A stretch of 64,000 bases of DNA from Armatimonadia bacterium (GTDB taxonomy: Bacteria; Armatimonadota; Zipacnadia; UBA1398), in NCBI GenBank assembly GCA_014730065.1, contig WJIW01000254.1, positions 553 to 64,552 of the forward strand, read 5' to 3'. Below the pieces are notes generated by a model, which worked only from the letters and a program-made list of their open reading frames with translations, ran no database searches and was not told the DNA's origin. This document shows, piece by piece, positions 1-64,000 of this stretch (position 1 is its first letter; each line of letters begins with the position of its first letter). Made by a program: the position numbers and the translations under genes.

Positions 1-546
1 GTGGGACGACTGAAGCGCGATCTTCCCCGACAGAGACGCCCCTGCCAGGCTCTCTACCTCGTCGGTGTTGGCGCGGCATACCTCCACGCCGTCCACACTC
101 ACCGTGAGGAGCTTGCCCACGGCGGTGATCTCCATGCTGTGCCACACCAGTGGCGTCTCGTCCGGCCGCGGATCGACGGCCACATGGCCATAGAGCGAGC
201 CCGTGCAGTGGAGGTCATCCCTGCGCGGCGTCCAGGGGGCCAGGAGCTGGACCTCGGTGACCACGGAGCCCTCGGCCATGCCCCTAACCAAGACGCCGCT
301 GTTGCCCACCTCAGAGAGCATGTATTCCAGTCGTAGCACGAAGTCCGCGTACTCCCGGTCCGTCGCCAGCCATCCACCATCGACGGTGCCCACCGTCAGG
401 AGGATGCCGTCGTCCTCGACGACCCATCCCGACTCGTCGCCCGTCGCTGTCCAGCCCGCGAGGGATTCGCCATCCAGCAGAGGCGTGAACTCGGGCTCTC
501 CGGGAGCCGCCAGCGTCAGCGCCATGAGTGCCATCGCCAGGGTCAT
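1..546 (-). CDS. DUF1080 (3-keto-disaccharide hydrolase-like, LamG/jelly-roll) domain protein; N-terminus complete, C-terminus cut by window edge
   Basis: Not in ORF track (no stop in window). Minus-strand ATG at 546..544 overlaps the TGA stop (545..543) of the upstream Gfo/Idh/MocA gene (ATGA). Manual translation: MTLAMALMALTLAAPGEPEFTPLLDGESLAGWTATGDESGWVVEDDGILLTVG...YADFVLRLEYMLSEVGNSGVLVRG...SGKIALQSSH, no stops to position 1. Signal peptide plus LDGxSLxGW / NSGxxxR / G-IALQ-H pattern typical of DUF1080. Confidence 0.55.
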   Translation of the reverse strand, partial: MTLAMALMALTLAAPGEPEFTPLLDGESLAGWTATGDESGWVVEDDGILLTVGTVDGGWLATDREYADFVLRLEYMLSEVGNSGVLVRGMAEGSVVTEVQLLAPWTPRRDDLHCTGSLYGHVAVDPRPDETPLVWHSMEITAVGKLLTVSVDGVEVCRANTDEVESLAGASLSGKIALQSSH

Positions 547-1886
547 CGGACCGCCACCTTCCGGCGCACCTCGGGCAGCGCCCAAGGGCCGTGATAGGGC
601 ACCGAGAGCATGCGGTTGGCCGCCTCGTCACCTACGAAGGACCCCTGCGCCGCGTCCCACTCCAGGGGTCGCTGCAGCCGGAAGGAGATGCAGCCCAGCA
701 GCATGGGAAGGGTCATGTTCGCGGCATAGTCCAGATGGCTCTCGGGTTGGCGGCGCGACCTCACGCAGTCCAGGAAGTTCCGTTGGTGGCCCGGCGAGCG
801 GTCGATGCTCTGGGGCACATCGGGCACGTCCTCTATCTCCTCACCATCGATGAACAGCACCCGGCTACCGTAGTCGACCACCATGGAGCCCCGGGTGCCC
901 TCGAACTGGCAGCCGATCCCCTTGCCCGCCGCACCGGGCACATCGGGCACGTCGGTGGACCAGTGCAGATCGAGGCCATCGAACTCGTAGTCCACTTCGA
1001 TCCAGGCGGGCGTGTCGGCGATGCCGTCGGCGGGAGTCGTCCCCCGGGCGTGGATCCGGATCGGCTCGCCGATCCCTAGCGACCAGAAGGCCATGTCGGC
1101 GATATGGCACCAGAAGTCGGCGTAGACTCCGCCCGAGTAGTCCCAGAAGTACCGGTAGGAGAAGTGACAGCGGGGCGGCGTGTACGGACGACGGATCGCC
1201 GGTCCTTGCCACATCTCCCAGTCGAGCTGCGGGGGCGGATCCTCGAAGGGCGGGTAGCCCAGCCCCGGACTGCCGCCCGTCTTCCAGAGCCGGACGGTAT
1301 GGATGTCGCCCAGCACCCCCGACCGCACCAGCTCCACGGCCCGGTGGTAGTTGTCGCCGGCGTGGATCTGGGTCCCGAGCTGGAACACACGCCGGGTTCG
1401 CTGGCGTGCGTCGACCATGGCCCTGCTCTCGGCAACGGTGCGGCAGAGCGGCTTCTCGGCGTAGACGTCCTTGCCCGCATCGAAGGCCATGATGGTGACC
1501 AGGGCGTGCCAATGATCGGGCGTGGCACAGGTGATGACGTCCACGTCGCCCCGGTCCAGCACATGCCGAAAGTCGCTGTAGGTCGCGATGTCCTTCCCCG
1601 GCTGTATCTCCTGGGCGCGAGCCAGTGCCGTCGCCAGGTGCTCGGAATCCACGTCACAGAGCGCCACCGTGTTCACGTCCGGCATGGCGGCGAACCACTC
1701 CAGATGGGAGCGGCCCATTCCGCCCAGGCCGATGTGGGCCACATTGATCTTCTCACCGGGCGAGACCGTCTGGGCGAAGGCTCCCCGGCCCGCCCCCAGG
1801 AAGGCCGCGGCTCCGGCCGCCGACCACTTCAGGAAGTCGCGGCGGCCCATGGGGCGCGCCCCGCTGATGCTCATCGACTGCACCAC
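543..1886 (-). CDS. Gfo/Idh/MocA family oxidoreductase with Tat signal peptide
   Basis: 447-aa ORF. Twin-arginine motif RRDFLKWSAAGAAAFLGAG. NAD(P)-binding Rossmann N-term (VAHIGLGGMGRSHL, EKPLC) and GFO_IDH_MocA C-terminal region. Confidence 0.8.
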   Translation of the reverse strand: MVQSMSISGARPMGRRDFLKWSAAGAAAFLGAGRGAFAQTVSPGEKINVAHIGLGGMGRSHLEWFAAMPDVNTVALCDVDSEHLATALARAQEIQPGKDIATYSDFRHVLDRGDVDVITCATPDHWHALVTIMAFDAGKDVYAEKPLCRTVAESRAMVDARQRTRRVFQLGTQIHAGDNYHRAVELVRSGVLGDIHTVRLWKTGGSPGLGYPPFEDPPPQLDWEMWQGPAIRRPYTPPRCHFSYRYFWDYSGGVYADFWCHIADMAFWSLGIGEPIRIHARGTTPADGIADTPAWIEVDYEFDGLDLHWSTDVPDVPGAAGKGIGCQFEGTRGSMVVDYGSRVLFIDGEEIEDVPDVPQSIDRSPGHQRNFLDCVRSRRQPESHLDYAANMTLPMLLGCISFRLQRPLEWDAAQGSFVGDEAANRMLSVPYHGPWALPEVRRKVAVR

Positions 1887-1899
1887 CTCATCACCGACC

Positions 1900-2709
1900 C
1901 TACCAGGCCGGGGTTGGCTTAGCTTTCATCCGCTTGCGAGTCCGTTCCTCTCCCGCAGCGTCGGGTTGCTTGATGCCGCCGATGACCGCATCGGGTCCGC
2001 GCCGCCAGAAGCAGTCCAGCCCGCCCAGACCCGACGCTCGCATCGCTTCGAAGTGCCATTCCAGTGGATACCCCTCATCGTCGCCCCGCCACGCTTTGAG
2101 GGCACGCTGCCGCTCCCTGGCCGCCTCGGGCCCGAGCACCGCCAGGTATCCGTCCCAGAAGCTGCGCCAGGCGGCCTCACTCTCGCCGAGCAGCTCATGC
2201 TCCCATTCGGCGCGGTAGCGGTGGATGTCCGGGTGCTCCGAGCGCACGGGATCGGCGTTCAGCAGGATTCCGCCCGGCTCCAGGAGACCCGCGGCCTGCC
2301 GGTAGACCCGCGCCAGCTCCGCCCGGTCCAGCCAGTGCAGGGCCGTCGCCGAGACCACCGCTCGCACGCCCTGGCCCACCTGCCCGGGCCAGCTCGCCTG
2401 CCGAAGGTCCGCCTGGCGCACCCGGGCGCGCTCGCCATACGGCTCCAGCCTTGCCTCGGCCAGCGGCAGCAAGGTGGGATCGACGTCGATGCCCACCACG
2501 GCGGCGCCGGGCATGCGCTCCAGCACGGCGAGACCGAGGCTGCCGGTGCCGCAGCCCAGGTCGACGACGACGGCGTCCTCCGGCTGACTCACGGCGACCA
2601 GGTCGGCCATCAGCTCGAGGCGCTCCTGGCGATCGAGCAGACACGCCTCCTGCATCCGGTCCCAGCGCTCGATCCATACCTGGGGGTCTACAGACTCCGG
2701 CAGTGCCAT
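1900..2709 (-). CDS. Class I SAM-dependent methyltransferase
   Basis: Track ORF 1900..3069 has a GC-artifact N-terminal extension. Real start likely MSMALPES (ATG at 2715 or 2709) with GGGAGGG RBS. Motif VVDLGCGTGSLGLAVL (GxGxG SAM-binding), acidic residue after beta2 (VVGIDVD). Confidence 0.75.
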   Translation of the reverse strand: MALPESVDPQVWIERWDRMQEACLLDRQERLELMADLVAVSQPEDAVVVDLGCGTGSLGLAVLERMPGAAVVGIDVDPTLLPLAEARLEPYGERARVRQADLRQASWPGQVGQGVRAVVSATALHWLDRAELARVYRQAAGLLEPGGILLNADPVRSEHPDIHRYRAEWEHELLGESEAAWRSFWDGYLAVLGPEAARERQRALKAWRGDDEGYPLEWHFEAMRASGLGGLDCFWRRGPDAVIGGIKQPDAAGEERTRKRMKAKPTPAW

Positions 2710-2809
2710 GGACATCCCTCCCAGGGCGTATTGGGCCGTGGGGGTGGCGCATTCCTTTAGGTAGGGAGCGTGCAGTGGCCCGCAGAACTCCGCCTGAGGG
2801 AGGACACCC

Positions 2810-4036
2810 ATGGGCGACCACATACGGGAGCCAGCACGCAAGACACCCATTCGCTGGCGGGCGGACGTCATCGTGGCCGGGGGCGGCCCGGCGGGATTCG
2901 CCGCGGCCCTGGCGGCCCGCCGACAGGGAGCCGACGTGCTGCTCCTTGAGCGGCATGGGCACCTGGGCGGCCTGGCCACGGGCGGGCTCGTCGTCGAGCT
3001 TCCGTCCTTCGAAGCCGACGGGCGGCCCATCATCGGCGGCATCGGCCGAGAGCTGCGAGATGCGCTCATCCAGCGAGGTCACGCCGCCATGAAGGGCGAC
3101 ACTGGGCACTGCTTCTTCGATCCCGAGGCCATGAAGTGGCTGTGCGCCAGGCTGCTTCGGGAGGCGGGTGTTAGGGTGGTGCACCACGTCTGGGTCGCGG
3201 GGACCGTAACCGACGGCGGTCGTGTGACGGGCCTGCTCGCCGAGACCAAGCAGGGACGCGTGGCCGCCGCCGGCGACATGGTCATCGACGCGACGGGCGA
3301 TGGTGACGTGATCGCATCCACCGGCTGCGAATTCGATCAGGCCCACGCGCTGATCGGCCTGCCGTGGCGTATCGCCGGGATCGACGCGAACCGGGCGGGA
3401 CCAGCCCTGGCCGCTACGCTATCGAGCTTCCGGGAGGAGCGTGCACCCGAGAGGGGCTGGCTCGCGGCGATGCCGGTGACCACTGCTGACGGCTCGCTAT
3501 GGTGCACCAACGGACTCGACGTGGCCGACGGACTTGATCCCGAGGCACTATCCGAGCTGGAGCTGCGCGGACGCGAGCTGGCCTTCGCCCTAGTGGAGCG
3601 CCTCCGCCGAGAGGTGCCCGGCTGCGGCTCGGCCTACGTCTCCGATGTGGCCCCCCAGATAGGCGTGCGCCACACCCGTCGACTCGTCGGCCGCTCCCGA
3701 GTCACCGATGGCGACGCCCGCGTCCACGACAAGCGCTACCCCGATGCCATCGGCCGGGCCGGCGGATTCTACCAGGTCAGGTCCCTGACCGATGTCCCGT
3801 ATGGCGCCTTGGTGCCCGCAAGGGGGGACGGCCTGCTGGTTGCGGGCCGATGTGTGTCCGCCGACCTGTGGGCTCTGGAGACCCTCCGGCTGATCCACGC
3901 CTGCTGGGTGACCGGACAAGCGGCCGGCACCGCGGCGGCTATGTGCGCCGAGTCGGGAGCCGTCCCCGCCACCCTCCCCTACCCCGACCTGCGGGCGCGT
4001 CTCCAGGCCGAGGGCGTGGCCTTCGCTGAGGGCTAA
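2810..4036 (+). CDS. FAD-dependent oxidoreductase (FAD_oxidored / HI0933-like family)
   Basis: 408 aa. N-terminal dinucleotide-binding motif DVIVAGGGPAGFAAALAAARQGADVLLLER. Divergent from the methyltransferase gene (100-bp shared promoter region). Confidence 0.75.
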   Translation: MGDHIREPARKTPIRWRADVIVAGGGPAGFAAALAARRQGADVLLLERHGHLGGLATGGLVVELPSFEADGRPIIGGIGRELRDALIQRGHAAMKGDTGHCFFDPEAMKWLCARLLREAGVRVVHHVWVAGTVTDGGRVTGLLAETKQGRVAAAGDMVIDATGDGDVIASTGCEFDQAHALIGLPWRIAGIDANRAGPALAATLSSFREERAPERGWLAAMPVTTADGSLWCTNGLDVADGLDPEALSELELRGRELAFALVERLRREVPGCGSAYVSDVAPQIGVRHTRRLVGRSRVTDGDARVHDKRYPDAIGRAGGFYQVRSLTDVPYGALVPARGDGLLVAGRCVSADLWALETLRLIHACWVTGQAAGTAAAMCAESGAVPATLPYPDLRARLQAEGVAFAEG

Positions 4037-4115
4037 AGGGACCAGCCGACTGCACTCCGAAGACTCCGCACCGCGATCAGCGATACCTAGGTAGAGTCTG
4101 AGGAGGCGCGATCAC

Positions 4116-5720
4116 TTGAACCTGCAACGACCGAACGGCAATGATGCCACCCTTACGAGGAACCGCTCCCGGGACATCGTCCCCTTCTCGGGGATCTGCA
4201 CCCGGTGCACCGAGGACTGCACCGGCAACTGCGAGATCTTCAAGGCCTCCATGCGAGGCAGGGAGCTCATCTACCCCGAGCCCTTCGGTGACATGACCGC
4301 AGGCGCAGACAAGGAATACCCCATCGACTACTCCCACCTGAACATACTGGGCTATGCCCTGGGTGCCGAGGCCATCGATGAGGCCAATCCCGATAAAGCC
4401 ATCTTCCCCGGCGTGGACACCAGCACCGTGTACGGACACACCCACCCCGTGCGGATGAGGATGCCCATCTTCACGGGCGCGCTGGGCTCCACGGACATCG
4501 CCCGGAAGCACTGGCGGAGCTTCGCCGTGGGGGCGGCCATATCGGGGATCTCACTCGTCGTGGGTGAGAACGTATGCGGCATCGACCCCGAGCTGGAGCT
4601 GGACAACACGGGCAAGGTTGTCCGCTCACCGGAGATGGAGCGCCGGGTCAAGCTCTACAAGGACTGGCAAGATGAGTACGGCGACATCATCATCCAGCTC
4701 AATGTCGAGGATTCCAACCTGGGGGTCGCCGACTACGTGGTCAACGAGCTGGGCATTGAGACCCTGGAGCTGAAGTGGGGTCAGGGCGCCAAGTCCATCG
4801 GTGGGGAGATCAAGATCTTCGACCTGGACCGAGCCCTGGAGCTGCAGCGGCGCGGCTACATCGTCACCCCCGACCCATCGGATCCCGCGGTGCAGGCGGG
4901 CATGAAGAGCGGCGCGATTCGGGAGCTGGAGCGCCACTCCCGGCTCGGCTTCATCGATGAGGAGGAGTTCGTCCGGAACGTGGAGCGGCTCCGCCGGTCG
5001 GTGGGCGTGAAGCGCGTCACCCTGAAGACCGGGGCCTATAGCTTCCGGGAGCTGGCCATGGCCATCAAGTGGGCCTCCAAGGCTCGGGTCGACCTGGTTA
5101 CCATCGACGGCGCCGGCGGCGGCACGGGCATGAGCCCCTGGCGCATGATGGAGGAGTGGGGCGTGCCCACCTTCTACCTCCAGGCCATGGCCGTGGAGTG
5201 CGCCATGCGCCTGGCCCGGCGTGGCGAGTGGGTGCCCGATCTGGCCATGGCCGGCGGCTTCTCCACCGAGGACCACCTGTTCAAGGTCCTGGCCATGGGC
5301 TCACCTTTCTTCAAAGCGGTGTGCATGGGCCGTGCGCTGATGATACCGGGGTTCGTGGGCGACAACATCGCCGGCGTCCTGGGGCACGAGGGCGCCCAGA
5401 GCCGGTGGGAGTCCCTCCCCTCCACCGTCAGCCGGTACGGCGAGACGCCCGAGCAGATCTTCGTCAGCTACTCCACCCTCCAGGACCGGTACGGTGATGC
5501 CGCCAAGGACATCCCCCTGGGCGCTGTGGGGATCTTCACCTATGTGGACAAGCTGCGCACCGGCCTGACTCAGTTCATGGCGGGCGCGCGCAGCTTCCGA
5601 CTCGATACCCTCAAGCGACGCGACCTCGTCGCCCTGACCGAGGAAGCGGCGAAGGTATCGGGTCTCAACTACGTGATGGACGCGTATCGTGACGAGGCCG
5701 AGCGGATACTGGACGCGTAG
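4116..5720 (+). CDS. FMN-binding glutamate synthase (GltS domain) family protein with N-terminal Cys cluster
   Basis: 534 aa. Cys-rich N-term CTRCTEDCTGNCEIF. Conserved Glu_synthase-type motif IDGAGGGTGMSPW and GGFSTEDHLFKVLAMG, consistent with the stand-alone glutamate-synthase-domain-2 family. Confidence 0.65.
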   Translation: MNLQRPNGNDATLTRNRSRDIVPFSGICTRCTEDCTGNCEIFKASMRGRELIYPEPFGDMTAGADKEYPIDYSHLNILGYALGAEAIDEANPDKAIFPGVDTSTVYGHTHPVRMRMPIFTGALGSTDIARKHWRSFAVGAAISGISLVVGENVCGIDPELELDNTGKVVRSPEMERRVKLYKDWQDEYGDIIIQLNVEDSNLGVADYVVNELGIETLELKWGQGAKSIGGEIKIFDLDRALELQRRGYIVTPDPSDPAVQAGMKSGAIRELERHSRLGFIDEEEFVRNVERLRRSVGVKRVTLKTGAYSFRELAMAIKWASKARVDLVTIDGAGGGTGMSPWRMMEEWGVPTFYLQAMAVECAMRLARRGEWVPDLAMAGGFSTEDHLFKVLAMGSPFFKAVCMGRALMIPGFVGDNIAGVLGHEGAQSRWESLPSTVSRYGETPEQIFVSYSTLQDRYGDAAKDIPLGAVGIFTYVDKLRTGLTQFMAGARSFRLDTLKRRDLVALTEEAAKVSGLNYVMDAYRDEAERILDA

Positions 5721-5747
5721 GGCCGAACGCGATACAGCCGCGGGGCC

Positions 5748-6899
5748 TCAAGCCCAGGTGATCGAGCCCAGCAGCCGAGGCCCCGCGGCGCCCGTTACCG
5801 ACGGCACGTTGGCCGGCTGGCCGCGCATCAGCTCACTGCCCAGCAGCGCGAAGCCCATGGCCTCCTTGGCATCGCCGGGCACCCCGAGATCATCGGTGAG
5901 CCCGAGGGGTGCCCCCAGCTCCTCGGAGAGCCATGCCGTCAACACGGGATTGTGGGCGCCCCCGCCGCACACCACCACCTCCCCCGGCTGCGGCGTGAAG
6001 TCGATCAGCGCGCGGGCGATGGACCGAGCCACCCAGCGGGTTAGGGTGGCCACCAGATCGGCGCCCGTAGCCGCCCTCGGCTCGGAGGTAACGGCGTGCA
6101 CGAAGCCCTCGCCCAGCTCCTCCCGGCCCGTGGACTTGGGCGGACGCCGAGAGAGGTACGGGTGACTCATTAGGCGTCCCAGCAGTGCCTCATCCACCGT
6201 GCCCGAAGCCGCGAGCCGGCCGTCGACATCGTGGGGCAGGTCCGGGTCGGCCAGCCGGGCGGCGTGGTTGATGACCAAGTTGCCGGGGCCGGTATCGAAC
6301 CCCACGGGCGGGGCGTCACCCGGGAGATGGGTCACATTCGACATGCCGCCGATGTTCACGATGCTGCGTGGCGCGCCACCTGGCGCCGACAGCAGGACCC
6401 AATCCAGGTAGGGCAGCAAGGGAGCGCCCTCACCGCCGGCGGCCAGGTCCCGAGCCCGAAAGTCACTGGCTACCGGCAGGCCGGTCGCCTCGGCGATGAC
6501 GGCGGCTCGGCCGATCTGCATGGTGCATCGCTCGCCCAGATGCGGACCGCCTTCGGGGTAATGGCACACGGTGTGCCCATGGCTGGCGATGAGATCGATG
6601 GAGTGCCTCCCCGCAACCTCGCAAGCGACTTCGGCGATGAGGCGGCCCAGCCGCACGTCCAGCTCGGCGACGAATCCGGAGAGAGTCCCGGCCGGGTCGG
6701 AGGACACGCGCAGGAGAGCGGAAGTGGCCTCGGGATACGGCGTGGACGCGAACTCCAGCAGCCCCACCTCGGCCCCTCGCCCCGAGGCCGTCACGGAGCA
6801 CACGGCCACATCCAGCCCGTCGCAGGACGTTCCCGACATCACGCCAGCGACCACGGCCTCCTCGTCGGCGGGCCAAGGGTAGTGCGGGCCTGGTTCCAT
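5748..6899 (-). CDS. anmK: Anhydro-N-acetylmuramic acid kinase
   Basis: 383 aa. N-terminal GVMSGTSCDGLDVAVC motif characteristic of AnmK; ASKHA-fold length and layout. Confidence 0.85.
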   Translation of the reverse strand: MEPGPHYPWPADEEAVVAGVMSGTSCDGLDVAVCSVTASGRGAEVGLLEFASTPYPEATSALLRVSSDPAGTLSGFVAELDVRLGRLIAEVACEVAGRHSIDLIASHGHTVCHYPEGGPHLGERCTMQIGRAAVIAEATGLPVASDFRARDLAAGGEGAPLLPYLDWVLLSAPGGAPRSIVNIGGMSNVTHLPGDAPPVGFDTGPGNLVINHAARLADPDLPHDVDGRLAASGTVDEALLGRLMSHPYLSRRPPKSTGREELGEGFVHAVTSEPRAATGADLVATLTRWVARSIARALIDFTPQPGEVVVCGGGAHNPVLTAWLSEELGAPLGLTDDLGVPGDAKEAMGFALLGSELMRGQPANVPSVTGAAGPRLLGSITWA

Positions 6900-6909
6900 G
6901 GCTGGGATC

Positions 6910-8397
6910 CTATCTCAGCACGAAAAGTGCTGAACTCTGGATCGCGGAGATGATCGGTCCCGCGGCGAGGACCATCAGGAAGGTACCCGCCAGGCAGATG
7001 CCGATGGCCGTTCCCACCCCGCCACCCACGGGTACGGGCTCGTCGGTGACCGGCGGCTTGAAGAACATCCGCCCGGCCACGCCGATGTAGTAGTAGAGGG
7101 ATACCACCGAGTTGAGCACTAGCACGATGAGCAGCCACATCAGGGGCGAGCCCCACGTCAGGCCCGTGTCCACCGCCGCCATGATGATGAACACCTTGCC
7201 CAAGAAGCCCGCCAGCGGCGGCAGCCCGACCAGGGAGATGCCGAACACCACCCAGGACCACGCCAGGTAGGGCGACCGGATCGCCAACCCGTTGTATGAC
7301 CGCACGCTGTCGCTGCGGGTGTGGTTGGAGAAGGCGATGATGACCGCGAAGGCACCCAGGTTCATGAAGAGGTAGGCGAAGGCGTAGACGCTCAGCGCCG
7401 CCAGAGCCATGTCAGTCTGGAGGGTGACGAAGACGGCGACGAGCATGTAGCCCGCGTGGGCGATGCTGGAGTAGGCGAGCATCCGCTTGATGTTCGACTG
7501 CTTGAGTGCTACCGCGTTACCCAGGGTCATGCTCAAGATGGCGCCCCAGAACAGCACGCCCTCCCACGCAACGCGCGCCGTGTCGTGGGGGAAGGCGATG
7601 CTGAAGACCCGGGCCAGGGCCGCCAGAGCCGCCAGCTTCGGACCCACCGACAGGAAGGCGGTGACGGGAGTGGGCGCGCCCTCGTACACGTCGGGACACC
7701 ACATGTGGAAGGGCACCATGGCCACCTTGAAGCCGAACCCCACGAGCATGAGCACGGCCGCCGTGGGCAGGAGTACCCCGATGTTGCCGCCCGCCGTGGC
7801 CTCCATGATGCCAACCAGATCCAGCCGGCCGGTGAGGCCGTAGACGTAGCTGAGGCCGAAGAGCATGAAGACCGACGAGGTGGCACCCAGGATGAAGTAC
7901 TTGAGGGCCGCCTCCACCGACCGCTCGTCATCCTTGAGGAAGGCCGCCAGGACGTATCCGCACACCGACAGCAGCTCCACCGAGAACCAGATGGTGATCA
8001 GCTCGCGTGCGGCTGCCAGGGTGCACATGCCCATGGAGGCGAAGGCGATGATGGCCAGAAGCTCGGGCTGGTGATCGTCCAGTCGCCGCTCCAGATACTC
8101 CTTGGAGAAGATGAACGTAAGGCCGCACACCAGTAGGGCCAGGGCGGCGAACACTCGTGAGAAGGGATCCAGGGCCAGGGTCGTGCTGAGGTACACCGGC
8201 GCGCTCTCGGCGATCTGCGCGCCCTCGGCGGTGGTGGCCAGATGGGCCAGGTAGCCGGCACCGACGGCGCCCCCGATGCAGGCCACACCTCCCAGGACGG
8301 TATAGGCCCGAAGCCGCTCACGACTCGGCGCGCAGGCGATCACCAAGCCGATGGCCCCGACCAGTACCAGAAGTAGCTCTGGGATTAGATAGATCAC
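6910..8397 (-). CDS. nuoN: NADH-quinone oxidoreductase subunit N
   Basis: Track ORF 6910..8517 trimmed to GTG at 8397 (VIYLIPELLLVLVGA...), preceded by GGAGGA. The longer start would overlap nuoM by 82 nt. Polytopic antiporter-like subunit ending the nuo operon. Confidence 0.85.
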   Translation of the reverse strand: MIYLIPELLLVLVGAIGLVIACAPSRERLRAYTVLGGVACIGGAVGAGYLAHLATTAEGAQIAESAPVYLSTTLALDPFSRVFAALALLVCGLTFIFSKEYLERRLDDHQPELLAIIAFASMGMCTLAAARELITIWFSVELLSVCGYVLAAFLKDDERSVEAALKYFILGATSSVFMLFGLSYVYGLTGRLDLVGIMEATAGGNIGVLLPTAAVLMLVGFGFKVAMVPFHMWCPDVYEGAPTPVTAFLSVGPKLAALAALARVFSIAFPHDTARVAWEGVLFWGAILSMTLGNAVALKQSNIKRMLAYSSIAHAGYMLVAVFVTLQTDMALAALSVYAFAYLFMNLGAFAVIIAFSNHTRSDSVRSYNGLAIRSPYLAWSWVVFGISLVGLPPLAGFLGKVFIIMAAVDTGLTWGSPLMWLLIVLVLNSVVSLYYYIGVAGRMFFKPPVTDEPVPVGGGVGTAIGICLAGTFLMVLAAGPIISAIQSSALFVLR

Positions 8398-8434
8398 GCT
8401 CGCCGATCCTCCACCCGAAGTCGTGCCCGCATCG

Positions 8435-9970
<1,536 letters not shown>

Positions 9971-10031
9971 GCGGCACACCTCCTTCCCGGGTGCTTCGGC
10001 AGAGCCACCTCAATGACTCCAACCAGGGTGC

Positions 10032-12191
10032 TCACTGCCTCACCGCCTTACGCTGCCTTCGGAACAGAGCCGTCCCGACCACGCCCGCCACGGCGACCAA
10101 GCCAACCAGGGTCAGGATGATGCTGAGGACGCCATCCACGAACAGGGCTGATGCCACGAGCACCAGGCCGCCCATGGCCGTGATCAGGGCGTAGAAATGG
10201 ACCGAGCCCGTCTGCAGAAGCTGGAGGATCCCGCCGAGCATGAACACCGCGGCCGGGCCCGCGTGCACCAGCACCCGGTCCACGATCTCCCGGTCGATCC
10301 AGCCCGCCGCCGACTTCAGCTTCAGAGTCAGCCACGCCCATCCGCGCACGAAGATCCGGTCCAGCACGTGCAGGTCGAACCGGGCGACCACGATCATCAG
10401 GCCGATGCCGATCCGGGCCAAGAAAAGGTAGAACTCATCGATGTAGTACTTGTTGGCAAGCAGCGCCCGCACACCCCGCAGGGGCGCCGAGCGTGCCGCC
10501 ATGGAGCGGGTGCGCTCCGGCCCCCGGCCCCACAGGAGCACGCCGAGGAAGATACCCGCGGCCACACATCCCGTGGCGATCCAGCCAACGGTCATCTCGG
10601 CGGCATGGTGGGCCGCGTCGTCGTGCCGGCCTCCATGCCCGGCGTCGGTCCCGTGGGCGGCTTCGCCGTGGTGGGCACCGGCCGCCGCCGTCGTCTCCGC
10701 GTGGAAGGCGTAGCCGTGGTCCAGCCAAGACTCGAAGGGGTGCGCGAACCACCCCGCGGCCAGGGCGAAAACCGAGAGCACGATGAGGGGCACGGTCATG
10801 TTCGGCGGGGTCTCGTGGGCATGCTCGGCCACATGGCGGTCCCGTGTCTTGCCGAAGAAAGTCAGGCAGATGAGCCGGGTCATGTAGAAGGGCGTGAGGA
10901 AGGCCCCGGCTATGCCCAGCCACGCCAGCACGGGGGTCTTCAGCCACGCCGCCACGAGGATCATCTCTTTGCTGTGGAAACCCGAGAACCCGTACCAGCC
11001 GGGGATCCCCAGTCCCATGAGCGCCAGGGTGCCGATGGCGAAGGTCACGAACGTGATGGGCATGGTCCGCATCAGGCCGCCCATCTTCTTCATGTCTTGC
11101 TCGTGGTGGCACCCGATGATAACCGAGCCCGAGCCCAGGAACAGCAGGGCCTTGAAGAACGCGTGGGTCAGCAGATGGAAGAAGCCGGCGAAGAAGGCGC
11201 CCACACCCAGCCCCAGCATCATGTACCCGAGCTGGCTGATGGTGGAGTACGCCAGAACCCGCTTGATGTCGTCCTGGGCGATGGCGATGGTCGCGGCGAA
11301 CACCGCGGTGAACCCGCCGATGACCGCGATCCACTTCATGGCATCGTACGGGCCATTGCCCGCCGTGGCCTGGATCACCGGCTGCATCCGGTAGATCATC
11401 CATACCCCCGCGGCCACCATGGTCGCGGCGTGGATGAGCGCCGAGACGGGCGTGGGGCCCTCCATGGCGTCGGGCAGCCAGACGTGCAGCGGGAACTGAG
11501 CCGACTTGCCCACGGCGCCGGCGAACAGGCCCAGAGAGATGAGGAACAGCATGGGCGAGCTGACCTCGCCGGCGGTCACCTTGGTGAAGATCTCCCTCAG
11601 ATCCAGCGAGCGGGTGGCCACGAAGAGGGCGATGATGGCGATGGTGAAGCCCACATCACCCAGGCGGGTCGTCAGGAAGGCCTTCTTGCACGCTCTGGCC
11701 GCCTCGGGCTTGTGGAACCAGAACCCGATGAGCAGGTAGCTCATCAGCCCCACCAGCTCCCAGCACATGAACAGCAAGATCAGGTTGCTGGAGAGGACCA
11801 AGCCCAGCATGGATGACGAAAACAGGGCGAGGAAGGCGAAGAAGCGCGCGTACAGAGGGTCGTCGTGCATGTAGCCCGTGGAGTAGATCATCACCAGCAG
11901 GGCCACGACGGCGACCATGCTGAGCATGATCGCCGCGGGAGCGTCCACGGTCATACTGAAGAAGAAGCTCCGACCCACGTGGGCCCACTCGAAGCCCGCC
12001 GTGAAGGGCTCGCCACCCGTGAGGCAATAGCCCAGGGAGCCCAGGGCCCACAGGGTCGACACGCTCATGGCCGCGATGGGCAGCCCCGCGCCGCGCCCGG
12101 GGGCCCTATCGCCGAAGACGATGACAATGGCGAAGGCCACCACCGGCAGAGCCGGGACCACGTATGCCGTTTGTGCGAAGAACTCCAGCAA
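10032..12191 (-). CDS. nuoL: NADH-quinone oxidoreductase subunit L (with His-rich insertion and long C-terminal extension)
   Basis: 719 aa, TTG start after GAGGGG. Conserved …FPLHVWLPDAMEGPTPVSALIHAATMVAAGV… Extra His-rich loop HAETTAAAGAHHGEAAHGTDAGHGGRHDDAAHHAAE (~aa 497-530) and ~180-aa C-terminal helix/TM region. Confidence 0.85.
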   Translation of the reverse strand: MLEFFAQTAYVVPALPVVAFAIVIVFGDRAPGRGAGLPIAAMSVSTLWALGSLGYCLTGGEPFTAGFEWAHVGRSFFFSMTVDAPAAIMLSMVAVVALLVMIYSTGYMHDDPLYARFFAFLALFSSSMLGLVLSSNLILLFMCWELVGLMSYLLIGFWFHKPEAARACKKAFLTTRLGDVGFTIAIIALFVATRSLDLREIFTKVTAGEVSSPMLFLISLGLFAGAVGKSAQFPLHVWLPDAMEGPTPVSALIHAATMVAAGVWMIYRMQPVIQATAGNGPYDAMKWIAVIGGFTAVFAATIAIAQDDIKRVLAYSTISQLGYMMLGLGVGAFFAGFFHLLTHAFFKALLFLGSGSVIIGCHHEQDMKKMGGLMRTMPITFVTFAIGTLALMGLGIPGWYGFSGFHSKEMILVAAWLKTPVLAWLGIAGAFLTPFYMTRLICLTFFGKTRDRHVAEHAHETPPNMTVPLIVLSVFALAAGWFAHPFESWLDHGYAFHAETTAAAGAHHGEAAHGTDAGHGGRHDDAAHHAAEMTVGWIATGCVAAGIFLGVLLWGRGPERTRSMAARSAPLRGVRALLANKYYIDEFYLFLARIGIGLMIVVARFDLHVLDRIFVRGWAWLTLKLKSAAGWIDREIVDRVLVHAGPAAVFMLGGILQLLQTGSVHFYALITAMGGLVLVASALFVDGVLSIILTLVGLVAVAGVVGTALFRRQRKAVRQ

Positions 12192-12193
12192 GG

Positions 12194-12532
12194 CTAGCCC
12201 CTCAACAGCTTCAGCTCATCGGCTTCCACAGTCCTGCGAAGCTTGAACATGGCCACGATGATCGCGAGCCCTACGGCGGCCTCGGCCACGGCCACGGTGA
12301 TCATGAACACGACCAGCAATTGTCCCAGCACCTGCCCCTCGCCCACACCCGACCGGCTGAAGGCGGCGATGTTCACATTCACCGCGTTCAGCATGATCTC
12401 GATGGAGAGCAGCATGCCGATGGCGTTCCGGCGGGAGATCAGGCCGAACAGTCCGATGGCGAACAGCAGGGCCGCGAAGACCAGATAGTAGCCCGTCGGT
12501 ACCGTCTCGGGGAGGATGTCCTCGATGCTCAA
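12194..12532 (-). CDS. nuoK: NADH-quinone oxidoreductase subunit K
   Basis: 112 aa, three TM helices, conserved …LLSIEIMLNAVNVNIAAFS… Lies between nuoJ and nuoL. Confidence 0.85.
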   Translation of the reverse strand: MSIEDILPETVPTGYYLVFAALLFAIGLFGLISRRNAIGMLLSIEIMLNAVNVNIAAFSRSGVGEGQVLGQLLVVFMITVAVAEAAVGLAIIVAMFKLRRTVEADELKLLRG

Positions 12533-13194
12533 GGGCCCGCCCCCCCTGCGTCTTCATCGTCGCTGGCATCAGCACCGGTATCGGCGGTCTCCTGCTCGAG
12601 CGCCTCCTTGGGCGATAGGGCTCCCGTGGGATGCTTCTGCTTCAGCGGGTGGGCGATGAGCACCGCTCCGACCATGGCCACCAGCAGCAGCACCGACGCG
12701 ATCTCGAAGGGCAGCAGGTAATCGCGCAGCATGGCCGGCGAGAACTCGTCCACGGGATCGATCTCCTCGGGCACGTCGGTGATCACCACGCGCTCGGCCA
12801 GATCCAGGTCTGTGGGATGCATGAAGCCGCCCAGGGTGCCCTCTTCCTCCAGGCCAGCCAGGTAGCCCGAGCCGATGCCCATGAGCACCGCGAAGAAGAG
12901 GAGCGCAACCACCAGCGCGGGTCCGACCAAGCTGGTCTTCTGCCGGACGAACTCGCCCGTGACCCGGCGCACCAGCATCACGGCGAAAGCGAACAGAACG
13001 ACGACCCCGCCCGCGTAGATCATGAGCTGCATGACGCCCAGGATCGGCGCCCGCATCAGGAAGAACAGTCCGCCAATCCCGATCAGCGCCAGGAACAGGG
13101 AGACGACCGCCCGCAGGATGTGGGGCGTGGTGACGACGACTGCCGCCAGAATCAGCACGGGCACGGCCAGGCAGAAGAACACGAGCGTCTCCAT
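12529..13194 (-). CDS. nuoJ: NADH-quinone oxidoreductase subunit J (with acidic C-terminal tail)
   Basis: 221 aa, TM-rich; operon position between nuoI and nuoK; 4-nt overlap with nuoK. Confidence 0.8.
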   Translation of the reverse strand: METLVFFCLAVPVLILAAVVVTTPHILRAVVSLFLALIGIGGLFFLMRAPILGVMQLMIYAGGVVVLFAFAVMLVRRVTGEFVRQKTSLVGPALVVALLFFAVLMGIGSGYLAGLEEEGTLGGFMHPTDLDLAERVVITDVPEEIDPVDEFSPAMLRDYLLPFEIASVLLLVAMVGAVLIAHPLKQKHPTGALSPKEALEQETADTGADASDDEDAGGAGP

Positions 13195-13197
13195 GGC

Positions 13198-13755
13198 TTA
13201 CTCCTCGCCCCCCTCGTCGTCGGCTCCATCGGTCTGGTTGGCCTCGTACTCGCTCAGAGGCTCCGGCCTGAGCAGCCCCTCCAACTCGATCCGCATGGTG
13301 TGCACGTCGCCCGACGAGTACTTGAAATCTCGGGTGAGGTGAAGGCAGTCCACCGGGCAGACCTCGGCGCACAGGTTACAGTACATGCAGCGGGCCAGGT
13401 CGATGACGAACTCGTCGGGCCGGTTGACCTGCTTCTCCTCGCCCTCGGGAGTCGTGACGGTGACCTTCTTGCGGGTCACCAGGATGCAGTGATCGGGGCA
13501 GATCCGCTGGCATTGCCCGCAGGCGATGCAGATGGGGTCGCCCGTATCGTCCACCAGCACCCGGTGCTTGGCTCTCGTTCTCAGGCTCAGGTCCAGCTCC
13601 TGCTTCGGGTATGCCACCGTCACCCGCTCGCGCAGCCACGCGTTGTAGCCCGTCACCCGCAGGCCCTTCGCCGCGGTGATCAGCGACGACCACACGTACT
13701 GGAAGAAGGCGATGATGGGGTTGGAGGATACCTGGGTGCGGGGAACGTGACCCAT
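13198..13755 (-). CDS. nuoI: NADH-quinone oxidoreductase subunit I (2x[4Fe-4S] ferredoxin)
   Basis: C-terminal 185 aa of the over-long track ORF 13198..14784; ATG at 13755 is 2 nt after the nuoH stop. Two CxxCxxCxxxCP motifs (CIACGQCQRICP, CMYCNLCAEVCP). Confidence 0.85.
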   Translation of the reverse strand: MGHVPRTQVSSNPIIAFFQYVWSSLITAAKGLRVTGYNAWLRERVTVAYPKQELDLSLRTRAKHRVLVDDTGDPICIACGQCQRICPDHCILVTRKKVTVTTPEGEEKQVNRPDEFVIDLARCMYCNLCAEVCPVDCLHLTRDFKYSSGDVHTMRIELEGLLRPEPLSEYEANQTDGADDEGGEE

Positions 13756-13757
13756 GG

Positions 13758-14852
13758 CTACGGACCCACCCATGCCACATGGGCCACGGCGATGGCCACG
13801 TTGATGAGGGCCAAGGGGATGAGGCCCTTCCACGCCACCTGGAGCATCTGGTCGATGCGGACACGGGGCAGGGTCCACTTGACCCACATCATGCCGTAGA
13901 TCAGTGCCGTGATCTTCACGAAGTACCATACGATGCCATCGCCGAAGATCTGCCAGATCCCCTCGCCCTCGGAGACGATGGGCGAGCTCCACCCGCCGAA
14001 GAAGATGGTCGCCGCGATCCCCGCCACGAGTGCCGTGTTCGAGAACTCGGCCAGGAAGAAAATCGCAAATCGCATGCCCGAGTACTCGGTGTTGAAGCCC
14101 GAGACCAGCTCCGACTCGGCCTCGGGGAGATCGAAGGGCTGGCGGTTCACCTCGGCCAAGGCCGCAACCAAGTACAGGACCGACGCGATGAGCCCCGGGA
14201 TCGTGAAGCAGTACCAACCAGCGAATGGGGTCTCTGGCGGGGCTAGGCTCCACCGCCCGCCCGCCTGGTTCCGCACGATGTCGTCCATGGACAGGGTGCC
14301 CGCCATCATGATGACGACGACCACCGACAGGAACATGGGGATCTCGTAGGTGATGAGCTGGGCCGCCGCCCGCATCCCGCCCAGGAGCGACCACTTGTTG
14401 TTGCTGGCCCACCCCGCCACGATAACGCCCACCACGCCCAACGAGCCCACCGACAGCAGATACCACAGGCCCACGTTCAAGTCGGCGGCGATCCAGCCCT
14501 TGCCGAAGGGGATCACCACATAGACGAGGACGGCGGGCACGAAAGCGATGAAGGGCGCGATGCAAAACACCAAGCGGTCGGCCTGGCGGGGGATGGTGTC
14601 CTCCTTGGTAAGGAGCTTCAGGGCGTCCCACACCGACTGGAACACGCCAATGGGGCCGTGATGGAGGGGTCCCACGCGTGACTGGATGTCGGCCGAGACC
14701 TTCCGCTCGGCCCAGATCAGGATGAGCACCGAGACGGCCACGAGCACCAGGATCCACAGCAGCGGAACCAGGTGCACGATCCACGGCACGGCATCGTACA
14801 GGGGCTGCACGAGACCGTTGACGAGACTCTCTAGCCAGCCGCGCTCCTCCAT
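13758..14852 (-). CDS. nuoH: NADH-quinone oxidoreductase subunit H
   Basis: 364 aa, typical NuoH/ND1 sequence (…WAERKVSADIQSRVGP…, …EAESELVSGFNTEYSGMRFAIFFLAEF…). Confidence 0.9.
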   Translation of the reverse strand: MEERGWLESLVNGLVQPLYDAVPWIVHLVPLLWILVLVAVSVLILIWAERKVSADIQSRVGPLHHGPIGVFQSVWDALKLLTKEDTIPRQADRLVFCIAPFIAFVPAVLVYVVIPFGKGWIAADLNVGLWYLLSVGSLGVVGVIVAGWASNNKWSLLGGMRAAAQLITYEIPMFLSVVVVIMMAGTLSMDDIVRNQAGGRWSLAPPETPFAGWYCFTIPGLIASVLYLVAALAEVNRQPFDLPEAESELVSGFNTEYSGMRFAIFFLAEFSNTALVAGIAATIFFGGWSSPIVSEGEGIWQIFGDGIVWYFVKITALIYGMMWVKWTLPRVRIDQMLQVAWKGLIPLALINVAIAVAHVAWVGP

Positions 14853-14903
14853 GCCCAGTCTCCCGCCCCCGGCGGCGCCGAGGACTCCGTCCCTTCCGTG
14901 TTG

Positions 14904-16019
14904 CTAGCGGTCCACGTCACCGAGCACGATGTCGATGCTGCCCAGGATCGCTACCACGTCAGCCAGCTTCCAGCCGGCGAGAGCCTTCTCGATCAAGTGT
15001 AGGTTCGAGAAGCAGCCCGAGCGGATCTTCAGCCGATACGGGGCTTCGCCTCCGTCGCCGATGGCGAAATACCCGCACTCGCCCCGGCCTCCTTCTACTG
15101 CACCGTACGCCACGCCCTCGGGCGTCTTGAAACGGGCGGGGAGCTTGGTGCGGATGTCCCCCTCGGGCAGGCCATCCAGGGCCTGCCGGCATAGCTTGAT
15201 CGACTCCCGGATCTCCATAGTGCGGCAGGTAAGCCGATCCAGGCAGTCGCCGCGCTCCCCCGTGACCACGTCGAAGTCGAGCTTGTCGTACACGCCGTAC
15301 GGCGCATCCCGGCGTAGGTCGAAGTCCACGCCCGAGGCCCGGGCCACGGGGCCCGAGGCGCCGAAGGCTCTGCACCTCTCGGCCGACATGGTCCCCACGC
15401 CCTCGATGCGAGCACGGGCGACTCGGTTGTTGGTGAACACGTCGTCGTACTCGGGGAGGCGCGACTCGACGGTTTTCAGGACCCGCCGGATCTCGGCGTC
15501 CAGGCCGGAAGGCAGGTCCCAGCCCACGCCGCCCACACGAATATAGTGGCAGGTCATCCGTTGGCCACTGAGCTTCTCGAAGATGTCGAGGAGCAGCTCG
15601 CGCTCCCTGAAGGTGTACAGGAACATGGTGGTGGCGCCCACGTCCATGGCGAAGGTGCCCACGAAAACCAGGTGGCTGGCGATGCGGTACAGCTCGGAGC
15701 TGAGAACCCTAAGCCACTCCGCCCGCTCGGGGACCTCCACCTGGGCGAGCCGCTCGGCGGCCAGGGCCATGGCCCATTCGCTGGTAATGGGCGACAGATA
15801 GTCCAGGCGGTCCGGCAGGGGCATGGCACGGATCCAGCCGTTCTGCTCGGTGAGCTGCTCGTGGCAGCGGTGCAGGTAGCCGATGACGAAGCGGGCCGAC
15901 TCGATGACCTCGCCCCGGAGCCGGAGAAGCAGCCGCAGCACCCCATGGGTGGAGGGGTGCTGAGGGCCCATGTTGATGAGCATCTCCTCGTGATGTACCG
16001 GCTCCGCGTGCCCCTGCAT
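14904..16019 (-). CDS. nuoD: NADH-quinone oxidoreductase subunit D
   Basis: 371 aa; NuoD/49-kDa signature (INMGPQHPSTHGVLRL…, …RLDYLSP…, C-terminal …GDVDR). Confidence 0.9.
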   Translation of the reverse strand: MQGHAEPVHHEEMLINMGPQHPSTHGVLRLLLRLRGEVIESARFVIGYLHRCHEQLTEQNGWIRAMPLPDRLDYLSPITSEWAMALAAERLAQVEVPERAEWLRVLSSELYRIASHLVFVGTFAMDVGATTMFLYTFRERELLLDIFEKLSGQRMTCHYIRVGGVGWDLPSGLDAEIRRVLKTVESRLPEYDDVFTNNRVARARIEGVGTMSAERCRAFGASGPVARASGVDFDLRRDAPYGVYDKLDFDVVTGERGDCLDRLTCRTMEIRESIKLCRQALDGLPEGDIRTKLPARFKTPEGVAYGAVEGGRGECGYFAIGDGGEAPYRLKIRSGCFSNLHLIEKALAGWKLADVVAILGSIDIVLGDVDR

Positions 16020-16038
16020 CAGGCAGTATCCCGTTCCG

Positions 16039-16638
16039 CTAGTCGCCCTTGTCGGCGTCGTCCTCGGGCTTGGGCTTGGGTTTGGGCTTTGGCTTGGGCT
16101 TCGCCGCTCCGCCCCCGCCCCGCTTCCGCGCCTCGGCCACCTCGGGCCAGCGCTTCTCGGGCGTGTAGGTCAGGTCCGTCTGATCCTCGCTGTAGTCCTT
16201 GCGCAAGGGATGGCCGCGCCACTCGTCGGGGAGCAGGATCCGCGTCAGGTCCCGATGCCCGGCGAAGACGACCCCTAGCAGATCGTAGCACTCGCGCTCA
16301 TGCCACTCGGCCGTCGGGAAGAGGTCGGACACCGTTCGCACCGACTCACCATCCCGCGCGATGCTGGCGCTCACGAGGATCTCCAGCCGCCTCCCCTGGG
16401 AGCGCAGATGGTACCACAGGTCCATGTGACCCTCGGCCTCGTCGGTCGGTGGGTAGTCGGCGGCCGTTAGGAAGCTCAGGTAGTCGCACTGCACCGAGCC
16501 GTCCTTCAGCCGGCCCAAGACATCGGCGATGTGCGCGGCCTGGCAGCGGACCAGCACGTCCCGCTCCCGGGCCTCGACGGAGTCGGCCAAGTCGCCGAGA
16601 TCGGACTGGATCGAGTTGGCCGCTTCGTGCAGGTCCAT
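16039..16638 (-). CDS. nuoC: NADH-quinone oxidoreductase subunit C (with C-terminal (KP)5 repeat tail)
   Basis: 199 aa; NuoC/30-kDa core (…DLTAADYPP…WYHL…EWHERECYDLLGVVF…) followed by GGGGAAKPKPKPKPKPKPEDDADKGD. Confidence 0.85.
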   Translation of the reverse strand: MDLHEAANSIQSDLGDLADSVEARERDVLVRCQAAHIADVLGRLKDGSVQCDYLSFLTAADYPPTDEAEGHMDLWYHLRSQGRRLEILVSASIARDGESVRTVSDLFPTAEWHERECYDLLGVVFAGHRDLTRILLPDEWRGHPLRKDYSEDQTDLTYTPEKRWPEVAEARKRGGGGAAKPKPKPKPKPKPEDDADKGD

Positions 16639-16642
16639 GGAT

Positions 16643-17107
16643 CTACCTCACGGGCGAAATGGGGCCCTCACACTTCGCGATCTTCTCGCGAAGCTGCATG
16701 AACCCATCGATCAGGGCCTCGGGCCGAGGCGGGCAGCCCGGAACGTATACATCCACGGGGATAACCAGATCCACCCCGCGAACCACATGGTAGCCATCCA
16801 GGAAGGGGCCGCCGCAGTTGGCGCACGATCCCATGGATATGACGTACTTGGGCTCGGGCATCTGATCGTACAGCCGGCGCACCCGCTCGGCCATCTTGTG
16901 GGTCACCGTGCCCGAGACGATCATCACGTCGGCCTGGCGGGGCGTGGCACGGGGCATGACACCCCAGCGGTCGATATCGAAGCGGCTGGCCCAGGTGGCC
17001 ATCATCTCGATGGCGCAGCATGCCAGCCCAAAGGTCAGTGGCCATAGGGAGCGGAGGCGCGCCTGGTTGAAGACCCACTGCTCGACCTTCTCCGCCGGGC
17101 CGGCCAT
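16643..17107 (-). CDS. nuoB: NADH-quinone oxidoreductase subunit B
   Basis: Track ORF 16643..17494 carries a frame-artifact N-term overlapping nuoA. Real start taken at [36 protein letters not shown] (ATG 17107); Fe-S ligands CC…C…C ([13 protein letters not shown]) present. An upstream GTG alternative cannot be excluded. Confidence 0.8.
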
Positions 17108-17226
17108 ACCGGGAATGGAGCCCAGTACCGAGGTCCGGGCGAAGGGATAGCCCGCTCCGGCCGACTCGGGGGTTACGACCCGGCCTTCGTCCTCCCCTTG
17201 GCCCTCGGTCTTGGGATTCTCGGGGT

Positions 17227-17649
17227 CTACTCGGTGATCCACTCGAGGGCACCCTTCCGAAGCGCGTAGACCCAGCCCAGAAGCAGAATGGCCAGGAAGA
17301 CACCCATCTCGATCACGGCGAACCACGCACTGCCCAGGCCTTCGGCGCCGAAATAGTGGATGAAATCCCCAAGCTTCAGCGCCCACGGAATCAGGTACAC
17401 CGCTTCCACTTCGAAAACCACGAAAAGGAGGGCGATCAGGTAGAACTGGGCGGGGAACTGGAACCACGCGGATCCCACGGGCTCCTCGCCACATTCGTAG
17501 GTGCTCTGCTTCTCGTCATCGGGGCGGCGAGGCCGGAGCAGCCATGACGTGATAAGGGCGGCGGCCACGAAGCCGACTCCGCCCACGGCGAGGATAAGTA
17601 CCTGGAGATATGGATGGCTGCTCACGGAAGGGTCACCAGCGACCCTCAT
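17227..17649 (-). CDS. nuoA: NADH-quinone oxidoreductase subunit A
   Basis: 140 aa, three TM helices, conserved …YECGEEP… motif; first gene of the nuo operon. Confidence 0.8.
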
Positions 17650-17704
17650 TCGCGGGGTCGACTACTTCTCCTCCACGCCCCTCTTCCGCTTTCGCAGCCT
17701 GAGA

Positions 17705-18115
17705 TCACGTGCCGCTCTCGGCGGCCCGGAGATTCTGGTGGTGGCGGACGCGTATTCGGATGATCCCCTGAATGCCGGTCGCCAGATCGCTCTTGAGCAC
17801 GCAGAACAAGTACCTCTCATGCTCGGACGTGGTGACCATCACGGTGTCCCGGGCGTCCTTCATGGTGACGGCGCTCAGGATCTCAGCGTAGTCCAGGTCG
17901 ATCGCGTCCGAGGCGGCAGCATAGTCGGGCTCGAAGTGGACCCCCTGGCTGTCCAGAACCAGTCTGCCCGTCCGTGGCGCGAACTCATGGTCGATGGGTC
18001 GCAGCACGGCGTAGTCCATCACGAAGTACTCCGTGACCTTGGCGACCTGCTCCACCGCCGTCTGCCAGAACTCCGACTCCCCCGTCACACTCCGGCCCTG
18101 GGTGTCCTTTGTCAT
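17705..18115 (-). CDS. Hypothetical cytoplasmic protein (137 aa)
   Basis: Track ORF trimmed to MTKDTQGRSVTGESEFWQ… (ATG 18115 after AAGGTGA). No recognisable family; no TM or signal. Confidence 0.4.
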   Translation of the reverse strand: MTKDTQGRSVTGESEFWQTAVEQVAKVTEYFVMDYAVLRPIDHEFAPRTGRLVLDSQGVHFEPDYAAASDAIDLDYAEILSAVTMKDARDTVMVTTSEHERYLFCVLKSDLATGIQGIIRIRVRHHQNLRAAESGT

Positions 18116-18319
18116 CGAATCACCTTCTCTCGGCCGGGCCCTATGAATGGAGCCCGGACGCGGAGGCGTGGAGGTAGGCGACACCAGCAAGGTGACTCCA
18201 ACCCCGGAAGGCTCCCCGCAAAGGTGTCTTGCCTCAATCGACCATCGGTTTACCACGCTCGATGGCATTGGGGCGAGTCTAGTTAAGACGGACTCGGGCG
18301 GGGTAGGGGCGCGCCCTAC

Positions 18320-19702
18320 CTACGTCGGCCGCTCCCGGACGGGAAACTCGGCCGAATCCACCCGCGCCTCGGAGAACAGCTTCTCGGCCCGGTCGACGGC
18401 ACTGGGGAGCTCGCTCGAGACATCGTGCTCCTCGCCGAGGTCGCGATCCAGCCGGTAGATCTCTATGGGCGCCTCTCGGTTCCGCCGCCTGACCGCCTTG
18501 ATATCGCCCATCCGCACCGCCTGGTGGAAGCCACCCTCGTGGAACTCCCAGTACAGGTAGTCGTGGTGGGGGGCGGTTCCGCCGGTGAGGGCGCCCGCCA
18601 TGGAGAGCCCATCGATGCCCGACGGCCCCGACGTGCCCGCCAGCTCGGCGGCCGTTGGCAGGAAGTCCCAGAAGGCCCAGGGATGGTCGCTGACCACGCC
18701 GGCGGGCCCTCCCTGGGGCCAGCGCACGATCATGGGAACCCGGATGCCTCCCTCGTGTAGGTCACGCTTGATGCCCCGCAGCGGCCCGTTGCTGTCGAAA
18801 AAGTCGGGATCGGCCCCGCCCTCGCGGTGGGGGCCATTGTCGCTGGTGAAGAGGATCACCGTCTCGTCATCGATGCCGAGGGCCTCCAGGCGCCGCAGAA
18901 GCCGGCCCACGTCCCGGTCCAGCCGATCGATCATCGCGGCATGGCCCTTCTGGGGGTTGGGCCAGTCTCGGTCGGCGTACCGGCCGTAGGCCGGGACCTC
19001 CATGCCGTCGCCCGTCTCACGGCCCAGCTCGTTGTTCGCGTGAGGCACGGTATAGGCCATATAGAGAAAGAACGGGTCCCGTGCGTGGCGGGTCACGAAG
19101 TCCAGGCCTCGCTCGGTGAACAGATCATGGGTGTACGTCTCACGCCGTCCGCCCCGATTGCCGGGGAGCGGGTAGCGCTCTTGGTTCTCCCACACATAGT
19201 CGGGGTAGTAGTTGTGGGCCCGGCCCTGATGCAGGTATCCGAACCACTCGTCGAATCCCTGGAGGTTGGGCACGCCGGAGCTGCCCTCTCGGCCCAGACC
19301 CCACTTGCCGAAGATGCCCGTCCGGTACCCGGCGTCGCGAAGCACCTCGGCCACGGTCACGTCCTCGGGCTCCAGGGGCACGCCGCCATTGCCGCGCACC
19401 CGGGCATGACCCATGTGCAGACCGGTCATCAGCCCACAGCGCGATGGGGCGCAGACGGTGCTGGCCGCGTAGCAGTCGGTGAACCGGATGCCCTCGTGGG
19501 CCAACCGATCGATGTTGGGTGTGGTGAGGATCTCCTGGCCGTAGCAGCCCAGGTCTCCGTATCCCAGGTCGTCGGCCATGATATAGATGATATTGGGCGC
19601 CCTGCCATCGCCGCCCACGCGGCCCTGCGCCCAGGCGCCCGGTACCGCGGCGATCGACGCCGCCAAGCCGGCCATACCCTTCAATGCCTGCCGCCGGTCC
19701 AC
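18320..19702 (-). CDS. Arylsulfatase (Cys-type sulfatase family), Tat/Sec-exported
   Basis: 460 aa. Signal MDRRQALKGMAGLAASIAAVPGAWAQ. Sulfatase signature IMADDLGYGDLGCYG and FGly motif CAPSRCGLMTG (C-x-P-S-R). Confidence 0.85.
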   Translation of the reverse strand: MDRRQALKGMAGLAASIAAVPGAWAQGRVGGDGRAPNIIYIMADDLGYGDLGCYGQEILTTPNIDRLAHEGIRFTDCYAASTVCAPSRCGLMTGLHMGHARVRGNGGVPLEPEDVTVAEVLRDAGYRTGIFGKWGLGREGSSGVPNLQGFDEWFGYLHQGRAHNYYPDYVWENQERYPLPGNRGGRRETYTHDLFTERGLDFVTRHARDPFFLYMAYTVPHANNELGRETGDGMEVPAYGRYADRDWPNPQKGHAAMIDRLDRDVGRLLRRLEALGIDDETVILFTSDNGPHREGGADPDFFDSNGPLRGIKRDLHEGGIRVPMIVRWPQGGPAGVVSDHPWAFWDFLPTAAELAGTSGPSGIDGLSMAGALTGGTAPHHDYLYWEFHEGGFHQAVRMGDIKAVRRRNREAPIEIYRLDRDLGEEHDVSSELPSAVDRAEKLFSEARVDSAEFPVRERPT

Positions 19703-19747
19703 TCGACCACTCCTCCCGGTCCGAGGTGGAGCAGCGCCGCCTCGGCC

Positions 19748-22144
19748 TCACTCGCCTGGGTTCGCGGCCGGCCGTGGCGGGTCCTGGCTCAGGATGCCCT
19801 GGATCAGCTCCACCATGACCTGGGGCTCGAAGGGCTTCTGGACGAAGGCCGTGGGCCCCTCGCCCCGGAGCTTGCCCTTCACCGTCCGCTCTCCGTAGCC
19901 GCTGCAGAGGATGATCGGCACATCGGGCCTCATGGCCCGGATCCGCTCCATCGCCTCCGAGCCGTCCATCCGCGGCATGCTCAGATCCATCACGATCAGG
20001 TCGAAGGCCTCGGGCCGCTCGTTGACCGCCGCCAGTGCCGCGTCGCCGTCACTGGCGGTGACGACGGTGAACTCATCGGTGGCCTCCAGCCACGTGCTAA
20101 GCACCAAGCGCACGTTGAGCTGGTCGTCCGCCACCAGGACCAGCTTCCGGTCGAGGGCGGTATCGCGCTGGTCCGTATCGGCAGCGGGGGCCGACGGCTC
20201 CTCACTGCACGGCAGGGCTACCCGGACGGTGGTCCCTGCCCCGGGCTCGCTGGTCACCCAGATCCCGCCGCCATGGCCCCGAACGATACCTAGGGTCGCG
20301 GCCAATCCCAGGCCCCGTCCGGTGATGCGGGTGGTGAAAAAGGGATCGAAGATGCGTCCGAGGATCTTCGGGGCGATACCCGATCCCGTGTCGGAGACGT
20401 CCAGAGCGACGCAATGCGTGGGCAGGGGCTCGGGCTGGATCTGGGAACGAGCCCAGTCCGATTCCCTCAGGGTCACCACCGCGGTCCTGACGGTGATACG
20501 GCCGCCTCCCTCTTCGATGGCTTCGGCGGCATTGGTGACCAGGTTCACCACCACCTGACTGAGCTGGCCGGGATCGCCATGGATCAGGGGCAGGCCACTG
20601 GCCGACTCCAGGCGCAGGTCCACCTCGTCGGGCACGATGGACTCCAGCAGGTGCCCCACGCCTTCGACGACTTCGGACACGTCCACGGGCTCCAGAGGCA
20701 CCGTCCCGCCGCCCGAGTACGCGAGCATCTGCTTAGCCAGGTCGCCCGCATCCCTCGCCGCCTCCTGGACGTGCTCCAGGTACGGCCGGACGGGTGACTC
20801 GTCCGACAAACGTGCCAGGGCGAGGGCGGTATTGCCCAGGACACCCATGAGCACGTTGCTGAAGTCGTGGGCCACCCCTGCGGCCATGGACGACAGCCCC
20901 TCCAGCCGCTGGGCCTGAGCCAGCCGAGCCTCGACCCGCCGACGCTCCTCCTCGGCCTCCCGCTCCTCGGTGACATCCCGGAACACCCCGAAGGTGCCCA
21001 CCACCCGGCCCGTGCCATCGAAGTGGGGTGTCACGGTCACCAGGATGCGCCGCAGCTCGCCGTCGGGCCGGAGCAGGTTATGCTCATAGGTGTTGCTCTC
21101 CCCGCGCGCGCGGCGCCCGGTCTGCTCTCGTATGAGCTCGTGCTGGTCCTCGGGGATGTACTCCAGCACACTCGATCCGATCAGGCAGTCTTGGGCCACA
21201 CCGAAGATACGGCATGCCGCGGGATTGGCGTAGGTAACCCGCTCGTCCAGGTCGGTCATCGCCACGCCCTCGCCCGAGTGCTCCACCAGCAGCCGATGCC
21301 GCTTCTCGCTCTCGCGCAGGTTGCGCTCGGCCTTGCGCTGCTCGCTGATGTCGGTGTGGGTGCCCACCATCCGGGTGGGTGTGCCGTCGGCGCTCCACTC
21401 GACGGTCCGGCCCCTGCTGAGCACCCAGACCCAGTGCCCAGCCTTGTGCCTGGCCCTGAACTCCGCTCGGTACCTGGGCGACTCGCCCGCCGCGTGGCGC
21501 CGGTACGCGTCCACCACGGCGTCCCAATCCTCGGGGTGTATCAACATGCGGTACGTCTCCGACTCGGGCCTGAACTCGCCGGTCTCGTACCCCAGCATCT
21601 CATAGCAGCCCTCGCCCCAGACGATCTTCTCAGCGGACACGTCGATATCCCATACCCCATCGCTGGTGGCCTCTAGGGCCAGGCGCAGCCGCTCCTCGGA
21701 CTGGGCGACCCTGGAGCTGGCCTGCTCCGACTCGCTGATGTCCTCCACCATACCCAAGATATGGGGCTCGCCCCCAGGGCAACTGGCCAGGAGAGCGGTG
21801 TAGATCCGTGCACTGAACAGCGAGCCGTCCTTGCGTACCATCTCGATGGGCGTAGTGCGTGTCGGCCCGCCGCGCCGGATACGCTGCAGGCTCTCCAGGA
21901 ATTCGGGCCACAGCTCGTCGGGGGCGGTGGGGTTGGGGCGGCCAAGCACTTCATCGGCCGTCCATCCAAAGAGCTTCTCGGCCGAGGGGCTCCAGAAGGT
22001 AATCCGGCCCTCGGGATCTACGGTGATCACAGCCAGGGGCGACGCTTCGATAATGGACGCCAGCAGGGCGCTGGCACCTTGCGGCTGCTCGTCCAAGGCC
22101 ACGGACGAAGGGGGATGTGCGGGCAGTGCATCATCTTCGGGCAT
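19748..22144 (-). CDS. PAS-domain hybrid sensor histidine kinase / response regulator
   Basis: 798 aa. Multiple PAS/PAC repeats; HisKA (AHDFSNVLMGVLG), HATPase_c (…DTGSGI…GRGLGLA…), C-terminal REC (LVLVADDQLNVR…DLIVMDLSMP). Confidence 0.8.
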   Translation of the reverse strand: MPEDDALPAHPPSSVALDEQPQGASALLASIIEASPLAVITVDPEGRITFWSPSAEKLFGWTADEVLGRPNPTAPDELWPEFLESLQRIRRGGPTRTTPIEMVRKDGSLFSARIYTALLASCPGGEPHILGMVEDISESEQASSRVAQSEERLRLALEATSDGVWDIDVSAEKIVWGEGCYEMLGYETGEFRPESETYRMLIHPEDWDAVVDAYRRHAAGESPRYRAEFRARHKAGHWVWVLSRGRTVEWSADGTPTRMVGTHTDISEQRKAERNLRESEKRHRLLVEHSGEGVAMTDLDERVTYANPAACRIFGVAQDCLIGSSVLEYIPEDQHELIREQTGRRARGESNTYEHNLLRPDGELRRILVTVTPHFDGTGRVVGTFGVFRDVTEEREAEEERRRVEARLAQAQRLEGLSSMAAGVAHDFSNVLMGVLGNTALALARLSDESPVRPYLEHVQEAARDAGDLAKQMLAYSGGGTVPLEPVDVSEVVEGVGHLLESIVPDEVDLRLESASGLPLIHGDPGQLSQVVVNLVTNAAEAIEEGGGRITVRTAVVTLRESDWARSQIQPEPLPTHCVALDVSDTGSGIAPKILGRIFDPFFTTRITGRGLGLAATLGIVRGHGGGIWVTSEPGAGTTVRVALPCSEEPSAPAADTDQRDTALDRKLVLVADDQLNVRLVLSTWLEATDEFTVVTASDGDAALAAVNERPEAFDLIVMDLSMPRMDGSEAMERIRAMRPDVPIILCSGYGERTVKGKLRGEGPTAFVQKPFEPQVMVELIQGILSQDPPRPAANPGE

Positions 22145-22264
22145 CGCGGGTCTCCCTCCGCTGCCCGGCCACCACGATCTATCCAGCCATCCACCTCACG
22201 CGAAGCGTTCGATACACGGATGTTCTCCCTGCGATGCCAGGCCCCTCCGTTGCCCGCGAGCTGC

Positions 22265-25222
22265 TCAGGCCTGTCCCGCCGGGGTCAGCTCGACCAGGCA
22301 CGCGTCCGACGGGCCCAGCCGTAACCGGGGCGACCCGCCCGGACCCGCGGTGACGGCCGCCGGCGGCACGGGCGTATCGCCGACCGTCACGGGGGTGCCT
22401 AGCACCCCTTCGCCTAGGTCGAAGCTCACTTCGGCGCCGGACACGTTGAGAGCCAGCAGGTACCGGGCGCCCTCGGCTGTGGTTAGCACTGTGCCGTGTA
22501 CGGCGGCACCCAGGCCCTGGGCCGGCTCGCTGGCTATCGTCCGGCCGAGGATCGGCGCCACGTCCTGGCAGACCTCCATCCCCAGCCGGCGGCACTCGGC
22601 CCAGAGCTGGGGACTACGCGGCCGGTAGACGAAGTACAGCACACCCCGGGCGCCGTGGATGAAGGACAGGTACGTCATCTCGCTGACCTCCGCCGGCGTC
22701 GGCTCACGAGACCACCACTCGATGGCTCCGAAGGCCTGGATCCACATGAACAGCGGCTTGCGGCCACCCACGATCCGGTTCAGTCGCCGGGTCCACTCGG
22801 CGATGGTCAGGCTGCCTTGGTCGGGGATTGGGTAGTGGTCCACCGAGTACACATCACACGCCGGCTGGGCCCCCTCGGCATACGTGAGAGTCTCCTCCCA
22901 GAAGGTGGCCTCATTGATCCATACGGGATGGTACGGGTCCAGCTCTCGGACCAGGTTCGCCACCGATAGCAGCTTCTCGGGCGTGGCCCGGGGCCCGGGC
23001 TCGTCGACGGTGTGCCAAGCGAGTAATGCGGGGTGATCGCGGAAGGCGGTCACCAGGGTCTCGATGGCCTCCTCATCCAGCGCCGCAGCGTTGTCGCGCA
23101 GCTTCATGGGCAGGTGGAAGATCACCCGCAGCCCTCGGCTCCATGCGGCGTCGAGGAAGGAGCGCCATGCCGCCAGAGCCTCCTCTGGCACCTGGCCCGT
23201 GGCATAGATGATCCCCGTAGGCTCATGCCATCGCTTGAGCATCACGGTGTTGAAGTGGCCGCCCTCGACGGCGGGAAGGTTCTCCTCCACCAGCCACCCC
23301 GGTGACATCACAATGAAGGGCTCGCCGTCGACGACCAGGCAGCGATGCAGGTAGTCCACCTTCACCTCGTTGCGTCGCGGCTCCCTCACCACCAGCTTGG
23401 CCCGGCCCAGCTCCCGCTCGCCGGCAAGCGCCCGGTGCCACTCCACCTCTTCCTCCCCCTTGGCAAAGGGCACTGGGATCACGGCCAACCCGCCGGAGAC
23501 AGGGCGCCCGTCTCCGGTGCCGCCACCGTCGGTGGCCACCCGCACCTCCTCGATGGAGGGATCGTGAACGCGCACCACCAAGCGGGCCTCGTCCTCTACG
23601 GTGTAGTAACTCCGCTCGAAGAACACCTCGGCTCGGGGAGGAACGGTCAGGTGCCGAAGCCGACCCAGGCCCACCATCTCGCCCGTGTCCGCGCGCGCCA
23701 CCGCCACCGACAAGTCCAGCGGCGCGAAGGACTCCGTCTCGGGTATTGCGACACGGAACCGCCCGCCTTCGACGGACGCGATAGCCGGGGTCTGGTCGTC
23801 CCCCAGGACCTGAACGGTCACGCGCAGCTCCGCGTCGCGCCACCGCTCGGGAGTATCGATCTCGCCCTCCAGGAAGACGCCTTCCCCGCCGTGCACCAAC
23901 CTGCCCCGGAGGGGCGGCAGAGCATGATTGGCGAGTACTCGGGGATCTAGTCCGATCAGCTCCACGAACACCTCGGGCCGGTGCAGCGTCTCCCCCGAGC
24001 GCGAGTGGCAGGACCACTCGCCCGATGCCGCCCGGTACCGAGCCAGGTTCATCCGTAGCGCCTCGGGCGCCGGGGTGGCGATGCCCAGCTCGGCGAAGGG
24101 AATGCGCATCTCCGCCGACCACCCGCCCTCGGCCCCGGCGGCGGCCGCGACCATCCCGGTATCGAAGCGGTTCCCGCGGCCAATCGAGCCATAGATGCGG
24201 CCCGACACATCGGCGGCGTAGTGGCGGTAGCCCCAGCCACTGTCCTCGGCGGAGACGAACACTTCCACGTGGTCGGAGGTGAACAAGCTGGCCGACTCGG
24301 TGGGATCCAGTCCCTCCTGGCAGAAGAAGCCCACGTACAGGGCCTCTTCGTCGAACAGTACCTTCGCCCGAGTCAGGGCCTCGGCGGGCTCGCCGAGCTC
24401 CATCTCCACGAAGCTCTCCACCCCGGGGGCGTCGACCCATGCTTGCTCATCCAGCTCCCCATCGATGGTGATGCCACCCAGGGCGCGCCGAGTGGCCAGG
24501 TCGGCGCCCGAGGGGTCGTCGGGTGGTAGCCCGTCGTTGGGCCTGGGCCCGTAAGGCGTGGCCTCATCGCCCATCTCGAGCTGAAGTCCATCGATCCACA
24601 GGCTGCCCACAGCATCGGCGATGACGGCCACCCGGTTCCGGACACCCGAGCCCGAACGCAGCTCCGGTGAGGCGAACACGAACCTCTCCCACTCGGTACC
24701 CACCTCGATCACGGTGATGGCCGAGTTGTGGTCCACCTCCACACCCTCTGCCGCCGTATCGCCTCGGAACCCCCCATAGACGGCCAGGCGAACGGGATAC
24801 TCCTTCCGGTCAGCTTTCAGGTACACCGAGAACACACAGCCCTGGGCATCGCTCGGGAGCGTCATGTAGGGGTAGTCCAGGGCCGCCCGGTTGCCCTCTC
24901 GGCTGTTGGTCAGGCGGACGCTTCGGGCGTGGAACCGCGCCTGCTCCTCCTCGAGAGCGTACTCCACGCCGATGTTGGCCGATCGGAAGTCGCTCCATGC
25001 TTCCCCCGGGCGCCACCAATCGGGGATACCCGGCGCCGTGGCGAACTCCAGCGACGAATTGCGCAGCAGGTTGGCCGGGTTGGGCTCCGGCACCTCGGCC
25101 CAGAACTCCGGTGGAGCGGGCGGTGGAGGAGGCTCCGGTGGCGCGGGCGGCCGGGTCCAATCGCCATTGGACGGGATCATGGCCAGCCCAGCCACGCATG
25201 CCAGCAACGCGGTCGACGCCAT
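22265..25222 (-). CDS. Secreted multidomain glycoside-hydrolase-like protein (CBM9-like domain + TIM-barrel GH-like domain)
   Basis: Track ORF 22265..25291; start likely MASTALLACVAGLAMIP (signal). Pro-rich linker, CBM9-like motif DGELDEQAWVDAPGVESF…EALYVGFFCQE, C-terminal TIM-barrel GH-like region (…HTVDEPGP…VWINEATFWEE…DVYSVDHYPIP). Confidence 0.5.
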   Translation of the reverse strand: MASTALLACVAGLAMIPSNGDWTRPPAPPEPPPPPAPPEFWAEVPEPNPANLLRNSSLEFATAPGIPDWWRPGEAWSDFRSANIGVEYALEEEQARFHARSVRLTNSREGNRAALDYPYMTLPSDAQGCVFSVYLKADRKEYPVRLAVYGGFRGDTAAEGVEVDHNSAITVIEVGTEWERFVFASPELRSGSGVRNRVAVIADAVGSLWIDGLQLEMGDEATPYGPRPNDGLPPDDPSGADLATRRALGGITIDGELDEQAWVDAPGVESFVEMELGEPAEALTRAKVLFDEEALYVGFFCQEGLDPTESASLFTSDHVEVFVSAEDSGWGYRHYAADVSGRIYGSIGRGNRFDTGMVAAAAGAEGGWSAEMRIPFAELGIATPAPEALRMNLARYRAASGEWSCHSRSGETLHRPEVFVELIGLDPRVLANHALPPLRGRLVHGGEGVFLEGEIDTPERWRDAELRVTVQVLGDDQTPAIASVEGGRFRVAIPETESFAPLDLSVAVARADTGEMVGLGRLRHLTVPPRAEVFFERSYYTVEDEARLVVRVHDPSIEEVRVATDGGGTGDGRPVSGGLAVIPVPFAKGEEEVEWHRALAGERELGRAKLVVREPRRNEVKVDYLHRCLVVDGEPFIVMSPGWLVEENLPAVEGGHFNTVMLKRWHEPTGIIYATGQVPEEALAAWRSFLDAAWSRGLRVIFHLPMKLRDNAAALDEEAIETLVTAFRDHPALLAWHTVDEPGPRATPEKLLSVANLVRELDPYHPVWINEATFWEETLTYAEGAQPACDVYSVDHYPIPDQGSLTIAEWTRRLNRIVGGRKPLFMWIQAFGAIEWWSREPTPAEVSEMTYLSFIHGARGVLYFVYRPRSPQLWAECRRLGMEVCQDVAPILGRTIASEPAQGLGAAVHGTVLTTAEGARYLLALNVSGAEVSFDLGEGVLGTPVTVGDTPVPPAAVTAGPGGSPRLRLGPSDACLVELTPAGQA

Positions 25223-25345
25223 GAGCCGGGTCAGGCACGATGCCCAGGTCCAGTGGCGGATGTGCAGGTTTTGGCGGGTGTCTCTATACACAGCTATGCA
25301 GTATACGCAGTCCCTGGGCTTCGCGGAAGCTCGTCGCCATGGCCG

Positions 25346-27295
25346 TCACTGCTCCAACAGCAGCAGCGCCTGGCCATCGGCCACATAGACCAGGCTCGAG
25401 TCCACGACCACATCGCCGGCCCGGCCAGGGGTGTCCATGAACACATAGGGACGTGGCGAGGTGGGCTCATCGAGCGCCACGAGCCTTAGCCCCGCCGATC
25501 CCGCGGCCACGTACGCCGCACCCGAGAACATGTCGGCACCCAGCGCGGGACCGGGCAGGGCCGCGGTCCCCAGCACCTTGGGCTGACTCGGATCGGAGAC
25601 ATCCACGACCACCAGGCCCGTCTCGGCCGATGGGAGCTGCAGGAAGTCGCCGATTCGGCGCATGTCCACGGGGGTGGCCGGCAGATCGAGGGTCGATTCC
25701 ACGGACAGGCTCCCGTCCTCGGACACCAGTACGGTCACCAATGCCGGCTGGCTCTGATCGACCACCAGCAGTCGCTGTCGGCCATCGGCGATGAGGTCCG
25801 CCGAGGCTCCCCCGAGATCCAGGGTCGACAGGAGCTCGGGTGCCGAGGGATCCTCCACGTGGTAAGTGGCCACCCCGCTCGTACCCAGCGCGACGGCCGC
25901 GACCTGGCCGAGTAGAGCCACGTCCCGTAGCCCCGGCAATGAAACAGCGCTCGCCGCCGCGGGCGGCGCCTCGGCTCCCTCGCCCATGGGCACAACCAGG
26001 AGCGATTCGTCGCCCTCGCCGTCGCCGCCCCGGTCGGCCACAACGCACAGGTCCTCGCTCAGGCTCAGGCGCGGAGCGCCGCCGACCGTCTCGATGATGT
26101 CCACCAAGAAGGGCTGCTTGCCCACCGAGGCATCGACGATGGCCGCCCCTTGGTCCGTCGACACGACAACGATCCTATCCACACTCTCCACCTGAACGAT
26201 GCCCGTGGGGCCGCCGAAGGCGAACTCGACGTCGGGTGCGGCGGGATCGGTCACATCGAGGGAGTACAGCCCGCCCCTATCGGCCGCCACCAGGACCCGA
26301 TCGCCGTCCACCCCCACCGATCGAGCCGCGCCATCGTAGTAGGCCACTTCGGCGGGACTGCTGGGCTCGGCCACGGAGACCAGCCGGAGCCCCTGGCTCT
26401 CGGCGCCCAACTCGGTGACGTAGAGGGTGTCGCCATCGAGAGCCACGCGCGCGGCGCCGGGTAGCTCCAGCCGTGCCAGCTCCTGCACCAGGGCGGGCAC
26501 GGCGGCATTGACCGACACCACGCCTAGCCCCTCGGCGACGGCATGAACCACGGCCCCGTCGATGGCCAGGTCCAGGATCCGGATCCCCTCGGCCAGACCG
26601 TACTCGCCCAGCGACTCAGGCCGGCTGCCGCTGAGGTCCACTACGACGAGCGATCCGTCATCGGTGCCCAGATAGGCTCGGTCCCCCGCTTGCGAGAGGG
26701 CGATGCACCGCACGTCCCGCCGCTGGAACTGGCCGATGGTCCGCAGCACTCGCGGGTCGGACGCGTCGATGATACGGAATCCGAAGTCGGGGTCGAGCAG
26801 GTAGACCAGCCGCTCCCGCACGGCCACATCCGCCGCGCCGATGTTGCCGCTGCTGATCGAGTTGGCCAGACCCGGGCTCTCGGGGTCCTGGACCGAGTAG
26901 ATGGCCAGGCCCCGGCCATCGGTGGCCACATAGGCGTAGGGGTGGTCGAAAGACATGCGCGGCTCGGGCCCGATGACGCCATCGACCCGCGCGGCCGGAA
27001 CCCAGCCCTCGTCATCGGTGCGCTCGAAGACACCGAAGCCATGGCGGCAGACGGCGTAGGCGTAGTCCTGGTCGCCGGCGACCTCGAGGACGCCGCTCCA
27101 GAGGAGGGACGACGTGGGCGTGGGGAGCCCGGGCAGGAGGGCGCCCGTGCCGCCCCCACCCCCGCCACCGGTACCGTCGCCCGGGCCGGGGTCGGCGCCG
27201 GGCTCCGAAGGGCCACCGGGCGCGCACCCGAGGGCAAGGGCCATAAGGATGAGCGAGGTCGCCGTCAGGGCGGCGATGGAAGCTCGGGGTCTCAC
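25346..27295 (-). CDS. LVIVD-repeat beta-propeller lipoprotein
   Basis: 649 aa. Lipobox LALGC; Gly-rich linker; ~8 repeats of the AxxVAVxGxxAYVAxxxxGLxIxDVSDPxxP type (LVIVD repeat). Confidence 0.7.
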   Translation of the reverse strand: MRPRASIAALTATSLILMALALGCAPGGPSEPGADPGPGDGTGGGGGGGTGALLPGLPTPTSSLLWSGVLEVAGDQDYAYAVCRHGFGVFERTDDEGWVPAARVDGVIGPEPRMSFDHPYAYVATDGRGLAIYSVQDPESPGLANSISSGNIGAADVAVRERLVYLLDPDFGFRIIDASDPRVLRTIGQFQRRDVRCIALSQAGDRAYLGTDDGSLVVVDLSGSRPESLGEYGLAEGIRILDLAIDGAVVHAVAEGLGVVSVNAAVPALVQELARLELPGAARVALDGDTLYVTELGAESQGLRLVSVAEPSSPAEVAYYDGAARSVGVDGDRVLVAADRGGLYSLDVTDPAAPDVEFAFGGPTGIVQVESVDRIVVVSTDQGAAIVDASVGKQPFLVDIIETVGGAPRLSLSEDLCVVADRGGDGEGDESLLVVPMGEGAEAPPAAASAVSLPGLRDVALLGQVAAVALGTSGVATYHVEDPSAPELLSTLDLGGASADLIADGRQRLLVVDQSQPALVTVLVSEDGSLSVESTLDLPATPVDMRRIGDFLQLPSAETGLVVVDVSDPSQPKVLGTAALPGPALGADMFSGAAYVAAGSAGLRLVALDEPTSPRPYVFMDTPGRAGDVVVDSSLVYVADGQALLLLEQ

Positions 27296-27298
27296 GGT

Positions 27299-28465
27299 CT
27301 ACCAGCTTTCGAGGAGCCGGCGGATCCGGTCTAGCGCTTCCTGGATCCGCTCGGTCTTCTGAGTATACGCCAGGCGCAGGAAACCCTCGCCGCGCTCGCC
27401 GAAATCGAGACCGGGCGCCACGGCCACCTTGGCCTCGGCCAAGATCCGCCGTGTAACCGCCAGGGAGTGAGGTCCCAGATGGCTCGCATCGGCGAAGAGG
27501 TAGAAGGCCCCCTCGGGCTCGCGGGCCACGCCGAGGCCGAGGTCGCGCGCGCCGTCGATCATGGCCCGCCGGCGGGTGCCCAGCTCGACCACCATCTTGG
27601 ATACATGGTCCTGCACATCGTCGCGCAGTGCCGCCAGGCCGGCATGCTGCACGAACTCGGCGGCGGAGATGAACAGATTCTGCTGGAGCGCTTGCAGGGG
27701 CTTCATCAGCCGCCGCGGCGCGACCACATAGCCCAGCCGCCAGCCCGTCATGCAGTACCGCTTCGAGAAGCCGTCCAGCAGCACCGTGTCCTCCCGGAAC
27801 CGCATCATGGACGACGACTGGCCGCCGTATTCGATGCCCCGGTAGATCTCGTCGGAGACGATGGTCAGGTCCAGGTCGGCCAGGGCGGCCAGGTTGTCAT
27901 CGGAGAGCACCGCACCCATCGGGTTGGCCGGGGAGTTGATCAGTAGGGCTTTGGTTCGCGGAGTCATGGCGGCGCGCACCCGGCCGGGGTCGATAGCATA
28001 GCCGTCCTCGGGATCCACCGGCACGTACACCGGCTCCACCGAGAGCGTCTTCAGGAAGTTGGGATAGCACGCATAGTGGGGGTCGGTGAGGATCACCTGG
28101 TCGCCCGGATCGCACAGGGCGGCGAAGGTGATCAGCATGGCCGATGAGGTGCCCGAGGTGACCACGATCTGGCCCGGATCGACGGCCACGCCCGAGTCCC
28201 GGAGGGTCCGCTCGGCGATGGCCTCCCGCAGGGGTAGGATGCCCAGGCTGTGGGTGTAGTGGGTGAGGCCGTCGCGCAGGGCCCGGGTGCCGGCATCGAC
28301 GACGGGCTCGGGGGTCGGGAAGTCGGGCTCACCCACCTCCAGATGGATGACGTCGTCGCCCGCCCTCTCCAGCTCCTGGGCTCCCTCGAGCACCTCCATC
28401 ACATAGAAGGGCGGGATGCCCTGGCATCGCGATGACACCCTTGCAGCACCTCTCTCGTCGCCCAA
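27299..28465 (-). CDS. Pyridoxal-phosphate-dependent aminotransferase class I/II (aspartate aminotransferase-like)
   Basis: 388 aa. Typical fold-type I layout; PLP-lysine context LDGFSKRYCMTGWRLGY; NSPANPMG motif. Confidence 0.85.
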   Translation of the reverse strand: MGDERGAARVSSRCQGIPPFYVMEVLEGAQELERAGDDVIHLEVGEPDFPTPEPVVDAGTRALRDGLTHYTHSLGILPLREAIAERTLRDSGVAVDPGQIVVTSGTSSAMLITFAALCDPGDQVILTDPHYACYPNFLKTLSVEPVYVPVDPEDGYAIDPGRVRAAMTPRTKALLINSPANPMGAVLSDDNLAALADLDLTIVSDEIYRGIEYGGQSSSMMRFREDTVLLDGFSKRYCMTGWRLGYVVAPRRLMKPLQALQQNLFISAAEFVQHAGLAALRDDVQDHVSKMVVELGTRRRAMIDGARDLGLGVAREPEGAFYLFADASHLGPHSLAVTRRILAEAKVAVAPGLDFGERGEGFLRLAYTQKTERIQEALDRIRRLLESW

Positions 28466-28473
28466 GCCAGCGC

Positions 28474-29394
28474 CTACTGCTTGGTCAGTCGAACGGCGTC
28501 GTCCCCCGGCGGCATCAGAACGAGCGTGCGGTCGCCGTCCTCGAACCGGTAGCCCAGCACCTCATCGTTCGATTCATCGCCCATACGCATCGCTAGGTGC
28601 AACTGGCCACCCGACGGGCGCCAATCGATGTCGATGCTCATGTCGGCATCGGGACCGCCAATGGGGCGGAGCTGGCCCGTGCCGCCGGGGTTGAAGACGA
28701 TCTCCAAGGTCTGGCCGTCGCTAGTGCCCCGCCACCGGCCGTGGAACTTCGCCTCCTCCGAACCGCCCGAGGACTCCGGCTCACCGGTCTCGGGGTCCGG
28801 CTCCGGTTCGTCCGACCGGTCCGTCCGGGCGCCGGCATCCTCCGGCCGCCCCTCGCCCAGCTCCACCACGTACTCCCGGCCGTCCTTGCTGAGCACGGCG
28901 CCCTTAAGGGTGGCCATGTCGACTCGGTACCCGAAGGCCGTCTCCCCCACCGCCACCCATCGGCGCTGACCCGACTCCCGGTGGACCACCAGAACCCTCA
29001 TGCGGCTGCCCGAGCCGACCACCGCTGCCACGTACACCTGGAGAGGCTCGACCACCGTCACGTCTGGAGTGGCGGGAGCGGAAGTCGGCGGCTGCGATGG
29101 CGGCTCCCCCGGAGGCTCAGGACCGGGGGTGTGGGGAGGGGCGGGAGTCGGCTCAGGGCGCGCCACCGGACGGACCGCTGGCTCCGAGTCCTCGGGGCTC
29201 GACGTCCCCACGAATGCCCCTGGATCGGCGATGGCCCCACCGGCCCGCAGCTTGCCCGATGCCGCCACTTCATCGGCGACACGGGGGGCGGCTCGCGGCG
29301 GGGTCTCCGATGCGGGCTCCCGCTGGCCGCAGCCGAGAGCGCCGAGAGCGAGAGCCACTGCGAGGATCACCATCGAATGCGGCAAGCGGAGCAT
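28474..29394 (-). CDS. Hypothetical lipoprotein (306 aa) with Pro-rich linker
   Basis: Track ORF 28474..29826 trimmed to MLRLPHSMVILAVALALGALGCGQ (lipobox LGALGC; GAGGAAGTGA RBS). Pro/Glu-rich low-complexity segment then a beta-rich C-terminal domain; no family recognised. Confidence 0.5.
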   Translation of the reverse strand: MLRLPHSMVILAVALALGALGCGQREPASETPPRAAPRVADEVAASGKLRAGGAIADPGAFVGTSSPEDSEPAVRPVARPEPTPAPPHTPGPEPPGEPPSQPPTSAPATPDVTVVEPLQVYVAAVVGSGSRMRVLVVHRESGQRRWVAVGETAFGYRVDMATLKGAVLSKDGREYVVELGEGRPEDAGARTDRSDEPEPDPETGEPESSGGSEEAKFHGRWRGTSDGQTLEIVFNPGGTGQLRPIGGPDADMSIDIDWRPSGGQLHLAMRMGDESNDEVLGYRFEDGDRTLVLMPPGDDAVRLTKQ

Positions 29395-29502
29395 CTCATC
29401 ACTTCCTCGCGTCGCGGGCGCGCCTGGTAACAGGCATCCGCCCTTCCATGGACGAACATTCGCCCGCCGTGGACAAGCCCCTCGGCCCGGAGGTGTTTTG
29501 AC

Positions 29503-30750
29503 GTGAAACCCCAGCGGCTCACCCTTATCGGGATGACGCTGTTCCTGGCGACTTCCGCCCTGGCACAGCAGGATGCCCACTCGGTAACGGACTATGGCGC
29601 CACGGGCGACGGCGTAACCGACGATACCGAGGCCTTCCAGGCGGCCCTTGCGGCCGCCGCGGAGACCCGTGGCTACGTGTACGTCCCCTTCGGCCGGTAC
29701 GCCATCTCCGAGCCCCTGCCGCTCGACGCAGTGGGGCTCATGGGCCCGCCCGTGGCCGCCTGGCCCGCAGACATCGACTCCATGCCCACCATCGTGCCTC
29801 TCCATCGGGACGGCCCCGCCTTCCACATGGGGCAGGGCGGCTCACTTCAGGGGCTCGACATCGCCTACGAGTGGGAGGCCGAGCCCGAGGATGGGCCGCC
29901 CGCCGTGCTCATCTCCGGTATCGGCTGCCTGATCCGCGACCTCCGCATCCGTTACGCATGGGACGGCATCCTCACCGATGGCACCAACAACGTCGGCCGC
30001 CTTAACATACAGGATGTGTTCATGGTCTCGATCCGGAACGTGGGCGTGCGCGTCACCGGCACCTGGGACGTGCCCGCCCTCCGGAACATAGAGGTCTGGA
30101 ACGCCGGGCCCGTGCCTCGGCCGCTGAATGAGGGCGTGGGCTTCCACCTGGGCAAGAACGACCTGATCCGGGTGACCGATTGCTTCGCCTTCGCCATGGG
30201 CACCGGCTTCCTCATCGAGGACGAGATCGAAGGGCTGGAGATCGAGGGCGGGACGTGGGGCATTCTCACCGGATGCTCCACCGACTACTGCCCCATCGGC
30301 GTGATGGTCCGCGGCGACAATACCGTTAGCATATCCGGCGGGACTTTTTGGGAGCACGCCCAGAGCGTCGTTGTCGATGGCGAAGGAGCCCGGGTGCGCC
30401 TTAGCGGGGCGGAGCTCCGATCCAACTCCGCCCCCTGTGTGGACGTCCGGGCCGCCGACCACGTGGTCGTCACCGGCTGTAGCCTGCTCCGCAGTATGGA
30501 CGGATTCGATGCCCCCGCGGTCGCGTGGGCCGGCGGTCGGCTGGTGCTCCAGGGGAACATGATCGAGGCCCGGGGCCAGGGCATTGTGATCGGCGATGGC
30601 CGCGGCTCGGGGATCATCCAAGGCAACCTGATCAGTTGCCTCGGCGGCGAAGGCATCGTGGGGCGGACGGAGCTGGAGCCCGCCATCGCAGTCAGCGGCA
30701 ACCTCATCACCGATGTCCCGCCCCCGCCCGAGACCGAGGGCGAGGACTAA
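29503..30750 (+). CDS. Secreted right-handed beta-helix protein (pectate lyase superfamily / GH28-55-like)
   Basis: 415 aa, GTG start after AGGTG. Signal peptide; hallmark N-terminal motif VTDYGATGDGVTDDTEAFQAAL of the Pectate_lyase_3 family; repeated GxxxxN/IxG beta-helix rungs. Confidence 0.7.
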   Translation: MKPQRLTLIGMTLFLATSALAQQDAHSVTDYGATGDGVTDDTEAFQAALAAAAETRGYVYVPFGRYAISEPLPLDAVGLMGPPVAAWPADIDSMPTIVPLHRDGPAFHMGQGGSLQGLDIAYEWEAEPEDGPPAVLISGIGCLIRDLRIRYAWDGILTDGTNNVGRLNIQDVFMVSIRNVGVRVTGTWDVPALRNIEVWNAGPVPRPLNEGVGFHLGKNDLIRVTDCFAFAMGTGFLIEDEIEGLEIEGGTWGILTGCSTDYCPIGVMVRGDNTVSISGGTFWEHAQSVVVDGEGARVRLSGAELRSNSAPCVDVRAADHVVVTGCSLLRSMDGFDAPAVAWAGGRLVLQGNMIEARGQGIVIGDGRGSGIIQGNLISCLGGEGIVGRTELEPAIAVSGNLITDVPPPPETEGED

Positions 30751-31547
30751 GGCTGGAGCGAATCCAGCAGCGCCTTGGCGCGGGACCGCGACGCGGTAAG
30801 GGTGGTTCCCGCCTCGTCGGTGAGTACCACATCGTATGAGCCGTCGCCGTTGGGGATCATATGCCCGATGTACCCGATGTTGATGAGCGCGCCGGGATTG
30901 GCGCGTACGAACCCCATGTCGCCCAGGCGAGCTTCGAGGCGATCGATGGTGAAGTAAGTGGGGAACTCCTGATCGGTGGTGCATAGGATGACTCGTCGGT
31001 CGCGCCGCTCGGCATAGACAAGCTCGGTGGGCTCCAGAAGCCGGACGGTGCCCTCGTCGTAGTCCTTCACCGGGATCCTGAAAGTGTCCTTACCCGGCTT
31101 CTTGAGGTCGGCCAGCTCCCGGGCGATGCCCGTGATGCGCTCGCGCAGCTCCGCCACTGAAGTACCGCGCCGCTCCAACGCCGAGTCCATGCGGTCCACT
31201 GTGAGCCGGAGCCTGGCCTGGAACTCGTCCAGGTCGAGGGATTTGACGACATAGTCCACGGCGGCCAGCTCGAAGGCCTTCACGGCGTAGTGGTCGTGGC
31301 CGGTGATGAAGGCCACGATGGGAGGATCGGGGGCCTCCAGGACACGCTCAGCGACTTCGATCCCCGACACCCGTGGCATGCGGATGTCCAGGAAGAGCGC
31401 CTCGGGCGACATCTCCTCACAGAGGCGGATGCACTCGCTACCGTCGCTGGCCTCACCGATGATGCGGACCTTACCCGTGCCCTCCAGCAGCTCTTTCAGG
31501 ACGTGGGCCGACGAGGCGTCATCGTCGGCGATGATCGCCGTGATCAT
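30747..31547 (-). CDS. LytTR-family two-component response regulator
   Basis: Track ORF 30747..31604 trimmed to MITAIIADDD (ATG 31547). N-terminal REC (IIADDD…LFLDIRMP…) and C-terminal LytTR DNA-binding domain (…FRIPVKDYDEGTVRLL…ILCTTDQEF…FVRANPGALINIGYI). Confidence 0.8.
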   Translation of the reverse strand: MITAIIADDDASSAHVLKELLEGTGKVRIIGEASDGSECIRLCEEMSPEALFLDIRMPRVSGIEVAERVLEAPDPPIVAFITGHDHYAVKAFELAAVDYVVKSLDLDEFQARLRLTVDRMDSALERRGTSVAELRERITGIARELADLKKPGKDTFRIPVKDYDEGTVRLLEPTELVYAERRDRRVILCTTDQEFPTYFTIDRLEARLGDMGFVRANPGALINIGYIGHMIPNGDGSYDVVLTDEAGTTLTASRSRAKALLDSLQP

Positions 31548-31628
31548 GGACCGAGCCCCTCCGTCATATGCCGTCCCCGAGTTGCCCCGGCCAGTATAAC
31601 CCAATGAGCCCCCGGCCGGCAGGTCGGG

Positions 31629-33176
31629 TCAGAACCAGGTCTGGAAGGAGAGCGATGCCGCCGTCGAGGGCCGGTCGGCCCGGTGGTGGGTCAGGCCGAG
31701 ACGGAGCGAGGTGTTCCGCCCAAGCTGCTTGCTCACCGACAGCCCCCAGATCGTCTGACGGCGCGTGTTGGGCACACTGAGCCCGCGCTCGGACCAGTCG
31801 ACGTAGGCCTTGGCGAGCCAGTCGGAGTGGGGAATGTACCGGATCTCTCCGTAGATGCCCCGGGCGTCGGGCCCCAGGCGGTGCTGCATGGGCAGCCCGT
31901 TACTGAAGAAGTCCAAGCTCGCACCTCGGCTCGTGATCCCCAGTCGCGGACTGGCCCAGGCATACTCGATCCGCGCCGCCAAACGTCCCTCGCCATCCAG
32001 GTCGGGCGCGTACAGCCCCAGGAGGACGCCGTTCTCGTTCACTCCCTCACCGGGCTCGCTTCTGAAGGCTCCGGTCCAGCCGAGTAGCCACTGCAAAGGC
32101 CGGTAGAGCCCCACGGTATCCAGCACCCGTGCCAAGTCGGTCTCGTCGAGCGCCGCGTCAACGTAAAGGTGCAGGTCCTCCGAGGGCGTCCAGTACAGCT
32201 CAGCGTGGTTCATCAGGTTGTCGTCCTCGCGAACGGTGGGATCCTGGAATAGGCTGTCCCGCAGTAGGGTGGCCCACAGTCCGAGAGGGCTGATGAAGTA
32301 CACCGGAGAGGTGATGGATCTAGTGCGTGCGGTGTCCGATAGGCTGAACTCCAGCTCGGGCGAGAGCCGCTTCTCCAGCCGCTTTGTTAGGACCCATAGT
32401 CGCTCGCCCTGGTTACGGTGAGTGTACCAGCCCACATCCAGAATGGCCTTGGTGCCCCAGAGCTGGATCTTGTCGCGGTACCGGATGTGGTCGACGGATC
32501 CCGCCAGCGCGCCGGTGTTATACGTCCCCCGCGCACCCACACCCAGGCGGTAGATGCCCCGGCCCACCGTCAGCTTCTGGGCTGGCTTGTCCGACAGCAC
32601 CAGGAGCCGATGGAGGCCACGCCGGCCGATGCGGTCTTGGCTCCGGTCGGGTGGCCGGTGGCGCCACTCCACTAGGCCCAGGGAGTGGGGCTTCTGGCTG
32701 AACCGGGCCGCGCCGGCGTCCCACAGAAGCTCGGCGCCGGCCGCGGACCCACGCCGAGAGACGTAGCCCAAGGCAGCGGCGCCGTATGGCGCATAGTCGG
32801 TCTCGCCGGAGGAGCTTAGCCAGGAGAGAGCTTCCTCGCGCGAGCGGCCCTCGGACTCCAGCTCCCAGGAGAACTCCCGCACCAGGGCCCCCAGCCACCG
32901 GGCAATGTGATCATCCGTCTCCTCCCGATCTCGAGCGGCCAAGCAGGCTCGCCATACCGCGTCGGCGAGCTCGGCTCGGTTGAAAGTCACGTCACCCATG
33001 TACCGCAGAGGCGTGAGGCCTGGAACGTCGAGATCGGTGAGTACCGACCGGAGGGCCGAGTAGCTCCAGTGGTCCGGGGGCAGCGCAGTGTGGGTGAGCT
33101 GCGGATGCTCGTCGGCGACGGCGCCAGCGCAGAGCAGGCACACAACCGCCAAAGCAGCCAGCCAAAGGCGAATCAA
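31629..33176 (-). CDS. Putative outer-membrane beta-barrel protein (Wzi/alginate-export-like; ends in aromatic residue)
   Basis: Track ORF 31629..33488 trimmed to TTG at 33176 (LIRLWLAALAVVCLLCAGAVA signal; GGAGG 9 nt upstream), overlapping the TGA of the upstream lipoprotein gene (TTGA). Alternating beta-strand pattern; C-terminal …SLSFQTWF typical of OM barrels. Family assignment weak. Confidence 0.4.
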   Translation of the reverse strand: MIRLWLAALAVVCLLCAGAVADEHPQLTHTALPPDHWSYSALRSVLTDLDVPGLTPLRYMGDVTFNRAELADAVWRACLAARDREETDDHIARWLGALVREFSWELESEGRSREEALSWLSSSGETDYAPYGAAALGYVSRRGSAAGAELLWDAGAARFSQKPHSLGLVEWRHRPPDRSQDRIGRRGLHRLLVLSDKPAQKLTVGRGIYRLGVGARGTYNTGALAGSVDHIRYRDKIQLWGTKAILDVGWYTHRNQGERLWVLTKRLEKRLSPELEFSLSDTARTRSITSPVYFISPLGLWATLLRDSLFQDPTVREDDNLMNHAELYWTPSEDLHLYVDAALDETDLARVLDTVGLYRPLQWLLGWTGAFRSEPGEGVNENGVLLGLYAPDLDGEGRLAARIEYAWASPRLGITSRGASLDFFSNGLPMQHRLGPDARGIYGEIRYIPHSDWLAKAYVDWSERGLSVPNTRRQTIWGLSVSKQLGRNTSLRLGLTHHRADRPSTAASLSFQTWF

Positions 33177-33796
33177 AGCCCGGGGCCTCCGTACAGCGAG
33201 AGTCCTGGGCGGACCCGGGATCGCACCTCCACCCTGGAGACGGTCAGAGGCTCCGCGGAGTTCGGGTCCGCGGGGGTCCAGATGAAGTCCAGCTCGAACT
33301 CCGTTGTCTTCTCCCCGATGACCGGCGATCCCACCGCCGCATCCCTCAGGGCCCTGTCCAGCACCTGGACGTTCCCTGCCCCACCTTCCGCCGCGCCGTC
33401 GGAGCTGGTCACCGCCGCCAGGCTCCGGGCCTGCGCCACCTCCAGCATCAGGGCCGAGCCGCGTCGCGGCGTACGTATCTCCAGGCACCCCGCAACCGGA
33501 ACTTCACCGCCAAGGTGGAGGCGCGACTGCTCGTACAGGAGGAACCCGGTGAGAGGCGAGCCATCGGAGGCTTGATGCCCTGCCAGGTCCCACGATACCT
33601 TGGTTCGCGGGGGATCGTAATCGTCCGGCCGGTGCTCGGGGGAAAGGGTGGGTGGCACTACGACATCGGCGGCCGATAGCGAAACACCGGCCCCACTCAG
33701 CTCGGCCGACGGCGTGCAGCCGAGCAGCGACGCGGCAGCCCAGGCCGCCGAGACCATGGCCATCACCAAGGCGAAGGTGACACGCTTCGCTGTCAT
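33173..33796 (-). CDS. Hypothetical lipoprotein (208 aa)
   Basis: Track ORF trimmed to MTAKRVTFALVMAMVSAAWAAASLLGCTPS (lipobox LLGC). No family recognised. Confidence 0.45.
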   Translation of the reverse strand: MTAKRVTFALVMAMVSAAWAAASLLGCTPSAELSGAGVSLSAADVVVPPTLSPEHRPDDYDPPRTKVSWDLAGHQASDGSPLTGFLLYEQSRLHLGGEVPVAGCLEIRTPRRGSALMLEVAQARSLAAVTSSDGAAEGGAGNVQVLDRALRDAAVGSPVIGEKTTEFELDFIWTPADPNSAEPLTVSRVEVRSRVRPGLSLYGGPGL

Positions 33797-33937
33797 GCCT
33801 ACTAACCCCCGGGCTACTGAGGCCCTATGGTGCGTGTGTTCAAGCCGTGTGTCGCCGATCCCTGCGCGGGGTCCGGGCGCCGGCAGCATTAAGGATAGGG
33901 CAAAAGGGGCCGTAGGTCGAGGGCCAGGCCTGGGAGG

Positions 33938-35569
33938 TCAGGCCGAGGCCACCAGGCCGATGCGGCGGGATGCGGCGGCACCGGGGCCGCCTTGCTCGTA
34001 GCGGGCCGCTTGCACCAGATCCGATTGGCGGATGCGACGCGCTCGGCCTTGGCGGCGAGCGGCGGAGACGGCGGCCCGGAGGGCGGCGTTCTTGATGTGG
34101 CCACCGGAGAGGCGGAACTCGGACGCCAGGGCAGCCAGATCCACGTCGTCAGCCAGAGGCGCCGAGGGCGGAAGGTGGCGACGCCAGATCTCCTCCCGAG
34201 CCTGGGCATCGGGTGCGGCGAACTCCACCTTGACGGCGATCCTGCGCTCCAGGGCCGGATCCAGGCTCTCGGCCCGATTGGTGGTCAGGACCAGACATCC
34301 CTCGAACCGCTCCACCTCCTGGAGCAGCACGTTGACTTCACGGTTGAAGCTCTGATCGGTGGCGTTGTTGACACTCACACGGGTGTGGAACATGGCGTCG
34401 GCCTCGTCGAAGACCAGCACCGCATCACAGGCCCGGGCCTCGGCGAACAGGGACGAGATGTTCTTCTCCGTGTCGCCGACCCATTTGGAGACCAGCTCCG
34501 GGTAGCACACGATAAGGACCTTCCGGCCGAGGGCGTCGGCGATGGCCTGCGCGGTCATCGTCTTGCCGGTGCCCGGCGGACCCGAGAACAGAACGGTGCA
34601 CTGGCCCGAGCGGCCATGGCTCTCGCCGAAGCCCCAGTCGCCCAGGATGAGATCCTGGTTGGCCACATAATCGATGACATGGCGCACCTGGTTTGCCACC
34701 TCGTTCGGCAGCACCACGTCGCCCAGGGCATACCGGGGCTCGATCGCCGAGTGCCGGTAACTGACATGCTCCTCGGAGAGGCCCCGGAGCAAGCCGTGGC
34801 CCTCCTGGTCGGCGGCGGGCTGAGTCAGCTCGTGTATGGCCTTCTCGGATATTTTGAAATAGGCGTCCAGTACCGTCGCCTCGGCGGTGTTGGAGCTGAC
34901 GACCAAACCCTCGCGCAGGAGGGACGCAGTGGGGTAGAGCACTTTCCGGGCCTCGAGAACGTCGAGCCGATCATGGAGGAGGATGCCCAGCAGATCACGG
35001 CCCCGGGAGTAAGTCTTCTGACCGGAGACGGTGATGTCTTCCACCAGAAGCAGTAGGAGAATGTCCAGCTCCAGAGTCGAGAGGTCGTACCGCCCAGCGA
35101 AGGCGTCGAGCTGGAACCGAATGCTCTCCTTCGCCGCCAGGTCGCGCTTCTTCTCGATGCGCTCGGCCATCCGGTCGGCACGGCGCTGCAAGCGGCGGAT
35201 CTCCAGCTCCTCGGCACTCTCGTAATCCGGGTCGCTGTCCACGAACCCCTCGTCCTGCCACTCCCGGGCTCGCACCTTGCGCATGTAGAGCTGCTGGCGC
35301 AGATCCATCAGGGCGACGGAATCCCGCAGCAGCTCGCGATCGTCTCGGTAGGGAGCGGTGATGCGACCTCCCATGTCGTCCAGCCAGGCCTCCTCCAGCT
35401 CCGGGTCGGAGTGGTCGCCGGCCTGCCAGTCATCGGGGTCGTCCGGATCGGCGGGGACGAACTCGACGGCTTCGTCGTCGTACGCCGTTAGCGACTCAGG
35501 CCGGTCACTCTCAGAAACCCCGGCCTGGCCAGAGCGGTTCATCGGGTCGGGTTGCTCGTGTCGCGCCAT
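33938..35569 (-). CDS. AAA+ ATPase (classical AAA clade) with ~300-aa acidic/coiled N-terminal domain
   Basis: 543 aa. Walker A GPPGTGKT; Walker B VLVFDEADAMF; sensor-1/second region of homology (…LVLTTNRAESLDPALERR…). N-terminal region acidic (DPDDPDDWQAGDHSDPELEE) with predicted coiled coil; no protease domain. Confidence 0.8.
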   Translation of the reverse strand: MARHEQPDPMNRSGQAGVSESDRPESLTAYDDEAVEFVPADPDDPDDWQAGDHSDPELEEAWLDDMGGRITAPYRDDRELLRDSVALMDLRQQLYMRKVRAREWQDEGFVDSDPDYESAEELEIRRLQRRADRMAERIEKKRDLAAKESIRFQLDAFAGRYDLSTLELDILLLLLVEDITVSGQKTYSRGRDLLGILLHDRLDVLEARKVLYPTASLLREGLVVSSNTAEATVLDAYFKISEKAIHELTQPAADQEGHGLLRGLSEEHVSYRHSAIEPRYALGDVVLPNEVANQVRHVIDYVANQDLILGDWGFGESHGRSGQCTVLFSGPPGTGKTMTAQAIADALGRKVLIVCYPELVSKWVGDTEKNISSLFAEARACDAVLVFDEADAMFHTRVSVNNATDQSFNREVNVLLQEVERFEGCLVLTTNRAESLDPALERRIAVKVEFAAPDAQAREEIWRRHLPPSAPLADDVDLAALASEFRLSGGHIKNAALRAAVSAARRQGRARRIRQSDLVQAARYEQGGPGAAASRRIGLVASA

Positions 35570-35646
35570 GGGTGCGCCATCCCACTCCCGCTGTGGAGGT
35601 CTGTGCAGCTTACGCGCGACTTCTTCTACACGGCACCGAAGAACCC

Positions 35647-35676
35647 TTTGCCTTACCCGGTATACTTTTGCCTTAC
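35647..35676. promoter_or_regulatory. Two 10-bp direct repeats TTTGCCTTAC spaced 20 bp start-to-start in a low-GC leader upstream of the AAA ATPase gene
   Basis: Plus-strand gaacccTTTGCCTTACccggtatactTTTGCCTTACttcttcc within the 220-bp intergenic region 35570-35789. This stretch is markedly lower in GC than surrounding DNA. Confidence 0.4.
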
Positions 35677-35789
35677 TTCTTCCCCTCCACCCCTCCCTAT
35701 AGACAGCCGAGGGCTATCGGCCGGCAGCCGATCACGCGCCGCCAAGCTGAGTACCGAGCTTCGGCGGGGAGACGCTTACGCGGACCGAG

Positions 35790-36155
35790 CTACCGGGCGT
35801 TGCTGCGGAGGCCCGAGGCGCGCTGGGTGCAGCGCTGGAGCAGCGGGCTGAGGGCGGGTGACAGGTTCTCGAACTGGCGCGAGTTGCTGCAGACCCTGGC
35901 CGCTAGGGCGTGGGCCGATGGCTCGGGTGATAGGCGGTAGAACCGGGGCCCACCGTTCGAGTCGGAGTGGGTTGCCACGCCGCAGTCCACCAGCTCATCC
36001 AGGCAGGCCTGGAGCTGCTGATGGTCTGCCTTGATACGGCGCGCGATCTCCGGGCAGGTGGTCGCCTGAGCGGGGTGCTCCATCAGATACAGCAGAGCAC
36101 GAAGAGCCAGGGCCGTGTTGCAGGAGTGCCACGCGCTGAACAGAGGTCGGGACAT
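35790..36155 (-). CDS. Small winged-helix (ArsR/MarR-like) transcriptional regulator
   Basis: Track ORF trimmed to MSRPLFSAWHSCNTALALRALLYLMEHPAQATTCPEIARRIKADHQQLQACLDELVDCGVA…; HTH plus wing pattern. Weak family assignment. Confidence 0.45.
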   Translation of the reverse strand: MSRPLFSAWHSCNTALALRALLYLMEHPAQATTCPEIARRIKADHQQLQACLDELVDCGVATHSDSNGGPRFYRLSPEPSAHALAARVCSNSRQFENLSPALSPLLQRCTQRASGLRSNAR

Positions 36156-36269
36156 GCCACCAGCTCCCTTCCTCCCCCCGTCGAGCCCCAGGAAGGACCT
36201 GGGGCCACACCACATCGCCTAACCGCTGCCTCTACCGTACCGGTATAGACGCATGGCTCCCCTGGTTGG

Positions 36270-37067
36270 TTACGCGTCATTTCCGGGGCCATCGGGTCGA
36301 GGTGCGGTCCGCAGCTTCTCGGCGGCCTCGTCGACCCGGCGTCGCCAGCCCCAGAACCCGCGGGCGTACGCCAGATCCTTCTCCTTCACGCCCTTAATCC
36401 CTAGCAGCGACCAGACCACGATCGCGATGAGGATGGGGATGATGAGGAAGCCGGTCCAGGTTCGGGTGAAAAGCACGGCATCGTAGAGAGCGTGGGCCGC
36501 CGCCGCCACACCGAAGCCCGTCAGGAGGTAGCGGGTGCGCTTCTTGGGCACCATTTTGGCCGCACCCACCCACAGGCCCATCAGCGCGCCATAGCCGGCA
36601 TGGCCCGGCACCGCCGTGACGGCGCGCATCCCGCCCGTCAGGGCCGCGCCGAAGGGCCCTTGAGCCATGCCGCTCATCCCCACATAGAGGATGTTCTCCA
36701 GGGTCGCGAAGCCCAGGGAGGCCGCGACGCAGTACACCACGCCATCGAAGAGCTGGTTGAACTCTTTGCGCCGGAAGGGGAGGACCAGCACCGCCAGCAG
36801 CTTGCCCGATTCCTCGGCCAGGCCCACGAAGCTGGCGGCGATGAGGGCCGCGCCGAGGGGCATGGTCTCGCCGGGTGGCACATGGGCGCCGGCGCCTGCC
36901 CGGTCGGCGAGGATCTCCAGCGCCACCGCCCATACGCTGGAGAGGGCACCCAGGCCCACGGTGCCCCAGACTAGGCCGGGCGGCTCGGGATCATCTCGGT
37001 CTCGGACCATGAGCCACCAGAAGATGAGTGCCCCGGGGGCGATGGCGAGGATGATGCAGACGTGCAT
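36270..37067 (-). CDS. PrsW-family intramembrane metalloprotease
   Basis: Track ORF trimmed to MHVCIILAIAPGALIFWW. Multi-TM; conserved GLAEESGK (EExxK) and FATLEN/HALYD motifs of the PrsW/CAAX-protease-like fold. Confidence 0.65.
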   Translation of the reverse strand: MHVCIILAIAPGALIFWWLMVRDRDDPEPPGLVWGTVGLGALSSVWAVALEILADRAGAGAHVPPGETMPLGAALIAASFVGLAEESGKLLAVLVLPFRRKEFNQLFDGVVYCVAASLGFATLENILYVGMSGMAQGPFGAALTGGMRAVTAVPGHAGYGALMGLWVGAAKMVPKKRTRYLLTGFGVAAAAHALYDAVLFTRTWTGFLIIPILIAIVVWSLLGIKGVKEKDLAYARGFWGWRRRVDEAAEKLRTAPRPDGPGNDA

Positions 37068-37192
37068 TGGCGGGCTCCTGGATCCTGGACTGTCGCGCCA
37101 AGACCTTGGCCATGGTAGCACATCGGGGAGCGCCTCTGGAGGCGCTCCCCGATGTCGAACGTTCTACTGGCTTCGAAGCGAGGGTGCCGGCC

Positions 37193-37426
37193 TTACTCGG
37201 CCGAGTCCGCTTCACCGTCGCCCGCCTCGGCGCCGCCTGCCTTCGGAGCGCCCATGTCGCCGGCCGCCGTTGCTCCGGGGCCCTCGGCGGCCCGGCTGCC
37301 CGGGGGCGGTCCGGCCGCCATGGCCTCGGCTGGGTCTTCCTCCTGGCCACAGCCAACGAAGGATGCCAGACCGATAAGGCCAACGACGATGGCCAGTGCC
37401 ATCAGGATCGCCTTTGCTCTGCTCAT
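37193..37426 (-). CDS. Small Gly/Ala-rich acidic lipoprotein (77 aa)
   Basis: MSRAKAILMALAIVVGLIGLASFVGCGQEE… lipobox FVGC; GGAGG RBS 8 nt upstream; mature part disordered (GPPPGSRAAEGPGATAAGDMGAPKAGGAEAGDGEADSAE). Immediately downstream of DUF1559 gene A. Confidence 0.45.
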   Translation of the reverse strand: MSRAKAILMALAIVVGLIGLASFVGCGQEEDPAEAMAAGPPPGSRAAEGPGATAAGDMGAPKAGGAEAGDGEADSAE

Positions 37427-37479
37427 ACAAGCTGCCTCCTCTGTTGTGGTATACGCGTGTATGCGCACAGGTTGCGCCT

Positions 37480-38211
37480 CTACTGGTACTCGGAGATGTT
37501 GGCGCAGTTACGGGCCCAGTTCCGCAGGTTGTTGATGTCGCCATACCACTCGTAGGTCTGCCACCAGAGCCAGATGTTGTCGGTCGTCGGCTCCTGGTCC
37601 TGGGTGTAGTTCAGATCGCCCACAGTGCGCTGGGGCTTCAGCGCCTTCACGTGACCGTCGGCGAATGAGAAATTGGTCATGCCGTTATGCGACAGGATGA
37701 CCCCACGCTCCCGATCGAACCACGCACGCCACTCCAGGGTCCAGGGGCCCAGATCGGGGTAGAACTCGCGGCTCTCCAGCACCAGCATGCTGGTCGATGG
37801 ACGGGTGTAGGAGGCCAGTTTGCGGTTGTTGAAGGGGCCCCATGCCCAGGTGAAGCTGCCGGCGTAGGAGCGGCGGATGCCGTTGTCCCAGTCCACCGGG
37901 TGCCACCACAGGGGCTCCTGAGGCTTCTCGAAGGCGGGGCACAGGAACAGATCGACGTTCTTGATGTAGGGCTGCACCTTCCAGCGCCACGACTCCGGTC
38001 CTTGGGCCGCGTGCGGGAGTCTCTCGTCGTAGTCCTGCGCGTAGGAGAGCAGGGCAGTCGCGATCTGCCGCTGGTTGGACAGGCAGGACGTCTGCTTCGC
38101 CTTATCCTGCGCCTTGGCGAATACCGGGAACAGAATTGCCGCCAATATGGCGATAATAGCGATGACTACAAGAAGCTCGATCAGGGTGAAGCCTAATTCG
38201 CGCTTCGTCAT
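37480..38211 (-). CDS. DUF1559 / H-X9-DG domain protein with prepilin-type N-terminal cleavage/methylation motif (pseudopilin-like)
   Basis: 243 aa. MTKRELG|[24 protein letters not shown] (class III signal: G-F-T-L-I-E); C-terminal H-X9-DG motif HNGMTNFSFADGH. Confidence 0.85.
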   Translation of the reverse strand: MTKRELGFTLIELLVVIAIIAILAAILFPVFAKAQDKAKQTSCLSNQRQIATALLSYAQDYDERLPHAAQGPESWRWKVQPYIKNVDLFLCPAFEKPQEPLWWHPVDWDNGIRRSYAGSFTWAWGPFNNRKLASYTRPSTSMLVLESREFYPDLGPWTLEWRAWFDRERGVILSHNGMTNFSFADGHVKALKPQRTVGDLNYTQDQEPTTDNIWLWWQTYEWYGDINNLRNWARNCANISEYQ

Positions 38212-38300
38212 GCTGAGTTTCCCCTTCCTGAAACAAGTATCATGGATACTTCGCTGACGGGGCAGGCCGAGACGTGACCGGCCCGCCCCGTTGCTGAGTC

Positions 38301-38558
38301 CTATTCGCCGGACCCGCCATCGGTGGTCGCGCCACCGCCCGAGTCCGGGGCCTTACCAGGCGTGCCCGCTCCGCCTGCCGAGCCGCCACCACCGCCCGAG
38401 CCACCGGCCGCTCCGCCACCTTCGGAGATCACGGGCTTATCAGGCGCCAGATGGGGATCGTCGGGCGACTTCTTGGTGCCACCGCAGCCGGCGAGGGCCA
38501 GTGAGGTCACCAGGGACAACGCACCAAACGACAGAGCTAGCTTCGCGAGGGTCTTCAC
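38301..38558 (-). CDS. Small Gly/Ser-rich lipoprotein (~85 aa)
   Basis: Track ORF 38301..38702 trimmed to a GTG start giving MKTLAKLALSFGALSLVTSLALAGCGGTKK… (lipobox LAGC); mature part GGGAAGGSGGGGGSAGGAGTPGKAPDSGGGATTDGGSGE. Exact start uncertain (GTG at 38558 or 38567). Immediately downstream of DUF1559 gene B. Confidence 0.4.
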   Translation of the reverse strand: MKTLAKLALSFGALSLVTSLALAGCGGTKKSPDDPHLAPDKPVISEGGGAAGGSGGGGGSAGGAGTPGKAPDSGGGATTDGGSGE

Positions 38559-38601
38559 GACAAGCACAATCCCTTCCGGATGCCGATCCAAGGATCGACG
38601 G

Positions 38602-39417
38602 CTACTCGTACTCGGGGTGGACGTTCTGGAGGCTCGCACGCAGCACGGCGGGATCCTCCCAATCGCCAGGATTCCACCACCACCATGCCCACAGGAAGTC
38701 ATCGGTGGGCGGTGCGGGGAAGGTGTAGTTGAGGGCCCCGAAGGTCTGGGTGAACTTCAGTGGCTTGGCATGGCCATCGGTGAAGCTGATATTGCTGAGG
38801 CCATTGTGTGTGGTCATCTTCCCGAGATCGGGAGCCGGTGACGTCGGGTAACCAGCGCCCACAGGGTCGGTAATCCAGTTGCCCCAGGAGAACAGCGGGA
38901 AGTCCGCGTTCCACTCGCGGCTCTCCACGAGCAGCATGATGCTGCCAGGCCGCGGGCAGGAGCTGATCATGCCGTAGTTGATCCAGTAGTGAGCCCAAGC
39001 GTAGTTCATGCCATAGCTACGCCGAATACCGTACTCGTACCAGCCACGGGGCGATGCCATCAGGGGCTCGTTGGGCAGCTCGAAGGACGGGCACAGGTAT
39101 ATCTGGTGGTTCTTCACATAGGGATACATGGCCGTGCGCCAGTCGATCTCGATGTACCATGGCGAGTAGCCCAAGTCCGGCGGAAGCGCGTAGTCGTCCG
39201 GCGCCCAGCCCTGGGGCATGCGGGTATCGTGGTCGGCGGCGTAGGCGTGCAGACCTGTGGCGAGCTGCCGAATGTTGGACAGACAGGACGTCTGCCGCGC
39301 CTTCTCACGTGCCCTTGCGAATACGGGGAACAGAATTGCTGCAAGAATAGCGATGATGGCGATAACCACTAGGAGCTCGATCAGGGTGAAACCCTTTCGA
39401 CTCCGGCTCATGCTCAT
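38602..39417 (-). CDS. DUF1559 / H-X9-DG domain protein with prepilin-type N-terminal motif (paralog)
   Basis: Track ORF 38602..39567 trimmed to MSMSRSRKG|[24 protein letters not shown] (ATG 6 nt after AAGGAGGTG). H-X9-DG motif [13 protein letters not shown]. Roughly 45% identical to gene A over the conserved N-terminal and H-X9-DG regions (by eye). Confidence 0.85.
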
Positions 39418-39609
39418 TAAGAGCACCTCCTTCATGGAAGTCCGTACATATGATGATAGGACGCGAGTCCGGCGTCGCCTCGCCGGGCCCACGTACCGTA
39501 CCATACCATTCGTCGGGCCTAACTCACGACCTACCTCAAACGCGATTTCCCGACCCTTGCGGACCACCTATGCCCGTGTGGGCACACCTCACATGGGTAG
39601 GGAGCAGCC

Positions 39610-40929
39610 CTAGAAGGGGACTCGCAGCTCGAACCGAGAACCCTCACCCTCTTCCGAGTCAACCGTGACGATACCTCCATGCGCGTCCACGGCATTTCGT
39701 ACGATCCTCGTCCCCAATCCTGTCCCCCCTGGCTTCGTGGAGACCGCCTGGCTTGTGAACAACTTACTACGAACGTGCTCCGGGATGCCCTTGCCAGTGT
39801 CCGATACGACGATCTGGACGTATCCGCCCTCGGGGAACTCGCCCTCGGGCTGGCATGAGGTGCTGACGGAGATGCGCCCGCCCCGGGGCGTCTCGGGGAT
39901 GGCGTTGTTCACCAAGTTGTACACCGCCGAGTGGATCAGCTTCCGGTCCACCATCAGCGGAGGCGGGTCGCCGAGTCCCGATAGGTCAAGGGTTATGTCG
40001 GCACGGTCGGCCACGATCCTCAGCACCTTGGCCACCGAGCGGATGATGTCGTCCACCGATGCCTGCTCGAAGTGAGGCTCCGAGACTTGGCCCTTGATGC
40101 AGTCCGCGATCTCCCGGGCCCGGCCGGTGACCTGGTCGGCTCCGTCCATAACCATGGTGACGGCCTCGGGGAAGAACTCCTGCAGGGGCTTCAGGACCTC
40201 CAGAATGCGTTTGCGGCACTCTGGGCTGCTGGATTCCACCGCACCCGGCACGGCCATCATGGTCTGGTCGAAGATCATCTGGAGGGTCTTCACCCCGGAG
40301 GTGACAGGGGTCATGAAGTTCTTCACGTCATGGGCGATGTCTCCAATGAGCTTGACGACTTGAGCGAGCCGGGCCTCTTGGTGCAGCCTGGCGTGATCGA
40401 TGGCCATGGCGGCCTGATTGGCGACAATGAGTAAGACGTCCATGTCTTGGTCGCCGAAGGGGCCGCCGCGGCGGTTGAGGACCTGCATGACGCCGATGGT
40501 CTCGTTATCCGCGTTCTTCAGCGGAACGGTGACCATGGTGCGGGTCACGAGGTCGATCTTCTCCCCCACGGCGCGGTAGTGCTCGGGGTCGGACTGGACG
40601 TCGTCGCTGACCTCGTACTGGCCCGTGCGGAAGACCCGGCCCGCGATGCCCTGGTCGGCGTCCATTCGCATGCCCACCAGCTCGGCCGACTTGGGGCCGA
40701 CGACGTGCTGGAAGACGAGCTGTCCCGTCTCCTCGTCGTGGAGGATGACCGAGCCAGCCTCGCAGCCGACGACCTCCAGGCAGCCATCGAGGCACTCCCG
40801 GATCAACTCCTGGAGATCAGTAGTGGAGTAGACGGCGGCGGTGATGGTCCGAACGGCGTCGAGCTGCCGTCGGCGGAGGCTCAGCTCCGCGGTCACCTCG
40901 TTGTAGCCCATGGACTGGCCATCACTCAT
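39610..40929 (-). CDS. GAF-domain sensor histidine kinase
   Basis: Track ORF 39610..40983 (GTG) trimmed to MSDGQSMGYNEV… (ATG 40929 after AAGGTGG). N-terminal GAF (…GSVILHDEETGQLVF…), HisKA (IAHDVKNFMTPV), HATPase_c (VSDTGKGIPEHV…GTGLGTRIV). Confidence 0.8.
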   Translation of the reverse strand: MSDGQSMGYNEVTAELSLRRRQLDAVRTITAAVYSTTDLQELIRECLDGCLEVVGCEAGSVILHDEETGQLVFQHVVGPKSAELVGMRMDADQGIAGRVFRTGQYEVSDDVQSDPEHYRAVGEKIDLVTRTMVTVPLKNADNETIGVMQVLNRRGGPFGDQDMDVLLIVANQAAMAIDHARLHQEARLAQVVKLIGDIAHDVKNFMTPVTSGVKTLQMIFDQTMMAVPGAVESSSPECRKRILEVLKPLQEFFPEAVTMVMDGADQVTGRAREIADCIKGQVSEPHFEQASVDDIIRSVAKVLRIVADRADITLDLSGLGDPPPLMVDRKLIHSAVYNLVNNAIPETPRGGRISVSTSCQPEGEFPEGGYVQIVVSDTGKGIPEHVRSKLFTSQAVSTKPGGTGLGTRIVRNAVDAHGGIVTVDSEEGEGSRFELRVPF

Positions 40930-41127
40930 CGGCGGCTTCCACCTTGGCCTGCGTCGGCGGCGGACCGAATCCCATGGGCCCACCGTGGCGTCGAACTTGA
41001 TAGGCGTGGTATTCCCCGGCTACTATTGCAGCTCCTTTGCTCCCATAGGCAAGGGAAGGACAGTGCCTCGGGAGAATGTACCGCGCATCCATCACATCCT
41101 ACGGGATGGAGAAGGGAGACGAGGCCG

Positions 41128-42330
41128 ATGGTTGGCCGCGCTCTGACATTTCTAATGGTATTGACGCTCCTTGTGACGGTGGCGGCGATCCCCGCCATGG
41201 CCATGGAGGAGTTGTATAGCGGAACTGCTCCCATGTCCGGCCAGCCCGCCACGGGCTACGGAGGCTGGGGCAGCGGCGAAGTCGAGGAGGCAGGCTCCGC
41301 CATCGCCATCCAGACAACCGGCTACTATGAGGGCGGCCGCATCGACTTCTCCGGCGTGACGATCGAGGATGCCATCCGCGAGCTGGATAACGGCTACCTA
41401 CTGCTCGATGTCGAGGTGACGCCGGACATGACCTCCGGTACCGGCTATGGTAGCGGGATGATGGGTTCTGGCATGGGCTCGGGTGGCAGGATGGGACCCG
41501 GAATGGGCATGGGCGGCCCCGGCAGCGGCATGATGGGCCCCGGCAGTGGTGGCATGATGGGCCCCGGCGGTGGCGGCATGATGGGCCCCGGCGGTGGTGG
41601 CATGATGGGGCCAGGTATGGGGGGTGGCGAAGGGGGCATGATGGGACCCGGAATGGGCTCGGGCATGACCGGCTACGGGCAGCAGTATGAGACGCCCGAG
41701 AAGCTGGACAGGCTACGCGTCGTGCTGGTCACCGATGAGGGTGAGTACGCCGTGGAAGGACTGGCCTCCGGCGGAACCCCGTCCGCCGACGGCCGCTGGA
41801 GCGTCATCCAGGTGCCCTTCTCCGAGCTGGCCCTGTCGGGCGGCCTGCCTTCGGGCGAGGTCAAGCAGGTCCGCGTGTTCGGCAACGCCAAGGGCGAGAT
41901 CAAGCTCGGCGGCGTGCGGCTCTTCGAGGAGGACCCCATCGATGTGGTCCACCCCGTTGCTCCCGATGACATGACCTACACCTACGGCGACAGCTTCGAC
42001 CTCGAGGGCAGCGTCGACGATCCCACCAAGCAGTACCGTCTGTACTGGGACTTCGACGCCTCCGATGGCGTCTCGTTCGATGCCGGCGAGACGGGCGAGG
42101 TCGTCGAGGACGCCAACTTCTACTTCCCGCGCCCCGGCAGCTATGTTGTGAGCCTGATCGCGGTGCCTGTGGGCGGAAGGGCCCTGCCCCGGGTGGACAC
42201 CTTTACCGTTACCATCACCTACCCCGAGGGCTACGGCCAGCAGGGCGGCATGATGGGCCCCGGCGGCGGTATGATGGGACCCGGCGGCGGTATGATGGGC
42301 CCCGGCGGCGGACGCATGGGCGGCCGGTAG
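41128..42330 (+). CDS. Secreted protein with methionine/glycine-rich (MMGPGGG)n repeats and a C-terminal Ig/PKD-like beta-sandwich region
   Basis: Track ORF 40447..42330 trimmed to MVGRALTFLMVLTLLVTVAAIPAMAMEE (ATG 41128; GGAGAAGGGAG upstream; signal peptide). Two repeat blocks: aa ~110-180 (…GSGMMGSGMGSGGRMGPGMGMGGPGSGMMGPGSGGMMGPGGGGMMGPGGGGMMGPGMGGGEGGMMGPGMGSGM…) and the C-terminus (QQGGMMGPGGGMMGPGGGMMGPGGGRMGGR). Confidence 0.6.
   Translation: MVGRALTFLMVLTLLVTVAAIPAMAMEELYSGTAPMSGQPATGYGGWGSGEVEEAGSAIAIQTTGYYEGGRIDFSGVTIEDAIRELDNGYLLLDVEVTPDMTSGTGYGSGMMGSGMGSGGRMGPGMGMGGPGSGMMGPGSGGMMGPGGGGMMGPGGGGMMGPGMGGGEGGMMGPGMGSGMTGYGQQYETPEKLDRLRVVLVTDEGEYAVEGLASGGTPSADGRWSVIQVPFSELALSGGLPSGEVKQVRVFGNAKGEIKLGGVRLFEEDPIDVVHPVAPDDMTYTYGDSFDLEGSVDDPTKQYRLYWDFDASDGVSFDAGETGEVVEDANFYFPRPGSYVVSLIAVPVGGRALPRVDTFTVTITYPEGYGQQGGMMGPGGGMMGPGGGMMGPGGGRMGGR
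41449..41672 (+). repeat. Coding tandem repeat (~21-24 nt units, ggcatgatgggccccggcggtggt-like) encoding MMGPGGG units
   Basis: Visible DNA-level periodicity: catgatgggccccggcag/tggtggcatgatgggccccggcggtggcggcatgatgggccccggcggtggtggcatgatgggg… A second block lies at ~42241-42330. Confidence 0.7.
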
Positions 42331-42433
42331 TCCCGCGCGCCAGAGCGGATACGCCAAGAGAGGGGCTCCTCCGAGCCCCTCTCTTGTTGTGTACCATGCT
42401 TCCGTTCTGGCTTGGGGCGCTCGCGAAGGGGGA

Positions 42434-43105
42434 TCAGCCTACGGCGCAGGCTGGCTCCGGATCCTCGAACTGAGCCACGAGGGCCTCCAGGAACTCGGCG
42501 CCGTCGGCGCCATCGATGGCGCGGTGATCCACGGTCAGGGTGAGCCACATGGTGCTACGCACGGCGAGCTCGCCATCGACCACGAAGGGCCGCTTGGCCA
42601 GGGCGCCGATGGCGAGGATGGCCGTCTGGGGGGGGCCGATGATAGCGTTGAATGCGGTCACCCGGCCGGGGCCGATGTTGCTGATGCTGAAGGTCCCGCC
42701 CTGCTGGAGGCTGGCGCGCAGCCGTCCCTTGCGGGCCTGAGCGATCATATCTCGGGTCTCCTCGGCCACGTCGGCGAGGCTCTTCTCGTTGGCGCCCTTG
42801 ACGACGGGCACCAGCACGCCCTTGTCCGTGGCAACGGCGAAGCCCACGTTGACCTCCTTGTACAGCCTCACCTTCCCATCCACGAAGCCGGCGTTCACCA
42901 CGTCGTGGTCGGGCAGCACCGCGGCGCAGCACTTGAGGATGATGTCGTTGACCGAGGGGGCCTCCTCCCACTCGTCCTTCAGGCGACTACGCAGCTCCAG
43001 AATGGGGCCGCCGTCCACCTCGGCGTGGATGTGGAAAACGGGTATCTCGGTATGGCTCGCCACCACGCGGTCGGCGATGGCTTTGCGGATGGGGCTAAGC
43101 TCCAT
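42434..43105 (-). CDS. Stand-alone 2-oxoacid dehydrogenase acyltransferase (E2) catalytic-domain protein (no lipoyl or E3-binding domains)
   Basis: Track ORF 42434..43633 trimmed to MELSPIRKAIADRVVASHTEIPVFHIHAEVD… (223 aa). Catalytic motif DHRAIDGADGAEFL (DHRxxDG) present. Start uncertain; a GTG ~17 codons upstream is possible. Confidence 0.6.
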   Translation of the reverse strand: MELSPIRKAIADRVVASHTEIPVFHIHAEVDGGPILELRSRLKDEWEEAPSVNDIILKCCAAVLPDHDVVNAGFVDGKVRLYKEVNVGFAVATDKGVLVPVVKGANEKSLADVAEETRDMIAQARKGRLRASLQQGGTFSISNIGPGRVTAFNAIIGPPQTAILAIGALAKRPFVVDGELAVRSTMWLTLTVDHRAIDGADGAEFLEALVAQFEDPEPACAVG

Positions 43106-43149
43106 CTCCTCGTGCTCGGGCTCGTAGCTCCGGCCAGCGGACAATGGGT

Positions 43150-44394
43150 TCACACACCCTTCATCTCGAAGTAATCGGGCACGACCTTCGGGCTCTCTCT
43201 GAGCACTCGCCCGAGCCATGCCACGGCATCCATGCAGCCCCAGAGGATGGACGCATCCAGGGCGTCCATGGGGCTGAGGTCTGCCAGATCGGACAGCGTC
43301 GCCAGGGCCCCCTGGGATGCCACCAGCTCCAGGATCCGGGCGTCGCTGTCCATGGGATCGCCCTTCTCGTCGGTCGCGTCGAACCTTAGGGCGCACGCCA
43401 CGGCGAGCCGGGTGGCATGGGGCACAATGTCGTGAGCCGTCTGCGTCTGGAGGGCGCCGATCAGGCGGTCTTCGGCGGCCAGCTTCCGCCGCAGGTCCCG
43501 GCCCACCCGGAAGACGGTATCGCCCAGAGCCTTGTTGGCGAATCTTCGTAGCAGGTCCTCGATGTGGTGCTCGATGGACGCCTCGTCGAACTCCTCGGGG
43601 TACGCCTTCAGGAGGGCCCGTCCCGACTCCCACATGGCTCGTCGGCCCGCGTCGCGCACGTCATCGTCCTCCATGACCTCCCACATGTAGGTGGCGTCGG
43701 GAAGCTGGAGCCGTCCCACGTACGCGCAGGTGGCGTGTCCCAGGTTGTGGATGAACAACTTGCGGTCCACGTACGCCGCCATGTTGTCCTTGGGCAGGAG
43801 GCCATGGACGTCGGGAACGCCCTGCTTGAAAGCGCTCCGGTCGCAGATCAGTGTATTGTACGCTTCGGCGTACACACGGAGGGGGTCGCGCTTCCGGTCC
43901 CGCTCGGTGATGAGGGGCACCATCTTGCCGATGCTCGTCTCCACCAGCCCGACCAGCTCGTCCAGAGGGTAGTCCTCGGGCAAACACTCGGCGAGCCCTT
44001 CGCGAGCGTGCTCCGCGGCATCCCGGAGGTTCTCGCAGAGTATGATGTCGATGGGACCCCCGCCCGCCTCTCGGCGCGCCCGGAGGCCCTCGGCGATGAC
44101 GGGGTACACCTTGGGCAGGGCTCGGGGGCCCACGGCGGTGCCCAGGATGTCCGCCTTGGCGATCTCCTCCACCAGCCGGTCCTTGGCCCCCGCGTGTAAG
44201 GCCCGAACACCCTCGATCTCGATCTCCTGCCGGGGAGTGTCCCGGACCTCCACCACGTACGAGCGCGCGATGTTGAGCTCGGCCACAAGCTCCTGGTCCA
44301 CGTCCACGAAGCACACATCGTAGCCAGCCTGCGCGAAAAGTTGGCCGATGAAGCTCCGGCCGATATTGCCCGCTCCGAACTGGACCAAGGTCAT
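43150..44394 (-). CDS. mtlD: Mannitol-1-phosphate 5-dehydrogenase (mannitol dehydrogenase family)
   Basis: 414 aa. Classic N-terminus MTLVQFGAGNIGRSFIGQLF (GAGNIGRGF); …KLFIHNLGHAT… motif; longer C-terminal helical domain than E. coli MtlD. Confidence 0.75.
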   Translation of the reverse strand: MTLVQFGAGNIGRSFIGQLFAQAGYDVCFVDVDQELVAELNIARSYVVEVRDTPRQEIEIEGVRALHAGAKDRLVEEIAKADILGTAVGPRALPKVYPVIAEGLRARREAGGGPIDIILCENLRDAAEHAREGLAECLPEDYPLDELVGLVETSIGKMVPLITERDRKRDPLRVYAEAYNTLICDRSAFKQGVPDVHGLLPKDNMAAYVDRKLFIHNLGHATCAYVGRLQLPDATYMWEVMEDDDVRDAGRRAMWESGRALLKAYPEEFDEASIEHHIEDLLRRFANKALGDTVFRVGRDLRRKLAAEDRLIGALQTQTAHDIVPHATRLAVACALRFDATDEKGDPMDSDARILELVASQGALATLSDLADLSPMDALDASILWGCMDAVAWLGRVLRESPKVVPDYFEMKGV

Positions 44395-44506
44395 CAGGAC
44401 ACCCGCAAACAGGAACCGGCGCCTACCCCGAGGGGCAAGCGCCCGTCCACAGGTTTTGCTCCTATTATTGCCCGGAAGTGGGCTCGGGTCCTACCTTGGA
44501 CGGATC

Positions 44507-45112
44507 CTACGCCTGCGTAAGATCCAGATCCTGGGTCGTCGTCTGCCCCGAGGTGATGGTCGCCGAGGCCGTGAGGCTATCGCCGAAGTTCGCCAGGCTA
44601 GCGGTGACCGAGTACACGCCCGGGTCGATCTCGGTGATCGAGTACTGCCCCTGGGCGTTGGTCGTGGCCGTCGCCACGATGGTGGTGCCCTGGCTCACGG
44701 TAATCGTAGCCGCCTGGGCTGTGGTGCCACTGGGCAGCCGCACGGTTCCGGTCAGGGTCCCGCCCGCCGGCGGCAGGAAGAAGTTCCTGACGGTGGTTCC
44801 GCCGCCCTTGACGGTGACCGGGTAGGGTCCGTCGCTGCCTAGCTCCGACGACCGGCTGGCGGGCGGCGAGGCGGTGACGTCGTAGGTGCCGGGCTCGAGG
44901 TTCGTGACCCGGTACTTGCCTTGATCGTTGGCCGGGACGCGGGCGTACTCGGTGCCCTCCTGCTCCACGGTGATCCAAGATCCCCCAACGGGTACCTGGT
45001 CGCCATCGGCCACGGTGCCCTCGATGGTGCCTTGGGTGACGGCGGTGGTGCATCCGGTCAGTAGGGCGAGCCCCGCCAGGCCCGCTACAGCAAGCAACAG
45101 TGTGATACGCAT
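44507..45112 (-). CDS. Lipoprotein with two carboxypeptidase-regulatory-like (CarbopepD_reg / transthyretin-like) domains
   Basis: 201 aa. Lipobox LLTGC; two copies of the GTVxxxxGxPxxGAxVTVxxxxTxxxATTNAxGQYxIxxLxPGxYxVTAS pattern. Confidence 0.65.
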   Translation of the reverse strand: MRITLLLAVAGLAGLALLTGCTTAVTQGTIEGTVADGDQVPVGGSWITVEQEGTEYARVPANDQGKYRVTNLEPGTYDVTASPPASRSSELGSDGPYPVTVKGGGTTVRNFFLPPAGGTLTGTVRLPSGTTAQAATITVSQGTTIVATATTNAQGQYSITEIDPGVYSVTASLANFGDSLTASATITSGQTTTQDLDLTQA

Positions 45113-45199
45113 CGTCTTAGCTCACTCTCTCCGAGAACTTGATGGGAGATGGACTCCACTCCCTCGATTATACAACGATGCCAGCCAGCGTCGGGGTCC

Positions 45200-46522
45200 C
45201 TACGCCAATGCCAGCTCGGGCCCCACGCCCACCGTCGCTTCCACCAAGTCTAGCTCCAGGGGCGCCGAGGCGGTGAGATTCTCGATCCCCTCCTCGGTGA
45301 TCACCACGGTATCCTCGCAGCGAACGTACAGCCGCTCGTCGGGCACCCACAGCATGGGGTCGATGGTGAGGACCGTGCCCGGGCGAAGGGGCGCCTTCCG
45401 ATAGGTGCCCAGGTCGTGGACCGCCATGCCCACGGGATGAGACAGGTGCCCTCTGAAGTCGAACATCCCCGCGGCTCCGTCCCGGTACTCGGCCTTCGAC
45501 CAGCTCCAGTCGGCGTGCACGGGTCGCATGGCCTCGGCGGCCTCGGCGGTGATCGCCTCCCAGTCCTTCCCTGGCCCCAGAAGCGACAGCAGCACCTTGT
45601 GGTACTCGACCACGAACCCGTACAGCTCGCGCTGCCAATCGGCCCATCGGCCGTTCACCGGCCACATGCGGCCGATGTCGCTAGTGTAGTACCGGTAGTC
45701 GGGGGCACAGTCCATCAGGAGCATCTGGCCATCGATCAGAGGCGAATCGTTGCGGTTGTAGTGGCCGTACCAGGCGTTCTCTCCGCTCGCGATGATGGCC
45801 CGGTACCCCTCGCCTCGGGCGCCGCCGGCCAAGTAGACGAACTCTGCCACGGCCTGAAGGTGGTACTCATGCAGCCCCGGCCGGGTGGCGCGCATCGCCT
45901 CGGTAACCGCCTGTGCCGACAAGCGACCCGCTTCCCGGCACAGGGCCACCTCGGCGGGGCTCTTGATGGCCCGCAGCTCGTCGATGATAGGCATTAGGTC
46001 CACGAGGGGCTTGCCGGGGCAGCGCGCCATCAGCAGCCCCACGAACCGCGCCTCTCGGCTCACGGCGCCATCCCACGGATCGTCGGCCACCAGCCGGTCT
46101 CCGTGGGTGAGCACATCCCGGCTCGTCTTCCACCCCTCGGCGGGCACGAAGGGGGTGTGAAGTCGCTCGGCCTCGCGGAGCTTCTCGGCCAGCTCGTCCA
46201 GCGGGCGCACCGCATCGAGGCCCGTGGCCTCCACGATCTCATCGGCGTCCTCGCAGCCCAGCACACGCCCCTCGGCACTCTCGCCCTTGCCCCGACTGGG
46301 GAGGTACACCTCGCCCCCGCCATCGGAGCCGCGGATCACCAGGTACGCCCTCGGAGCCTCTAGGCCGCAGCAGTACGCGAAGGTGTTCGTCTGGCGGAAG
46401 ACCTCGAAGGCCCGGGGAGGCCGCTCACCCGGGATCACCGCCATGTCGCCGTCACCCATTCGCTGGGCGACGACCTTCCGCCGGGCGCCGTACTCCTCGG
46501 GCGCGATGCCTGGGATCAGCAA
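45200..46522 (-). CDS. M24-family metallopeptidase (Xaa-Pro aminopeptidase/prolidase-like)
   Basis: 440 aa. Creatinase-like N-domain plus pita-bread C-domain with metal ligands in conserved contexts (…MLLMDCAPDYRYYTSDIGRMW…, …HPVGMAVHD…, …EDTVVITEEG…). Confidence 0.85.
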   Translation of the reverse strand: MLIPGIAPEEYGARRKVVAQRMGDGDMAVIPGERPPRAFEVFRQTNTFAYCCGLEAPRAYLVIRGSDGGGEVYLPSRGKGESAEGRVLGCEDADEIVEATGLDAVRPLDELAEKLREAERLHTPFVPAEGWKTSRDVLTHGDRLVADDPWDGAVSREARFVGLLMARCPGKPLVDLMPIIDELRAIKSPAEVALCREAGRLSAQAVTEAMRATRPGLHEYHLQAVAEFVYLAGGARGEGYRAIIASGENAWYGHYNRNDSPLIDGQMLLMDCAPDYRYYTSDIGRMWPVNGRWADWQRELYGFVVEYHKVLLSLLGPGKDWEAITAEAAEAMRPVHADWSWSKAEYRDGAAGMFDFRGHLSHPVGMAVHDLGTYRKAPLRPGTVLTIDPMLWVPDERLYVRCEDTVVITEEGIENLTASAPLELDLVEATVGVGPELALA

Positions 46523-46621
46523 GGGCGATCATCCTCTCATCGGCACGGGGTTCCCCTCATGCCCGCCTTCTCCTGCCGGTCGCTCACAGGATCCCGGCTG
46601 CGGGCGCCCGAACTGGTCTCC

Positions 46622-47440
46622 ATGACCAACGCCCCGACGCCGCCCCTTGCCGACGCCCATGTCCACCTCCAGGAGGAGGTCTATGAGGGGCATCTCGAGG
46701 ACATCATGGATCGCGCCCGGGCGGCGGGGATCGCCAAGATGCTCTCCAATGCCACCCATCCGGGTGACTGGGAGCTGACCCTGGGGATCGCCCGCGGCCA
46801 TGACGAAGTGGTCCCATGCCTGGGAGTGCATCCGTGGTTCATCGACCATGGGATCGAGGACTGGCTCGAGGGGCTGAGATCACTGCTGGAGGAGTCGGGA
46901 GCCTTGGTGGGCGAGGTGGGTCTTGACCGGATCAACGCCGACGCGTCGCTCGCCGAGCAGCGCGAGGTGCTCAGCAGGCAGATCGAGCTGGCGCAGGAGT
47001 TGGGCCGGCCCGTGATGATCCACTGCGTGCGGGCCTTCGGCGATCTCGTGCAGGTGCTCGAGGATCATGGCCCGTGGGAGGTGCCCTTCTTGATGCACGC
47101 CTACGGAGGGTCGGTGGAGATCGCCGAGAGGCTGCTCGATATGGGCGCTTACTTCTCCTATGGGGGCTACGTGCTGGATGACCGGCACAAGAAGGCCCGG
47201 CGTGCCCTGCGAGCCACGCCCTCAGATAGACTGCTGATCGAAACCGATGCCCCCGCCATGCTGCCACCCGAGGGCTTCCGGACCCACGTGCTGGAGGGCG
47301 ACCGTGGCCGCACTTGGAACGAGCCCGCCAACCTGCCGGCGATCCTGGGTGGTATCGCCGATCTACTGGACGAGGGGCCTGACGAGCTGCGGCGCCGAGG
47401 GTGGGAGAACCTGGAGCGGTTCCTCGGGGGCGCGCCGTGA
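46622..47440 (+). CDS. tatD: TatD-family metal-dependent hydrolase
   Basis: Track ORF 46559..47440; start probably MTNAPTPPLADAHVHLQ (ATG 46622); alternative start 46559. TatD motifs: DAHVHL, …NATHPGDW…, VMIHCVRAFGDLV, LIETDAP. Confidence 0.75.
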   Translation: MTNAPTPPLADAHVHLQEEVYEGHLEDIMDRARAAGIAKMLSNATHPGDWELTLGIARGHDEVVPCLGVHPWFIDHGIEDWLEGLRSLLEESGALVGEVGLDRINADASLAEQREVLSRQIELAQELGRPVMIHCVRAFGDLVQVLEDHGPWEVPFLMHAYGGSVEIAERLLDMGAYFSYGGYVLDDRHKKARRALRATPSDRLLIETDAPAMLPPEGFRTHVLEGDRGRTWNEPANLPAILGGIADLLDEGPDELRRRGWENLERFLGGAP

Positions 47441-48195
47441 GTGACCCGCGGTTTCGCCGCACGGCGATGATGCTCGGCGATGCCGCTGTGGATCGTCTGG
47501 CCGGATCCCACGTGGCCATCGTGGGACTGGGGGCCGTCGGGAGCTACGCCGTAGAGGGCCTGGCCCGGGCAGGGGTGGGCCGCCTGACCCTGGTGGACTT
47601 CGATCAGGTCAAGCCGAGCAACATCAACCGGCAGCTCTATGCCCTGGAGTCCACCATCGGCCAGCCCAAGGCAAGGGTGGCCGCGGCCCGCGTCCGGGAC
47701 ATCAACCCCGGATGCGACGTCCGCCCCCTGGAGCTGTTCGCCCACTCGGACACCCTGGACGAGATCCTGAGCGGGCCCCCCGATCTCGTGGTCGACGCCA
47801 TCGATGGCCTGCTCCCCAAGCGGGTCCTGATTCAGGACACGGTCCGGCGGAGCATCGGCATCATCGCCGCCATGGGCGCGGCCCTCCGGACCGACCCTTC
47901 GGCCGTCTGCGTGGGTCCACTGCGGACCACCCGTGGCTGCCCCCTCGCCAAGCGGCTCCGCCGGATGCTCAGGGATCACATCGATCTGGACGCCGTGCAA
48001 TGCGTGTACAGCGATGAGGTTGTACCTGAAGGCTCGGCGAGGGAGCCCGACGAGGCCGACCTGGCCGAGTCGCCCACGGGGCGGGGACGGCAGCGTCGCA
48101 CGCTGCCCAGCCTTCCTACGCTCACAGGCATTTTCGGCCTGACCGTGGCCAACGAGGCCATCGGCAGTCTGGTGGGCGACGCGTGGCCCAGGTGA
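47437..48195 (+). CDS. tcdA: tRNA threonylcarbamoyladenosine dehydratase (ThiF/MoeB-like E1 family)
   Basis: GTG at 47437 overlaps the tatD TGA (GTGA). VSDPRFRRTAMMLGDAAVDRLAGSHVAIVGLGAVGSYAVEGLARAGVGRLTLVDFDQV (GxGxxG Rossmann, TcdA/CsdL-type N-terminus). Track start 47401 (GTG) is an alternative. Confidence 0.8.
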   Translation: MSDPRFRRTAMMLGDAAVDRLAGSHVAIVGLGAVGSYAVEGLARAGVGRLTLVDFDQVKPSNINRQLYALESTIGQPKARVAAARVRDINPGCDVRPLELFAHSDTLDEILSGPPDLVVDAIDGLLPKRVLIQDTVRRSIGIIAAMGAALRTDPSAVCVGPLRTTRGCPLAKRLRRMLRDHIDLDAVQCVYSDEVVPEGSAREPDEADLAESPTGRGRQRRTLPSLPTLTGIFGLTVANEAIGSLVGDAWPR

Positions 48196-48235
48196 GCGGC
48201 CCGGCCCGCCGAACCCTCCCTCGGAGGCGCCTCCC

Positions 48236-50623
48236 ATGATCAGCCCACGCTCGATACTGCTCGTCGCCGCGGCCAGTGCGTTAGCCTGCACCGGCCACGC
48301 CCAGGATGAAGGAGATCCGGCCATGACGCCGCCCATGCAAGTCAGTGGACGCTACCCACACCTGGCGGTGACCAACTCCAGCAGCGAATGCGGCATCGGC
48401 GCCGTGGCCGAGTGGGCCGGGCGCCTGTGGCTCGTCACGTACCCGCCCCACGAGCCCTCGGGGAGCGATGACAAGCTCTACTGGATCGACGGCGACCTGG
48501 TGCGCCACACCCATCCGGCATCCATCGGCGGAACCCACGCCTCCAGAATGGTCCATCGAGAGTCAGAGCAGCTCATCATGGGACCGTACTTCATCGATGC
48601 CGGCGGCGGTGTGCGCGTCTTCGCCCTCGCCGACTTCCCCGCCCGCCTGACCGCTGCCATGCGCCACCTCGAGGACCCCGTCGGAAGGGTGTACCTCCTC
48701 GGCATGGAGGAGGAGTTGTACGAAGTCGATGTGCGGACCCTGGCCGTGCGAGAGCTGTACGGTCTCGACGGAATACCCGTTTCGGGCACCCATGCCAAGG
48801 GGGGCTACAAGGCGCAGGACCGGCTGGTGTTTAGCAACAATGGCGACCGCCGATGGGCCGAGGACGGCGACTCCGGCGCCCTCGCCCAAGGCGATGGAGT
48901 CCACTGGGAGGTCGTCCACCGCGCGCCCTTCACGGAAGTCACCTCACGTGAGGGCATCGGTCCGACGGACTCGGCTGTGCCCCTGTGGTGCCTGGGGTGG
49001 GACCATCGCTCGGTCATCCTGCGGATCCTGGATGGCGGCCAGTGGCACGTGCTACGACTTCCCAAGGGGAGCTACACCCACGACGCGCTCCATGGCTGGT
49101 ACACCGAATGGCCGCGTATCCGCGAAGTAAGAGGAGGGACGTACCTCGCGCACATGCATGGCCTGTTCTGGGACTTTCCACCTACGATGAGCGCCTCGGA
49201 CCGTTCTGGCCTCCGGCCCATCTCCACCTACCTCAAGATGCCTGTGGACTACTGCGACTGGAACGGCCGGCTGGTTATGGGCTGCAATGACGCCTCGACC
49301 TTCGAGAACCCCTTCGTGAACCAGCCCAGCTCCAACCTATGGCTCGGGTCTCTGGAGGATCTGGCTCAGCTCGGCGGCCCTGCGGGCTACGGAGGCCCGT
49401 GGGTGAGTGATGCGGTTCGAGCCGGCCAGGCCTCGGACCCCTTTTTGGTCGGTGGGTTCGCCCACGTCACGCTGCACCTCTCGGCGGAGCCCGAGGCCAC
49501 CTTCGACGTGGAAGTGGACCAGAGCGGACGCGGCGATTGGCGCGCCATCGAATCGGTCAAGACCGGCCCCGGAGGGTACGCCTACCGGGTATGGACCGAG
49601 CCACGGGGCGGCGACTGGATCCGTCTGGTGCCCCATGGGAGCGACACGGAGGTCACCGCGTATCTCCACCTGACGACTCCGTACAGGGAGCAGAGAGCCC
49701 ACGGCTCGCGCCGGGTGCCCCTGAGCTTCGACGGCCTCGCCGATATAGACAGCCAGGCCCCCTGGTCGGGCGGCATCATCCGGCCTCGGGGCGGTGATCT
49801 GGGAACCCTCCACGGCTTGCTCCATCCGGCCAATGAGGGACAAGCCACGTACGTGGAGATGACGGCCGACTTGGGCCTGCATGCCGCTGACGATCCCGAA
49901 GCCGCCGCTTGGCTGGAGACCAGCCACGGCCTCGGCGGACCGGACTTCTCACTGGACCCGGCCTCGGTGGTGATGACGGGCGACGGCGGCGGGACGTACC
50001 GGCTCCCTCGCACCGCCCCCCAGTACGACCGAGCCTTCGAGCTAGGCTGGCCCCGAGGCATCCGGGAGGTCGTCACCGAGCGCTCGCTGATGAACATCCA
50101 TGGGACCTTCTATGAGCTGCCCCGGCCCTCGTCGGGGGGGCTGGAGCGGATTCGGCCCATCTCCACCCACGGTAAGAGGATCGTCGACTTCTGCTCCTGG
50201 CGGGGCCTGCTCGTGATGTCCGGGGTGCGGGAGTCGGCCGCGGCCGATGGGCACGTCTTCAGGGGACCGGATGGTCTGGCCCTCTGGCTCGGGGACGTGG
50301 ATGACATATGGGCCATGGGCAAGCCAGTGGGTTACGGCGGGCCGTGGCTGGACACACCCGTGGCCGCCGGCCAGGCTTCGGACCCGTACCTTATGGCCGG
50401 TTACGATCACAAGACGCTGACCCTGTCCCACGACGCCGCTGCCGCGGTGACCATGACTGTACAGGTCACGGCCGGCTTCGACGTGTGGCACGACTACGCT
50501 ACGGTATTGGTCCCGCCAGGCGTGGAGAAGTCCCATTCCTTCGCCACCGGCTTCTCGGCCCACTGGATGCGGGTCGTGGCCGATACCGACTGCCGGGCTA
50601 CGGCGCAGCTTCTGTACCGGTAA
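48236..50623 (+). CDS. Secreted 795-aa hypothetical protein with internal tandem duplication of a ~170-aa module
   Basis: Signal peptide MISPRSILLVAAASALACTGHAQ (GGAGG RBS). Two homologous modules: …YLAHMHGLFWDFPP…LRPISTYLKMPVDYCDWNGRLVMG…GYGGPWVSDAVRAGQASDPFLVGGFAHVTLHLSAEP… and …LMNIHGTFYELPRP…IRPISTHGKRIVDFCSWRGLLVMSG…GYGGPWLDTPVAAGQASDPYLMAGYDHKTLTLSHDA… No family recognised. Confidence 0.55.
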   Translation: MISPRSILLVAAASALACTGHAQDEGDPAMTPPMQVSGRYPHLAVTNSSSECGIGAVAEWAGRLWLVTYPPHEPSGSDDKLYWIDGDLVRHTHPASIGGTHASRMVHRESEQLIMGPYFIDAGGGVRVFALADFPARLTAAMRHLEDPVGRVYLLGMEEELYEVDVRTLAVRELYGLDGIPVSGTHAKGGYKAQDRLVFSNNGDRRWAEDGDSGALAQGDGVHWEVVHRAPFTEVTSREGIGPTDSAVPLWCLGWDHRSVILRILDGGQWHVLRLPKGSYTHDALHGWYTEWPRIREVRGGTYLAHMHGLFWDFPPTMSASDRSGLRPISTYLKMPVDYCDWNGRLVMGCNDASTFENPFVNQPSSNLWLGSLEDLAQLGGPAGYGGPWVSDAVRAGQASDPFLVGGFAHVTLHLSAEPEATFDVEVDQSGRGDWRAIESVKTGPGGYAYRVWTEPRGGDWIRLVPHGSDTEVTAYLHLTTPYREQRAHGSRRVPLSFDGLADIDSQAPWSGGIIRPRGGDLGTLHGLLHPANEGQATYVEMTADLGLHAADDPEAAAWLETSHGLGGPDFSLDPASVVMTGDGGGTYRLPRTAPQYDRAFELGWPRGIREVVTERSLMNIHGTFYELPRPSSGGLERIRPISTHGKRIVDFCSWRGLLVMSGVRESAAADGHVFRGPDGLALWLGDVDDIWAMGKPVGYGGPWLDTPVAAGQASDPYLMAGYDHKTLTLSHDAAAAVTMTVQVTAGFDVWHDYATVLVPPGVEKSHSFATGFSAHWMRVVADTDCRATAQLLYR

Positions 50624-51704
50624 GGCGGTCACGGGGCGGCATCGCGCCGAGGCCTAGCGACGGCAGCGGCAGCATCTGGGGCAGATAGCGGAGTACGGGA
50701 TCGGCTGGCTCCTCGCCCTCCAGGAGGGGGACCACCAGCTCATCGGTGGCCCGATGGGCCAGCTCGCGCATGCTGCTGATCCGCGCCGCGCTGGCTTGAC
50801 CGTAGAGCAGTGTCGTCGTCACCTCGGCCTCCCCGCGCGCCGGCGCCTGCCCCGGCCCATCGCCCAGTACGACGCCAGACCGGGCCAGCCCGATCTCCAG
50901 ACCGTGCCAGCCCGCGGCGCCGGCGGTGACGATGCAGGCCGTGGGGCACTGGTGTTCGGGCAAGCTCCACCATCCGTCGACACGCTCGGCGGCCTTGGTT
51001 GGCGAGAAGTGACCCATGGCCATCCATGACTCCGGCGGGGTGGCGCCGATGCGACCTCCCAGGGCGGCCCGGTAGCCTGCCAGCAGCGCCCTGCCGGCCC
51101 CCGGGTCGGGGCTGCGACCCAAGTAGGCGATGCGGGTGTGTCCCATCTCGAAGAGGTCGGCGACGGCTTCGTCCATCATGCGCTCATGGTCGAAGTCGGC
51201 CTGGTACCAGCCGGGGTTCTCGACCTCGTGGCGGCCTTTGATCACGAAGGGGATACCCAGATCCTCCAGCAGCAGGCCTTGCTCTCTCCCCTCGGGCTCG
51301 GGCGACCAGAGAACGACGGCATCGCAGGACTGACTGCGGGCCATCTCGGACATGCCGCTGAGTAGATCGGTCTGGGAGGTATAGGCTTTGACGATGAGGT
51401 CCAGGTCGCGGCGAGCGAGGGACTCGGCCATCGCCTCGATGGCACCGTGGTGGGAGCCGCCGCCGGGGCTGGAGACGCGGGCGGCGTGGGGAGGGGCGTA
51501 GACGAAGGCGACATTGCGGGACTTTCCGCTGCGGAGGCTGCGGGCGGCTTCGTGGGGCCTGTAACCTAGGCGGCGAGCGGTGTCGAGTATGAGCTGGCGT
51601 TTGGTGTCGGAGACCCAGACGCCGTCCCTATCGTTGAGGACACCTGAGACGAGGCTGGTGGAGACTCCGATCTCTTGGGCGATCTGGCGTAGGGTTGGTC
51701 TCAT
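50598..51704 (-). CDS. LacI-family transcriptional regulator
   Basis: 368 aa. N-terminal HTH MRPTLRQIAQEIGVSTSLVSGVLN…YRPHEAARSLRSGKS; periplasmic-binding-protein-like effector domain. Confidence 0.85.
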   Translation of the reverse strand: MRPTLRQIAQEIGVSTSLVSGVLNDRDGVWVSDTKRQLILDTARRLGYRPHEAARSLRSGKSRNVAFVYAPPHAARVSSPGGGSHHGAIEAMAESLARRDLDLIVKAYTSQTDLLSGMSEMARSQSCDAVVLWSPEPEGREQGLLLEDLGIPFVIKGRHEVENPGWYQADFDHERMMDEAVADLFEMGHTRIAYLGRSPDPGAGRALLAGYRAALGGRIGATPPESWMAMGHFSPTKAAERVDGWWSLPEHQCPTACIVTAGAAGWHGLEIGLARSGVVLGDGPGQAPARGEAEVTTTLLYGQASAARISSMRELAHRATDELVVPLLEGEEPADPVLRYLPQMLPLPSLGLGAMPPRDRLTGTEAAP

Positions 51705-51807
51705 GTGCTATAGTCCTTTGGTCTTCGGCGCGCAGGGGGAGTGCGCCGGATCCCAGAGACATGGGCGCTGAACCTGGCGGAGCGTCGAGCGGGAGCATAT
51801 GTAACGA

Positions 51808-51817
51808 TCCATATGGA
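51808..51817. promoter_or_regulatory. Perfect 10-bp palindrome TCCATATGGA flanked by direct repeats (CATATGtAACGAT / CATATGgAACGAT) in the divergent LacI / TolB-like intergenic region
   Basis: …gcatatgtaacgatccatatggaacgatgtattcgg… at ~51795-51830; AT-rich for this genome. Candidate operator, weakly supported. Confidence 0.3.
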
Positions 51818-51894
51818 ACGATGTATTCGGCGCCTGTGCGCCCTATACCTCCCGCACGAACCCAGCCTTCAGCACCCGAACCGGGGGTAGCCAC

Positions 51895-53109
51895 TTGGAC
51901 TTCCAGATCAAGCCTAGCGCCGTGTACGTCCTCACCGCCTGCCTGGCGGCCGTCACCCTCATCCTCACCACCCACTTCGGCCTGCTACAAGAGGACCCGC
52001 TCTCCAACCCCGCCGGCGACGGTACCGTCTGGGCCGGGCCCAGCACCGATCACGGACCCCTCGACACCTCCGAGCGCCTGCTCCTCTGGCACTCCGAAGC
52101 CACCAGCCCCGTCTCCGGCCCACTCATCGCCTACGCCGGACGATCGGCCACGAGCTCATCGGACATCCTCGTCGTCCCCGCCGCCGGAGGAATGGCCCGC
52201 AATCTCACCCGTCACCCCGCCCGAGACACCCTTCCCACCTGGTCGCCCGACGGGTCGCAGATCGCCTTCATCCGGTACGATGACCACCACCACTACGTGT
52301 GCGTGGCTGGCGTCCAAGGCGGCCCACGTCCCCGGGCCCTCTCCGGCCCACTCAAGGGCGCATGCGAGGTGGCGTGGCATCCGTCGGGTAACCGGCTGGC
52401 CTACAGGGGCACCGATCCCGAAGGCCCGTCGAAGATCCGTCTCGTCTCCCTCGATGGCGTCACAACGACTATAGGTGATGGGGCCTTCCGCGACCAGGAG
52501 CCCCAGTGGTCGCCCTCGGGCGACGCCCTCGCCTTCGTACGCTTCGACGGCAGTCAGTCCCGCATCATGCTTGCCGGCCCGAGCGGGGAGGAAGCCACCC
52601 CGCTCCTCTCAGACCCCGGCCATTACCAGGGCCTGGCCTGGAGCCCCGATGGCCGGTCCCTGGCGGCCGTTCACGTGGTCCAAGGGCAGCCCCACCGCAT
52701 CGTCGTCCTGCAGCCCGATACCGCCCAGGGCAAGGTCTTCGATGTGGACCAATCCCTTCGACCCCGGCTCAAGTGGACTCCCGACAGCCGGAAGCTCGTG
52801 GCCGCCGCGGAGGGGAAGCTGGACTGGGACGTAGTGCTCGTTGACGCGCGGACCGGTCGGGTTGAGCCGGTGACCGAGGGCATGGCCCAGCGGTGGAGTG
52901 CCGAGACGGCGCGGGGCCACACGGATCTCCGCCGCACGGCCATCGAGTACGAGGCCGAGATGGGCCCCAGCGGAGATGAGCTGCTCTTCCTCAGCGACCT
53001 CAGTGGCCCGCCCGTCGGTCTGTTCGTGATGACCCTGGACGGCCGTGGAATCAAGCAGCTCGCGAGTGACGTGACGGCCGCCACATGGCAGCCCGTGCCT
53101 ACCCCGTGA
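51895..53109 (+). CDS. TolB-like / PD40 WD40-like beta-propeller repeat protein (N-terminal TM anchor)
   Basis: 404 aa (track start is TTG; start uncertain). N-terminal hydrophobic segment AVYVLTACLAAVTLILTT; repeated PD40 units (…PTWSPDGSQIAFIRYD…, …PQWSPSGDALAFVRFD…, …LAWSPDGRSLAAV…, …LKWTPDSRKLVAAA…). Confidence 0.7.
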   Translation: MDFQIKPSAVYVLTACLAAVTLILTTHFGLLQEDPLSNPAGDGTVWAGPSTDHGPLDTSERLLLWHSEATSPVSGPLIAYAGRSATSSSDILVVPAAGGMARNLTRHPARDTLPTWSPDGSQIAFIRYDDHHHYVCVAGVQGGPRPRALSGPLKGACEVAWHPSGNRLAYRGTDPEGPSKIRLVSLDGVTTTIGDGAFRDQEPQWSPSGDALAFVRFDGSQSRIMLAGPSGEEATPLLSDPGHYQGLAWSPDGRSLAAVHVVQGQPHRIVVLQPDTAQGKVFDVDQSLRPRLKWTPDSRKLVAAAEGKLDWDVVLVDARTGRVEPVTEGMAQRWSAETARGHTDLRRTAIEYEAEMGPSGDELLFLSDLSGPPVGLFVMTLDGRGIKQLASDVTAATWQPVPTP

Positions 53110-54610
53110 GCACCACGGGCACCACCATGACCTCGGCGTGCCCCGCCCGGGTGATCTCCACGGCGGCCCGGATCGGCCCCTCGAGGGGCTCCTCGGTGGA
53201 CAGGTGGAACGCCACGGAGCCCTCGCAGGGGAAGGGCGCCTGCTTCACGTGGACCGAGGCGAAGGGCGCCGGATCGATCTCGATCCCCTCGGGCAGGTAC
53301 CACTTAATGCGCAGCGTGGCCGGGATCTTGTAGCGGTTGGTCAGCTTGAGCGTGACGGACCGGGCTTGCCCCGGCTTGAGCGATGGGTCGCCGCCGTAGT
53401 CCACCACTACGTCGAAGAAGGCGAAGCGGTGGCGGGTGCCGCCCAGCGCCGAGTACGGCGCTTGTCGCCGGTCGTGCCCAGCCAGGCGTGGCAAGCCGGC
53501 CAAGTCGGTGGGCGCGTCGGACAGAGCGATGCCGCGTCGGATTCGGCCGAGGACCTGGCGTGCCATGGCTTCGGTTCGGGCCGTCAGGTCATCCACATTC
53601 TGGGGAAGCTGATTGCCGAGGAAGCCCAGCTCACCCAAGTTCAGGCATGCCGTCTTGATGGTGCGGCCGATGGGCTCGATCCACTCCTCGGGTATCGCCT
53701 CGGCGCCATGGATGATCCCCCAGATGGCGCCCACCGTCGCCGCCGTACAGTCCGTATCCTCGCCGCAGTTCACGGTGGTGCAGAGCGTGCTGGCGAAGTC
53801 GCCCTCGCCGTAGAGAAGCCCGAGAACGACCAGAGCCACGTTCGACGGCGCGTCCCAACCCAGCTCGCCCTCGTGGAATCCCTTGGCGCGGTCCTCCTCA
53901 CTGGTGCACCATTCGTACCCCATGTGAGTGCTGCCTCGGAACTCGCCCAGCAGGCGGTCCCGGGCATCGCGCCAAGGCATGCCCGAATCGTACGAGTCGA
54001 TCACCTGGCGCACGGCCCTCGCGATCCCGCAGTCGCCGGGTATGTAGGAGAGCCCGATGTCGATCAGCTCCCGCAGGTCGCCCTGCACGAAGGCAGCGCT
54101 CTCCAGGGCCGCGCAGAACACCTCGCCGAAGAGCCCCTCGCCGTCGCCGTGATCGAGAATGCCGTCCTCGTACGCGTACCTCGCCGCCACGTCGGGGCAT
54201 CCGGGGGCGACACAGCCCCAGATCTCCGACCGGATGAAGCATCCGCAGCTATGCTTGTAGGGGTTGTTCAGGCTGCCGGACAGGGGTGGCATCAGTCCGG
54301 TCTGGAGGTTGATCTTGGCGTTGCCGTACTCGCACCAGTGGGGCGTCACGTAGAGCAGCCAGTACTCGGCCAGGGCATGGGCGTCGAGATCGGGGCCCAT
54401 CTCCTCGAGGGCCACCAGCCACAGAAGCTGGATGTCCAGGTCGTCGTTGGGCAGGGGCTCGCCGCCCAGGTCCTGGGTATAGAAGGACACGTCGTTAATC
54501 TGCCGGCGCCACTCGAAGGGCGCCCCCAGGGTACCCCCGATGTTCTTACCAAGCCAGCATCCCAGCACCTTAGTGCGGTACTCCGGGGCATTGAGGTTCA
54601 TCTGCGTCAC
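53099..54610 (-). CDS. ADP-ribosylglycohydrolase family protein with ~150-aa C-terminal beta-rich extension
   Basis: 503 aa. N-terminal ARH signature KVLGCWLGKNIGGTLGAPFE; Asp/Thr-rich metal-binding region (…CGEDTDCTAATVGAIWG…). 15-nt gap to the upstream fusion-cytochrome gene. Confidence 0.75.
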   Translation of the reverse strand: MTQMNLNAPEYRTKVLGCWLGKNIGGTLGAPFEWRRQINDVSFYTQDLGGEPLPNDDLDIQLLWLVALEEMGPDLDAHALAEYWLLYVTPHWCEYGNAKINLQTGLMPPLSGSLNNPYKHSCGCFIRSEIWGCVAPGCPDVAARYAYEDGILDHGDGEGLFGEVFCAALESAAFVQGDLRELIDIGLSYIPGDCGIARAVRQVIDSYDSGMPWRDARDRLLGEFRGSTHMGYEWCTSEEDRAKGFHEGELGWDAPSNVALVVLGLLYGEGDFASTLCTTVNCGEDTDCTAATVGAIWGIIHGAEAIPEEWIEPIGRTIKTACLNLGELGFLGNQLPQNVDDLTARTEAMARQVLGRIRRGIALSDAPTDLAGLPRLAGHDRRQAPYSALGGTRHRFAFFDVVVDYGGDPSLKPGQARSVTLKLTNRYKIPATLRIKWYLPEGIEIDPAPFASVHVKQAPFPCEGSVAFHLSTEEPLEGPIRAAVEITRAGHAEVMVVPVVLTG

Positions 54611-54625
54611 TCCGTCAGATCGAGA

Positions 54626-57600
54626 CTAGTGGACCACCTTGGGCCAGTATCGCTCTTCGTCGAAGTGGGGGCTCTTGCCCTCCGTGTGGCACGTGAGGCA
54701 GGTTGCGGCGGTGAGGGGCTCTAGGATCTCGTGGCCCTGGGCGGTAGCGGGACCGACTCGGTGGCAGGCCACGCACGAGACATCGGGCAGCCGGGCGGCC
54801 TCGGGCTCCAAGGGTGCCGCCGAGTGGCAGTCCCAGCAGTCGGGATCGAACTCCCGGTCCAGGTCTCGGAGCGTCTGGGCGGCCGAGGCGTGGGGGGTCG
54901 CCTGCCACTGCTCAAGCTGCTCGGCGTGGCACGCGCCACACGCCTGGGGCTGGGCGGACTCATCCACTCCCGCCGCCAGAATACGCTCCCGCTGCTCGGC
55001 CTGCACTTCGTCCTGGTAGTCGGCGATGAGTGCCGATACTTGGGGGCTCTCCAGGATCTGGTCATCCATCGGGATGAGCTGGGGCTCAGCCGATACGGGC
55101 CGAAGGTCCTCATCGAGCCGCAAGGTCAGCCGGCCGACCCACTCGCCGTTCTGGCCGGCGGAGACGATCCAGGTGTCATCCGCTCGCTCGGGCACCTGAA
55201 GCGACCGTCCCTCGTGGCCACACACGATCACGTCCACGTCCTCGACGGCCTCGGCGAGAGCTCGGGCATCCTCGACGTAGCCGTGGTAGAGCACCACGAC
55301 CAAGGAGGTGGACGGCGCCACCGAGGCGACTTCGGCTCGGACGCGCTCGAGGGGATCGGCCAGGGCCACGCCCTCGGGAGCCTCGCCATCACCGAAGGCG
55401 AAGGCTCGGGGGGAGGTGACCGACACCACGCCCACGCTCACGCCGCGCCGGTCGATGATCTGCGCCGAAGGCTCCACGCCGTCCACGGCGGCATTGGCCG
55501 AGACGTAGGGCATTGGCGAGCCCTGCATCAGCGCGGACAGCACATCAGCGCCATAGGTCAGGTCCTGATCGCCAATGGCGATGGCGTCGTAGTCCATGAC
55601 CTCGAAGGCCTTCTGGATGTACTCGAACTTGGTCCAGTCCTGGGTGGCCCCGAGCACGTCGCCGCTGTCGACCACGATGGAGGCGGGGTACATGTCCCGG
55701 AGCTCTGCTATGGCCCCGGCCTGACGGGTAAGGCCGCCGTAGGGGTTGCCGGGGCAGCGGCATGCTTCGAGCTGCCCGTTGGTGCTCCCCGTGTAGACGA
55801 TGGTGAGGGACGTGGGCGCCAGCCCGATGCGGTCTGCTATCGTGAGGGCTGTGTCGGCGCCGGCGATGTCGGCCACCTCGCGGTTCTCGTAGAGCAGCAG
55901 GCAGTCACCGTACACGCCCATCTGGGCCTGGGACTGGGCATCCCGGTAGAGGGCGTCCAAGATCCCGCCCGGTGCCGTCGCCTCGGCGCGGATGGCCTGG
56001 GGATCGAGGCCCGCCCGCTCCAGCGGCGCGTCCCAATAGCTGCTGTTCCCGGCGGCCAGCCGGGCCTCCAAGTACGCCGCCATGGCGTCGGGATGATCCC
56101 GCCACACAACGGCCTGGCGCGCCGCTTCCTCGATCTCCGCCACGCCCCCCTGGGCGGCCAGGTCACCCGACTCACTGAGGCTCAGGGCGGGGTGGAGCTC
56201 GACCTCGTACGCGGCCCGGTCGCCCGCTCGCTCCAGGAGAGAGAGCACGGTGGTCACCGCCTCCAGGGCCGGCGGATACTGGCAGCGGTAGTAGAGATCG
56301 ATACGACCCGGCTCGCGCTCGCGACCCACCATCAGGCCCGACGAGGTATGCTCGGGGAGGACCATGTAGTACTCCCCGGTCCGCGTCAGAGCCTGGGAGA
56401 TCTGCTCCAGGTTCGGGCGCTGCTCAAGCTGATCGGCGGGCAGGAAGAAGGCGGGGAGCCATCCCACCTCCGCCATCTCCGACAGCCGGCGCCCCTCCTC
56501 GCTATCGTAGGCCACCTCCCGTGGCTCGAGCCCCGGCATCAAAGCGGCGAGATCGCTCACCAAGGGCCGGTGACTCGTCAAGGCGGCCTCCTCGGAGCCG
56601 ACCACGATCAGCTCCAGGGGCGTGGGATCCTCGTACTCGCAGCGAGCGTCGCCCGTTCCGGCATCCCGGCAATAGCCGATCTGACCCGGCTCGAGGCAGT
56701 CGCCGTGATCGGTGCACTCGGGCACTCCCGCGCAGCGCTCCCCGCGAAGCTGGTCGGGGAGAGTCCAGCAGAACGTCCGGAGCAGGGCGGGGGCGAAGTT
56801 GTCGTCCTCGTACTCGATGTTGTTCAGGTAAAGGGTGGGCGTGCCGGGGATCATGAAGCGGCGAGCCCGGTTGGCGTGGGCTAGGAGCATCCGAGTGACT
56901 TGCTCGGAAGTCGCGTGCTCCCCGACGACCTCGGGGTCGATACCCTGGGCCTCCATGACGGCCGTGGCTTCGGCCCCCGGTTGCACGGCGCGCAGGGCAG
57001 CGTACCGGGTCACGGCCTCCCGCCCATAGAGGACCTGGATGGCGATCTCGCGGCGGGCCTCGGCGACGGCTTCGGGCCCGAAGGTCGACACGAACTGACC
57101 GGTCTCATTGTCGTAGTGAACCACATGCCATCGGCGGACCTGGACGCGATCCTCGCCGAAGAGACCCAGGGCCTCACGTAGCTGGGGCTCCAGCTCCAGG
57201 CAGTAGCCACAGCCCCAGGCGGTGTACGAATCGAGCACCAGCCGCGGCCCCTCGAGGGTGTCCTTGCGCTCCAGCCACTGGGCGACACGCTCCGCCTGCC
57301 CGGGGTCGTCGGGCACGCTGGGGTCCAGGGGAATCTCGCGCAGGCGGTACTCAGCGATCTCGGCTTCATCCACCCGGAGATCGAGGCGAGACAGGGCCCG
57401 GCCCTCCAGGCTGAACTCACCGATGATGGCCTCGCCGACCTTGTCCACAAGGCCGCCCGGACGGCGGTAGTGAGCATTGAGGAAGATGTCCACATCGGGC
57501 ACCGACTCGGCCAGGAGGCGGGTGCGGTCACTGCCCAGGTGAGAGAGGACCACCATCAGGTCGACTTGGCCCCGGATCTCGTCCACCACCGAGTGGACGC

Positions 57601-58195
57601 CTTCGATGGGGTCGCCCACCTGGGCCCACATGGCCTGGCGCGGATCGCCCAGGGCGTAGAGGTCCAGTGGTGTGGCGGCGGTGATCCCCACGGTGACGCC
57701 CCCGACCTCGGTGATGAGGTACCGCTCCACGCCCGCCTCACGGGCGGGCTCCTGGCCCATGTTCGCCGAGAGGAAGGGCGCGCCACCCAGCTCGGCGGCT
57801 CGGGCCAGGAACTCGGGCCCCCACTGTAGCTCCTCATCGCCCACGGCGTAGGCGGCGTAGCCCATGTCCGCACAGGCCCGGAGGTGGACCTCGGTGCGTG
57901 CCTGGTCGACTACGGGTCCCTCGGTGTACTCGTCGTACGCCGACCCGCCGAACTGACCCCCCGCATCCAGGAGCAGTGTGGGCGTGAGTCCGCCCCGGCG
58001 CACCTGCTCGATCATGTGGGCCCGGCGGGCGATGCCCCCGTCCTTGCTCACGACGCAGTCGCAGGGGGTGACCATGGCGTGGGTCTCGCCGGTGTACGCG
58101 ATAGTGATGTCTTTGACGTCGGCGCCGACGGGCAGAGCTGGCAGCAAGGCGAAGAGGCAGAGCGCCCGGGCGACCCGGGCGCCGGGAATGGTCAT
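54626..58195 (-). CDS. Periplasmic multidomain fusion: 2x degenerate 5'-nucleotidase/metallophosphoesterase-like domains + DsbA-like thioredoxin (CGYC) + C-terminal tetraheme c-type cytochrome (4x CxxCH)
   Basis: Track ORF 54626..58315 trimmed to MTIPGARVARALCLFALLPALPVGADV (signal; ATG 58195). Domain 1 (DITIAYTGETHAMVTPCDCVV…LLLDAGGQFGGS…VVLSHLGSDRTRLLAESVPDVDIFLNAH) and domain 3 (LTIVYTGSTNGQLEACRCPGNPYGG…VVVLYHGYVEDARALAEAVEDVDVIVCGHEG) follow the 5'-NT layout, but the D-x-H / GNHE metal ligands are replaced by Cys-containing motifs. Middle region has WGCGYC … IPGTPT (DsbA-like). Last ~110 aa: CGACH, CWDCH, CVACH, CLTCH. Confidence 0.6.
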   Translation of the reverse strand: MTIPGARVARALCLFALLPALPVGADVKDITIAYTGETHAMVTPCDCVVSKDGGIARRAHMIEQVRRGGLTPTLLLDAGGQFGGSAYDEYTEGPVVDQARTEVHLRACADMGYAAYAVGDEELQWGPEFLARAAELGGAPFLSANMGQEPAREAGVERYLITEVGGVTVGITAATPLDLYALGDPRQAMWAQVGDPIEGVHSVVDEIRGQVDLMVVLSHLGSDRTRLLAESVPDVDIFLNAHYRRPGGLVDKVGEAIIGEFSLEGRALSRLDLRVDEAEIAEYRLREIPLDPSVPDDPGQAERVAQWLERKDTLEGPRLVLDSYTAWGCGYCLELEPQLREALGLFGEDRVQVRRWHVVHYDNETGQFVSTFGPEAVAEARREIAIQVLYGREAVTRYAALRAVQPGAEATAVMEAQGIDPEVVGEHATSEQVTRMLLAHANRARRFMIPGTPTLYLNNIEYEDDNFAPALLRTFCWTLPDQLRGERCAGVPECTDHGDCLEPGQIGYCRDAGTGDARCEYEDPTPLELIVVGSEEAALTSHRPLVSDLAALMPGLEPREVAYDSEEGRRLSEMAEVGWLPAFFLPADQLEQRPNLEQISQALTRTGEYYMVLPEHTSSGLMVGREREPGRIDLYYRCQYPPALEAVTTVLSLLERAGDRAAYEVELHPALSLSESGDLAAQGGVAEIEEAARQAVVWRDHPDAMAAYLEARLAAGNSSYWDAPLERAGLDPQAIRAEATAPGGILDALYRDAQSQAQMGVYGDCLLLYENREVADIAGADTALTIADRIGLAPTSLTIVYTGSTNGQLEACRCPGNPYGGLTRQAGAIAELRDMYPASIVVDSGDVLGATQDWTKFEYIQKAFEVMDYDAIAIGDQDLTYGADVLSALMQGSPMPYVSANAAVDGVEPSAQIIDRRGVSVGVVSVTSPRAFAFGDGEAPEGVALADPLERVRAEVASVAPSTSLVVVLYHGYVEDARALAEAVEDVDVIVCGHEGRSLQVPERADDTWIVSAGQNGEWVGRLTLRLDEDLRPVSAEPQLIPMDDQILESPQVSALIADYQDEVQAEQRERILAAGVDESAQPQACGACHAEQLEQWQATPHASAAQTLRDLDREFDPDCWDCHSAAPLEPEAARLPDVSCVACHRVGPATAQGHEILEPLTAATCLTCHTEGKSPHFDEERYWPKVVH

Positions 58196-58226
58196 CGTGT
58201 GGGTCCTTCGCTCCCCCGATGCGGGG

Positions 58227-59564
58227 TTATTGGGGATCCGCGCAGCAGCGGAATCCGACGTAGTCTCCCTTAAGGACGGGGTGCTTCGGTCCTCCCGTGC
58301 TACAGTCGAATCCATCGAGCCGCTGGTCGCGGAAGGACGCGCCGCGGATGTCCACGGTGGTGTCCTCGGAGCCCCAGCCGCTCCCGATGTACTCGCTTAC
58401 ATTACCGATCATGTCATAGAGCCCGTACCCGCTGACGCAGTAAGGGCGGGACCCGATGCGCTCGGGGTGGGCGTCCTCCCCCATCATGACGCCGATGTTG
58501 CAGGCGCCCCGCACGGGACGGTCGCCGTACGGGAAGCGGTGCCCGTCGGGCCCTTCGCAGCCGGCCTCCCACTCGTCGGGCTCACAGAGGCGCTTCCCCT
58601 TGCCCCCGCACCAGCCCGCGGCGCCGAACTGGTTGATGTCGGTTACGGGCTTGGCACCCACGATGTTGGGCGCCTCGTAGATGTCGATGCATACCCGGTC
58701 CTCGACCAGGCGCATGCCCGCGGGACACTTGGGCTCCGGGGGCACGCTCTTCATGAAAAGAGTGTCATCGGCCTGGCCACCCATTAGGGTAGGGGTCTGG
58801 GCGCCGCCCTCGGCCCCCTGGAAGGCCTGCTGAGCCGTCGCCGTGGTGAAGGCCACCAGCTCCTTGATGGAGACGTTCGAGTCGGCGGGCTCAGTGTCGG
58901 CCATGCCCGTGATGGCGTTGGTCAGGCAGAACCCCAGCAGGGGACGCTCCAGGGACTCGTCGTTGAGCTCCTGGCCCGGCGAGACGGCCGAAAGCAGGAG
59001 GCAGCTCGCGGCCAGAGGCTCGAGGACGTTCCCGGGGATGGCCAAATCCTCGGGAGTGCCCTCGGGCTTGAAGGCGCTCCAGGGCGAAGTGTCGAGGATC
59101 AGCAGCTTCTTGCCGGCGGGAATGGCCGCCATGTACTCGGCGAGCTGCTCCACCGTCAGCGCCGTACTGGGCAGGTCATCCAGGTCGGCGTTGTAGGGGC
59201 AGACGTAGATGGTGGGAGCGCCCTCTTCGCTCGCCTGGGCGACCATGGTCAGGCAGAGGTAGACGAAGACCTCGTCGGTCTCGGCAGCGGTCTGACAGAA
59301 CTCCAGGGCGCCTACCAGGTTCGCCCGGCTCGCCTGCCCGCCCGAGAGGGCGCCCACATGCTCCATGGGCACGGCGCCGATGTCGGGGTTGGCGAACCGC
59401 TCGGCGGCGATGAAGGCATAGGTCTCCCCCTCGACGCGGCCGGGGATGTCGAAGTCCTCGTACTCGTTCACGCCCGCACATACGGCGAAGCGCTGGGCTT
59501 CCTGGGCCCACACCCCCGTCGCAAGCAACCCGAGTAAGATGGACCCTAGCCACACACGTTTCAT
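58227..59564 (-). CDS. Secreted caspase-like (catalytic-dyad-substituted) domain + formylglycine-generating-enzyme (FGE/SUMF1) domain protein
   Basis: 445 aa, signal MKRVWLGSILLGLLATGVWAQ. N-terminal FAVCAGVNEYEDF…LLILDTSPWS resembles the peptidase C14 fold, but the His (YLCLTM) and Cys (ILDTSP) positions are substituted. C-terminal FGE-sulfatase domain (…YGLYDMIGNVSEYIGSGW…RGASF…CCADPQ). Confidence 0.6.
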   Translation of the reverse strand: MKRVWLGSILLGLLATGVWAQEAQRFAVCAGVNEYEDFDIPGRVEGETYAFIAAERFANPDIGAVPMEHVGALSGGQASRANLVGALEFCQTAAETDEVFVYLCLTMVAQASEEGAPTIYVCPYNADLDDLPSTALTVEQLAEYMAAIPAGKKLLILDTSPWSAFKPEGTPEDLAIPGNVLEPLAASCLLLSAVSPGQELNDESLERPLLGFCLTNAITGMADTEPADSNVSIKELVAFTTATAQQAFQGAEGGAQTPTLMGGQADDTLFMKSVPPEPKCPAGMRLVEDRVCIDIYEAPNIVGAKPVTDINQFGAAGWCGGKGKRLCEPDEWEAGCEGPDGHRFPYGDRPVRGACNIGVMMGEDAHPERIGSRPYCVSGYGLYDMIGNVSEYIGSGWGSEDTTVDIRGASFRDQRLDGFDCSTGGPKHPVLKGDYVGFRCCADPQ

Positions 59565-59618
59565 CTGCCGTCACCTTCCCGTTGGCGGCGGCCTGAAGAT
59601 GGCGCGCCACTCGGTCGT

Positions 59619-60650
59619 ATGGATACACTAGAGACAGGGGCGATTCGTTTGGCACGAGCAGGCCGGTCCAAGCCGTGGGTGCGCATCGGCTCTCTCGTCG
59701 GGCTGCTCATCGTCGCTCCCTTCCTGCTCTACGCCGCGGTGCGTCTGTACGGCGCCTACATGGATCAGAAGGCCGCCGGAAACCGTGAGATCTGCCTCGA
59801 CAACCTAAGGGTCATCGGAACCTTGCTCCGATCGTACGCCCTGGATCACGATGACCGCCTGCCTCCCGCCGACCGCTGGGAGGACGTACTCCTTGAAGAC
59901 ACGGGAGACCCCCGAGTGTTCCAGTGCCCCTCGGCTCCCAAGGGCACCCGGTCCGGCTATGCCTACTTCGCCGACCTCTCGAGCGGCTCCCTCGCCAACC
60001 TGATCTCCCCCGCCGACGTGCCCATGGTGTACGACTCACCCAAGGGCACGTGGAACGCACGGGACAGCTACCCGGAGCTGCCCAGCCCGCCTCGCCACGG
60101 CGGACGCAATCATGCCCTCATGGCCGACGGCTCGGTGCAGCGCCTCGCACCTTTCGACGTCTGGGTCGGCGCCCGGTTCCAGGATGACGGCGAGGGCGGG
60201 CCGGGCGAAGTGAAGACACTGCCGGGCCATACGGGCCCCAGCGTGCTGTTCCAAGCCCAGACGCCCATCGCCTTCCGGACCGAGCACGGCATCGAGTGGA
60301 CGGCTCGGGAGCTGCCGGACGGGTACCTGTTCGTGGGCCCCGCGGAGTCGGAGATCCTGACCCGGATTCGCTGGCCGGGCGAGGGAGAGGGGCTCCCTCC
60401 CCTACCGCCGACGGCTACTATCGAGGACCGGTACCCGATCGCCATGGCTCCCGACCCGGGCCAGTACTCGGTCATAGGTGAGGCGATGGAGTATGTGGAT
60501 GGCGACGTCCGGGTGCTTCGGATCGAGCTGCCCATGGATCCGGCCATGGTGGCCACGGTGCGGGTGCCCACGGCCGCTGGGGAGGAGCAGCTCGGCGAGG
60601 CCTGCCTTCCCCTCACGGCTCTCAGGCGGGTCGAGACATCGGGCCCATAG
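59619..60650 (+). CDS. DUF1559-like H-X9-DG protein with N-terminal TM anchor instead of prepilin motif
   Basis: 343 aa. TM segment WVRIGSLVGLLIVAPFLLYAAV; then the region conserved with the DUF1559 genes at 37480-39417 (NREICLDNLRVIGTLLRSYALDHDDRLPP vs AKQTSCLSNQRQIATALLSYAQDYDERLP) and H-X9-DG motif HGGRNHALMADGS. Confidence 0.6.
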   Translation: MDTLETGAIRLARAGRSKPWVRIGSLVGLLIVAPFLLYAAVRLYGAYMDQKAAGNREICLDNLRVIGTLLRSYALDHDDRLPPADRWEDVLLEDTGDPRVFQCPSAPKGTRSGYAYFADLSSGSLANLISPADVPMVYDSPKGTWNARDSYPELPSPPRHGGRNHALMADGSVQRLAPFDVWVGARFQDDGEGGPGEVKTLPGHTGPSVLFQAQTPIAFRTEHGIEWTARELPDGYLFVGPAESEILTRIRWPGEGEGLPPLPPTATIEDRYPIAMAPDPGQYSVIGEAMEYVDGDVRVLRIELPMDPAMVATVRVPTAAGEEQLGEACLPLTALRRVETSGP

Positions 60651-60696
60651 CCGCTATAATGCCCCCGAGTCCCGCTCCATCACGAGGAGGCGCTTC

Positions 60697-61395
60697 ATGC
60701 ATCGCTGGCCGATCGGACTGCTTCTCGCCCTCATCGCCATTCCCGCGGCTCTGGCCCAGAGCGGGCCCTTGCCCGACGTTCCCCGCGACCATCCCGCGGC
60801 ATGGGCCGTGGCCACCTTGTGGCGGGCCGATGTCGTCCGCGGCGGTCCCGACGGCCTGTTCCACGGGGACGAGCCCATCACCGAGCTGGAAGCCATCGTT
60901 CTGGCCGCCAGGTTGAGTGCCGCGGTCAACAACGAGTACCTCATCCGGGATGACTGGACCGTGGATCAGTACCTGGCGCGGTACTGGGAGTCGGACTACC
61001 CCGCTCGCGGGGGCGTGCCCCTGCCCGCGGGGCATTGGGCCGCTATGGAGTGGAACTACCTGGCGTGGGTGACCCCGCGTGAGCTGGAGCTGCTCGATGG
61101 CTGGCCGCGGCCGCTACCCACCCGGTACCAGGCGGCCCTGTCCGCGGCCCGGGTCCTTCTGGCCACCCGGCGCGCCGTGCGTGAGGGCATCGCCGACACC
61201 TATGCCGAGACGATGCTCCCCGATACAGCGATCAACGACACCCTCCCGCTGGACCAAGTGCCATGGGAGGAGCATATGTCCGAGCACGGCGAGCCGCCCA
61301 TGCCGGTCGAGGGAGCCGGGGGCGCCCAAGCCGGTCCGATGCAGCCCCCGCCGCCCCCGGCCGAGATGATGTCCGGGCCCGGCGGGGATGGCTAG
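60697..61395 (+). CDS. Secreted S-layer-homology (SLH) domain protein with Pro/Met-rich C-terminus
   Basis: Track ORF 60478..61395 trimmed to MHRWPIGLLLALIAIPAALAQ (GAGGAGG RBS 7 nt upstream). SLH-type motif PDVPRDHPAAWAVATLWRADVVRGGPDGLFHGDEPITELEAIVLAARL. Confidence 0.55.
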   Translation: MHRWPIGLLLALIAIPAALAQSGPLPDVPRDHPAAWAVATLWRADVVRGGPDGLFHGDEPITELEAIVLAARLSAAVNNEYLIRDDWTVDQYLARYWESDYPARGGVPLPAGHWAAMEWNYLAWVTPRELELLDGWPRPLPTRYQAALSAARVLLATRRAVREGIADTYAETMLPDTAINDTLPLDQVPWEEHMSEHGEPPMPVEGAGGAQAGPMQPPPPPAEMMSGPGGDG

Positions 61396-61409
61396 GCCGG
61401 CGAGAGCAT

Positions 61410-61703
61410 TCAGTGGCTGGCATCCTCGCACTCGCAGGGGGAGGCGCCGCACCGGGGACAGCCTCCGGCGTACCGCTGGGCCGCCTCCTCCAGGCTGACG
61501 CCCGCCATGTTCGCGAGACTGGCCAGCCACGCCAGACAGTCGCTGAACTCGTGGGCTAGCTCCTCGGGCTTGCCGTGGCGCAGCGCTCCGGCAAGCTCAC
61601 CGACCTCCTCCACAAGCCACGCGTAGCTCTCGAACAGGCCGCGCCTGCTATCCTTGTCCAGGTAAGTCTCACCGATGCTGTCCTGAAACTCGCGAAGGGT
61701 CAC
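61410..61703 (-). CDS. MazG-like nucleotide pyrophosphohydrolase domain protein with C-terminal Cys cluster
   Basis: 97 aa, GTG start after GGAGGT. MazG core LREFQDSIGETY…LVEEVGELAGAL…EELAHEFSDCLAWLASLANMAGVSLEEA; tail GGCPRCGASPCECEDASH. Confidence 0.6.
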   Translation of the reverse strand: MTLREFQDSIGETYLDKDSRRGLFESYAWLVEEVGELAGALRHGKPEELAHEFSDCLAWLASLANMAGVSLEEAAQRYAGGCPRCGASPCECEDASH

Positions 61704-61728
61704 GGCCTACCTCCAAGCGCGCGAGCTG

Positions 61729-62493
61729 CTACTTGTTCCCCTTGGCCAGGCCTTCGCCGACCAGGTACCGGTAGCTGTCGGCCACGGCGGTCATCATGTC
61801 GTCCGCGCAGTGGTCCAGCTCCACGATCAGCCACTGACATGCGTCGGGATCGATGGCGCCGATGATGGCGGGCATGTCCATCTTGCCCTTGCCCACGGCG
61901 GTATGGGGATCGGGCCCATCGTCGCCGGTAAGGGGGCCATCCTTGACGTGCAGGAGTGGGATCCGCGAGCCGTACTGCTTGATGGTCTCAACGGGATCGA
62001 CCCCACCGTACCGGCACCAGTACACGTCAAGCTCGGAGTGGAGATCGGGCGCCTCATCCATGAGGATCTGGTAGGGCGTCTTGCCGTCGAACTGTCGGTC
62101 GAACTCCCACCAGTGGTTGTGGAAGGCCACCTTGATGCCGTGGGGCTTCATCAGCTCGGCCGCTTTCTGGAAGGCCGCGGCGCATTCCCTGACCGAGTCC
62201 AGGCTCTCCATCTTGTCGGCCCCGAACCCCGTCACCATAACGTCGTTCCCGAGGAGCCGGCACTGAGCCACGGCATCGTCGACCGTCTCCTCGGTGGGCA
62301 TGCCCATATGGCTGCTGCACACCTTCACGCCCGCCTCGTCGAACAGGGCCTTGGCCTCCTGTGGCGACAGGCCCTGGAGGCCTGCGGGCTCGACGCCCAC
62401 ATAGCCGATCTCTCCTACCTGCTTGACGGTGCCTGCGAAGTCGTCCTTGGCGAGCTCGCGAACGGTGTAGAGCTGTAGGGCGATGGGTTTCAT
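61729..62493 (-). CDS. Sugar phosphate isomerase/epimerase (xylose-isomerase-like TIM barrel)
   Basis: Track ORF 61729..62832 trimmed to MKPIALQLYTVRELAKDDFAGTVKQVGEIGYVGVE… (254 aa; AGGTGG RBS). AP_endonuc_2 / xylose-isomerase-like TIM-barrel layout with conserved His/Asp/Glu positions. Confidence 0.75.
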   Translation of the reverse strand: MKPIALQLYTVRELAKDDFAGTVKQVGEIGYVGVEPAGLQGLSPQEAKALFDEAGVKVCSSHMGMPTEETVDDAVAQCRLLGNDVMVTGFGADKMESLDSVRECAAAFQKAAELMKPHGIKVAFHNHWWEFDRQFDGKTPYQILMDEAPDLHSELDVYWCRYGGVDPVETIKQYGSRIPLLHVKDGPLTGDDGPDPHTAVGKGKMDMPAIIGAIDPDACQWLIVELDHCADDMMTAVADSYRYLVGEGLAKGNK

Positions 62494-62679
62494 CTCGCGC
62501 CACCTGCCGTTTCCGGGGGTTGGGATCGTGGGGCGGAGGTTCGCATGGGAATGGCCGCGGCCCTGCCCGGCGTCGAAGTCGCTCCCACCGGCCCGGGTGG
62601 GGGCCCCGCCTCGCACGAGGGGGAGGCCCTCCCGCGCTCCGGCCCGAACCTGGCTCCTCGCGGCGGGAGGAGAGCATTC

Positions 62680-63462
62680 ATGAGTGAAGCCAAGACCGAC
62701 ATCTACATCGGGAGCATTCTCCTGGAGCGTAATCGCTGGAAGCCCGGCAAGATCCCCTCGTACCGAGTCAGCGAGTGGATCCCACGGTTCCAGGCCGCGG
62801 GGTTCGATGGCATCGAGCTGTGGGAGCACCACGCGACCCTTGCACCCGCCGATGAGCTAGCGGCACTGGTCGCCTCGCCTCTGCCCATCGCGATCTTCAA
62901 CGAGTACTCTTCCTTCGACCAGCCCGTGGACGAGAACCGCTGCCTATCGGCCCTGATGACGCACCATCTCGGCGCGGGGGGCGTGAAGTACAACCTGGGC
63001 AATGAGCCCGCTCTGCGGGACACCTACATGGCCGCCCTGCGAGACTGGGCGGCTCGGTTGCCGGAGGGCTGCCGTATCCTCTGTGAGTGCCATCCCGGCA
63101 ACGTGATGGACGATCCCCGTTTCGTGGCCGACTTCCTCGGGGAGCTAGGTGGGCCCGGCTTCCAGGCCATGTGCCATCCCTTCAGCGTGCCCCTGAAGGA
63201 GCTGGAGGAGTGGCTGGACGTCACCGGTGACCGCACCACCCACGCCCATGTGCAGCTCCGGGACGCTCAGAACGCGATGCATCACCTGGAGTACGATACC
63301 GCCTATGCCCGCGACGTGCTGGCCCTGCTGCGGTCCAAGGGCTTCTCGGGGACCTTCACCGTGGAGTTCACCGAGACCACCGGCGCGGCCGAGGAGGACA
63401 TGAGTGTCCTCTGGGAGTACGCCGTCCGGGACCTGGCTTTCCTTAGGGAGAACTGGCAATGA
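62680..63462 (+). CDS. Sugar phosphate isomerase/epimerase (xylose-isomerase-like TIM barrel), second copy
   Basis: Track ORF 62545..63462 trimmed to MSEAKTDIYIGSILLERNRWKPG… (260 aa; GGGAGGAGAG upstream). Divergent from the other isomerase gene (~186-bp shared intergenic region). Confidence 0.7.
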   Translation: MSEAKTDIYIGSILLERNRWKPGKIPSYRVSEWIPRFQAAGFDGIELWEHHATLAPADELAALVASPLPIAIFNEYSSFDQPVDENRCLSALMTHHLGAGGVKYNLGNEPALRDTYMAALRDWAARLPEGCRILCECHPGNVMDDPRFVADFLGELGGPGFQAMCHPFSVPLKELEEWLDVTGDRTTHAHVQLRDAQNAMHHLEYDTAYARDVLALLRSKGFSGTFTVEFTETTGAAEEDMSVLWEYAVRDLAFLRENWQ

Positions 63463-64000
63463 GGATGCGCCACATCGCGGCCGGCGAGCCGGTGCCCCGG
63501 CTGTGGTCGCCCCTGTTCATGGATGCGCTGCGGGAGCTGGGCGAGCTGGACATCGTGCGCGATGGGGCCAAGCTCGAGGACGCCCGCCGGCTCGCCCTGA
63601 TGGCCGAGCCCGACGTGCTTCTGACCGGCTGGGGCGCCTCGCCGGTGCCCATCGCCCTCGCCCAGGCGCCGGGCAATGTGAAGTACGTCTGCCATGTGAC
63701 GGGGTCCGTGCGCGGCACAATCCCCCTGGAGATCATCGAGGCGGGCATCCCCGTGAGCAACTGGGGCACCGCGCCCGCCCACATGGTCTCCGAGGGGGCC
63801 ATGGCGCTGCTGCTAGCCAGCCTGAAGGACATCCACGCCCGCGTCATGTCCACCCGGCGGGGCGAGTGGGGCCTGGACATGCACACCCATGGTGGCACCC
63901 TCCGGGGCCTGAAGGTGGGCATCTATGGATGTGGGGCCATCGGCCGGACCTTCGTGGAGATGCTGCGGCCCTTCGGTGCCGTCATCACCGTGCATGACCC
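63459..64000 (+). CDS. D-isomer-specific 2-hydroxyacid dehydrogenase family protein (N-terminal part; continues beyond window)
   Basis: Not in track (no stop in window). ATG at 63459 overlaps the TGA of the upstream isomerase (ATGA). Manual translation MRMRHIAAGEPVPRLWSPLF…LKVGIYGCGAIGRTFVEMLRPFGAVITVHD shows the NAD-binding GxGxxGR motif of the 2-Hacid_dh_C family. Confidence 0.7.
   Translation, partial: MRMRHIAAGEPVPRLWSPLFMDALRELGELDIVRDGAKLEDARRLALMAEPDVLLTGWGASPVPIALAQAPGNVKYVCHVTGSVRGTIPLEIIEAGIPVSNWGTAPAHMVSEGAMALLLASLKDIHARVMSTRRGEWGLDMHTHGGTLRGLKVGIYGCGAIGRTFVEMLRPFGAVITVHD

What the first reader, a model, noticed from the sequence alone, without database searches (positions are those of the whole stretch)
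58227..59564. Caspase-like domain lacking the His/Cys dyad fused to an FGE (SUMF1-type) domain; a Cys-type sulfatase is encoded 40 kb away
The N-terminal domain starts with the caspase-type GVNEY motif, but the catalytic His and Cys positions read YLCLTM and ILDTSPWS, which suggests a non-catalytic scaffold. The C-terminal FGE-sulfatase domain is the fold that oxidises Cys to formylglycine in sulfatases. The window also encodes a sulfatase carrying the target motif CAPSR (18320..19702). The FGE domain here may therefore mature that sulfatase or act on another substrate within the operon described above.
Basis: partly seen in the sequence, partly recalled or inferred. Interest (0 to 1): 0.55.

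Follow-up and report, generated by a model that had tools for sequence, protein, structure and literature searches.

The report
Dead caspase fused to dead FGE-like domain
This gene encodes an exported protein built from a caspase-like domain and a formylglycine-enzyme-like domain that have both lost their catalytic residues, so it cannot activate the distant sulfatase and is more likely a binding partner of the large redox protein encoded right after it.

Summary
Window 58227..59564 (minus strand) encodes a 445-aa protein with a signal peptide, a caspase-fold domain and an FGE-fold domain. A Cys-type sulfatase (CAPSR) lies at 18320..19702.

The proposed function is not supported.
- The caspase His/Cys dyad is replaced by invariant Thr106/Ser160, and the near-universal upstream Asp (presumed S1-pocket residue) by Tyr49.
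- The FGE-like domain is a compact 170-aa, Cys-rich version. The two copper-binding catalytic cysteines of real FGEs (human C336/C341) align to Asp413/Leu416. Only the structural disulfide cysteines are kept.
- Its nearest sequence and structure relatives are non-FGE members of the fold: SUMF2/pFGE, TvpA, PorK, PvdO, EgtB.
- No sulfatase lies near the orthologues.

The conserved feature, in all six orthologue lineages (labelled WS1 or Armatimonadetes), is the gene immediately downstream. It encodes a ~1190-aa exported protein with two UshA-like domains carrying CxC motifs, a DsbA-like domain and four haem sites.

The best reading is a non-enzymatic recognition or scaffold partner of that protein. 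The caspase plus FGE-like architecture and pseudo-orthocaspases are already published, so this is a new variant of a known kind and of modest interest.

The parts
58227..59564 (-). Whole ORF, 445 aa: signal peptide + pseudo-caspase domain + compact FGE-like domain
   Evidence: Eight full-length orthologues at 46-98% identity.
59505..59564 (-). Predicted Sec-type signal peptide (residues 1-20, MKRVWLGSILLGLLATGVWA|QE)
   Evidence: Read directly from the sequence. A hydrophobic N-terminus is conserved in all orthologues. pLDDT is below 50 for residues 1-20. No signal-peptide predictor was available.
58749..59495 (-). Caspase-fold (orthocaspase p20-like) domain, residues about 24-272, catalytically dead
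   Evidence: AF2 pLDDT 74-98 over residues 21-200. Foldseek hits to GSU0716, MALT1 and metacaspases. Profile hits are 58/60 Peptidase_C14.
59247..59249 (-). Thr106 at the position of the catalytic His (FVYLCLT versus consensus IYFAGHG)
   Evidence: Invariant in the family.
59085..59087 (-). Ser160 at the position of the catalytic Cys (LDTSPW versus consensus LDxCYS)
   Evidence: Invariant in the family.
59418..59420 (-). Tyr49 at the position of the near-universal Asp (58/60 homologues), which I take from memory to be the S1-pocket Asp
58230..58739 (-). Compact (170 aa) Cys-rich FGE-fold / C-type-lectin-like domain, residues 276-445, with 10 invariant Cys
58317..58328 (-). Asp413...Leu416, the positions of the two catalytic, copper-binding cysteines of true FGE (human C336, C341); neither is Cys
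   Evidence: alignments to 2aii wild type, 2aft C336S and 2afy C341S
54626..58195 (-). Conserved downstream partner gene, 1189 aa. It starts at Met41 of the listed 1229-aa ORF, 31 nt after the target's stop. Contents: signal peptide, UshA-like domain with a CDC motif, DsbA-like CGYC, Cys-rich linker, second UshA-like domain with a CRC motif, four CxxCH haem sites
   Evidence: Adjacent to the target in every orthologous locus.
59619..60650 (+). Divergently transcribed 343-aa protein with an H-X9-DG-like motif (pseudopilin-like), conserved at this position in 5 of 6 orthologue lineages
   Evidence: No Pfam hit. Motif HGGRNHALMADG read from the sequence.
18320..19702 (-). Cys-type sulfatase (CAPSR) with a Tat-like signal. 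Examined and judged not functionally linked to the target.

Best explanation
The gene encodes a Sec-exported, disulfide-rich, non-enzymatic two-domain protein.

The N-terminal half is a pseudo-orthocaspase. It keeps the caspase fold, but the catalytic His/Cys are replaced by invariant Thr106/Ser160, and the near-universal Asp (presumed S1-pocket residue) by Tyr49.

The C-terminal half is a compact FGE-fold (C-type-lectin-like) domain. It keeps the structural disulfide cysteines but has Asp413/Leu416 where true FGEs have the two copper-binding catalytic cysteines. It therefore cannot make formylglycine and does not mature the sulfatase 38 kb away.

Most likely it acts as a recognition or scaffold subunit that works with the product of the next, probably co-transcribed, gene. 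That product is a ~1190-aa exported protein with two UshA-like domains bearing CxC motifs, a DsbA-like domain and a tetrahaem domain. The FGE-like domain would supply a ligand- or peptide-binding face, as in pFGE/SUMF2, PorK/GldK, PvdO and DGR variable proteins. The remodelled caspase cleft would supply a protein-protein interface.

Shown: the folds, the loss of catalytic residues, and the conserved gene pairing. Inferred: export, binding function, and physical interaction with the partner.
For: - Fold of the N-domain: pLDDT 74-98; caspase, paracaspase and metacaspase hits.
- Homology to Peptidase_C14: (58/60).
- Dyad and presumed S1-pocket Asp replaced: 57/60 homologues have H...C, while this family has T...S and Tyr at the Asp column. 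The replacements are invariant among nine family members.
- Catalytic Cys absent: (C336 aligns to D413, C341 to L416, C346 to C421, C218 to C319, C235 to C336, C365 to C440).
- Best PDB sequence match is the inactive paralogue SUMF2.
- Gene pairing: the target is followed by the partner in the window and in every orthologous locus, at about 98, 74, 57, 54, 50 and 48% identity. Other flanking genes differ between loci.
- The gap between the two genes is 31 nt, with a Shine-Dalgarno-like sequence before the partner's start.
- Literature: the caspase plus FGE-sulfatase architecture is recurrent (PMC3501461). Pseudo-orthocaspases are an established class (PMC6426788). The FGE-type ('FGS') lectin-fold domain is read as a non-enzymatic binder (PMC7159879).
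Against: - No direct evidence of binding or of a complex with the partner. Gene adjacency in one narrow lineage could be inherited synteny.
- A more distant paralogue with the same architecture (P0044, Arg/Ala at the dyad) is not next to a partner homologue.
- The residues that replace the caspase active site are themselves invariant (R43, Y49, C104, T106, S160, W162, R207-C213). This could mark a new catalytic or cofactor site rather than a binding surface.
- Signal peptide and disulfides are inferred from the sequence.
Confidence: 0.55

Rival explanations
1. One reading: the FGE domain is an active formylglycine-generating enzyme that matures the Cys-type sulfatase at 18320..19702, or another substrate in its operon.
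For: - Pfam FGE-sulfatase hit above threshold.
- A sulfatase with a perfect CAPSRxxxLTG motif is in the same window.
- No other FGE-like ORF and no radical-SAM maturase was seen in the window, so the sulfatase's maturase is unaccounted for here.
Against: - Both catalytic cysteines are absent: D413 and L416.
- The closest relatives are non-FGE members of the fold.
- No sulfatase lies in the orthologous loci.
- The partner has no C/S-x-P-x-R motif.
- Sec-exported candidate versus Tat-type sulfatase signal (sequence reading plus inference).
- The sulfatase is 38.5 kb away, separated by unrelated genes.
Confidence: 0.03
2. Cryptic enzyme. The remodelled, invariant pocket of the caspase domain (Cys104/Thr106/Ser160/Trp162/Tyr49), or the FGE-like domain acting like PvdO, EgtB or ToxD-type relatives, carries out a different reaction. 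One example would be modification or redox handling of the CxC cysteines of the partner.
For: - The replacement residues are invariant across 46-98% identity.
- The pairing with a Cys/haem-rich redox protein is strict.
- DsbD/CcdA-FGE-like fusions exist among weaker homologues (P0029, P0033, P0036, P0040).
Against: - There is no general base at the His position.
- From my own recollection, the metal site of EgtB/OvoA is contributed by a separate DinB-like domain, and no such domain is present here; only FGE-sulfatase is found by Pfam.
- There are no invariant His or Cys pairs left in the FGE-like domain beyond those aligned to structural disulfides.
Confidence: 0.15
3. A free-standing periplasmic or surface lectin-like binder (glycan or cell-envelope ligand) whose adjacency to the UshA-like cytochrome gene is only inherited synteny.
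For: - The compact FGE-like module occurs in more than 3500 proteins, mostly small stand-alone secreted proteins, and as triple tandem repeats.
- Paralogue P0044 lacks the partner.
- The fold is a C-type-lectin relative.
Against: Pairing is 6 of 6 lineages down to 48% identity while all other downstream genes vary. In the species-level genome collection, both genomes that carry the partner also carry the target immediately upstream.
Confidence: 0.2
4. A component of an anti-phage or conflict system (caspase plus FGS sensor as in the Kaur et al. systems), or a DGR-diversified variable protein.
For: Caspase and FGS domains are recurrent in such systems (PMC7159879). TvpA and Mtd are close structural matches.
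Against: - No PADLOC hit for the target or its neighbours.
- No NTPase, vWA, MoxR or reverse transcriptase among the genes scanned.
- No template repeat for the 3' end in the window.
- The C-terminus is the best-conserved part of the protein: 0.73-0.80 column identity.
- The protein appears to be exported rather than cytoplasmic.
Confidence: 0.03

Closest known systems
Bacterial orthocaspase (Peptidase_C14) + FGE-sulfatase fusion proteins (Asplund-Samuelsson et al. 2012, PMC3501461)
   Same: Same N-to-C architecture. It was the fifth most common partner domain of prokaryotic caspase homologues (33 sequences), including a dyad-negative example. 12 of the 60 nearest N-domain relatives also carry PF03781. 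In the fusions whose FGE-like C-terminal motif I inspected, the FGE Cys pair is also missing.
   Different: Here the caspase dyad is also lost (Thr/Ser). The FGE-like domain is the compact 170-aa, 10-Cys subtype rather than the ~255-aa Pfam-type domain. The protein has a Sec-type signal, and the gene is strictly paired with a UshA-like cytochrome gene.
Pseudo-orthocaspases (Klemencic et al. 2019, PMC6426788)
   Same: p20-type caspase fold with the His/Cys dyad substituted and Ser at the Cys position. Presumed to be proteolytically inactive.
   Different: Published variants are mainly Tyr-Ser or Tyr-Asn, occur in Cyanobacteria and Alphaproteobacteria, and keep the acidic specificity pocket. This family has Thr-Ser, has Tyr49 in place of the near-universal Asp that I take to be a pocket residue, is fused to an FGE-like domain, and comes from genomes labelled WS1 or Armatimonadetes.
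SUMF2 / pFGE (PDB 1y4j), the inactive paralogue of human FGE
   Different: SUMF2 is a eukaryotic ER protein of about 280 aa and stands alone. Here the domain is shortened to 170 aa, has extra cysteines, and is fused to a pseudo-caspase.
True formylglycine-generating enzymes (human SUMF1, S. coelicolor, M. tuberculosis and T. curvata FGE)
   Same: Same fold (Foldseek E 1e-8, TM 0.65-0.68). The structural cysteines aligned to human C218, C235, C346 and C365 are conserved.
   Different: The catalytic C336/C341 equivalents are Asp413/Leu416. About 85 residues of loops are missing. There is no conserved sulfatase neighbour.
Non-FGE users of the fold: PorK/GldK, PvdO, EgtB/OvoA C-domain, and DGR variable proteins TvpA, Mtd, TaqVP
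   Different: No lipoprotein or T9SS context, no DinB domain, and no DGR.

Membership tests
Formylglycine-generating enzyme (FGE/SUMF1, functional sense) | FGE fold (PF03781-type C-type-lectin-like domain) | tested here: met
Formylglycine-generating enzyme (FGE/SUMF1, functional sense) | Two catalytic, Cu(I)-binding cysteines (human C336 and C341, CX4C after the GGS motif) | tested here: not met
   Profile alignment to wild-type, C336S and C341S human FGE chains puts Asp413 and Leu416 at these positions. This holds in all eight orthologues in the C-domain alignment.
Formylglycine-generating enzyme (FGE/SUMF1, functional sense) | Association with a C/S-x-P-x-R sulfatase substrate | tested here: not met
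   The only sulfatase is 38.5 kb away. None is found in the orthologous loci. The partner has no C/SxPxR motif.
Formylglycine-generating enzyme (FGE/SUMF1, functional sense) | O2- and copper-dependent conversion of Cys to formylglycine | not testable with these tools
   Needs biochemistry.
Caspase-like peptidases, family C14 (orthocaspase/metacaspase) | Caspase-haemoglobinase fold and sequence homology to Peptidase_C14 | tested here: met
   Foldseek hits to GSU0716, MALT1 and metacaspases. The family profile hits C14 proteins at E down to 1e-35, and 58/60 carry PF00656. The protein itself does not reach the Pfam or NCBIfam thresholds.
Caspase-like peptidases, family C14 (orthocaspase/metacaspase) | Catalytic His-Cys dyad | tested here: not met
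   Thr106 and Ser160, invariant.
Caspase-like peptidases, family C14 (orthocaspase/metacaspase) | Acidic S1 pocket (conserved Asp after strand 1) | tested here: not met
   Asp in 58/60 homologues, Tyr49 here. That this column is the S1-pocket Asp is my recollection, not a tool result.
Pseudo-orthocaspases (Klemencic 2019) | p20 domain present, no p10 domain, dyad substituted | tested here: met
   This is a new substitution type (Thr-Ser), and the acidic pocket is not retained.
DGR variable proteins (FGE-type CLec fold) | C-terminal variable region with a cognate template repeat and reverse transcriptase | tested here: not met
   No repeat of the 3' 334 nt in the window and a conserved C-terminus. 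No RT among the scanned ORFs. The rest of the genome is not available.
Known anti-phage defence systems (PADLOC) | Match to a PADLOC model | tested here: not met
   No hits for the target or three neighbours.

The most novel reading that the evidence does not exclude
The pseudo-caspase/FGE-like protein is a dedicated subunit or assembly factor of a so far uncharacterised periplasmic enzyme. That enzyme, the ~1190-aa partner, combines two UshA/SoxB-like domains carrying CxC motifs (the Cys form of the CxU 'UshA-like selenoprotein' family), a DsbA-like domain and four haems. The catalytically dead FGE fold would keep the ancestral ability to grip a cysteine-containing segment and present or protect the partner's CxC sites. 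If so, this would give a first functional handle on the UshA-like (seleno)protein family and an example of two pseudo-enzymes recruited together as an adaptor.
Probability: 0.15. Interest if true: 0.6.

Novelty: new variant of a known kind. Interest (0 to 1): 0.3.

Why it matters
Mainly this is a correction. A 'formylglycine-generating enzyme family protein' label, as carried by orthologue P0002, would wrongly suggest sulfatase maturation. The catalytic cysteines are absent, so the window's sulfatase must be matured by something encoded elsewhere.

Beyond that, the case shows a protein made of two pseudo-enzymes, both with invariant replacement residues. It is locked in synteny with a very large Cys- and haem-rich UshA-like protein of unknown function, in a poorly studied lineage labelled WS1 or Armatimonadetes. 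That pairing is a testable lead for the function of the UshA-like (seleno)protein family, but it rests on gene neighbourhood only.

Tried and rejected
- Active FGE: rejected on the Cys-pair alignment.
- Second FGE-like gene or anaerobic sulfatase maturase in the window: an HMM of the C-domain against all six-frame ORFs found only the target. Pfam scans of 38 further ORFs found no FGE and no radical-SAM protein.
- DGR target: no template repeat and a conserved C-terminus.
- Defence system: no PADLOC hits.
- Promoter and terminator scan of 52900-59900: nothing found, so uninformative for operon structure in this high-GC genome.
- First full-length AF2 run with nine sequences gave an unusable C-domain (pLDDT below 50). 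This was solved by a 129-sequence alignment of the compact FGE-like family.
- Wider distribution of the partner: the genome scan found only two species-level genomes with a full-length partner. The five other hits (four alphaproteobacterial MAGs and Ruegeria marisflavi) are weak matches to single UshA-like domains, with no caspase/FGE-like gene within 4 kb.
- The ADP-ribosylglycohydrolase gene 15 nt downstream of the partner looked like part of the operon, but it is absent from all orthologous loci.

Full report
**Observation**

The ORF at 58227..59564 is real. It lies on the minus strand and encodes 445 aa from an ATG preceded by a GGAAGG Shine-Dalgarno-like stretch.

Pfam finds only FGE-sulfatase (PF03781) at residues 302-441, with E 4.9e-13 and profile positions 88-254 of 255. 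NCBIfam gives a weak caspase hit at residues 27-159, with E 1.3e-4 and 21.5 bits against a cutoff of 140.

The sulfatase at 18320..19702 is also on the minus strand. It has Pfam Sulfatase E 1e-56, the motif CAPSRCGLMTG and a Tat-like RRQALK N-terminus.

The window is ordinary chromosomal DNA of about 67% GC. It holds a nuo operon, glycoside hydrolases and regulators.

**N-terminal domain**

Eight full-length orthologues at 46-98% identity were found. One is labelled candidate division WS1, and genome records label related contigs Armatimonadetes or Armatimonadia.

A profile of the N-domain (alignment A2) searched against 1.84 billion representatives gave 5468 hits at E<=0.001 and 585 at E<=1e-10, covering the whole domain. 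Of the best 60 hits:
- 58 carry Pfam Peptidase_C14.
- 57 have His and Cys at the dyad columns.

The AF2 model is confident over residues 21-200 (pLDDT 74-98). It matches the bacterial caspase-like GSU0716, MALT1 paracaspase, metacaspases and caspases (Foldseek E about 1e-7). The domain is therefore a genuine caspase-fold homologue.

In this family the consensus IYFAGHG reads VYLCLTM, so His becomes Thr106. The consensus LDxCYS reads LDTSPW, so Cys becomes Ser160. A near-universal Asp, present in 58 of 60 homologues, is Tyr49 here. I take this Asp to be an S1-pocket residue. That identification is from memory, supported only loosely by the statement in PMC6426788 that two conserved Asp residues line the pocket.

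All three replacements are invariant in the nine family members, as are Arg43, Cys104, Trp162 and the R207-PLLGFC213 segment. This fits the published class of pseudo-orthocaspases (PMC6426788). It differs in having a Thr-Ser pair instead of Tyr-Ser or Tyr-Asn, and in not retaining the conserved Asp.

**C-terminal domain**

Residues 276-445 form a compact module of 170 aa with ten invariant cysteines. A profile of this module retrieves 3538 proteins, mostly small proteins from Sorangium, Polyangiaceae and other Myxococcota-type bacteria. All are annotated generically as FGE family. The module also occurs as triple tandem repeats (P0009-P0013).

With a 129-sequence alignment, AF2 gives pLDDT 93.3. 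Structural matches are as follows.

| Search | Top matches |
|---|---|
| Foldseek | also matches true FGEs (E 1e-8, TM 0.65-0.68) |

The decisive test is the profile alignment to human FGE chains deposited as wild type (2aii), C336S (2aft) and C341S (2afy). Comparing these fixes the catalytic positions unambiguously.

| Human FGE residue | Role | Residue here |
|---|---|---|
| C336 | catalytic, Cu-binding | Asp413 |
| C341 | catalytic, Cu-binding | Leu416 |
| C346 | structural disulfide | Cys421 |
| C218 | structural disulfide | Cys319 |
| C235 | structural disulfide | Cys336 |
| C365 | structural disulfide | Cys440 |

The disulfide pairing C218-C365 and C235-C346 in human FGE is from my own knowledge of the human FGE structure. 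All orthologues read RG(G/A)SF(R/L)(D/N)(Q/G) at this spot.

The best single-sequence PDB hit is already the inactive paralogue SUMF2.

**Context**

The target's stop is followed after 31 nt by the true start of the next gene. This is Met41 of the listed 1229-aa ORF, as shown by the orthologue alignment and a Shine-Dalgarno-like sequence. The 1189-aa product contains:
- a signal peptide;
- a UshA-like domain that passes the NCBIfam equivalog cutoff for 'UshA-like (seleno)protein' NF041198 (319 bits against 275), with CDC where selenoprotein members have CxU (PMC13188914);
- a DsbA-like CGYC motif;
- a Cys-rich linker;
- a second UshA-like domain with CRC;
- four CxxCH haem sites.

Its metallophosphoesterase motifs are partly altered relative to 5'-nucleotidases: GD becomes GG and GNHE becomes GDEE.

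This gene follows the target in every orthologous locus examined. Those loci cover six lineages, at about 98, 74, 57, 54, 50 and 48% identity of the target. They include two species-level genomes and six metagenome loci.

A divergently transcribed 343-aa protein with an H-X9-DG-like motif is conserved upstream in five of the six lineages. Everything else varies. The ADP-ribosylglycohydrolase that follows the partner in the window is absent elsewhere, and so is any sulfatase. The partner contains no C/S-x-P-x-R motif.

A more distant paralogue with the same architecture (P0044, Arg/Ala at the dyad) stands without the partner.

**Mechanism**

Shown:
- Both domains have the expected folds.
- Both lack the residues needed for the family chemistry.
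- The replacements are under strong conservation.
- The gene is locked to the UshA-like cytochrome gene.

Inferred:
- The protein is exported through Sec and is disulfide-bonded. This rests on the N-terminal hydrophobic signal and ten invariant Cys in the C-domain.
- It acts as a non-enzymatic recognition or scaffold partner of the neighbouring periplasmic redox protein.
- The FGE-like domain is the binding module, as argued for FGS domains generally (PMC7159879).
- The pseudo-caspase is an interaction platform.

I put about 0.9 on 'not an FGE, does not mature the sulfatase', and about 0.5 on 'binding partner of the downstream protein'.

Rivals:
- A cryptic new catalytic site, 0.15.
- A stand-alone lectin with only inherited synteny, 0.2.
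- A conflict-system or DGR component, 0.03. There are no PADLOC hits, no RT or template repeat, and the C-terminus is conserved.
- A true FGE, 0.03.

**Comparison and novelty**

Caspase plus FGE-sulfatase fusions were described in 2012: 33 sequences, including a dyad-negative one (PMC3501461). Pseudo-orthocaspases were described in 2019. In the caspase-FGE fusions among the nearest homologues whose C-terminal motif I inspected, the FGE Cys pair is also absent.

The differences here are:
- the double loss of catalytic residues, with new invariant residues in their place;
- the compact Cys-rich FGE-like subtype;
- the strict pairing with an uncharacterised UshA-like(CxC)-DsbA-tetrahaem protein in a narrow, little-studied lineage.

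This makes it a new variant of a known kind, of modest interest. Its main value is to prevent a wrong functional assignment and to give a neighbourhood-based lead on the UshA-like (seleno)protein family.

Noticed in passing
window 54626..58315 (-); true start probably 58195: Giant exported protein of 1189 aa. It has two UshA/5'-nucleotidase-like domains with CDC and CRC motifs (the Cys form of the CxU 'UshA-like selenoprotein' NF041198, which passes its equivalog cutoff). Their metallophosphoesterase motifs are altered (GD to GG, GNHE to GDEE). It also has a DsbA-like CGYC, a six-Cys linker and four CxxCH haems. Function unknown. The listed ORF start overlaps the target's 3' end, but orthologue alignment supports Met41.
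   Followed up: partly
window 59619..60650 (+): 343-aa protein with no Pfam hit but an H-X9-DG-like motif (HGGRNHALMADG) and an N-terminal hydrophobic segment. It is divergently transcribed from the target and is syntenic in 5 of 6 orthologue lineages (34-62% identity).
   Followed up: partly
proteins P0193-P0311 (alignment A5), columns of window residues 409 and 414: The compact Cys-rich FGE-like module forms a large family of 3538 hits, mostly small Myxococcota proteins. About two thirds of the 129 aligned members carry their own CX4C (KGCYWxGC). This motif is shifted four residues N-terminal to the FGE C336/C341 positions. Whether it is a disulfide or a relocated metal or catalytic pair is unknown. 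The window protein lacks it.
   Followed up: partly
proteins P0009-P0013 (about 590 aa): These proteins consist of three tandem copies of the compact FGE-like module behind a signal or lipoprotein-like N-terminus.
   Followed up: no
window 53099..54610 (-): ADP-ribosylglycohydrolase (Pfam E 3.5e-46) with a ~190-aa C-terminal extension that has no family hit. It starts 15 nt after the partner gene and so looks operonic here, but it is absent from all orthologous loci.
   Followed up: partly
window 18320..22144 (-): The Cys-type sulfatase has a Tat-like signal and sits directly downstream of a 798-aa protein that reads, by eye, as a PAS-rich hybrid histidine kinase with a receiver domain (not scanned against Pfam). 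No FGE or radical-SAM maturase is encoded in the window, so its maturase must be elsewhere in the genome.
   Followed up: partly
L015 4609..9344 (GCA_029547025.1, JAKPQA010000031.1): A paralogous 447-aa protein (P0044) has the same signal/pseudo-caspase/compact-FGE-like architecture but Arg/Ala at the dyad positions. It is not next to a UshA-like gene. It lies divergent to a 1048-aa Ala-rich repeat protein with no Pfam hit.
   Followed up: partly
L004 5215..6507: A second, divergent FGE-sulfatase-domain protein (430 aa) lies 3.5 kb upstream of the orthologue in the Armatimonadia MAG contig CAZRDB010000024.1. Whether it retains the catalytic Cys pair was not checked.
   Followed up: no
window 48236..50623 (+), 31629..33488 (-) and 17705..18268 (-): Three sizeable ORFs with coding-type GC3 (795, 619 and 187 aa) have no Pfam family at E<=0.01.
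   Followed up: no
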